Below are positions 1 through 15,906 of a DNA stretch of 15,906 bases, one piece after another. The stretch is from Bdellovibrionia bacterium. GTDB lineage: Bacteria; Bdellovibrionota; UBA1018. Location: assembly GCA_045805065.1 (NCBI GenBank), contig JBJMMA010000008.1, positions 1 through 15,906 on the forward strand, given 5' to 3'. The notes under the pieces were generated by a model that worked only from the letters and a program-made list of their open reading frames with translations, did not search any database and had not been told where the DNA came from. Made by a program: the position numbers and the translations under genes. How positions within the stretch are numbered: position 1 is the first letter of the stretch; each line of letters begins with the position of its first letter.

Positions 1-148
1 CATCGCCAATCGGGGGCACGCCGCACTCGAATGGCATATTCTTTCGCCGAGTAGGTAGTTTGGGTCCAAGGATGTAGGACACAAGCAGAGCCAGACCGCC
101 AATGGTTGCACCTGCAAGCATCAGAATCAAAACGGGAATGTAAGCCAT
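1..148 (-). CDS. nuoA: NADH-quinone oxidoreductase subunit A, second and canonical-type copy (5' part only, runs off the window edge; absent from the ORF track)
   Basis: Manual translation from ATG at 148: MAYIPVLILMLAGATIGGLALLVSYILGPKLPTRRKNMPFECGVPPIGD. It shows a TM1 helix followed by the typical NuoA/ND3 'K..P(F/Y)ECG..P.G' loop. Confidence 0.92.
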   Translation of the reverse strand, partial: MAYIPVLILMLAGATIGGLALLVSYILGPKLPTRRKNMPFECGVPPIGD

Positions 149-181
149 ATCTACTGGTATAGCCTTACGGAAAGGCCACTG

Positions 182-1651
182 CTACCATAAAATAAAGCCG
201 AGCGACTTTCCGGCCCAGGTCAGAACCTGGTTTGCGAAGACGCCTGCGAGGACCATCGGCACTACTAATACGACCAGAAACATCCGCCTTCGAGAGTCGC
301 CCGTGACAGGCGTTTTTCCGGGCACCGAGAGATCGCCAATCAGGTTGAAAGAGAGTCGCGCGATCGCCACCGAAGAAAGAGTGAGCGAAAAAACTCCGAG
401 AGCAGCAAGCGCCAACCATTGATGGCGAACCGCTGCGCCGATCAAAGTAAACTTGGCGATAAAGCCCGGCATCGGTGGAATTCCAACCAAGCAAAGAAGG
501 AAAAGCACCAAACAAATACACTCGGGTACCGCACGAACGAGCATGCCTCTGAGATCAACGAGTCGGTCTGACCCCAGTTCTTCGTAAAAGAAGGACAGAA
601 CATAAAACGTTCCCATCAAGGCAAAGAGCTCAATGACCAGGTTGTAGAGGAGGGCCGCGACACCGACCTGATCCAAGACCAGGATGCCGAGCAGCATGAA
701 TCCGGTTTGAACGATCACAAGGCAGCTGACAAGTCTTTTGGCGCTGGTTTGGCGGTAAGCCAATAGAGAGCCGATCATCATCGACATACCGGCAATCAGG
801 CCAATGATTTTTGGCCACTCGAGTGATCCCAGGATTTGCCAACGGCCTGGCTCCAGGGCGGGTTGTGCGAAAACAGAGATGAAAAAACGAGTCGCTACAG
901 CGAAGCCCGCCGCCCGAGCTCCGACAGAAAGGAACGCGGCAGCTGGCGTTGGAGCACCTTCAAGGACGTCAGGCGTCCAAAAGTACATCGGGAAGGAGCC
1001 AACCTGAAAGCACAAGGCCAAGAGCGAGAGCATGAAGATCACCAGCATCGCCGTATGGCTGAGCGGGTGAGCTAGCAGGCTTTGGTGAATTTCATAAAGG
1101 TTCAGGCTTTGGGTGTGGCCAAACAAAAGAGCAAATCCATAAAGGAGCAGGCCCCCGGCGACGGCGCTGAAAACCATGTACTTTACGGCTGCCTCAACAG
1201 ATGGCATCGATTGTTTTCCATAGCCGGCCAGAAAATAGCCCAAGATATTGAGGCATTGCAGGGCCATGAAAATCAAAAGCAAATCGGCCGAAGATGCGGC
1301 CAGGCACATGGCAAGCGTTGAAGCCAGAATGAGAGCCATGAACTCCGTGTGACGACTTTCTGGGATTTGCTTACTATGGCGCGACGCAACGACGGCAAGC
1401 GCCGCAAGGACGATGAACAGGAGCTTGAAGAAAAGCGAGAGTCCGTCGACAGAAACAGTTCCGTGGAAAATCTGGGCGGGTCCGAGTCGGTACGTGGCCA
1501 GAGTCTGGATGAACGCCGCCCCCAACCCAAACAGGGCCGAAGCTTGCACAAGGCGATGCTGCTCTCCGTGGTACGTGATCTCTGAGATCACGACGAAGGC
1601 TAGCGTCACGGCCAAAATCAGTTCAGGTAGAATCAGCAGGAATTCATTCAC
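182..1651 (-). CDS. nuoN: NuoN-like antiporter-type subunit, divergent (489 aa, GTG start)
   Basis: Hydrophobic multi-TM protein with 'LPEL', 'SVEAAVKY', 'WTPDVLEGAPTP', 'QTSAKRL' and 'GIPPMPGFIAKF' motifs. Last gene after nuoM. Confidence 0.93.
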   Translation of the reverse strand: MNEFLLILPELILAVTLAFVVISEITYHGEQHRLVQASALFGLGAAFIQTLATYRLGPAQIFHGTVSVDGLSLFFKLLFIVLAALAVVASRHSKQIPESRHTEFMALILASTLAMCLAASSADLLLIFMALQCLNILGYFLAGYGKQSMPSVEAAVKYMVFSAVAGGLLLYGFALLFGHTQSLNLYEIHQSLLAHPLSHTAMLVIFMLSLLALCFQVGSFPMYFWTPDVLEGAPTPAAAFLSVGARAAGFAVATRFFISVFAQPALEPGRWQILGSLEWPKIIGLIAGMSMMIGSLLAYRQTSAKRLVSCLVIVQTGFMLLGILVLDQVGVAALLYNLVIELFALMGTFYVLSFFYEELGSDRLVDLRGMLVRAVPECICLVLFLLCLVGIPPMPGFIAKFTLIGAAVRHQWLALAALGVFSLTLSSVAIARLSFNLIGDLSVPGKTPVTGDSRRRMFLVVLVVPMVLAGVFANQVLTWAGKSLGFILW

Positions 1652-1666
1652 GGTTATTTCACCATC

Positions 1667-1694
1667 GCCTATTTGACCAGTGCCTATTTGACCA
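1667..1694. repeat. 13-bp direct repeat (GCCTATTTGACCA x2, 15-bp period) at the nuoM/nuoN junction
   Basis: Identical copies at 1667-1679 and 1682-1694. They duplicate the last codons and TAG stop of nuoM. Confidence 0.85.
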
Positions 1695-3228
1695 TTGAAA
1701 GAAGAGTCACAACCGTCGGCCTGACAAGCTCGATCAGTGGCTTAGGATAAATTCCAAAGAATAGAAGGCTTGCGACCAAAGGAAGCAGGTAGAGCTTTTC
1801 GCGAATCGTAAGATCCGTAAAGGTTGCCGCTCCGTTTTGTTCAGAGTCAGCAAGGCTTCCAAGGAACACATAGCGATACATCGTAAACAAGCAGTAGGCG
1901 GCCAAAAGTCCGGAGATGCCGGCCAGAAGCGCTGCCACAGGATAAGACGAGAAGGCTCCGATGATGATCAGTGAGCTTCCGACAAATCCGCCTGAGCCCG
2001 GGAACGCAAGCAGAGAGGCGACAACGACGCCTGCCACCACTGCAACCGTCGGGGCTTGAAGAGCAATTCCATCAAACACGCGACCTCCGCTTTCGGTGCG
2101 GAAATCCGTTGTGCCAGAGCGCTCGCCCAGGAGATTTGCAAAAAGTCCAAAGCCCGCAATCGCAAGTCCAAGAGCAAGCTTTTGATAAACAGCGCCGACA
2201 AAACCTGGCGAGCTCAAAGAGCCTACGCCCAAAAGTAGGATGCCCACCTGGCTGACGCAGATGAAGGCCAAGAGCTTTCTAAGGTTTCTTTGTGTGACTG
2301 CGCAAAGAGCGCCGACGAGAAGATTGACCGTTCCCACGATCACAATTGCGGGTGCAAAGTGGAGAAGCGTTTCAGGAAAGAGGGTGCAGGTCAGGCGTTC
2401 AAAGATATAGACCGCCACCGGGACCGATGCTGCGCCAAGCGCCACGACAACCGAGAGGGGGGCCTCTTCAGCGGCATGCATGAACCATCCATGAAGTGGC
2501 CAGATCGGAGCACGGAAGGCAAGTCCGATGGAAATCAAGACAAAGGCAACCACCGGAACGGATGCTTCGTAGCCCAGGAACTCAAACATCTTTCCGTTGA
2601 GCTTTCCGCCGGCAAGGTCATGAAGCGAGAAAGTGTGCGGATCGATCGAGTAGTAAATGAGGATGAGGGCTGCAAGAAGGAATGCGTTTCCCACGCAAGC
2701 GGTGACAATCGATCGGAACGCCGCGCTTTCGCGGTCGCGCGTGCCCCAGATCCCAATGAGGAAATAAAATGGGAATGCGGTGAGGGCCCAGAAGAAAAGC
2801 TGAAGAAAAAGATCCTGCGCACAGACTGCTCCAATGAATGCGGTTTGAAGAACCAGAAACAAACCATGCATTCCGCGAACGCCGGTGCGGCGGTTCCACT
2901 CAGCAGAGATGAGGATAGGAAAGAGAATCGATATCAAAAGCACGAGCGGAGCATTCAGCCCGTCGACTGCCATGTCGTAGTGAATGGCGTAAGAGCCGAT
3001 CCAGGCAAAGCTCTCGGTTGCCTGAGGATCTGCCGTTGCGGCCTGCATGGAGACCACGGTCAGGATTCCGCACAGACTTGAAAGGAGACTGGTCGCCAGC
3101 GCGACCCAGCGTCCTGCGGGACGGGATAAATGGTTCTCGCCACGAGTGGAGACATCAGGAAGAAAACCCTGAAGGACGGCCCCGACTACGGGAAGAATGA
3201 TCATCAAGCTAATCAAGTAATTAAACAC
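1684..3228 (-). CDS. nuoM: NuoM-like antiporter-type subunit, divergent (about 514 aa; probable GTG start at 3228 rather than 3264)
   Basis: 'VDGL', 'DLFL..FFW....PFYFLIGIWG', 'PLHGW....EAP', 'PG..GFVG', 'DLTIRE' and 'GIYP' motifs. GAGGGG precedes the GTG at 3228, 13 nt after the nuoL stop. Confidence 0.92.
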   Translation of the reverse strand: MFNYLISLMIILPVVGAVLQGFLPDVSTRGENHLSRPAGRWVALATSLLSSLCGILTVVSMQAATADPQATESFAWIGSYAIHYDMAVDGLNAPLVLLISILFPILISAEWNRRTGVRGMHGLFLVLQTAFIGAVCAQDLFLQLFFWALTAFPFYFLIGIWGTRDRESAAFRSIVTACVGNAFLLAALILIYYSIDPHTFSLHDLAGGKLNGKMFEFLGYEASVPVVAFVLISIGLAFRAPIWPLHGWFMHAAEEAPLSVVVALGAASVPVAVYIFERLTCTLFPETLLHFAPAIVIVGTVNLLVGALCAVTQRNLRKLLAFICVSQVGILLLGVGSLSSPGFVGAVYQKLALGLAIAGFGLFANLLGERSGTTDFRTESGGRVFDGIALQAPTVAVVAGVVVASLLAFPGSGGFVGSSLIIIGAFSSYPVAALLAGISGLLAAYCLFTMYRYVFLGSLADSEQNGAATFTDLTIREKLYLLPLVASLLFFGIYPKPLIELVRPTVVTLLSMVK

Positions 3229-3241
3229 TCTGCCCCTCGCT

Positions 3242-5197
3242 TTAGCGCAGCATTCCCGCGCCAAACAAATAATGAGCCAGGATCACAAGTCCTGAACCCA
3301 TTCCAAACAAAAGATACCATTGCACATCGCCGTTTTGGATGAGCTGAAGAAACTTGGCCGGAGAATCAATGCATCTGCGAACCAGATTTCTTCCATTCAA
3401 TGACACCGCGGTGTCGACTCGAACGATTCCGTTGGCTGTCGAGCGGATGACTGTCGTCAACGCTTTCGGGATCCAGTTTTGCCAAACGTTCTTTTCGATC
3501 AGGGAATCTGCCTGGCTTGTTGCCCAGGTCATTCCATCGATCGTGCGCTTTGCCAGTCGATCCACTCCGTAACCTGAAACAATTACGTGGTGGATCTTGG
3601 CAGCAAAGCCATCCCCTTCAGGCTGCATCGTTTGAAGCGATGCCCAGTAAGCTGCGCCCAGAGAAAGGATCAATGCGCCAATGTAGGCGCCAAAAACTGT
3701 AGCGGTCTCTTCCACGCCAGCTGTCGGAGCTCCGAAAAGGAGTTCCATTAAGGATGGCGCGACTTTGTCCGCGCCGCCTGGGAGCGCGCCTCCCAAGATA
3801 GCGCCGTTCCAAGCAACACCCAGGGAGAGAAGAATCAGGATCGTCGGAATCACAAGCGATGACCAATGAGGCATGCTTGCCACTTTGCGACGGCTCATCA
3901 TCCATCCAAGCTTCCAACCTAAGATAGAGAAGAGAGCAAGACTCGAGAGAGCAGCGGCAGCTTGAGCTGGATCATGCCAGGACTGCATGAGCCAATCGAT
4001 CTGACCACCTGCTGAGACAAATCCTGCAACACCGATCGCCGCGGCGATCCCAAAAAAGCCAGCGGTCTTCGCCCAAATCACGGTTCCGCCAGCTACGGTC
4101 TCATCATTGAGTGGCGCTTCGGCGGACTGAAGCAAAGATTGGCAGCAAGTAAAGGCTGAGACTCCGAGTCCCAGGCCAACAATTAGGGCAAGGGCTGCCT
4201 GTGGAGAAGCCAGGCAGAGGATTGCGGCGGCAAGCGTTGCGCCTGAGGAGAACCAGGCTCCAAGGGATGCTTCCCACTCGGTTTGGAACATTCCCGAGAT
4301 GACTGCCAAAAGAGTTGAAGCAAGGAGCATCCAGCCAAAGACAGAAAAGACCATCTGGTCGCCCAAGCTCATTTGAAGGCGAATCAGAATTCCAAATGTC
4401 GCCCAGGCAGGAAACACCTGAGCCATCGTGATCCGAATCCAAGGAGAGGTTCTTCCTGGGCTAACGGTCCAAGAGAGCAATGGGAAGGGCTGGAGTTGAA
4501 CCAGAAGTCCTGCAAGCAGCAACACGGATCCCACAGTTTCGGAAAGTGATGCGCCTTGAGCAGCCGTGATCCAGTGCTGCGCTTTGGACCAAATGAGCGG
4601 CGCGCGACCTCCCGCGAGAGCACAAGCTCCCAGAATGGAGAGAATCAAACCAAAGGCGCGCTCTCTTCCAAAGCGGATCGCAAGTTCGGATTCCTCTTCA
4701 GCGTCCCAGCGAGAACCCAAGGAGAGAAAGCCCGCGAAGATCACAAGCGATAGCCCCCCAAGAGCAAGCCATGGGGTCAAGGCAAGCCAGCTCAGTGCGC
4801 ATCCGGCTGCTGCAAAAGCAATCGCACTATGCGTGCGCTCGGGGCGAGGCTGACTTGGAAGAACGCGCACGCCGGCAAGAAGGAGGGCGGCAAAGATGAC
4901 GCCTAAGCCCGCGAGCACAAGTCCTTGCGGGTCTTGAAGGATTCCGGCGGGAACGGCGCCTTCGCGGTCCACGGGCCAGATCCAGCCGCGAAGCCAGACA
5001 TGTGCGCGCGATGCTTCTTCAACAAGTCCGTTTCCGGCAAAGATCAGTGCGCCCGCCAATACGGCCAGAAAGAGACCCACTAACCAGTCGCCGTTGCGGG
5101 GAAGCTTTCGTCCCCAAGCGAGCGTGATTACGCCGCTTAACGCAAGAAGCGCGATACTGAGAACTAAGATGAACGGTGCGCTCTGGTTTTGGATCAT
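3242..5197 (-). CDS. nuoL: Highly divergent NuoL-like membrane subunit (651 aa)
   Basis: Lies between nuoK and nuoM and has NuoL-like length and many TM segments. Relics 'PFPLLSW' and 'QTE' remain, plus a long hydrophilic/amphipathic stretch and a C-terminal 'IQNGDVQWY'+TM matching the NuoL lateral helix and last TM. The core motifs are largely eroded. Confidence 0.8.
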   Translation of the reverse strand: MIQNQSAPFILVLSIALLALSGVITLAWGRKLPRNGDWLVGLFLAVLAGALIFAGNGLVEEASRAHVWLRGWIWPVDREGAVPAGILQDPQGLVLAGLGVIFAALLLAGVRVLPSQPRPERTHSAIAFAAAGCALSWLALTPWLALGGLSLVIFAGFLSLGSRWDAEEESELAIRFGRERAFGLILSILGACALAGGRAPLIWSKAQHWITAAQGASLSETVGSVLLLAGLLVQLQPFPLLSWTVSPGRTSPWIRITMAQVFPAWATFGILIRLQMSLGDQMVFSVFGWMLLASTLLAVISGMFQTEWEASLGAWFSSGATLAAAILCLASPQAALALIVGLGLGVSAFTCCQSLLQSAEAPLNDETVAGGTVIWAKTAGFFGIAAAIGVAGFVSAGGQIDWLMQSWHDPAQAAAALSSLALFSILGWKLGWMMSRRKVASMPHWSSLVIPTILILLSLGVAWNGAILGGALPGGADKVAPSLMELLFGAPTAGVEETATVFGAYIGALILSLGAAYWASLQTMQPEGDGFAAKIHHVIVSGYGVDRLAKRTIDGMTWATSQADSLIEKNVWQNWIPKALTTVIRSTANGIVRVDTAVSLNGRNLVRRCIDSPAKFLQLIQNGDVQWYLLFGMGSGLVILAHYLFGAGMLR

Positions 5198-5206
5198 GGG
5201 CTCTGC

Positions 5207-5539
5207 TCAGTTTTTCAGCGACTTGAGGTCGCTCATTTCAATTTTGTTTTTTAGGTAAAATAAACGAATGGCCAGGGCGAATCCTGCCACAAGCTGCGCA
5301 ATACCGCCCACAGCGATGAAAACGCCACCAGCGTGACCGCTCGCGCGCACAACGCCGTCTTGAATAGCGCCGGCAGAGCCGGCTTGAGTTGCGCCAGCAA
5401 AGATTCCTGCGACAACAAACATCATGGTCGCGCCCATGATCATGAGCTGAAGTCCGATCAAAAGACCCAGGAGGGTTCTTCTCATGACGACGCAAACAAG
5501 ACCCATGGCTCCAATCAGGCCAGCTACGGTCATTAACAT
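5207..5539 (-). CDS. nuoK: NuoK-like subunit, divergent (110 aa)
   Basis: Three TM helices, the 'RR.L' loop and the C-terminal 'DLKSLK'. GGAGGTG RBS; overlaps the end of nuoJ. Confidence 0.9.
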   Translation of the reverse strand: MLMTVAGLIGAMGLVCVVMRRTLLGLLIGLQLMIMGATMMFVVAGIFAGATQAGSAGAIQDGVVRASGHAGGVFIAVGGIAQLVAGFALAIRLFYLKNKIEMSDLKSLKN

Positions 5540-6096
5540 GACTCACCTCCCGATTGGGTCTCTGACTTGTTGTCGCCTGACTCTCGGTCACCAGACTCCG
5601 GACGCGCGACAACTCCGCCGCCTACCAAGATCAAAAACAAGGTGAGCGCCAGGACTTCCAGAGAGATGATGTGGTTTTCAACCATGACTCTGCCCAAAGA
5701 AGCGAGATCGTTGCCAGCAGCTGGAGCAGGGATTGGACCGCCTGGGAGATCGGCGGAGCCAAGATAAATAATCGCCGCAAAAGCCGCACCGATTGCGGTT
5801 GCAATCAATGTCGAGACAATGACTTTACGGTTGAGCATCTGACGGAGCGAGCGTTTTTCGCGTTGCTGGGATTCGTATTCGCCAAACATGACCGCAAAGA
5901 AGAAAAGCGCAATGGCAACCAGAGTCGAGATGATCCACTGAAGAACGGCAAGAGTCTCAGCGCCGACGGTAAGAAAGATGCATCCCATGGCAAGGCCTGC
6001 GATCCAGAGCGAGAGAATCGCCTGTCTCATTCCCTGAACCACCGTTGCAGTCAGAGTCGCACCTAAAGCAATTGCTGAAAAGACCCAGCTGATCAT
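5533..6096 (-). CDS. nuoJ: NuoJ-like subunit, divergent (187 aa)
   Basis: 'GAE.LA..Q' and 'LG......I..LEV....L....VG.....R' patterns, five hydrophobic segments, TGATG overlap with nuoI. Confidence 0.88.
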   Translation of the reverse strand: MISWVFSAIALGATLTATVVQGMRQAILSLWIAGLAMGCIFLTVGAETLAVLQWIISTLVAIALFFFAVMFGEYESQQREKRSLRQMLNRKVIVSTLIATAIGAAFAAIIYLGSADLPGGPIPAPAAGNDLASLGRVMVENHIISLEVLALTLFLILVGGGVVARPESGDRESGDNKSETQSGGESC

Positions 6097-6626
6097 CAGT
6101 CGCTATCTCCCATTTCAGCCAGTCTGCGCATTTCGGCCCACTTAGCTTGCTGCTCCGGCGTGACTCTTCCACGGCCAAAGCTTGCGACCATTTCTGGAAG
6201 CTCATAAGCCGCGTTCTCATAACGGCGGGTGTGAGTCAGAGACACAGGCTGACAGGCTTCCACGCAAAGTCCGCAAAAAATGCACTTGGAATAATCAATG
6301 TCAAAAATGGAAACCCAGTCTTTGCCAACGTCCGTGCCGGGTTGAACTTCAATCTTGATGCATTGGGTGGGGCAAACCTTTTCGCAGGCGCCACAACCCG
6401 TGCACTTATCGATGTCATTAAAAAGAAGTCCCCGGGAGCGCGGCGGAAGATCATCCGCCGTCTTCGAGGAAATCGGATCGGGGTATTGCTCGGTGACTTC
6501 CTTTCGGAGATCTCCTGCACTCAAAAGATACGGCAGCGCCGTCATGAAAGAGCCCGACACTGAGCGAACGCCCAGCAGGATTTCCCGAAAGTAGGCTCGA
6601 ATCGTCGAAAAAACAGACTGATTCAC
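6096..6626 (-). CDS. nuoI: NuoI-like 2x[4Fe-4S] subunit (about 176 aa; probable GTG start at 6626 rather than 6755)
   Basis: 'VTEQYP', 'R.RG', CTGCGACEKVCP and CIFCGLCVEAC motifs. GGAGG lies 8 nt before a GTG that overlaps the nuoH stop (GTGA). Confidence 0.95.
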   Translation of the reverse strand: MNQSVFSTIRAYFREILLGVRSVSGSFMTALPYLLSAGDLRKEVTEQYPDPISSKTADDLPPRSRGLLFNDIDKCTGCGACEKVCPTQCIKIEVQPGTDVGKDWVSIFDIDYSKCIFCGLCVEACQPVSLTHTRRYENAAYELPEMVASFGRGRVTPEQQAKWAEMRRLAEMGDSD

Positions 6627-7702
6627 AACATCGCCCTCCACCCTGCCCACAGGGCCGCACCAATCAGAGCTCCCAGCGAGAATGGACTCAGAACCTTCCA
6701 TGAGAAGTCCGTCGTTTGATCCACTCTTGCGCGTGGGTTTACTCTGGCAATCCAAATCAGAATCATCATGAGGCCGTAGGTCTTAGCCAACAGCCAGACA
6801 AGCTCAATGATCTCACGAAGCAAATGCTCGCTGCCATCGGTCACGCGCTCCACCAGCCACGACGGCAAGGTCCATGCGCCCAAGAAAAGAACGACCGTGA
6901 TCTGAGACCAAAGAAAAAATCCGTAGAATCGACCCAGGCGGAACAGGCTCAGTCTTCTTCCAGAGAGATCCGAAGAGACGCCGCCATGAAGATCCATCAC
7001 GGAGAGACCACCATCCATCGGCGGAACGTTCATGATGATGAGTCCGCTGGCGATGAAAACGATCATCGCGATGAATTGAAAAGGATTGGTCGTCGCAGTC
7101 CAATGAAGCGGTGATGCGCCTTGAACCTCCGCGAACGACGCCCAACGAAAGCTTCCGGAGCGGATGCCTGCGCAAAGCACACAGATCAGCGCGGGAAAAG
7201 CGCCAGCAAGGGCTTGAGCCGCAAGCCTGACTCCGCCAAACCACCCACTGACCGTGCCCTGGCTGAAACCCATGAGCATGGTGCCCAGAGCAAGAACGAG
7301 GGCGGACCAAAACGGAAGAAACGCGCTCATGTCCGTGTTGACAAGAATGGCTGCAGATCCCAGCGGCATGACGGCAACGGTTGAGTAGAGTGCCATCGTA
7401 TGGACGCCAAGCCAGAGCGTTTCATGCCAGTTCCATTCGCTGGAAGGCTCTTTCTGCAAAAACTTTAGAAGATCAGCCAGTGGCTGAAGGAGTCCCCAAG
7501 GACCCGAACGATTTGGGCCAACGCGTGCCTGAAAATCCGCGCTTAACTTGCGATCCACGAATGAGACCACTGCACCGCTGGGAAGAATGACGATTGTATA
7601 AATGAAGAAGATCCCAATCGTCGCAACAATCCATAGAGGCGTTCCCGAAGGAAGGCCGATCGTGGATTTCCAGATTTCAAGGGTTTGAGCGAGCGTCATC
7701 AT
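6623..7702 (-). CDS. nuoH: NuoH-like membrane subunit, divergent (359 aa)
   Basis: 'RK.....Q.RVGPNR.GP.GLLQP.AD.LK...KE', 'LFLG.W' and 'PR.R.DQ.....WK' motifs. ATGA overlap with nuoD. Confidence 0.95.
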   Translation of the reverse strand: MMTLAQTLEIWKSTIGLPSGTPLWIVATIGIFFIYTIVILPSGAVVSFVDRKLSADFQARVGPNRSGPWGLLQPLADLLKFLQKEPSSEWNWHETLWLGVHTMALYSTVAVMPLGSAAILVNTDMSAFLPFWSALVLALGTMLMGFSQGTVSGWFGGVRLAAQALAGAFPALICVLCAGIRSGSFRWASFAEVQGASPLHWTATTNPFQFIAMIVFIASGLIIMNVPPMDGGLSVMDLHGGVSSDLSGRRLSLFRLGRFYGFFLWSQITVVLFLGAWTLPSWLVERVTDGSEHLLREIIELVWLLAKTYGLMMILIWIARVNPRARVDQTTDFSWKVLSPFSLGALIGAALWAGWRAML

Positions 7703-8883
7703 CGGTCAGCCTCCGCAATGCTCAGATCGAGGCTTGCAAGTAGAACAGGAAGGTCTTCGATTCTGATTCCAACCAGAACTTCCGGAAGCGCCATCAGAGC
7801 CGCAGTCGTTGGCGTATGAAATTGGATGCGAGAAGGCTTTGGTCCGCCCTCCGAGATCACATGACAAGAAATCATTCCGCGTGAGCTCTCAACGCGCGTG
7901 TAAGCTTCGCCGGATGGTACTTTGATCCGATAGTCTTCAGCGCCTGCCTCGGGGAGAATCTGGCGGTTCAAGAACGCGCCTGACGGAATTGTCTCAGCAA
8001 CATGCTTGAGGATCTCAAGACTTTCCGTCATCTCAAGAAGCTTGAGGAGGAAGCGGTCGTGAGAATCACCTAAGACGCCGTCTGTTCCGCGTCCGACTGG
8101 AACGCGGAAATCGAGGCTTTTATAGCTGAGATAAGGATGCGCCTTGCGAACATCAAAGGTGACGCCTGCAGCACGCGCATTGGAGCCTGTAATTCCAAAG
8201 CGGTTCACAAGCTCAGCGGAGAGAATGCCCATCTTGGCCGTGCGCTTGAGGAACGTATTATTGAAAGTCAGAAGATCATTATATTCCTTGATCCGGATTC
8301 GAATCAGATCGCAGACCTCAAGGACTCGTTCGATAAATCCTTCGGTCACGTCCGCGCTCACGCCGCCAAATCTCAAAAAGTTAATCGAGAATCTTGCGCC
8401 GGTCAGAAGCTCAAAGAGGTCGAGAATGCGCTCTCGATCGCGCAACACGTAGTGAACAAGCGTTTCAGCGCCCACGGCCTTTGAAACATTGACCAGATAA
8501 AGCATGTGCGCGGAGAGGCGCGTCAGCTCTGACAAAATCACACGAATGCTGACCGCACGCGCAGGAACATCAATTCCAGCGATCTCCTCAACGGCCAGAC
8601 AAAGCGCAAGCTCGCCGTAAATGGCGGCCTCTGGATCCAGGTGATCCGAGTAAGCAATCGATGCGTTCCAGTCGTGCTTTTCAATGGCCTTCTCAAGTCC
8701 TTTGTGGAGAAAGCCCGTTTCCACGCTGCCCGAAACGATGATCTCGCCATCCAAAACAAGGCGCAGCTTCATGGGCGCAGGAAGCGATGAGTGATAAGGG
8801 CCAATCTCCCAGCCGATGAGGTCCGTGCGAAGGCACTCAGAGCGTGAACGATGACTTTCGTTTTTTGGCGTCGGGTGCATCAT
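7699..8883 (-). CDS. nuoD: NuoD-like (49 kDa family) subunit lacking the quinone-binding residues (394 aa)
   Basis: 'LDGE', 'G.LH.GLEK', 'LAVE...GI.VP.RA', 'EL.R...H', 'GEAY.RVE..RG' and C-terminal 'D....E.DR'. No NiFe CxxC motifs. Confidence 0.95.
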   Translation of the reverse strand: MMHPTPKNESHRSRSECLRTDLIGWEIGPYHSSLPAPMKLRLVLDGEIIVSGSVETGFLHKGLEKAIEKHDWNASIAYSDHLDPEAAIYGELALCLAVEEIAGIDVPARAVSIRVILSELTRLSAHMLYLVNVSKAVGAETLVHYVLRDRERILDLFELLTGARFSINFLRFGGVSADVTEGFIERVLEVCDLIRIRIKEYNDLLTFNNTFLKRTAKMGILSAELVNRFGITGSNARAAGVTFDVRKAHPYLSYKSLDFRVPVGRGTDGVLGDSHDRFLLKLLEMTESLEILKHVAETIPSGAFLNRQILPEAGAEDYRIKVPSGEAYTRVESSRGMISCHVISEGGPKPSRIQFHTPTTAALMALPEVLVGIRIEDLPVLLASLDLSIAEADR

Positions 8884-9362
8884 TTCGCACTAGCTCCAAC
8901 GGAATAGGATTTGCGCATCGGAAACTCAGAGTCATCCGCTAAGAGCGTTCGGCACGTCTCAATCGTCTCTCCGGATGCATTTTTGAACCGGATTCCAAAA
9001 AGCTGAGCAGCCTCGTTTTCCAACGGTGCAGCCATTGGCCAGACGTCGCAAACAGAGGCGAGCTCTACGGCCTCTTTTTCTGACGTAATGATAACAGAGC
9101 TTCGCATCACGAGCTGCGCCTGGGTTTCACGCGAGCGCAAAAACCAGGAGACAACCAGTGAGTCGCCCACTTCCGCTACGGAAAGATTTTCAAGCCATTG
9201 AAGCTTGAGAGTCGGCTCTTCACTCACGGCCTTTGCAAACGCGTGAACCGCTGTGGATTCGATCCAGACCGAAAGAAGATCCGATCGTCCAAAGCGGCCG
9301 GACTCAAGGACTTTGCCCGGAGCAGCCTTTTCAAGTTTTGAGAGTATCGCGTTCGCTTCCAC
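8880..9362 (-). CDS. nuoC: NuoC-like (30 kDa family) subunit, divergent (about 160 aa; probable GTG start at 9362)
   Basis: 'S...VWP.A...E.E....FGIRF' and 'FPMRK.Y' match the NuoC C-terminal signature. AGGAG precedes GTG at 9362. Lies between nuoB and nuoD. Confidence 0.88.
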   Translation of the reverse strand: MEANAILSKLEKAAPGKVLESGRFGRSDLLSVWIESTAVHAFAKAVSEEPTLKLQWLENLSVAEVGDSLVVSWFLRSRETQAQLVMRSSVIITSEKEAVELASVCDVWPMAAPLENEAAQLFGIRFKNASGETIETCRTLLADDSEFPMRKSYSVGASAK

Positions 9363-9801
9363 GGATCTTCTCCTGAAGGGCAATCAGGCCGTTCATGATG
9401 GCTTCAGGGCGTGGGGGGCAGCCTGGAACGTAAACATCCACAGGGACCACTTCGTGCGCGCCTGAAAGGGTTGAGTAGGAATAGTCGGGTCCGAAAAGTC
9501 CGCCGCAGTTTGCGCACGATCCGACCGCAAGAACGTATTTAGGCGAGAGCATGGAATCATAGAGCTCGCGCAGATGAGGCGCGGCCTTTTTGGAAACCAT
9601 TCCGCTGATGATTAACAAATCCGCTTGTCTTGCATCGACCTGAGGAAGGCATCCAAAGCGCTCCATGTCGTAGCGCGCCCCCATCGTGTTGAGAACTTCA
9701 TCCGCGCAGCAGCCACTGCCGGTTGAGATGTACCAAAGCGATTGGGAGCGAGCCCATTTCAATGCTTTGCCAAGAGTAGAGGTGTAAAAAGAACCAGCCA
9801 T
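9331..9801 (-). CDS. nuoB: NuoB-like (20 kDa family) N2-cluster subunit (156 aa)
   Basis: 'WAR..SLW', tandem CC, 'RYD.ERFG', 'RQADL', 'GSCA..GG' and 'VPVDVYVPGCPPRPEA'. Confidence 0.97.
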   Translation of the reverse strand: MAGSFYTSTLGKALKWARSQSLWYISTGSGCCADEVLNTMGARYDMERFGCLPQVDARQADLLIISGMVSKKAAPHLRELYDSMLSPKYVLAVGSCANCGGLFGPDYSYSTLSGAHEVVPVDVYVPGCPPRPEAIMNGLIALQEKIRGSERDTLKT

Positions 9802-9804
9802 CGC

Positions 9805-10215
9805 TTACCCATTCCCCTTAGTTTTCTGAAATGACTGCACCCAACTCAGATCACCTTTACGGGAGGAGTACAAAAGTCCAAGTCCGCAGAAAGTCGCGAG
9901 CGATACGATCGCAATCAGGCATCGAAGAAATGTTCCCCGATCCGTGGCTTGCTGAAGCATCCCTGTGCATGGAATCAAAATAAGCGCGATTGCCATCAGG
10001 ATCAGGGCCGCGTTAACGCCCAGGAAAAATCGCGCATTGATCTTTCTTCTCAAGAGCTCCGCGGTGACGGCGTTTTGTACGGGCTTCTTTTGGGCTGAGG
10101 CTTTGCCGCGCTCCGCTGAGACCAAATAGGAGAAAAGGCCAAGCAAGGCAGGAACGCCGAGTGCAAGCAGCGCAGAAAGGAACACAACGTAGTAAACATC
10201 CCAGCTGCTTGGCAT
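9805..10215 (-). CDS. nuoA: NuoA-like subunit, divergent (136 aa)
   Basis: Three TM helices, 'RFFL' at the start of TM2 and C-terminal 'Y..RKGDLSW'. First gene, directly before nuoB. Lacks the ECG and FD.E motifs. Confidence 0.85.
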   Translation of the reverse strand: MPSSWDVYYVVFLSALLALGVPALLGLFSYLVSAERGKASAQKKPVQNAVTAELLRRKINARFFLGVNAALILMAIALILIPCTGMLQQATDRGTFLRCLIAIVSLATFCGLGLLYSSRKGDLSWVQSFQKTKGNG

Positions 10216-10244
10216 GACTCAATGAACGCCGCAGCGTTCCTCCT
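10216..10244 (-). promoter_or_regulatory. Ribosome-binding region of the first nuoA: AGGAGG separated from the ATG by a hairpin
   Basis: Minus strand reads AGGAG-GAACGC-TGCG-GCGTTC-ATTGAGTC-ATG. SD at 10244-10239, 6-bp stem spanning 10239-10224, then 8 nt to the ATG. Confidence 0.55.
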
Positions 10245-10317
10245 ATGATGGTTTCAGGGAAGGATAAATTTTAATCTGTTTTTTTATGAATTATTAAGGT
10301 TTTGAAGCCTCGCGAAA

Positions 10318-10346
10318 AGGTTACTGAAGTAGAATAGGGGTGTCAA
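10318..10346 (-). promoter_or_regulatory. Putative sigma70 promoter for the nuo-like operon
   Basis: Minus strand TTGACA (10346-10341), 17-nt spacer, TAACCT (10323-10318), in an AT-rich divergent intergenic region. Confidence 0.7.
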
Positions 10347-10369
10347 GTTTCGTGGATACTGATTATTGT

Positions 10370-10400
10370 TTAAGTCGAGGCGGCCTCGCCGCTACGCTTA
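10370..10400 (+). repeat. REP-like intergenic repeat, copy 1
   Basis: TTAAGTCGAGGCGGCCTCGCCGCTACGCTTA. 30/31 identical to the reverse complement of 15140-15170; internal GCGGC-N3-GCCGC palindrome. Confidence 0.85.
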
Positions 10401-10428
10401 TGTTGAGACACATCGCCAGACATATCAA

Positions 10429-13400
10429 ATGACATCTAGCGGGAGCTCCATCATCTGCCGCTCGCTCGACGAGCTTAACTCTCGACATGCAGACTCATCG
10501 AGTCACGAGCCAGTGCGCGTTCATGGAGCAACGCCATCCGCACAAGCACTTCTTGTTCTTCGTGTCATTGAAGCACGTCTTGCCCAGAGCCGACTTGATC
10601 CTATTGTCATTCTTTGTGCGGATGATGACGTTGCAAGTGAGTTTGCCGGGGATGTTGAATCTCTTGCGGCAGCGCTGGATTTACCATCGCCTTGCATCCT
10701 CCAATTTCCAACTTGGGAGCAATCTCCGTATAGCCCGATTGCTCCTTCGATCCGAACACGTTTAGCCAGAGTCGCTGCGTTAAGCACTCTAGCGAGCGGC
10801 GCTGGCGGCCGCGTTCCGGTTCTGTTCACCACGATCGCTGCCCTGAGCCAAGCTACTCTTCCACATGAAGAGTTTATTCGTTATTCGCTGAAATTGGAGA
10901 CAGGTCAAAGCGTTGAGTCCCGTGAAAGACTCATTCAGCGTCTTCTTGAGGCGGGATACCTTCGTGTTGATCCCGTCGAGGATCCGGGAAACTTTGCGGT
11001 CCGAGGCGATATCATCGATGTCTATCCGCCCGATCGGGATCAGCCTTTAAGAATTGAGCTTTTCGGGGACGAGATTGAGAGGATCCGCGAGTTTGATCCA
11101 GCCACGCAAAGAACGGCGTCGCCTGAGGTACCCGATCTTCAAGTAGTCACCGTTCCTCCTGCACGCGAGGTTCTGATCAATTCCGTCACGACATCTCGCG
11201 TGCGTGAGAAAGTCAAAGCTCGCGCCGATGACCGCGGGGTTCCAAGACCCGTTCGTGATCCGGTGATGGCCTCCATTCATAGCGGAAACTATCCGGATCA
11301 TAGCGACGCCTGGGCCCCCTTAGCCTACGAGAACCCGGCCACGCTGCTCGATTATCTCAATGATGGTGCAACAACGTTTTGGGTCGATGAGCTCAGCATT
11401 CTTCAAAGATGGGATGAGCATCTGGATGAGCAAAAGCGCCTCTCCAGCGAGTCCGACCACCCTGAGCTGATTTTGCCTGCGGTAGAGGAACTCTATCAAT
11501 GGAGTCCTTCGGCCGAAAAGAAGGTTCGCAGCCAGAGCATCCTTTATCTGGATCGCGTTCAGCTGGCAGATCTTGAGTCTCTTCCTCAAGGAGATGAAGA
11601 CAAAGAAGCCGCAGCACTCACAGGTCCCAAAGAGCCTGAAGTCTCATCGCGCCACACCGTTTTTGTTCGTGGCAATCAGGATCTTGCCAGGGGAACCAAG
11701 CACTCGTTAGGTGAGCTTGAGGCAAAGTTTAAGCTTTGGGTGAAGCAAGGGTTTAAGATCATCACTCTAGCCTCAACGCAAAGCCAGCTTGAGCGCATCC
11801 GCTATCTTTTGGAAGAGCATCAGATCACAACTCATGCCGAGGCTGCACCAGGGCGCGTGGCTCTTAAGATCGGAAGCTTGTCTGCCGGGTTTCGTTGGCC
11901 CGCCGAAGGTCTTGTCATCCTGGTTGAAGACGAGATCCTGGGAGCAAAACATAAAAAGAAGCAGCGCCGGGCAAGCACCGCACAAAGCGGATCGGCCGCA
12001 AAGGACTGGTCGGGTCTTCAGGCACTTTCTGATCTTGCAGTAGGTGATGCCATTGTTCACCTGGACCATGGCATTGGAAAGTATCAGGGGCTTGTGCGCT
12101 TGAGCCTCTCGGGCGCACCGAGTGACTTCCTTCAACTCGAGTACGCCAACAAAGATAAGCTTTATCTTCCTGTTTATCGCCTGAACGTCATTCAAAAGTA
12201 CTCGGGCGGGGCAGACGCCGTCAGTTTGGATCGACTGGGAAGTCAGACCTTTGCCCGGACAAAAGAGAAGGTTCGCGATGCCGTTCGGAAAATCGCAATC
12301 GATCTCGTCAAACTTTACGCCGAAAGAAAAATCAGGCCGGGACACGTCTTTTCGGGTCGCGACTCGCTTTTTCAGGAATTTGAAGCGCGCTTTCCGTTTG
12401 ATGAGACCCCGGATCAGCTCAAGGCCATTGATCAGGTTCTGGATGACATGCAATCCGGTCGCGTGATGGATCGCCTGATCTGCGGTGATGTGGGCTATGG
12501 AAAGACTGAAGTCGCCATTCGCGCAGCCTTCCGAGCCGTTTCAGATGGAAAACAAGTTGTCGTCCTGGTTCCCACCACGGTTTTGGCTTTTCAACATGAG
12601 CAGAACTTCAAAGCTCGGATGAAAGATTATCCAATCAATATTGAATCCGTCTCGCGCTTCAAAACAGCGAAAGAACAAAAGACCATTCTTGAGGGCGTCG
12701 CCAAAGGCAAGATCGACATCATCATCGGCACCCACAGGCTTTTGTCCAAGGACGTCTCCTTTAATGATCTGGGACTCGTGATCGTGGACGAGGAGCATCG
12801 CTTTGGCGTGGAACATAAAGAGCGCCTCAAAACCCTTAGAACCAATATCCATGTCGTCACATTGACGGCGACTCCAATTCCACGCACGCTTCACATGGCG
12901 CTCTCTGGACTTCGTGACATCAGCCTGATTAATACGCCTCCTGTGGACCGTCTCCCGATTCGCACCTATGTCTCAAAACTTGATGATGCCTTGGTTCAAA
13001 AGGCGATCAACTATGAGCTCAATCGTGGCGGCCAGGTCTTTGTTCTTCATAACCGGGTTCAATCCATTCATGAGCTGGCAAAGCGAATCAAAGAGCTCGT
13101 GCCTACGGCAAATATTGGAGTGGGTCATGGTCAGATGGGCGAGGGCGAGCTTGAAAAGACCATGCTCGATTTCTACCAGAAGCGGACCAATGTTCTGGTC
13201 AGTACAACCATCATTGAATCCGGCCTCGACGTCCCATCGGCCAATACCATCATTATCAATCGCGCCGACTCCCTGGGGCTTGCTCAGCTTTATCAGATTC
13301 GCGGACGAGTCGGGCGCGGACAGCAGCGCGCTTATGCTTACCTTCTGATCCCTGCCGAGGGGGCAGTGACTGAGGATGCAAAACGACGTCTTGAGGTCAT

Positions 13401-14061
13401 TCAGCGCTTCGTTGAGCTTGGAAGTGGCTTTAGCATTGCCTCCCATGACTTGGAGATTCGCGGAGGGGGAGACCTTCTGGGTCCGCAGCAATCCGGGCAT
13501 ATTGCTGCCGTGGGCTTTGACCTTTATACAGAGATTCTTGAAGAAGCCATTCAAGAGATTGAGGGTTCCCCACAAACAGCGCAGACTCAGACCCGTCGCG
13601 AGCCTGAGATCAAACTGCCATTTGCTGCCTTCTTGGGAGAGGAATACGTTCCTGACATCCATCAGCGCCTCTCCTTATATAGGCGGTTTTCTGCAACGAC
13701 TCAGGAAGGTGAGCTCGATGCCCTGGAAGAGGAACTCAGGGATCGGTTTGGCCCGCTTCCACCGGAGGCTCAAAACCTGCTTTGGATGATCCGACTCAAA
13801 CAGCTTCTGGTTCGTAGCGGTATTGATAGCCTAACCGCTGGGCCTGAAAAAGTATCGATGATCATCGGCTCGGGCAGCGCCGTTGATCCGGTAAAAGCAA
13901 TCTCGGTTGTGGCTGGCGATCGCACGCGCTATCAGCTCACGCCGGACCCGTCCGGGCCAGGACATACCAAGCTTGTTGCCAAGGTCCCAACAGGCACACT
14001 GCGGGACCTCTATTTTGCCATCGAGTCGCTTTTGAAAAAACTGACCGGCATGGCCGCCTGA
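10429..14061 (+). CDS. mfd: Transcription-repair coupling factor Mfd (start uncertain; ATG 10429 preferred over TTG 10366)
   Basis: UvrB-like N-terminal region ('FAVRGDIIDVYP'), RID ('VHLDHGIGKY', 'DKLYLPV'), SF2 motifs GDVGYGKT, DEEH, TATPIPRT and QIRGRVGR, the TRG 'DLEIRGGG' motif and a TRCF C-terminal domain. Confidence 0.98.
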   Translation: MTSSGSSIICRSLDELNSRHADSSSHEPVRVHGATPSAQALLVLRVIEARLAQSRLDPIVILCADDDVASEFAGDVESLAAALDLPSPCILQFPTWEQSPYSPIAPSIRTRLARVAALSTLASGAGGRVPVLFTTIAALSQATLPHEEFIRYSLKLETGQSVESRERLIQRLLEAGYLRVDPVEDPGNFAVRGDIIDVYPPDRDQPLRIELFGDEIERIREFDPATQRTASPEVPDLQVVTVPPAREVLINSVTTSRVREKVKARADDRGVPRPVRDPVMASIHSGNYPDHSDAWAPLAYENPATLLDYLNDGATTFWVDELSILQRWDEHLDEQKRLSSESDHPELILPAVEELYQWSPSAEKKVRSQSILYLDRVQLADLESLPQGDEDKEAAALTGPKEPEVSSRHTVFVRGNQDLARGTKHSLGELEAKFKLWVKQGFKIITLASTQSQLERIRYLLEEHQITTHAEAAPGRVALKIGSLSAGFRWPAEGLVILVEDEILGAKHKKKQRRASTAQSGSAAKDWSGLQALSDLAVGDAIVHLDHGIGKYQGLVRLSLSGAPSDFLQLEYANKDKLYLPVYRLNVIQKYSGGADAVSLDRLGSQTFARTKEKVRDAVRKIAIDLVKLYAERKIRPGHVFSGRDSLFQEFEARFPFDETPDQLKAIDQVLDDMQSGRVMDRLICGDVGYGKTEVAIRAAFRAVSDGKQVVVLVPTTVLAFQHEQNFKARMKDYPINIESVSRFKTAKEQKTILEGVAKGKIDIIIGTHRLLSKDVSFNDLGLVIVDEEHRFGVEHKERLKTLRTNIHVVTLTATPIPRTLHMALSGLRDISLINTPPVDRLPIRTYVSKLDDALVQKAINYELNRGGQVFVLHNRVQSIHELAKRIKELVPTANIGVGHGQMGEGELEKTMLDFYQKRTNVLVSTTIIESGLDVPSANTIIINRADSLGLAQLYQIRGRVGRGQQRAYAYLLIPAEGAVTEDAKRRLEVIQRFVELGSGFSIASHDLEIRGGGDLLGPQQSGHIAAVGFDLYTEILEEAIQEIEGSPQTAQTQTRREPEIKLPFAAFLGEEYVPDIHQRLSLYRRFSATTQEGELDALEEELRDRFGPLPPEAQNLLWMIRLKQLLVRSGIDSLTAGPEKVSMIIGSGSAVDPVKAISVVAGDRTRYQLTPDPSGPGHTKLVAKVPTGTLRDLYFAIESLLKKLTGMAA

Positions 14062-14064
14062 TTT

Positions 14065-14088
14065 GTCGAGGCGGCCATGCCGCTACGC
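14065..14088 (+). repeat. REP-like intergenic repeat, copy 2
   Basis: GTCGAGGCGGCCATGCCGCTACGC. 22/24 identical to the core of copy 1, with both differences in the hairpin loop. Starts 3 nt after the mfd stop. Confidence 0.82.
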
Positions 14089-14112
14089 CTATACCTATGA
14101 TGCTCAACTGGG

Positions 14113-14140
14113 CAAAATCGGTCGCGGCGGCGACCTTTTG
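14113..14140 (+). terminator. Possible intrinsic terminator after mfd
   Basis: GGTCGC-GGCG-GCGACC hairpin followed by TTTTG and preceded by CAAAA. The U-tract is short. Confidence 0.5.
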
Positions 14141-14184
14141 ACTGTCACAGACTCAAGGTCACTTTGCGCGAGTGCTGGTTGCAT

Positions 14185-14212
14185 TTGCCAAGTTTAAAAA
14201 AGCTGCTACGCT
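14185..14212 (+). promoter_or_regulatory. Putative sigma70 promoter for the PPIase gene
   Basis: TTGCCA-N16-TACGCT with an extended -10 TG, followed by GAGG and the ATG at 14237. Confidence 0.5.
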
Positions 14213-14236
14213 TTAAGGATACGTGAGGAAAAGTTT

Positions 14237-15070
14237 ATGAAACGCGCACAATGCTATGTGACTCTTTTTGGCTTGTTGGGGGGCTTGATCGCCGCCGGCA
14301 CCTCTGTTGCCGCCACCGAAGTCGCTAAAGTCAACGGCAAGTCTATTACACTTGAAGAACTCAATAAGAAATATCAACAGAGCCTTCAATTCTACCAGCC
14401 AAAGACGCCGACCAAAAAAGGCCTCTTGGATGACTTAGTCAAGCGCGAGCTTGGAATTCAGGAAGCCAAGAAGCTTGGTCTTGATAAGGACCCGGAAGTC
14501 ATTGAAGCGATGAACACCGTTCTGTTCAATGCTCTGGTTACCAAGAAGCTCTCCAAAGAATTCGAAGAGATCAACGTCTCTGATTCTGATGCGAAGGATT
14601 ACTATTCAAAGAATCCTGAGATCCGTACCAGCCACATCTTCGTAGCCGCTCCATTCAACAGCACGCCTGACGAAGACAAAAAGGCACGGGCACGCATCCA
14701 AAAGATTTACGACGAGCATATTCGTAACGGAAAAGAGAACTTTGCCGAAGTGGCTCAGCGCTTTTCCGAAGGCGCCGCAGCCCCCATGGGTGGCGACGTC
14801 GATTACAAGATGCGCGGCATGATTGATCCTGCTTACTACGATGCCGCACTTGCTCTGCGCTCCCCAGGTCGGGTCAGCGGACTTGTTCGCTCCCAAGCCG
14901 GATATCATATCATCAAGCTCACGGCCGTGAAGAGCTGGGATGACGTGGATCACGCAGCCGTAAAGCGTCTGGTGATCGAAGAGCGCCAACGCCATGCTTT
15001 CGACAAGTTGATGAATCAGCTCCGCTCGAACGCAAAGGTGATGGTCCATAACGAGCTCGTTAAAGAATAA
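14237..15070 (+). CDS. Secreted PpiC/parvulin-type peptidyl-prolyl cis-trans isomerase (PrsA/SurA-like foldase, 277 aa)
   Basis: Signal peptide ('...SVA-A'), 'VAKVNGKSIT', 'EAKKLGLDKDP', and rotamase motifs 'SHIFV', 'FAEVAQRFSE', 'GGDV' and 'GYHIIKL'. Confidence 0.93.
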   Translation: MKRAQCYVTLFGLLGGLIAAGTSVAATEVAKVNGKSITLEELNKKYQQSLQFYQPKTPTKKGLLDDLVKRELGIQEAKKLGLDKDPEVIEAMNTVLFNALVTKKLSKEFEEINVSDSDAKDYYSKNPEIRTSHIFVAAPFNSTPDEDKKARARIQKIYDEHIRNGKENFAEVAQRFSEGAAAPMGGDVDYKMRGMIDPAYYDAALALRSPGRVSGLVRSQAGYHIIKLTAVKSWDDVDHAAVKRLVIEERQRHAFDKLMNQLRSNAKVMVHNELVKE

Positions 15071-15098
15071 CTGACTCTAACCAGTCGGATTCCTGTTT

Positions 15099-15140
15099 AA
15101 GGCGCGTGGTGATTTTTCACCCCGCGCCTTTTGTTTTTTT
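15099..15140 (+). terminator. Intrinsic terminator after the PPIase gene
   Basis: AAGGCGCG-T-GGTGA-TTTT-TCACC-C-CGCGCCTT stem-loop followed by TTGTTTTTTT. Confidence 0.8.
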
Positions 15141-15170
15141 AAGCGTAGCGGCGGGGCCGCCTCGACTTAA
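15140..15170 (-). repeat. REP-like intergenic repeat, copy 3 (inverted)
   Basis: Reverse complement is TTAAGTCGAGGCGGCCCCGCCGCTACGCTTA, one mismatch to copy 1, located in the loop. Confidence 0.85.
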
Positions 15171-15238
15171 CGCTTCGCCCCAGGGCCCCGTATGTCCAGT
15201 GGACAGTCGAGCACAGGATGTGCGAGAAGGTATAGGTG

Positions 15239-15906
15239 ATGACTTCTACCTCAAAATGGCTGTTAGCCTCGGTTTTCGCACTGATTTTGTCTCAATCGTC
15301 ATATTCGATCATCGGCACGGCGTTCGCCGAGCCGGTCATTATTGATCGCCTTGAGGCAGCGGTGAATTCTCAGCTCGTTCTTCTCTCAGACGTTGAGGAA
15401 TTCAGAAAGACGCTCAAACTCAGAAGCCAGCTTGACCCGATTTTCGCAGGAACAGCCATTGCGCAAAAAGGCGCGTCCGCTTCGACCGAAGAAATCGTCA
15501 ATTTTCTCATCGATGAAAAGCTCATCGCTCAAGCTTTCCCAGTGGGTGACACTGAGGTTGAGCAGGAGATCAACTCCATTCAATCCAATAACCACATCGA
15601 TCGCGGTCAGCTTCGTGCAGCCCTTGCCGAACAAGGATTCACCTTTGATGAATACTTTGAACTGATTCGCGTGAGCGCCAGTAAGCGCAACCTGATTGAC
15701 CGCGATATCCGAACCAAAGTTTCGATCTCGGATGAGGACGTGAAGAATTACTTCTTCTCTCACTATCCTGCAGGCGATCAGGGAAATCGCTCATATACGC
15801 TTCGCCTGATTTTCATCTCTCCAAAAACCTACAAGACACCTGAAGCCACTCGTGAGGCGGCTCAAAACGCTCTGAATGCAGTAAAGGGTGGTGAGGCCTT
15901 CGAAGA
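15239..15906 (+). CDS. surA: SurA-like periplasmic chaperone/PPIase (5' part, runs off the window edge; absent from the ORF track)
   Basis: Manual translation MTSTSKWLLASVFALILSQSSYSIIGTAFAEPVIIDRLEAAVNSQLVLLSDV...LIDEKLI...ALAEQGFTFDEY...KVSISDEDVKNYF...YTLRLIFIS...GEAFE. Signal peptide, SurA N-terminal domain pattern and the start of a rotamase domain; frame open to the end. Confidence 0.85.
   Translation, partial: MTSTSKWLLASVFALILSQSSYSIIGTAFAEPVIIDRLEAAVNSQLVLLSDVEEFRKTLKLRSQLDPIFAGTAIAQKGASASTEEIVNFLIDEKLIAQAFPVGDTEVEQEINSIQSNNHIDRGQLRAALAEQGFTFDEYFELIRVSASKRNLIDRDIRTKVSISDEDVKNYFFSHYPAGDQGNRSYTLRLIFISPKTYKTPEATREAAQNALNAVKGGEAFE

Follow-up and report, generated by a model that had tools for sequence, protein, structure and literature searches.

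The window, i.e. the whole 15,906-nucleotide stretch of a Bdellovibrionia bacterium contig analysed here, contains 11 uninterrupted nuo-like open reading frames (ORFs) on the minus strand between positions 182 and 10215, arranged in the order A, B, C, D, H, I, J, K, L, M, N and either overlapping or separated by gaps of at most 53 nt. This bears out the initial annotation, which had described 11 intact nuo-like ORFs in canonical order. We refer to these genes as the x operon and to their products as xA to xN; all features given with coordinates below are on the minus strand. Nine of the 11 proteins match a Nuo family in Pfam, nothing matched xA and xL in the Pfam or NCBIfam searches, and genes for NuoEFG are absent from the operon. 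Upstream lie two genes for PPIases and mfd, which is transcribed divergently from xA. The 150-nt gap between xA and mfd includes a promoter-like site (10268..10297; 9 of 12 matches), which comes from a consensus scan only and is not functional evidence, the scan of the region having returned 5 sites compared with 3.8 expected by chance.

A canonical nuo operon had been proposed as a neighbour of these genes; it does adjoin them, but it already begins inside the window, at base 148. Its first gene, nuoA (1..148; 5' part, 49 codons), starts 33 nt downstream of the stop of xN. The nuoA translation exits the contig end, and another contig of the same genome (C105) continues it in frame, followed by nuoB to nuoN of this resident 14-gene operon. 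Together, the two operons form a 25-gene array with one nuoEFG set and two sets of the remaining genes. The x operon is in every case flanked by mfd and the canonical 14-gene nuo operon, the latter lying directly downstream of xN in 16/16 loci that extend at least 500 bp beyond xN.

Among the Q-module subunits, xB (9331..9801) is a NuoB homologue (Pfam Oxidored_q6, 3.1e-28; NCBIfam NuoB, 193 bits against a cut-off of 116) with all four cysteines of cluster N2. In an alignment of 25 rows, including 4 canonical and, for NuoB, 21 true x rows, C32, C96 and C128 are present in 25/25 rows and C31 in 24/25, while an additional cysteine beside an N2 ligand, Cys99, occurs in 19 of the 21 x-type NuoB rows and in 0/4 canonical ones. 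The NuoI homologue xI (6096..6626) matches Fer4 families and NCBIfam NuoI (4.2e-22, under the cut-off) and has two complete four-cysteine motifs, each of the eight NuoI-type ligand cysteines being present in 25/25 rows. Its longest ORF extends to base 6755, conservation across 23 orthologues starts at about residue 47, and the start is likely the GTG at 6626, overlapping the xH stop. All 12 iron-sulfur ligand cysteines of xB and xI, i.e. those of clusters N6a, N6b and N2, are thus kept, as had been claimed. The NuoC homologue xC (8880..9383; 167 aa as longest ORF; Pfam Complex1_30kDa, 7.8e-13) is 25% identical to resident NuoC.

The NuoD homologue xD (7699..8883; Pfam Complex1_49kDa, 1.5e-67) has Thermus thermophilus Nqo4 as its closest solved relative (1.1e-69) and lacks the His, Tyr and Asp of the quinone site. 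The profile alignment confirms the earlier suggestion that these quinone-binding residues are lost, with H38, Y87 and D139 of T. thermophilus Nqo4 replaced by P35, P84 and A136. Pro35 is found in 18/19 and Pro84 in 19/19 core orthologues, both within conserved motifs (LPGP and DPE).

The E-channel subunits are altered in a similar manner. In xH (6623..7702; NuoH homologue, Pfam NADHdh, 3.1e-53), profile alignment to NdhA and NuoH chains places Ala at the Glu of the Ser-Tyr-Glu loop motif, and the TM6 Glu/Arg and the loop acids are gone; Arg258, where resident NuoH has Glu, is present in 19/19 sequences. Both membrane Glu residues of NuoK are replaced by Gln in xK (5207..5539; Pfam Oxidored_q2, 8.9e-9), each in 18/19 sequences (E36 to Q31 and E72 to Q82 in the profile comparison with Escherichia coli NuoK, 1.1e-9). 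The NuoJ homologue xJ (5533..6096; Pfam Oxidored_q3, 1.8e-10) has Ser facing the TM3 Tyr in 15 of 18 sequences, with a one-residue deletion in what is a weak alignment to Paracoccus Nqo10 (2e-8). The first gene of the operon, encoding the 136-aa xA (9805..10215), gives a weak profile match only (15 orthologues; ND3 E=0.024, E. coli NuoA E=0.26-0.45), and Atlas comparisons lead to Oxidored_q4 clusters scoring 0.86 and 0.84 and a TM score of 0.60 to ND3. On the weak ND3 match, the Atlas leads and its place in the operon, xA is a highly divergent NuoA/ND3 homologue, and a weak alignment sets Met74 and Ile76 opposite the two TM2 acids. The acid positions of xH and xA are now hydrophobic. The proposed loss of E-channel residues therefore holds in all four subunits, but the TM1-2 loop of NuoH lining the cavity, with its Arg, Asp and two Lys, is fully retained in 19/19 xH sequences.

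Of the antiporter-like subunits, xM (1684..3264) is the NuoM homologue (NCBIfam NDH_I_M, 315 bits, above the cut-off of 264; profile against Paracoccus Nqo13, 1e-73) and xN (182..1651) the NuoN homologue (NCBIfam NDH_I_N, 244 bits, below the cut-off of 333; profile against cyanobacterial NdhB, 6.1e-75), and both are 50-63% identical across genera. In xM, the TM5 Glu is replaced by Ala, the TM7 Lys by Arg (15/15), the TM8 Lys by Pro (15/15) and the TM12 Glu by Ser; in xN, Gln replaces the TM5 Glu and the TM7 Lys (Gln in 13/14), Arg replaces the TM8 Lys (14/14), and the TM12 Lys is retained in 13/14 sequences. The 651-aa xL (3242..5197) is strongly divergent: none of 19 homologues has a precomputed Pfam domain, and NdhF is reached only via a 22-sequence profile with a weak alignment (E=1.7e-11). 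Judging from this profile and from the Atlas model, which superposes on NuoL with a TM score of 0.75 over 549 residues, xL is a NuoL homologue with a predicted NuoL-type fold. Its TM5 Glu is changed to Ala, its TM7 Lys to Gln and the TM8 His/Lys to Gly/Ala, and the 53 invariant or near-invariant xL columns include no Lys, Glu or His, the retained columns being of Gly, Trp, Pro and Asp type only. As aligned, nearly all Lys/Glu sites in TM5, TM7, TM8 and TM12 of the three subunits are replaced, in agreement with the loss of the charged axis claimed initially, except that the TM12 Lys of xN is kept and two Lys to Arg changes preserve the charge.

Among 401 sampled Bdellovibrionota genomes, 45 carry xL, all within one order, which we equate with the GTDB class UBA1018 ("Bdellonasia"), a group of relatives of Bdellovibrio that are uncultured. 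The gene is found in 36 of 204 genera and in 40 of the 57 genomes of its own family, the other 17 having no xL match. Comparison with a genome of the same genus gave omega values of 0.025-0.117 for nine genes from xA to xL (rough values, as dS was 1-3), and 0.006-0.056 for resident canonical genes. The least relaxed x subunit is xB, with a dN of 0.043 against 0.039 for resident NuoB, while xI, with a dN of 0.063 against 0.003 for resident NuoI, shows roughly 20-fold greater relaxation than its counterpart. The dN/dS check called for at the outset thus speaks against a decaying duplicate, all nine values being far below 1, and the search for orthologous operons recovered the same replacements, near-fixed among orthologues. 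The x operon is under purifying selection and is not decaying, and the near-invariance of many replacement residues implies remodelling rather than drift. With regard to ancestry, x and resident subunits are 22-45% identical, with no significant BLAST match for xA and xL. At 31%, xD is less identical to resident NuoD than to canonical NuoD of other lineages (34-40%), and it falls in a separate, well supported NuoD clade, which rules out a recent copy of the neighbouring operon. The cluster is deeply divergent, and its designation as a paralog should not be taken to mean a copy of the adjacent genes.

Compared with canonical NDH-1 (NuoA-N), including the resident operon, the x operon shares the 11 core subunits, the gene order, the NuoB and NuoI ligand sets and the NuoL-type fold, but is without NuoEFG and carries other residues in place of the quinone-site His/Tyr/Asp, of the acids in the E-channel and of the TM5/7/8/12 relay. 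The 11-subunit forms, i.e. cyanobacterial and plastid NDH-1 and bacterial 11-gene nuo clusters, likewise have 11 genes and no N-module, and by analogy electrons would presumably enter at NuoI. The NdhA, NdhB and NdhF chains of NDH-1 are the best matches of xH, xN and xL; however, NDH-1 chains retain Glu or Lys at the columns that are occupied by Gln, Arg, Pro or Ala in the x profiles, and there are no NdhS-, NdhV- or NdhO-like genes within or beside the x operon. In Ehr, Mbx and MBS complexes, the homologue of the catalytic subunit also has neither the NiFe cysteines nor a quinone site of the standard kind, its function being unknown or non-standard according to the excerpted text of PMC6349859. 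Unlike these complexes, the x cluster follows the nuo order and includes NuoA, NuoJ, NuoK and a subunit resembling NuoL, and xD is closer to Nqo4 (238 bits) than to the large subunits of MBS (193), Mbh (136) and FHL (99). Charge translocation in Ehr is thought to run via Mrp-like subunits (same excerpt of PMC6349859), and such residues are gone in the x operon. Syntrophobacter fumaroxidans also combines a single N-module gene set with two sets of the other genes, but the part of PMC4453560 consulted reports no loss of catalytic residues. No published description of an operon such as the present one was found in the literature searched, limited in coverage as that was, which agrees with the earlier statement that no such system had been described.

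The 11 genes are best explained as encoding a putative full-size complex I relative, comprising a Q-module (B, C, D, I) and a membrane part (H, A, J, K, L, M, N). The residues lost are those called essential for coupling, and the minimum for pumping, in the excerpted text of a 2023 review (PMC10212512). Purifying selection, the missing coupling residues and retention across 36 genera imply a function other than quinone-coupled proton pumping, so that this proposal of the initial annotation, made from the intact yet divergent genes, stands; the Fe-S wire, sensor, scaffold, decoy and membrane-shaping roles that it listed are candidates for that function. Our favoured reading, held tentatively and falling short of probable, is that the products form an assembled derivative of complex I that does not pump but continues to deliver electrons to a rebuilt site. 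Such a complex would assemble in the shape of complex I, a soluble low-potential donor would hand electrons to NuoI as in other 11-subunit forms without NuoEFG, and the three-cluster wire would lead them to the rebuilt pocket adjoining N2. There, a new acceptor or a differently bound quinone would be reduced with no ion translocation, and the neutralised membrane arm would act as anchor and scaffold. In favour of this reading are the intact genes in nuo order, the low omega values, the distribution of xL in the phylum, the retained Fe-S ligands, the loss of the sites needed for pumping, the fixed replacements, the extra cysteine beside N2, the kept NuoH TM1-2 loop and a constraint on xB equal to that on resident NuoB. 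Counting against it, Fe-S ligands can be retained for folding alone, xI is relaxed, and no donor module was found: NuoF is present in the genome as a single copy inside the canonical operon, and the N-domain of 2-oxoacid:ferredoxin oxidoreductase (PF01855) was not found in this 94% complete genome. The weakness of the xA, xJ and xL alignments and the roughness of the omega values also count against it.

It is somewhat unlikely that the clusters are purely structural and the complex a non-redox scaffold or regulator that organises the membrane, or that partners with or modulates the resident complex I or other adjacently encoded respiratory complexes. The constant place just upstream of canonical nuo, which fits co-expression, the search for a donor module that found none, the two prolines closing the quinone pocket and the restriction of the retained xL columns to Gly, Trp, Pro and Asp types are consistent with such a role, but the strictly retained ligands, the new cysteine near N2 and the constraint on xB argue against it. 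An energy-converting ion pump whose relay is unconventional, made up of Gln, Arg, His and the TM12 Lys that xN retains, or one using another ion, is highly improbable, even though a series of polar residues (Gln, Gln, Arg, Lys) persists in xK and xN, and xM and xN are well conserved between genera. Gln and Arg cannot shuttle protons, the xH and xA acid positions are hydrophobic, and the proton cascade lacks its initiating His/Asp pair. Further, xL would be the sole exit in the current model as given in the excerpt of PMC10212512, yet it conserves neither Lys nor Glu nor His.

The single nuoEFG set in the 25-gene array would suit a non-pumping isoform fed by NADH through NuoEFG borrowed from the adjacent operon, which would serve either as a relief valve that reoxidises NADH without coupling or in hybrids formed by subunit exchange with the canonical enzyme. 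The same gene arithmetic has been noted for S. fumaroxidans, in which two isozymes were considered possible (excerpt of PMC4453560). We regard this as improbable, however, as xI, the would-be NuoG contact, is far more relaxed than resident NuoI, the identity between x and resident subunits is low, and xH, xN and xL score best against chains of NDH-1, which works without NuoEFG. A decaying duplicate heading for loss is close to refuted by the low omega of 9/9 genes tested, by the 11 ORFs being intact here and in most loci, and by replaced residues that are fixed rather than drifting. Breaks do occur, with xD frameshifted in one locus (L018) and truncated in another (L020), a stop splitting xH in one genome (G317), and an in-frame stop, probably at a gene edge, in another (G290), and the 17 family members without an xL match also favour decay; yet the breaks, all from draft metagenome bins, could reflect errors of assembly, and the 6 in-frame stops among 46 xL matches sit at the edges of match-length open frames. 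The x operon represents a complete, class-wide second complex I gene set, in which the iron-sulfur wiring has been kept and the residues that serve to reduce quinone and pump protons have been lost.

On the minus strand of the window, eleven open reading frames follow one another from 10215 down to 182 with gaps or overlaps of at most 53 nt, and all are intact, as the initial annotation of an uninterrupted 11-gene nuo-like cluster had claimed. Of these genes, here named xA to xN as a divergent second complex I set (the x operon), Pfam places nine in the NuoB, C, D, H, I, J, K, M and N families. Curated NCBIfam cut-offs were passed solely by xB (193 bits vs 116) and xM (315 vs 264), with xD (329 vs 360), xN, xH, xI, xC, xJ and xK scoring below them, and neither xA nor xL (651 residues) had any Pfam or NCBIfam match. 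For xL, a profile of 22 orthologues matched NdhF (E=1.7e-11) and the ESM Atlas model of the exact protein aligned to NuoL clusters with a TM score of 0.75 across 549 residues, and judged by this profile and predicted fold xL is a NuoL homologue. The grounds for taking xA as a NuoA homologue are weaker, and include its first position in the operon, a profile match to ND3 (E=0.024), Atlas leads pointing to Oxidored_q4 and a conserved C-terminal Lys-Gly-Asp-Leu-x-Trp that is matched at the C-terminus of the resident NuoA. The longest xI frame, from 6755, would overlap xH by 133 nt, and its first approximately 43 codons are unconserved among orthologues; the part conserved in 23 orthologues sets in near residue 47, and the probable start of xI is therefore the GTG at 6626, which overlaps the xH stop. 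The 11 core subunits of complex I (NuoA-D and H-N) are encoded together, the assignment of xA being weak, and the cluster is devoid of nuoEFG, as are the 11-subunit NDH-1 or 'Nuo11' forms.

The genes flanking the x operon keep a very stable order. Upstream and divergent from it, within 10366-15904 of the plus strand, lies mfd (1231 aa; TIGR00580, 1052 bits), followed by a gene for a PpiC-type PPIase and a SurA-like gene, an order kept in 18 of 18 loci reaching upstream (at least 14 related loci). On the other side, the ordinary 14-gene nuo operon of the same genome (the resident or canonical operon) begins with nuoA at base 148 of the minus strand, 33 nt past the xN stop. The 5' part of this gene occupies 1-148 and runs off the contig, C8, all of which is the window, and its frame continues on a second contig, C105 (1-264), where nuoB to nuoN follow, nuoE, F and G among them. 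The two contigs are neighbours, since their ends overlap by 9 bases and the NuoA frame continues across the break, which falls inside the canonical nuoA. In the 16 loci reaching at least 500 bp past xN, canonical nuoB was found 350-555 bp downstream in every case. Together the two adjoining operons thus make up an array of 25 genes that contains nuoEFG once, and NuoF is single-copy in the genome, within the canonical operon.

To locate functional residues, each subunit or orthologue profile was aligned to solved complex I chains and also compared with the resident paralogue, the alignments of xA, xJ and xL being weak. In the available text of a 2023 review (PMC10212512), a His/Asp pair of the 49-kDa subunit (NuoD) protonates quinone, the E-channel glutamates (NuoK E36 and E72 among them) and a tyrosine in TM3 of NuoJ/ND6 are listed, and each antiporter-like subunit has GluTM5, LysTM7, Lys/HisTM8 and Lys/GluTM12, sites that the review terms 'a minimum necessary'. 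In xD, counted from the alignment to T. thermophilus NuoD (Nqo4), the replacements are H38 to Pro35, Y87 to Pro84 and D139 to Ala136. Thus xD has neither the His/Asp pair nor the Tyr at Y87, which we take to be part of the quinone head-group site, and the His is present in none of the 65 NuoD sequences of the x clade. The E-channel is likewise replaced across NuoK, NuoJ, NuoH and NuoA: relative to E. coli NuoK, xK has Gln31 for E36 and Gln82 for E72, xJ has Ser for the TM3 Tyr beside a one-residue deletion, xH has Ala for the Glu of the Ser-Tyr-Glu loop and is devoid of the TM6 Glu and Arg and of the acidic loop, and xA, in its weak alignment, has Met74 and Ile76 for the two TM2 acids. Retained in xH are the TM1-2 loop, with Arg51 and Asp77 in 19/19 sequences plus two Lys, and the TM8 Pro-Arg-x-Arg-x-Asp-Gln segment.

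The antiporter-like subunits follow the same pattern. In xM, Ala replaces the TM5 Glu, Arg251 the TM7 Lys, Pro282 the TM8 Lys and Ser the TM12 Glu; in xN, Gln132, Gln216 and Arg246 stand for the TM5 Glu, TM7 Lys and TM8 Lys; and in xL the TM5 Glu is Ala, the TM7 Lys is Gln and the TM8 His/Lys is Gly/Ala, with no Lys, Glu or His among the 18 invariant and 35 near-invariant columns of the protein. As the TM12 site of xL could not be aligned, 11 relay sites were scored, and a single one, Lys400 in TM12 of xN, is retained. These comparisons show that the x complex, as encoded, is devoid of the proton relay and of the quinone-protonating pair. The residue losses first proposed for NuoD, NuoH/A/J/K and NuoL/M/N thus hold against solved chains, with the corrections that xN keeps its TM12 Lys and that xM TM7 and xN TM8 carry Arg. 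Nqo4 His169 and the Glu of the NuoJ 'GAE' motif were dropped as diagnostic sites, being absent from the resident canonical proteins too.

Many of the replacement states are fixed across relatives. In a core set made up of the window and 18 further loci (a smaller number for genes that some loci lack, and including the nearly identical loci L009 and L010), Pro occupies the H38 position of xD in 18/19 and the Y87 position in 19/19 sequences, Gln both NuoK glutamate positions of xK in 18/19, and Ser the TM3 Tyr position of xJ in 15/18. The TM7 and TM8 lysines of xM are Arg and Pro in all 15 sequences, and xN has Gln at TM5 (11/14) and TM7 (13/14), Arg at TM8 (14/14) and the retained Lys at TM12 (13/14). 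In xH (6623-7702), a Glu of the resident NuoH corresponds to Arg258 in 19/19; this is a charge reversal and not a loss, and two basal loci, L021 and L022, retain the Glu. Variable positions include the Asp139 position of xD (Ala in 13, Ser in 3, three others), TM5 of xM with five different residues, and TM12 of xM with His in 7 and others. The fixation of so many new states implies that many of the replacements are selected as such, and those in xD lie in the conserved local motifs LPGP and DPE.

The iron-sulfur ligands, by contrast with the sites above, persist as initially annotated. Among 25 aligned rows (4 canonical, 21 x), Cys32, Cys96 and Cys128 of xB are found in 25/25, Cys31 in 24/25 and all eight ligand cysteines of xI in 25/25, amounting to the full set of 12 Cys for clusters N2 (NuoB) and N6a/N6b (NuoI). 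Additionally, x-type NuoB has a fifth conserved cysteine, Cys99 (xB, 9331-9801), three residues past the third N2 ligand, in 19/21 x rows and 0/4 canonical rows, which all have Ser. Cys99 could alter the ligation or potential of cluster N2.

The closest known systems differ from the x operon. In 11-subunit NDH-1 or 'Nuo11' complexes, NdhA, NdhB and NdhF carry the canonical residues where the x profiles do not, and the quinone site and proton relay that such complexes retain are missing from the x operon. Membership among Ehr or group-4 hydrogenase-related complexes was rejected: xD is devoid of the cysteines, scores 238 bits to Nqo4 vs 136 to MbhL and 99 to the FHL subunit, and in the tree groups apart from hydrogenase-like sequences with Cys motifs. 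Consistent with the earlier statement that no such system was known, no description of a complex I paralogue with these losses was found in the accessible text of literature outside subscription journals. In their available portions, PMC12361115 describes no such paralogue, an mBio survey covers 14-gene clusters only, and a Peredibacter paper gives two nuo clusters in cultured predators with no residue losses reported.

The x genes are under selection, as shown by Nei-Gojobori omega (dN/dS) in one genome pair, the window genome against a locus of the same genus (L003). Omega was 0.025-0.117 for xA to xL, values that are rough because dS is 1-3, and 0.006-0.056 for the resident canonical genes of the same pair with the badly aligned NuoG left out. 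Nonsynonymous divergence was similar between xB (0.043) and resident NuoB (0.039) and about 20-fold higher in xI (0.063) than in resident NuoI (0.003). With the 11 frames free of frameshifts and stops and omega far from 1, neither a pseudogene nor a decaying duplicate is supported.

At E<=1e-10, xL matches occurred in 45 of 401 evenly sampled Bdellovibrionota genomes and 36 of 204 genera, including 40 of the 57 genomes of its own family and one genome in each of four further families of the same order; none was found in the remaining families, and in this sample the operon is restricted to a single order. Six apparent stops inside xL matches are located at the ends of open frames that equal the match in length. 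Breaks were seen in a few draft genomes, with xD frameshifted in locus L018 and truncated in L020 and xH split in genome G317; the relatives are draft metagenome bins and not independent of one another. The xH profile matched 212/401 genomes at E<=1e-40, 45 of them with at least 300 bits, and the scores grade downward with no clean break. Matches of approximately 200 bits in two genomes of family f22 were rejected as x-type, as they belong to an ordinary nuoAHJKLMN-type cluster whose NuoH is 36-38% identical to the resident NuoH vs 29-32% to xH. In a large family of the phylum other than that of the x operon, loci L036 (G128:C1:20000-39999) and L035 (G009:C1) hold nuoA-H-J-(K)-L-M-N without B, C, D and I, and G128 has a second H-J-K-L run directly after the first cluster. 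The genes of these clusters are of the canonical and not the x type, and the layout matches the split nuo arrangement of cultured predators given in the available text of PMC13147790.

By genome names and a 2026 paper (PMC13200544, accessible portion), the x loci are placed in the GTDB class, order and family UBA1018, for which the name 'Bdellonasia' is proposed, with our family f1 corresponding to UBA1018 by those names. According to the same portion, locus L014 comes from the FG-1 genome 'Bdellonasus magneticus' and all members are uncultured. A search for sequencing runs gave five candidate sources of soil-metagenome DNA and none of RNA.

The x operon did not arise by recent tandem duplication of its neighbour. 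xD shares 31% identity with the resident NuoD and 34-40% with the closest canonical NuoD proteins from other lineages. In a FastTree phylogeny of 172 NuoD sequences (the best 150 representatives of a 1.84-billion-protein search plus the loci, leaving out sequences with <300 aligned residues), x-type NuoD makes up a single 65-tip clade (SH-like support 0.995), a split whose depth long-branch effects may exaggerate. The term 'paralog' applied at first is accordingly apt for a divergent homologous set and not for a copy of the adjacent operon. His, Tyr and Asp are present together in 65 of the 107 tips outside the clade, and the Tyr is kept in 7 basal tips within it. As 40 of the 65 tips are clusters at 50% identity, the family is diverse, and given these 40 deeper clusters without the His it may reach beyond Bdellovibrionota. 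Two protein searches with x-NuoD profiles yielded mainly the Bdellovibrionota clade, followed by canonical NuoD, and a metagenome locus search with a single protein (P0029) gave one locus, a canonical 14-gene operon, and no x-type locus.

Three basal loci, L021, L022 and L024, keep the xD Tyr, the TM8 Lys and TM12 Glu of xM, the TM5 Glu of xN and several xH acids; L026 is also listed among the basal relatives at the same chromosomal site that keep such residues. The basal loci share the mfd-side or canonical-operon synteny, which, together with the residues they retain, suggests stepwise loss within a single vertically inherited locus.

Our tentative proposal, to which we give somewhat less than an even chance, is that UBA1018 encodes a pump-dead, redox-active complex I in which a three-cluster Fe-S wire, held by a neutralised membrane arm, leads to a new site by N2 that binds no quinone or binds it in a non-standard way. 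Such a particle would assemble like complex I, the neutral but polar Gln/Arg replacements would preserve packing of the former hydrophilic axis, and electrons would pass from a donor at NuoI through N2 to the rebuilt pocket without ion movement. The donor and the acceptor are the weak points of this redox reading, the x operon having no N-module of its own, and it is a serious alternative that the complex is instead a scaffold or a regulator. Also to be taken seriously is that the x complex uses the NuoEFG of the neighbouring canonical operon; a predicted docking of xI and xD with the resident NuoG scored 0.00 in a run with no controls folded, a value that speaks neither for nor against this reading. 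For the proposed redox complex, ferredoxin supply from 2-oxoacid:ferredoxin oxidoreductases, enzymes reported for related FG genomes in the available text of PMC13200544, was rejected, since the 94% complete genome gave no match to PF01855, the N-domain of these enzymes, and sucA is present.

Public pipelines label x-type NuoD 'NADH-quinone oxidoreductase subunit D', and treat other subunits likewise, so metabolic reconstructions may count a nonexistent pump. One x-type NuoD copy is filed under Methylotenera sp., on a contig equal in length (37,800 bases) to one titled Oligoflexia bacterium, and a conflict of binning or labelling is the probable cause.

No respiratory pump is larger or less well understood than complex I, and models of its coupling rest on site-directed mutants of the very residues that are replaced in the x operon. 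The natural replacements mirror such mutants (Glu to Gln, Lys to Arg or Gln, His or Tyr to Pro), and their long maintenance by selection in 36 or more genera demonstrates a use for the complex I architecture without pumping. For comparative structural and biophysical work, the x complex offers a stable 'all-sites-neutralised' particle made by nature; it may also have a new redox activity at the rebuilt N2 pocket, and its family supplies intermediates from which the losses can be put in order. If the redox proposal is true, the pump-dead complex would represent a new class of enzyme, derived step by step from 11-subunit complex I, and the sequence of the losses would be preserved in the basal relatives, which still have the Tyr and some residues of the relay.

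Follow-up and report, generated by a model that had tools for sequence, protein, structure and literature searches.

Can a complex I gene lose both of its buried membrane glutamates and still be held in place by selection, and if so, for what? It is still debated by what means quinone chemistry powers proton pumping at a distance of some 200 angstroms within complex I. The NuoK glutamates are described as the hand-over point from the E-channel to the antiporter-like subunits (10.64898/2026.01.27.702182, PMC9271201, PMC10212512). A nuoK homologue with glutamine at both positions, nuoK2, lies within the window, by which we mean the whole stretch of 15,906 nucleotides from a Bdellovibrionia bacterium that was analysed here. 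Its features are as follows:

5207..5539, minus strand: nuoK2, encoding a 110-aa NuoK/ND4L homologue with three predicted TM helices
5447..5449, minus strand: codon CAG of Gln31, within GLQLMI, at the position of E. coli NuoK E36
5348..5389, minus strand: T51-V64 Ala/Gly-rich insertion in the TM2-TM3 loop, variable in length and absent from 96-aa orthologues
5294..5296, minus strand: codon CAG of Gln82, within IAQLVAG, at the position of E. coli NuoK E72

NuoK2 belongs to the NuoK/ND4L family by profile score (35.4 bits in PF00420 at a cut-off of 26.1, covering residues 2-109), by its three TM helices and by the position of its gene between nuoJ and nuoL. The canonical NuoK of the same genome reaches 95 bits in PF00420 versus 35 bits for NuoK2, and E. 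coli NuoK (3rko_K) is matched by NuoK2 in phmmer. The gene begins with an ATG that has GGAGG 6 nt before it, and this start overlaps the nuoJ2 stop. An AF2 model of only moderate confidence (pLDDT 71) places helices at residues 2-19, 23-51 and 61-99, and the top 19 chains found with it in Foldseek are all complex I, NDH-1, MBS/MBH or Mrp entries; as predicted by this model, NuoK2 retains the NuoK fold. The helix cores hold no other conserved titratable residue, and the conserved charges are limited to R20/R21, H69 and R92, all at helix ends. The Ala/Gly-rich insertion between TM2 and TM3 that the preliminary description had pointed out is real: it comprises 14 residues, its length already varies between the nearest relatives, and the AF2 model shows it as disordered (pLDDT <50 at residues 53-60). 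Within its DNA an imperfect 15-nt direct repeat was read by eye. An identity as MrpC was rejected, since the gene lies in a nuo-ordered and not an mrp operon and the Mrp-like cluster of the genome is found elsewhere, on contig C129.

The gene boundaries and the two CAG codons are where the preliminary description had put them, and its placement of the Gln residues on the glutamates of the NuoK motifs 'ELM' and 'AAE' was reproduced in three separate alignments (phmmer, Pfam PF00420 and MAFFT). In phmmer against 3rko_K, Q31 falls on E36 and A81-Q82 on A71-E72, and in the MAFFT alignment with the genome's own canonical NuoK the motifs CIELM and AAAEGA share columns with the Gln sites of NuoK2. 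Where a functional NuoK has two membrane carboxylates, one in TM2 and one in TM3, NuoK2 thus has Q31 and Q82. Both residues are invariant in 38/38 close homologues, down to 45% identity, which goes beyond what chance would give. Across the window and 21 related genome loci, Q31 is present in 22/22 and Q82 in 20/22, the exceptions being Val (L024) and Ile (L025). The codons vary among the 21 genome loci, with CAG in 13 and CAA in 8 at site 31, and CAG in 13 and CAA in 6 at site 82.

This fixation of Gln among orthologs did not extend to the deeper family, for which 83 cluster representatives ranking above the first canonical Glu/Glu match were collected. The 80 with at most 250 aa were counted, leaving out P0040, a spurious repeat ORF, as well as P0082 and P0095, which are long fused or mis-called frames (all >250 aa). 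At site 31 these representatives carry Q (55), H (13), Y (4) or N (2), which amounts to 74/78 non-gap sequences; at site 82, Q is found in 48 and the remainder are mostly hydrophobic, and 29 of the 80 have Gln at both sites. The sole representative with Glu at site 31 (P0045) has an irregular N-terminal region. Among ten weaker matches from the window's own GTDB family, site 31 is Q, H or Y and site 82 is Q, P, I, L or A, with no acidic residue at either site. Judging from these alignments, Gln is fixed in the window's clade and not across the whole NuoK2 family, and the trait kept throughout the family is the lack of a carboxylate rather than Gln itself, especially at site 82. Deeper in the family, site 31 stays polar and uncharged (Q>H>Y>N) and site 82 drifts towards hydrophobic residues, neither being reliably acidic. 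Because Gln is not fixed in the deeper branches, its isosteric fit is not strictly required. Matches of 45-60 bits to the NuoK2 profile in other Bdellovibrionota families were rejected as members, as they proved to be the Glu/Glu NuoK of a nuoAHJKLMN cluster in 9/9 loci read.

The gene is part of an 11-gene nuoABCDHIJKLMN paralogue set, hereafter nuo2, which is contained in the window and followed by the beginning of a canonical operon:

9805..10215, minus strand: nuoA2, in which Asp/Glu of FDVE (E. coli D79/E81) are replaced by Met/Ile
9331..9801, minus strand: nuoB2 (PF01058), with all four cluster-N2 cysteines kept
8880..9383, minus strand: nuoC2 (PF00329), start codon uncertain
7699..8883, minus strand: nuoD2, aligned by phmmer against 2fug_4, with quinone ligands lost and no NiFe cysteine motifs
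6623..7702, minus strand: nuoH2, in which Glu of SYE (E. coli E157) is A168 and the glutamates of the EAExEL loop are mostly lost
6096..6755, minus strand: nuoI2 (Fer4 families), with two 4Fe-4S motifs CxxCxxCxxxCP, start codon uncertain
5533..6096, minus strand: nuoJ2, aligned by phmmer against 3rko_J, in which E. coli Y59 is S57
3242..5197, minus strand: nuoL2, extremely diverged, with K229 replaced by Q234 and other key residues lost
1684..3264, minus strand: nuoM2, with E144 replaced by A160, K234 by R251, K265 by P282 and E407 by S430
182..1651, minus strand: nuoN2, with E133 replaced by Q132, K217 by Q216 and K247 by R246, and K395 kept as K400
1..148, minus strand: first 49 codons of canonical nuoA, which opens a 14-gene operon continued on contig C105

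Nine of the 11 core subunits were recognized by Pfam, NuoL2 by a family profile (E = 1.1e-8 against chloroplast NdhF) and NuoA2 by position and alignment; searches with the single NuoL2 and NuoA2 sequences gave no Pfam or PDB match. The best PDB scores were obtained with NdhA chains for NuoH2 and with NdhB chains for NuoN2.

Roles in the proton relay have been assigned to NuoK E36/E72, NuoA D79, NuoH E157, NuoN E133/K217/K395, NuoM E144/K234/E407, and NuoL K229 and K399/D400 (10.64898/2026.01.27.702182, PMC9271201, PMC10212512). In alignment with seven canonical NuoA sequences from the downstream operons, the Asp position of NuoA2 is hydrophobic in 18/19 (one Thr), as is the Glu position (18/19, one Ser). 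At the E157 position the 21 NuoH2 sequences have Ala (13), Ser (6), Thr (1) or Val (1), and Glu in none. Likewise, the Y59 position of NuoJ2 is occupied by Ser (17), Ala (3) or Thr (1) in a family of 21 and by Tyr in the canonical paralogue. A change of NuoJ E55 to Q53 was dropped as a further Glu-to-Gln loss, since the genome's canonical NuoJ likewise has Gln there. Among the Glu, Lys and His residues of TM5, 7, 8 and 12 that were checked in NuoL, NuoM and NuoN, only NuoN K395 is kept (K400, 15/16). The parallel Gln substitutions named in the preliminary description are present in NuoN2 (Q132 in 13/16, Q216 in 14/16), in NuoL2 (Q234 in 17/19) and in NuoM2, where the His of SxxHxG is Q339 in the window; at this NuoM2 site, however, no more than 4/16 of the family have Gln and 9/16 have Glu. 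R246 of NuoN2 is found in 15/16, and the NuoM2 positions R251 and P282 are Arg and Pro in 16/16 each. The exit residues K399/D400 of NuoL are lost in NuoL2.

The pattern of loss is much wider than first described, with the quinone site and the E-channel residues of NuoH and NuoA gone as well. Aligned with T. thermophilus Nqo4, NuoD2 has P35 for H38, P84 for Y87 and A136 for D139, and in the family these three positions are Pro in 20/22, Pro in 19/22 and Ala in 16/22, so that the ligands of the quinone head group are missing. The former quinone loop (GPYHxxLPxPM) is itself strongly conserved. A group 4 [NiFe]-hydrogenase was considered and rejected, as NuoD2 has no Cys pair at the N-terminus (EIGPYHSSLPAPM) or the C-terminus (SLDLSIAEADR), and its scores with the large subunits of MBH and FHL are far lower than those with complex I NuoD. 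The Fe-S ligands are intact: the cysteines of N2 in NuoB2 and of N6a/N6b in NuoI2 are all kept, and Cys31, Cys32, Cys96 and Cys128 are present in every genuine row of the 21-row NuoB2 alignment, one row of which is a truncated canonical NuoB from L012.

These data bear on whether nuo2 might still pump or be coupled to ions through a rewired path, made up of the family's own conserved charges and of water wires running along Gln, His and Tyr. In hydrophobic stretches, as placed by a crude hydropathy window, we found conserved family-specific charges in NuoJ2 (E47, 20/21), NuoH2 (R258, 21/21; Glu in the canonical protein), NuoN2 (E377, 14/16; D327, 13/16; E10, 16/16) and NuoM2 (E267, 15/16). Together with the retained K400 of NuoN2, the replacement of two Lys by Arg, the hydrogen-bonding character of site 31 in NuoK2 and the conserved former quinone loop of NuoD2, they would fit such a path. 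Against this stand the complete interruption of each known relay step, from NuoH through to NuoL and its exit residues, the lack of a titratable residue in the NuoK2 helix cores and the absence of the NuoD His/Tyr/Asp that make up the energy-input site. We therefore regard a rewired pump as unlikely, though it fares best among the alternatives.

The surroundings of nuo2 suggest another possibility, in which its subunits mix with or dock onto the downstream canonical complex I, sharing NuoEFG or acting as scaffold or regulator. The nuoN2 stop is separated by 33 nt from canonical nuoA, which we joined to contig C105 by translation and by 9 nt shared with the C105 start. The position upstream of canonical nuo recurs in 12/12 loci with the downstream flank read, and the downstream canonical genes were confirmed by Pfam in L016 and L025. 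The NuoK of this 14-gene canonical operon carries both Glu, and since the operon resides in the same genome, nuo2 is not the cell's only complex I. The nuo2 operon has no NuoE, F or G, as the nuoH2 start (7702) overlaps the nuoD2 end (7699) with no gap between D and H, and the NuoEFG of the genome are found only in the adjacent canonical operon. Such an arrangement, with an assembly lacking its own N-module just upstream of a complete operon, would favor docking. Adjacency alone is nevertheless weak evidence for binding, with all 11 core subunits present no core part would have to be borrowed, and a terminator-like hairpin overlaps with the nuoN2 end, although its number is within chance (1 found, 0.4 expected). 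On balance docking seems improbable, slightly more so than the rewired pump. One promoter-like site precedes nuoA2, a count likewise within chance. A sequencing-run search with window positions 3242-10215 found no RNA run and six soil-metagenome DNA runs, each covering at most 0.37 of the sampled words.

All 11 nuo2 genes have intact reading frames in the window as well as at the related loci. In a pair of loci with unsaturated dS (L018/L019, dS 0.34-0.51), dN/dS is 0.014 for nuoK and 0.014-0.17 over all 11 genes. The nuo2 type is present in about 40/401 sampled genomes. In a quick LG+G4 tree of 42 sequences, with only one canonical NuoM and one canonical NuoN, the charge-free NuoM and NuoN each form a single clade (SH-aLRT 100 and 99). 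In the same tree a grouping of canonical with nuoAHJKLMN-type NuoM reaches no more than SH-aLRT 85 and NuoN forms a polytomy, with long-branch effects likely. That nuo2 is a decaying complex I duplicate, its Glu-to-Gln changes being early steps of pseudogenisation, is scarcely credible: the loss of almost all residues with a known part in catalysis, the divergence of NuoL2 and NuoA2 beyond single-sequence searches and the adjoining canonical operon would be in line with it, but it is contradicted by the open frames, the dN/dS values, the spread and single clades of the type, the complete set of Fe-S cysteines and the retention of Gln through synonymous codon changes. The view put forward in the preliminary description, that selection keeps the fold rather than decay acting at random, is thereby supported by the intact genes, the nuoK dN/dS, the synonymous Gln codons and the parallel Gln substitutions.

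We therefore posit that nuo2 quite probably represents a conserved, non-pumping complex-I-like assembly, second to the canonical complex I, and not a product of decay. According to this proposal, nuoK2 would encode the ND4L-type subunit of a second 11-subunit assembly, NuoABCDHIJKLMN, that has no NuoEFG of its own and is under strong purifying selection in one Bdellovibrionota lineage. In a working complex I, the buried NuoK glutamates take a proton from the NuoH/NuoA carboxylates and pass the charge signal to NuoN. Gln at both NuoK2 sites can still form hydrogen bonds and fills the same space, but is not titratable. The relay flanks are neutral too, with Ala at NuoH E157, hydrophobic residues at NuoA D79/E81 and Gln/Gln at NuoN E133/K217; with neutral Gln between neutral flanks, NuoK2 is thus predicted to be unable to pass protons or charge along the membrane arm. 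Its role would most likely be to hold the NuoJ-NuoK-NuoN fold together. We infer that the nuo2 complex assembles and does not pump, its proton paths presumably being sealed. Electrons may still run through N6a/N6b/N2 and on to some acceptor that is not a quinone bound in the canonical manner; alternatively, the complex may serve a structural or regulatory role next to the canonical complex I encoded 33 nt downstream.

Since the relay residues are neutralised and the genes are nevertheless under strong purifying selection, the complex I scaffold would have a selectable use apart from pumping. More tentatively, and with somewhat more doubt than confidence, we suggest that nuo2 could be a stable, selected 'all-neutral' complex I, in which the Fe-S wire and the architecture are kept and the relay residues from the quinone site via NuoH/A/J/K to the NuoL tip are all replaced, often by Gln or Arg. 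Should nuo2 also be orthologous to the nuoAHJKLMN cluster compared below, it could serve as a naturally occurring negative control when electrostatic coupling models of complex I are assessed, and its job, e.g., uncoupled electron transfer, redox sensing or scaffolding, would be one known for no complex I relative. For structural and computational comparison, nuo2 would offer a ready-made, stably folded and charge-free membrane arm, as predicted here. For annotation it is a warning that names such as 'NADH:ubiquinone oxidoreductase subunit K' do not guarantee an operon for a respiratory pump, and metabolic models of uncultured Bdellovibrionota could count complex I twice.

Among known systems, canonical NuoK/ND4L/Nqo11 (PF00420) shares with NuoK2 the three-helix fold, the place between nuoJ and nuoL and the cytoplasmic Arg-Arg loop, whereas NuoK2 has Gln for E36/E72 and a longer, variable TM2-TM3 loop. 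Mutagenesis of E. coli NuoK by Kervinen in 2004, Kao in 2005 and Torres-Bacete in 2012 reportedly caused large losses of coupled activity. An engineered E. coli variant, NuoK E36A/E72Q, is used in PMC11695776. Such variants neutralise the same positions as NuoK2, but they are laboratory mutants in an otherwise intact pump, while NuoK2 is natural and conserved and the rest of its axis is neutralised too. In the literature searched, mostly outside the subscription journals, no charge-free or quinone-site-free nuo paralogue is described.

NUO11 and the NDH-1 of cyanobacteria and plastids resemble nuo2 in having eleven core genes without NuoEFG. They keep the pump residues and react with quinone, in contrast to Nuo2, which has neither quinone ligands nor pump residues. 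The NUO11 concept covers 11-subunit complex I-like enzymes of Chlorobi and others, and H38 and D139 are noted for the plastid NDH-1 as well as for the NUO11 enzymes found in Chlorobi and in some Gram-positive bacteria (PMC4758237). Nuo2 can also be set beside the Ehr complexes, in that both are without NiFe ligands and quinone site; it differs from them by its full nuo gene order and by NuoD2, which scores best against true complex I NuoD. The Ehr complexes of Marreiros et al. (2013) are said to be complex-I/hydrogenase relatives without NiFe ligands or a recognisable quinone site and of unknown function. Their gene clusters are smaller and closer to hydrogenases.

A further comparison is offered by the nuoAHJKLMN cluster, which is described for cultured Bdellovibrio-like organisms (PMC13147790). 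In other Bdellovibrionota families this fully charged cluster occupies the chromosomal site of nuo2, where it lies in divergent orientation to mfd and a PPIase gene and precedes the canonical nuo genes; in BLAST, the similarity of its first gene is to NuoA2 and not to canonical NuoA. Unlike nuo2, it consists of just seven genes, lacks B, C, D and I, and keeps every pump residue checked, including Glu/Glu in NuoK. If the two are orthologous, one ancestral second complex I would have been dismantled in two opposite ways.

The window spans all of contig C8, part of a genome of 4.2 Mb at 94% completeness. On its minus strand, from 10215 down to 182, lie eleven close-packed genes in the order nuoA-B-C-D-H-I-J-K-L-M-N, a second, charge-free paralogue operon referred to here as nuo2 (subunits NuoA2 to NuoN2), from which NuoE, F and G are absent. 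Nine of the eleven proteins match their expected Pfam families, and those in the NuoL and NuoA positions gave no Pfam match when searched as single sequences. On the plus strand, divergent from nuoA2, are mfd and two genes for SurA-like PPIases. The features discussed below are as follows:

148-1, minus strand: codons 1-49 of the canonical nuoA
182-1651, minus strand: nuoN2
1684-3264, minus strand: nuoM2
3242-5197, minus strand: nuoL2 (651 aa), in the NuoL position, without a single-sequence Pfam or PDB match
5207-5539, minus strand: nuoK2 (110 aa), a full-length PF00420 match scoring 35.4 bits (threshold 26.1)
5296-5294, minus strand: Gln82 codon (CAG), within IAQLVAG
5348-5389, minus strand: NuoK2 loop insertion T51-V64, within which gcNggcgcNaNtcaa occurs twice as an imperfect direct repeat of 15 nt
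5449-5447, minus strand: Gln31 codon (CAG), within GLQLMI
5533-6096, minus strand: nuoJ2
6623-7702, minus strand: nuoH2
7699-8883, minus strand: nuoD2

The remainder of the canonical nuoA opens contig C105 with a 9-nt overlap, so the two contigs abut and 33 nt separate nuo2 from the canonical 14-gene nuo operon downstream of it. The same tandem order (mfd, nuo2, canonical nuoA-B-C-D-E-F-G) was present in all 12 loci whose downstream flank was read, with Pfam confirmation in two of them, and seven aligned canonical NuoA sequences fit this layout. The canonical NuoK on C105 carries both Glu, in CIELM and AAAEGA. An Mrp-like cluster is also found in this genome (contig C129).

NuoK2 retains both the fold of NuoK and its operon position. 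Its gene has GGAGG 6 nt before the ATG, and the start overlaps the nuoJ2 stop. Translation reproduced the coordinates, codons and contexts of the two Gln, and their placement at the Glu positions of NuoK was borne out by a phmmer alignment with the E. coli protein (3rko_K), which pairs Q31 with E36 and A81-Q82 with A71-E72, as well as by MAFFT with the genome's own canonical NuoK, which yields identical columns. In an AlphaFold2 model built from 38 sequences (mean pLDDT 71), NuoK2 forms three helices (2-19, 23-51, 61-99), with Q31 within the second and Q82 within the third; the helix cores are without any titratable residue. All of the top 19 PDB chains that Foldseek retrieved with this model belong to entries for complex I, NDH-1, MBS/MBH or Mrp, at weak E-values (0.05-1) that are expected for so small a protein. 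The Ala/Gly-rich insertion noticed between TM2 and TM3 in the preliminary description corresponds to T51-V64, which is missing in 96-aa orthologues, variable in length among the closest relatives and modelled as disordered; its repeat suggests a recent in-frame duplication. The TM2-TM3 loop of this NuoK2 is the longest among all 38 homologues. By sequence and fold, NuoK2 is a member of the NuoK/ND4L family, but it lacks the hallmark of a functional NuoK.

Whether Gln is fixed at both sites depends on how widely the family is drawn. Q31 and Q82 are invariant in all 38 homologues from a collection of 5.8 billion proteins (identity down to 45%). A scan with one genome per species gave 21 nuo2 loci, whose record titles are all Bdellovibrionota, Oligoflexia, Bdellovibrionia, Bdellovibrionales, Bdellovibrio sp. 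or Bacteriovoracaceae. Together with the window, these have Gln at site 31 in 22/22 and at site 82 in 20/22 cases, the exceptions being the two most distant loci (Val in L024, Ile in L025). Both Gln codons are used in the 21 loci (CAG 13 and CAA 8 at site 31, CAG 13 and CAA 6 at site 82), and it is therefore the amino acid that is conserved and not the codon. When 1.84 billion cluster representatives were searched with a profile, 83 ranked above the first canonical Glu/Glu match. Among the 80 of these of at most 250 aa, site 31 is Q in 55, H in 13, Y in 4, N in 2, and E, V, L and I in one each, while site 82 is Q in 48 and otherwise mainly V, F, P, I, A or L; 29 have Gln at both sites. Two of the 80 have one Glu, one of them (P0045) with an irregular N-terminus. 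Ten lower-scoring members from the window's own GTDB family show Q, H or Y at site 31 and Q, P, I, L or A at site 82. Fixation of Gln, the check suggested at the outset, hence applies to the window's clade and not to the family as a whole, where Gln gives way to other residues. The family-wide rule, as read from these sequences, is 'never a carboxylate'; site 31 calls for a side chain capable of hydrogen bonding, and site 82 is less constrained. One further match, P0040, is a 1494-aa tandem-repeat ORF that hits the NuoK2 profile in 22 stretches and is probably not a real protein but translated repeat DNA; it was left out of the counts as longer than 250 aa.

The Gln pair is one piece of an operon-wide pattern of neutralisation. 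For the E. coli relay residues, we follow the names and roles in excerpts of three sources (10.64898/2026.01.27.702182, PMC9271201, PMC10212512).

Relay and quinone-site residues in Nuo2 and their state in the family
NuoD2: Nqo4 (T. thermophilus) His38 to P35, 20/22
NuoD2: Nqo4 (T. thermophilus) Tyr87 to P84, 19/22
NuoD2: Nqo4 (T. thermophilus) Asp139 to A136, 16/22
NuoH2: SYE Glu (E. coli E157) to A168, no Glu among 21
NuoA2: FDVE Asp and Glu (E. coli D79, E81) to hydrophobic residues, 18/19 each
NuoJ2: E. coli Y59 to S57, 17/21
NuoN2: E. coli E133 to Q132, 13/16
NuoN2: E. coli K217 to Q216, 14/16
NuoN2: E. coli K247 to R246, 15/16
NuoN2: E. coli K395 retained as K400, 15/16
NuoM2: E. coli E144 to A160, Ala 9/16, no Glu
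NuoM2: E. coli K234 to R251, 16/16
NuoM2: E. coli K265 to P282, 16/16
NuoM2: E. coli E407 to S430, Ser 3/16 (His 9/16), no Glu
NuoL2: E. coli K229 to Q234, 17/19

Of the parallel changes previously listed for NuoN, M and L, E to Q and K to Q hold in NuoN2 (E133, K217) and K to Q in NuoL2, but the H to Q change of NuoM2 is often Glu in the family. This residue (339, the His position of SxxHxG) is Gln in the window and Glu in 9/16 family members, the single site where a new carboxylate arises in much of the family. NuoJ E55, which is Q53 in NuoJ2, was not scored as a loss, because the canonical NuoJ on C105 likewise has Gln there and this Glu is thus not universal in working complex I. NuoL2 has also lost the TM5 Glu, the His and Lys of TM8 and TM11, and K399; D400 is retained in the window as D409, but in just 5/19 family sequences. 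It evolves fastest of the nuo2 subunits: identity reaches 82% to the closest locus alone, L005, and is 27-39% to most others in the family. NuoL2 is recognized solely through its family profile, which matches chloroplast NdhF (E = 1.1e-8). Its C-terminus retains a LQLIQNGDVQWYL motif, which we take to resemble the end of NuoL.

The four N2 cysteines are kept in all genuine NuoB2 sequences, both 4Fe-4S motifs are retained in NuoI2, and NuoD2 has no NiFe cysteine pairs. In NuoD2, the former quinone-binding loop (residues 28-38, GPYHxxLPxPM) and the LDPE motif that stands in place of the Tyr87 motif are near-invariant in the family, which hints that the pocket may still be under constraint.

The relay partners of NuoK2 are likewise neutral (positions of NuoH E157, NuoA D79 and NuoN E133/K217). 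Most likely, NuoK2 would be unable to accept or hand on a proton, the side chains of Gln31 and Gln82 would occupy the polar pocket vacated by Glu and so keep the NuoJ-K-N interface packed, and the known mode of coupling between redox chemistry and ion transport would be closed to the complex as a whole. Since the Fe-S ligands are kept and the quinone ligands have become two conserved prolines, two roles seem most likely for Nuo2: electron transfer, free of pumping, to a non-canonical acceptor, or association with the adjacent canonical enzyme as its redox-sensing or structural partner.

Within hydrophobic stretches the family has gained conserved charges of its own, which are absent from the canonical paralogue. 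They are NuoJ2 E47 (20/21), NuoH2 R258 (21/21, Glu in the canonical protein), E10 (16/16), D327 (13/16) and E377 (14/16) in NuoN2, and E267 and R464 (15/16 each) in NuoM2. The ion path of Nuo2 may instead have been rewired, for which charges such as NuoJ2 E47, NuoH2 R258 and NuoN2 E377, D327 and E10 would speak. Decay, against which selection had originally been favoured, is contradicted by the eleven frames, which are open in the window and, up to the contig ends, in all related loci, and by dN/dS values of 0.014-0.17 across all eleven genes (nuoK2 0.014) between L018 and L019, a pair of loci with unsaturated synonymous divergence (dS 0.34-0.51). The window and L005 give 0.025 for nuoK2, but dS is saturated in this pair.

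Among 401 Bdellovibrionota genomes, the NuoK2 profile found matches of at least 68 bits in 40 genomes (G000 included), 38 of which belong to the GTDB family of the window. The other two represent two further families of the same order, one genome apiece, and carry Val or Asn at site 31 and Gln at site 82. As seen with this profile, the charge-free type is thus concentrated in a single order. Matches of 45-60 bits in five other families were rejected as charge-free members, as they come from a nuoAHJKLMN cluster of seven genes with Glu/Glu in NuoK and with every relay residue checked retained in NuoH, J, L, M and N (9 loci read). Loci L026-L030, L033 and L034 are of this type, without B, C, D and I genes and with all pump and E-channel residues checked kept. 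In five of these seven (L026, L027, L029, L030, L034), mfd lies divergent beside the cluster within the fetched stretch, and the cluster there occupies the same chromosomal site as nuo2. A second H-J-K(-L) set directly follows the cluster in L027, L028, L030 and L033. In a quick NuoM/NuoN tree, charge-free M and charge-free N are each monophyletic (SH-aLRT 100 and 99), as a single origin would predict; the tree does not place the charge-free type relative to the canonical and AHJKLMN types. The nuoAHJKLMN cluster, already described in cultured strains according to excerpts of PMC13147790, is the opposite kind of reduction to nuo2.

Apart from subunit content and Fe-S ligands, Nuo2 lacks what defines a pumping NADH:quinone oxidoreductase, and it is neither a hydrogenase nor Mrp. 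No published description of a charge-free nuo paralogue was found in the literature covered, which is incomplete. Laboratory charge-neutralising mutants, NUO11/NDH-1 enzymes and the Bdellovibrio nuoAHJKLMN cluster are each like Nuo2, yet distinct from it, as presumably are the Ehr complexes that resemble it.

Follow-up and report, generated by a model that had tools for sequence, protein, structure and literature searches.

The window, by which we mean the whole 15,906-nucleotide stretch of DNA that was analysed, encodes a homologue of the complex I subunit NuoD in which the three quinone ligands His38, Tyr87 and Asp139 (numbering of Thermus thermophilus Nqo4) are absent. This protein, NuoD', is encoded in an operon of 11 genes, nuoA'B'C'D'H'I'J'K'L'M'N', and primes are used here to distinguish these genes and their products from the canonical complex I of the same genome. 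On sequence grounds, the NuoD' complex is not a quinone-reducing proton pump. We lean, with modest confidence, towards a module that transfers electrons through its Fe-S clusters without pumping, operates alongside a normal complex I and is not itself an NADH:quinone proton pump. This reading is preferred because the Fe-S wire is kept, the quinone ligands and the pump charges are absent, and the genes appear to be under purifying selection. On this reading, the genome would encode a second full assembly of the complex I type that is deprived of its energy-converting chemistry, with NuoD' as the core of its Q-module. The initial annotation of this DNA had proposed from nuoD' that the site cannot carry out canonical quinone chemistry, and the proposal is strengthened by the conservation of the substitutions, the loss of charges in the coupling subunits and the presence of a canonical complex I directly downstream. 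The features of the window are collected in Table 1.

Table 1. Positions of the primed genes, of the three remodelled NuoD' segments and of the adjoining canonical gene in the window
Feature	Position	Strand	Description
Canonical nuoA, N-terminus	1..148	-	Starts 33 nt past the nuoN' stop; the rest lies at the beginning of contig C105
nuoN'	182..1651	-	TM5 Glu to Gln, TM7 Lys to Gln; TM8 and TM12 lysines kept
nuoM'	1684..3264	-	TM5 and TM12 glutamates missing; Arg for the TM7 Lys and Pro for the TM8 Lys
nuoL'	3242..5197	-	NuoL fold with long lateral helix; no detectable sequence family
nuoK'	5207..5539	-	Both membrane glutamates are Gln (Q31, Q82)
nuoJ'	5533..6096	-	Pfam PF00499, 41 bits; family alignment
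nuoI'	6096..6755	-	Two CxxCxxCxxxC motifs (clusters N6a/N6b) kept
nuoH'	6623..7702	-	Pfam PF00146; TM5-6 loop and channel glutamates replaced
nuoD' (P0001, 394 aa)	7699..8883	-	49-kDa/NuoD homologue without quinone ligands; Pfam PF00346, 228 bits
KAVGA of NuoD', codons 135-139	8467..8481	-	Ala136 in the Asp139 column
DHLDPE of NuoD', codons 80-85	8629..8646	-	Pro84 in the Tyr87 column, His81 in the Arg84 column
Beta1-beta2 loop of NuoD', codons 28-39, GPYHSSLPAPMK	8767..8802	-	Pro35 in the His38 column, His31 in the His34 column
nuoC'	8880..9383	-	30-kDa homologue, short and divergent; Pfam PF00329, 49.5 bits
nuoB'	9331..9801	-	Four cluster-N2 cysteines including the tandem CC kept; phmmer to PSST/NuoB chains, 152 bits
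nuoA'	9805..10215	-	NuoA homologue without the FECG motif and without the Asp/Glu pair that is invariant in canonical NuoA

Quinone-site positions of NuoD'

In the translation of nuoD', GPYHSSLPAPMK occupies residues 28-39, DHLDPE residues 80-85 and SKAVGA residues 134-139. The codons of Pro35 (cct, 8781-8779), Pro84 (8634-8632) and Ala136 (8478-8476) lie where the initial annotation had placed them, and its motif readings agree with the translation. The top match of NuoD' among PDB chains in a phmmer search was T. thermophilus Nqo4 (2fug_4; E 1.1e-69, 238.5 bits), with residues 15-394 aligned to residues 18-409. The alignment is free of gaps before residue 140 and therefore the constant offset of 3 that had been assumed is valid, placing Pro35, Pro84, Ala136, His81 and His31 in the columns of His38, Tyr87, Asp139, Arg84 and His34, respectively. 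In the corresponding columns, the genome's canonical NuoD paralogue, on contig C105, has GPTHPAMHGALR, DRLNY and VDLGA. An AF2 model of NuoD' (pLDDT 85.8) superimposes on the 49-kDa chains of solved complex I structures with TM scores of 0.86-0.90. The protein falls below every NCBIfam NuoD equivalog cut-off (best 329 vs 360 bits) and its matches in a protein atlas were to generic NuoD/FpoD clusters. Hydrogenase chains were its weakest PDB matches (MbhL 136 bits, HycE 99 bits), and a CxxC motif is absent among its four cysteines (17, 95, 191 and 340).

Conservation was examined in an orthologue set made up of the query and 120 clusters at 58-89% identity (121 sequences). The check on orthologues that had been proposed with the annotation showed that Pro35 and Pro84 are each kept in 117/121 sequences and Asp80 and Asp83 in all 121, with Glu85 in 119/121. 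Tyr30 (119/121), His31 (115/121) and Pro37 (108/121) are likewise frequent, and Gly28, Pro29, Tyr30 and Pro35 are invariant in a 27-sequence NuoD' alignment (A1). Position 136 is Ala in 87/121 sequences and Ser in 26/121. The preceding residue is Arg in 61/121 and Lys in 48/121, and by this alignment the Lys/Arg at position 135 is newly gained. As judged by their recurrence among orthologues, the substitutions are not the product of chance or sequencing noise.

Tyr30, His31, His81 and Tyr89 had been named as alternative ligands, and they were rejected as substitute quinone ligands on account of poor conservation across the 121 orthologues or across 50 triad-less representatives. The Tyr89 column is Phe in 106/121 orthologues, and position 81 is His in 104/121 and Arg in 17/121. 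Among the 50 representatives, the Tyr30 column contains Tyr in 13 and Phe in 12, the His31 column His in 23, and the His81 column Arg in 29 and His in 10. A new metal site composed of Cys340/His341 and Tyr30/His31 was also considered and rejected: Cys340 is invariant in A1 but is Val in families f2, f6 and f7 and in one member of f1 (G073), and the column is variable in f3 and f4.

The Fe-S relay and the coupling subunits

NuoB' and NuoI' together retain 12/12 of their Fe-S cysteines. Their columns are at least 90% conserved among 50 NuoB' and 34 NuoI' sequences, and the cysteines of both subunits are present in families f2 and f6 as well. In f5, f2 and f6 the identity to the window is 47-51% for NuoB', 44-47% for NuoI' and 36-47% for NuoD', and L', K', J' and A' do not exceed 30% where they were detected at all. 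Judged by these identities, conservation across families is highest, and evolution slowest, in the Fe-S subunits of the complex. The true start of nuoI' is probably downstream of the listed one, which would give an overlap of 133 nt with nuoH'.

The key residues of the membrane subunits discussed below are those that we take to be important from the complex I literature, and they were located here by alignment alone. NuoA' had no matches in Pfam or NCBIfam, and its family profile (A4) matched a canonical NuoA profile (A5) in hhalign with a probability of 95.3% (E 2e-8); hydrophobic residues fill the columns of the canonical LLFDVEA segment. NuoH' scores below the NCBIfam NuoH equivalog cut-off (135 vs 305 bits). 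In alignments with NdhA and the canonical paralogue, its TM5-6 loop reads SGLIIMNVPPMDGGLSVMDLHGGVSSDLSG in place of the acidic canonical sequence, and the canonical SYEL and AEY are replaced by GAFP and GRF, respectively. In NuoK', the LIGLEIM of E. coli NuoK reads LIGLQLM (phmmer); Q31 is conserved in at least 90% and Q82 in at least 60% of 43 sequences, and the canonical paralogue has Glu. The key Lys/Glu residues are missing at 4/4 positions in NuoM' and at 2/4 in NuoN', and conservation of the replacement Arg and Pro of NuoM' across 34 sequences is 90% or more. The best PDB-chain matches of NuoH' and NuoN' were NdhA and NdhB.

No sequence matches of NuoL' were found in Pfam, NCBIfam or the PDB (phmmer), nor in the PDB with a 14-sequence profile, and hhalign gave a weak match to the C-terminal residues 516-646 only (probability 35%). 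NuoL' gave no match to Proton_antipo_M, which the genome's canonical NuoL matches with 296 bits. The AF2 model (pLDDT 77) has a helix at residues 545-620, and its top 50 Foldseek matches were all NuoL/ND5/NdhF (E down to 6.4e-15, TM 0.60-0.67, 11-17% identity). The protein is identified as NuoL because the fold search matched where the sequence searches failed. The TM7 Lys column is Gln, and according to the model, the fold is all that NuoL' keeps of NuoL.

Operon context and selection

A canonical nuoA-N operon lies 33 nt downstream of the primed operon on the same strand in this genome. The translation of 1..148 (MAYIPVLIL...PFECGVPPIGD) matches the canonical NuoA of another locus (L023), and frame 3 of contig C105 resumes NuoA with ARQRFSVRFY and continues through the NuoA stop. 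In 35/35 loci with at least 1 kb of sequence past nuoN', a canonical nuoB follows on that strand at a distance of 340-670 nt. The genes nuoE, nuoF and nuoG are absent from the primed operon and were found in the downstream canonical operon only.

All 11 primed frames are open in the window. Open frames and conserved synteny extend to 50 loci, and the synteny is also seen across families f1-f7. Between the window and a related locus (L003), dN/dS is 0.025-0.117 for A' to K', and the value for nuoD' (0.039) equals that for mfd (0.039), figures that are rough for the primed genes as dS is near saturation (1-3). Judged by these ratios, the primed genes are under purifying selection. NuoD' identity is 47, 37 and 36% in genomes where that of canonical NuoD is 79, 79 and 64%, which suggests that the primed complex evolves about twice as fast as canonical complex I. 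A promoter scan gave one weak promoter-like site upstream of nuoA' (0.6 expected), and a terminator scan gave one terminator-like site, within the nuoN' coding sequence.

Phylogeny and history of the triad

Among the genes typed, the NuoD' orthologues form one clade that is found in the window's order and class of Bdellovibrionota (families f1-f7). In the NuoD tree, 31 triad-less sequences form a clade (SH-aLRT 99) that, together with a four-sequence sister group, branches near the base and apart from both canonical Bdellovibrionota NuoD types. A recent duplication of either canonical type is unsupported by this tree, which was obtained by a quick search and has long branches (0.8-1.8 changes per site). 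The orthologues of the sister lineages f6 and f7 have Tyr87 and lack His38 and Asp139. The initial annotation had described the whole triad as lost; the absence of all three ligands stands, but the history may be overstated, as f6 and f7 keep Tyr87 without the other two. Because these sister lineages have Tyr87 alone and the clade branches near the base, it may have lacked His38 and Asp139 from the outset and have lost Tyr87 alone at a later stage.

The presence of Tyr87 without His38 or Asp139 is also the state of Fpo, according to the available part of PMC4758237. A possible origin of the clade is an early lineage, Fpo-like or ancestral with 11 subunits, whose only triad residue was Tyr87; the full triad would never have been present, Tyr87 would have been lost in f1-f5 and the pump residues secondarily. 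We take this origin seriously without expecting it to be correct. It would account for the position of the clade and its sister in the tree and for the Fpo-like state of f6 and f7; the L-P-G-P loop is similar to the L-[KHI]-E-P loop found in hydrogenase-like representatives, and the FpoD model scores 300 bits on NuoD' vs 329 bits for the best NuoD model. However, with branches of this length and a quick search the basal placement may reflect long-branch attraction, NuoB' has the tandem-Cys N2 motif, and the best PDB matches of NuoD' are true NuoD/NdhH chains.

Comparison with related complexes

The fold, the partners and the gene order A B C D H I J K L M N are common to the NuoD' operon and canonical complex I, as are the tandem-Cys N2 motif in NuoB' and the two 4Fe-4S motifs in NuoI'. 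Unlike canonical complex I (Nuo-14), NuoD' is without the quinone head-group ligands His38 and Tyr87 and without Asp139, which pairs with His38, the operon is without nuoEFG, and the partner subunits are without the E-channel and antiporter charges. NUO11 and the cyanobacterial and plastid NDH-1 have eleven subunits (A-D and H-N) and no N-module, as does the primed operon. In the PDB alignments of NuoD', NdhH of NDH-1 has His in the His38 column and Tyr in the Tyr87 column whereas NuoD' has neither. The NUO11 and NDH-1 enzymes are known proton pumps, and the pump residues are absent from the primed complex.

NuoD homologues without His38, Tyr87 and Asp139 occur in Sulfolobus, Nautiliales and Desulfurobacteriales, for which a non-quinone acceptor was proposed (Degli Esposti 2015, PMC4758237, in the part available). 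In these groups and in Fpo, the quinone ligands are partly or wholly absent from a Nuo-type 49-kDa subunit, as in NuoD'. In the cases described in that part of the paper the complex is the sole Nuo-type complex of the organism and loss of pump residues is unreported, whereas the NuoD' complex is a charge-stripped second copy.

NuoD' also matched the MBS chain 6u8y_L (E 5.5e-56). In Ehr, Mbx and MBS, the large subunit is without NiFe cysteines or quinone ligands, as in NuoD', and the Fe-S relay ends at a NuoB homologue, as in the primed complex; these systems are thought to translocate ions via Mrp-type subunits (PMC6349859, in the sections available). Unlike them, the primed complex has Nuo-type A, J, K and L with the lateral helix, a tandem-Cys NuoB and no ion-translocating residues. 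The group 4 membrane-bound [NiFe] hydrogenases have N- and C-terminal CxxC NiFe motifs, which NuoD' does not. No description of the primed system was found in a literature search; the available text of the COGNAT paper (PMC5700660) and of Spero et al. (PMC4453560) does not cover it.

Functional interpretation

As a non-pumping Fe-S module, the primed complex would assemble in the membrane and electrons would enter at NuoI', either from ferredoxin or from the NuoEFG of the downstream operon, and pass to N2. The complex would deliver them to an acceptor that is not a quinone bound by Tyr/His, and no protons would be pumped. The residues that replace the old quinone pocket vary by family (LPAP/DPE in f1, MPVP/IPE in f2, GLGP/DY in f6), an observation that goes against this reading, as one specific new substrate site is not expected to vary in this way.

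Differing replacements at former functional positions are expected of disused sites, and the complex could instead be a pseudoenzyme without turnover whose role towards the complex I from the same cluster is structural or regulatory (e.g., in scaffolding, membrane organisation or assembly) and which keeps its Fe-S clusters solely for the fold of the Q-module. All classes of catalytic residues except the Fe-S ligands are gone, the tandem link with the canonical operon is present in 35/35 loci and the rate of evolution is about double that of the canonical counterpart. Conserved Fe-S ligands could serve folding only, like the off-pathway clusters in some complex I subunits. However, the 12 Cys ligands are kept in all sampled families and the slowest subunits are those with Fe-S clusters, which fits a working relay, and the remodelled loops of NuoD' rank among the best conserved stretches within the close family; we regard a complex without turnover as rather unlikely. 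A broader proposal, which we make tentatively and consider somewhat doubtful, is that the whole 11-subunit respiratory complex is a pseudoenzyme, either silent or electron-carrying only, that selection maintains across a whole order or class as the partner of the active complex I of the same cluster. It would have been dismantled stepwise, with His38 and Asp139 absent throughout, Tyr87 lost later and the pump charges lost in a lineage-specific manner.

Quinone might also still be reduced, uncoupled or at a shallower site, through other residues, in the manner of an NADH or ferredoxin:quinone oxidoreductase that does not pump. The complex retains N2 and the architecture of NuoB'/D'/H', and short-chain quinones stay active after mutation of the Tyr87 equivalent (PMC4758237, in the part available). 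This is improbable given that the three ligands are jointly absent, the cavity-forming loop of NuoH is rewritten and the candidate Tyr/His substitutes are poorly conserved (e.g., Tyr89); moreover, an 11-subunit machine would be costly compared with the single-subunit NDH-2. The wide loss of catalytic residues, the fast evolution and the low Pfam scores of NuoD' in family f3 (down to 36-47 bits) would also be seen if the operon were a decaying relic with pseudogenes in progress, but with 11/11 frames open, dN/dS of 0.03-0.12, synteny in 50 loci and across f1-f7, and new family-specific motifs that are conserved, decay is hardly credible.

Significance

To our knowledge, the well-studied relatives of complex I all couple redox chemistry at the NuoB/NuoD/NuoH interface to ion translocation via conserved charged residues. 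Nearly all of these charges, including ones that have been mutated in mechanistic studies, are removed in the primed complex, and the fold, the Fe-S wire and the selection remain. Either the architecture has a second use (with a non-quinone acceptor, as a redox valve or as a structural partner) or a large respiratory complex can survive in evolution as a pseudoenzyme. The primed complex may also be viewed as a natural control for the mechanism of complex I that shows which positions are free to change while selection on the assembly persists. Two of the genome records (FG-1 and FG-2) carry no metagenome-bin label; these may be cultures, and experiments would then be possible.

The former quinone site of NuoD'

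NuoD' (P0001) belongs to the stripped second complex I operon, whose genes are marked here with primes. In its translation, residues 28-39 are GPYHSSLPAPMK, residues 80-85 DHLDPE and residues 134-139 SKAVGA. In a phmmer search of all PDB chains the top match was T. thermophilus Nqo4 (2fug_4, E 1.1e-69, 238.5 bits). Since residue 15 of P0001 pairs with residue 18 of this chain and the alignment is ungapped up to residue 140, Pro35 corresponds to His38, Pro84 to Tyr87, Ala136 to Asp139, His81 to Arg84 and His31 to His34. The initial annotation had claimed that the quinone-reduction triad is replaced in NuoD'; this alignment bears the claim out, and the codon positions assigned to the motifs were right on checking. 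The roles of His38, Tyr87 and Asp139 in the quinone site are taken from passages of PMC4758237, which cites Baradaran et al. 2013.

A word-indexed search with NuoD' gave 426 relatives, the best 120 of which (58-89% identity) were aligned with the query using MAFFT. Among these 121 sequences Pro35 and Pro84 are each present in 117, and position 136 is mostly Ala (87) or Ser (26). Tyr30 (119), His31 (115), Pro37 (108), Asp80 and Asp83 (both 121) and Glu85 (119) are similarly frequent. The signature is therefore conserved and not an error, and the suggested comparison of orthologues upholds the proline replacements. Run exhaustively against 1.84 billion representatives, phmmer contributed 150 proteins among the matches listed; typed with the query at the triad columns (151 sequences), 63 have all three ligands, 30 have one or two and 50 have none (triad-less), the other 8 being partial there. 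GP[FY]xxxLPGPx[KR] and D[RH][LI]DPE are common to many of these 50 triad-less sequences, and the replacement residues at former functional positions vary from family to family.

Operon content and neighbourhood

Features of the primed operon, its surroundings and the G009 clusters
Feature	Position	Strand	Basis or remark
nuoN'	182-1651	minus	Pfam
nuoM'	1684-3264	minus	Pfam
nuoL'	3242-5197	minus	AF2 model and Foldseek
nuoK'	5207-5539	minus	Pfam
nuoJ'	5533-6096	minus	Pfam
nuoI'	6096-6755	minus	Pfam
nuoH'	6623-7702	minus	Pfam
nuoD' (P0001)	7699-8883	minus	ORF, 394 aa on translation; Pfam
nuoC'	8880-9383	minus	Pfam
nuoB'	9331-9801	minus	Pfam
nuoA'	9805-10215	minus	profile-profile comparison
canonical NuoA N-terminus	148 to 1	minus	starts 33 nt past nuoN' stop
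mfd	10366-14061	plus	divergently upstream of primed operon
L074, nuoB-C-D-I cluster	G009:C1:2262000-2281900
L075, nuoB-C-D-I cluster	G009:C1:2555000-2574900

The primed operon lacks nuoE, nuoF and nuoG. NuoA' and NuoL' have no Pfam match; profile-profile comparison identified NuoA' as a NuoA homologue (probability 95.3%). NuoL' matched no Pfam or NCBIfam family and no PDB chain by sequence, including with a 14-sequence profile against PDB. Its AF2 model (pLDDT 77) has a 76-residue helix at 545-620, and the top 50 Foldseek matches to it are all NuoL/ND5/NdhF chains (best E 6.4e-15, TM 0.60-0.67, identity 11-17%). Judged from this model, NuoL' is an extreme case of a retained NuoL fold, lateral helix included, with sequence decay. 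The longest nuoI' frame has a TTG start at 6755 and overlaps nuoH' by 133 nt (6623-6755); the true start is probably further downstream, as the family is conserved only from about residue 47 onwards.

A second, canonical NuoD is encoded on another contig of the same genome, C105 (PF00346, 357 bits vs 226 for NuoD'), within nuoB-C-D-E-F-G-H-I-J-K-L-M-N. The remainder of the canonical NuoA that begins in the window is encoded at the start of C105, so the two contigs abut at an assembly break inside nuoA and the primed and canonical operons lie in tandem. Related loci (50) were drawn from the species-representative genome set. All 35 loci that extend 1 kb or more past nuoN' have canonical nuoB 340-670 nt downstream of it on the same strand, and at L023 canonical nuoA, B, C and D were confirmed by Pfam. 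Divergent mfd lies upstream of the operon in 42/50 loci, the other 8 beginning inside or at the operon. Two SurA/PPIase-like genes follow mfd on the plus strand (10366-15904 for the whole group), likewise divergently upstream. At 471 aa (L077 4477-5889, on C105), this genome's canonical NuoG is short: the N-terminal Fe-S domains are present, but the molybdopterin-like domain is represented by no more than a fragment.

Residues kept and lost

A locus entered the family sets only if its best tblastn match lay in a single open frame on the strand of the operon, which gave 33-50 of the 50 loci for each subunit. The tandem CC and two further Cys of cluster N2 are all present in NuoB', as are two CxxCxxCxxxC motifs in NuoI'; conservation at all 12 of these Cys columns is at least 90% (50 NuoB' and 34 NuoI' sequences), and the Cys are likewise found in families f2 and f6.

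To place the key residues named in the complex I literature, the membrane subunits were aligned with PDB chains and with their canonical paralogue on C105. In NuoK' Gln31 replaces the TM2 Glu (in at least 90% of 43 sequences) and Gln82 the TM3 Glu (in at least 60% of 43). The canonical 28-residue NuoH loop sequence is replaced by SGLIIMNVPPMDGGLSVMDLHGGVSSDLSG in NuoH', with SYEL changed to GAFP and AEY to GRF. NuoA' has neither the FECG motif nor the Asp/Glu pair that is invariant in LLFDVEA. NuoM' has lost the Glu of TM5 and TM12, with Arg for the TM7 Lys and Pro for the TM8 Lys, and NuoN' has Gln for the TM5 Glu and TM7 Lys and keeps the Lys of TM8 and TM12. For NuoL', a weak alignment places Gln in the column of the TM7 Lys. 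NuoD' (329 vs 360 bits), NuoH' (135 vs 305) and NuoN' (244 vs 333) score below the NCBIfam curated cut-offs, in agreement with the lost key residues.

Selection and function

Comparison of the window with L003, its closest relative, gives dN/dS of 0.025-0.117 for nuoA'-nuoK', and nuoD' equals the neighbouring housekeeping gene mfd (both 0.039); these ratios are rough because dS is 1-3, near saturation. Evolution of the primed complex is about twofold faster than that of its canonical counterpart: in three genomes (G065, G008 and G094) identity to the window is 47, 37 and 36% for NuoD' vs 79, 79 and 64% for canonical NuoD. A relic was considered and rejected, as the primed operon is shown to be a maintained gene set.

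It is firmly established that the primed complex cannot be a conventional quinone-reducing proton pump. The initial annotation had reasoned that the NuoD' site cannot perform canonical quinone chemistry, and the conserved absence of the triad supports this. The Fe-S subunits are the best conserved of the primed complex, an indication that the function retained is the electron relay. We lean, by somewhat more than an even chance, towards a complex that would carry electrons through its Fe-S relay without pumping, alongside the canonical complex I. Its main rival, a pure pseudoenzyme acting as a structural or regulatory partner, is considered unlikely. A remaining quinone reductase activity that uses other residues ranks lower still, and is quite improbable in our estimate, because the candidate substitute residues, among them the Tyr/His side chains named in the initial annotation, are not conserved.

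In passages of PMC4758237, homologues of NuoD that lack these ligands are described for Sulfolobus, Nautiliales and Desulfurobacteriales, and passages of PMC6349859 describe Ehr complexes without NiFe ligands. Passages of PMC13147790 note two nuo clusters in Bdellovibrionota and give no residue analysis. A charge-stripped complex I paralogue was not found described in the literature searched.

Distribution and history

Bdellovibrionota lineage titles were found on 50/50 related loci, and every named match of a profile built from distant members is from this phylum. A NuoD match is present in 118 of 121 sampled genomes of the phylum, many with two. From this sample 20 NuoD genes were typed: triad-less copies occur in families f1, f2 and f5, the f6 copy has Tyr87 and lacks His38 and Asp139, and the second copies of f9, f11, f12, f15 and f21 are canonical. 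Five further genomes of f3, f4 and f7 have a more diverged NuoD' (Pfam 36-129 bits, open frames of 335-373 aa) 7-11 kb from canonical nuoD, with Tyr87 absent in f3 and f4 and kept in f7. Among these 25 typed genes the stripped operon is found only in f1-f7, all families within the order and class to which the window belongs, and not phylum-wide. Fpo, as described in passages of PMC4758237, shows the same state as the f6 and f7 NuoD'.

A quick IQ-TREE analysis was run on 85 rows: the window, the canonical NuoD of its genome, 7 of the 120 family members, the 20 typed genes, 20 triad-less and 32 other representatives (the remainder left out), and 4 hydrogenase-like outgroups. In the tree 31 triad-less rows form one clade (SH-aLRT 99), whose sister is a 4-row clade that keeps Tyr87 (support 88). 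Both lie apart from the two canonical Bdellovibrionota types and near the base, the basal position being uncertain because the branches are long. His38 and Asp139 may have been either lost or never present in the triad-less lineage.

Second NuoD copies in small nuoBCDI clusters were located in G120 and G009. The near-complete genome G009 (f15) has two separate clusters of this kind; one NuoD is canonical, and the other, placed on a long branch within the canonical type-A clade, carries Lys where His38 would be and Phe in place of Tyr87, which looks like an independent erosion of the quinone site. One orthologue (P0089, locus L017) carries the NCBI name 'Methylotenera sp.', and its apparent counterpart in the genome set is titled Oligoflexia bacterium; it is probably a relabelled or mis-binned record and not a case outside the phylum.
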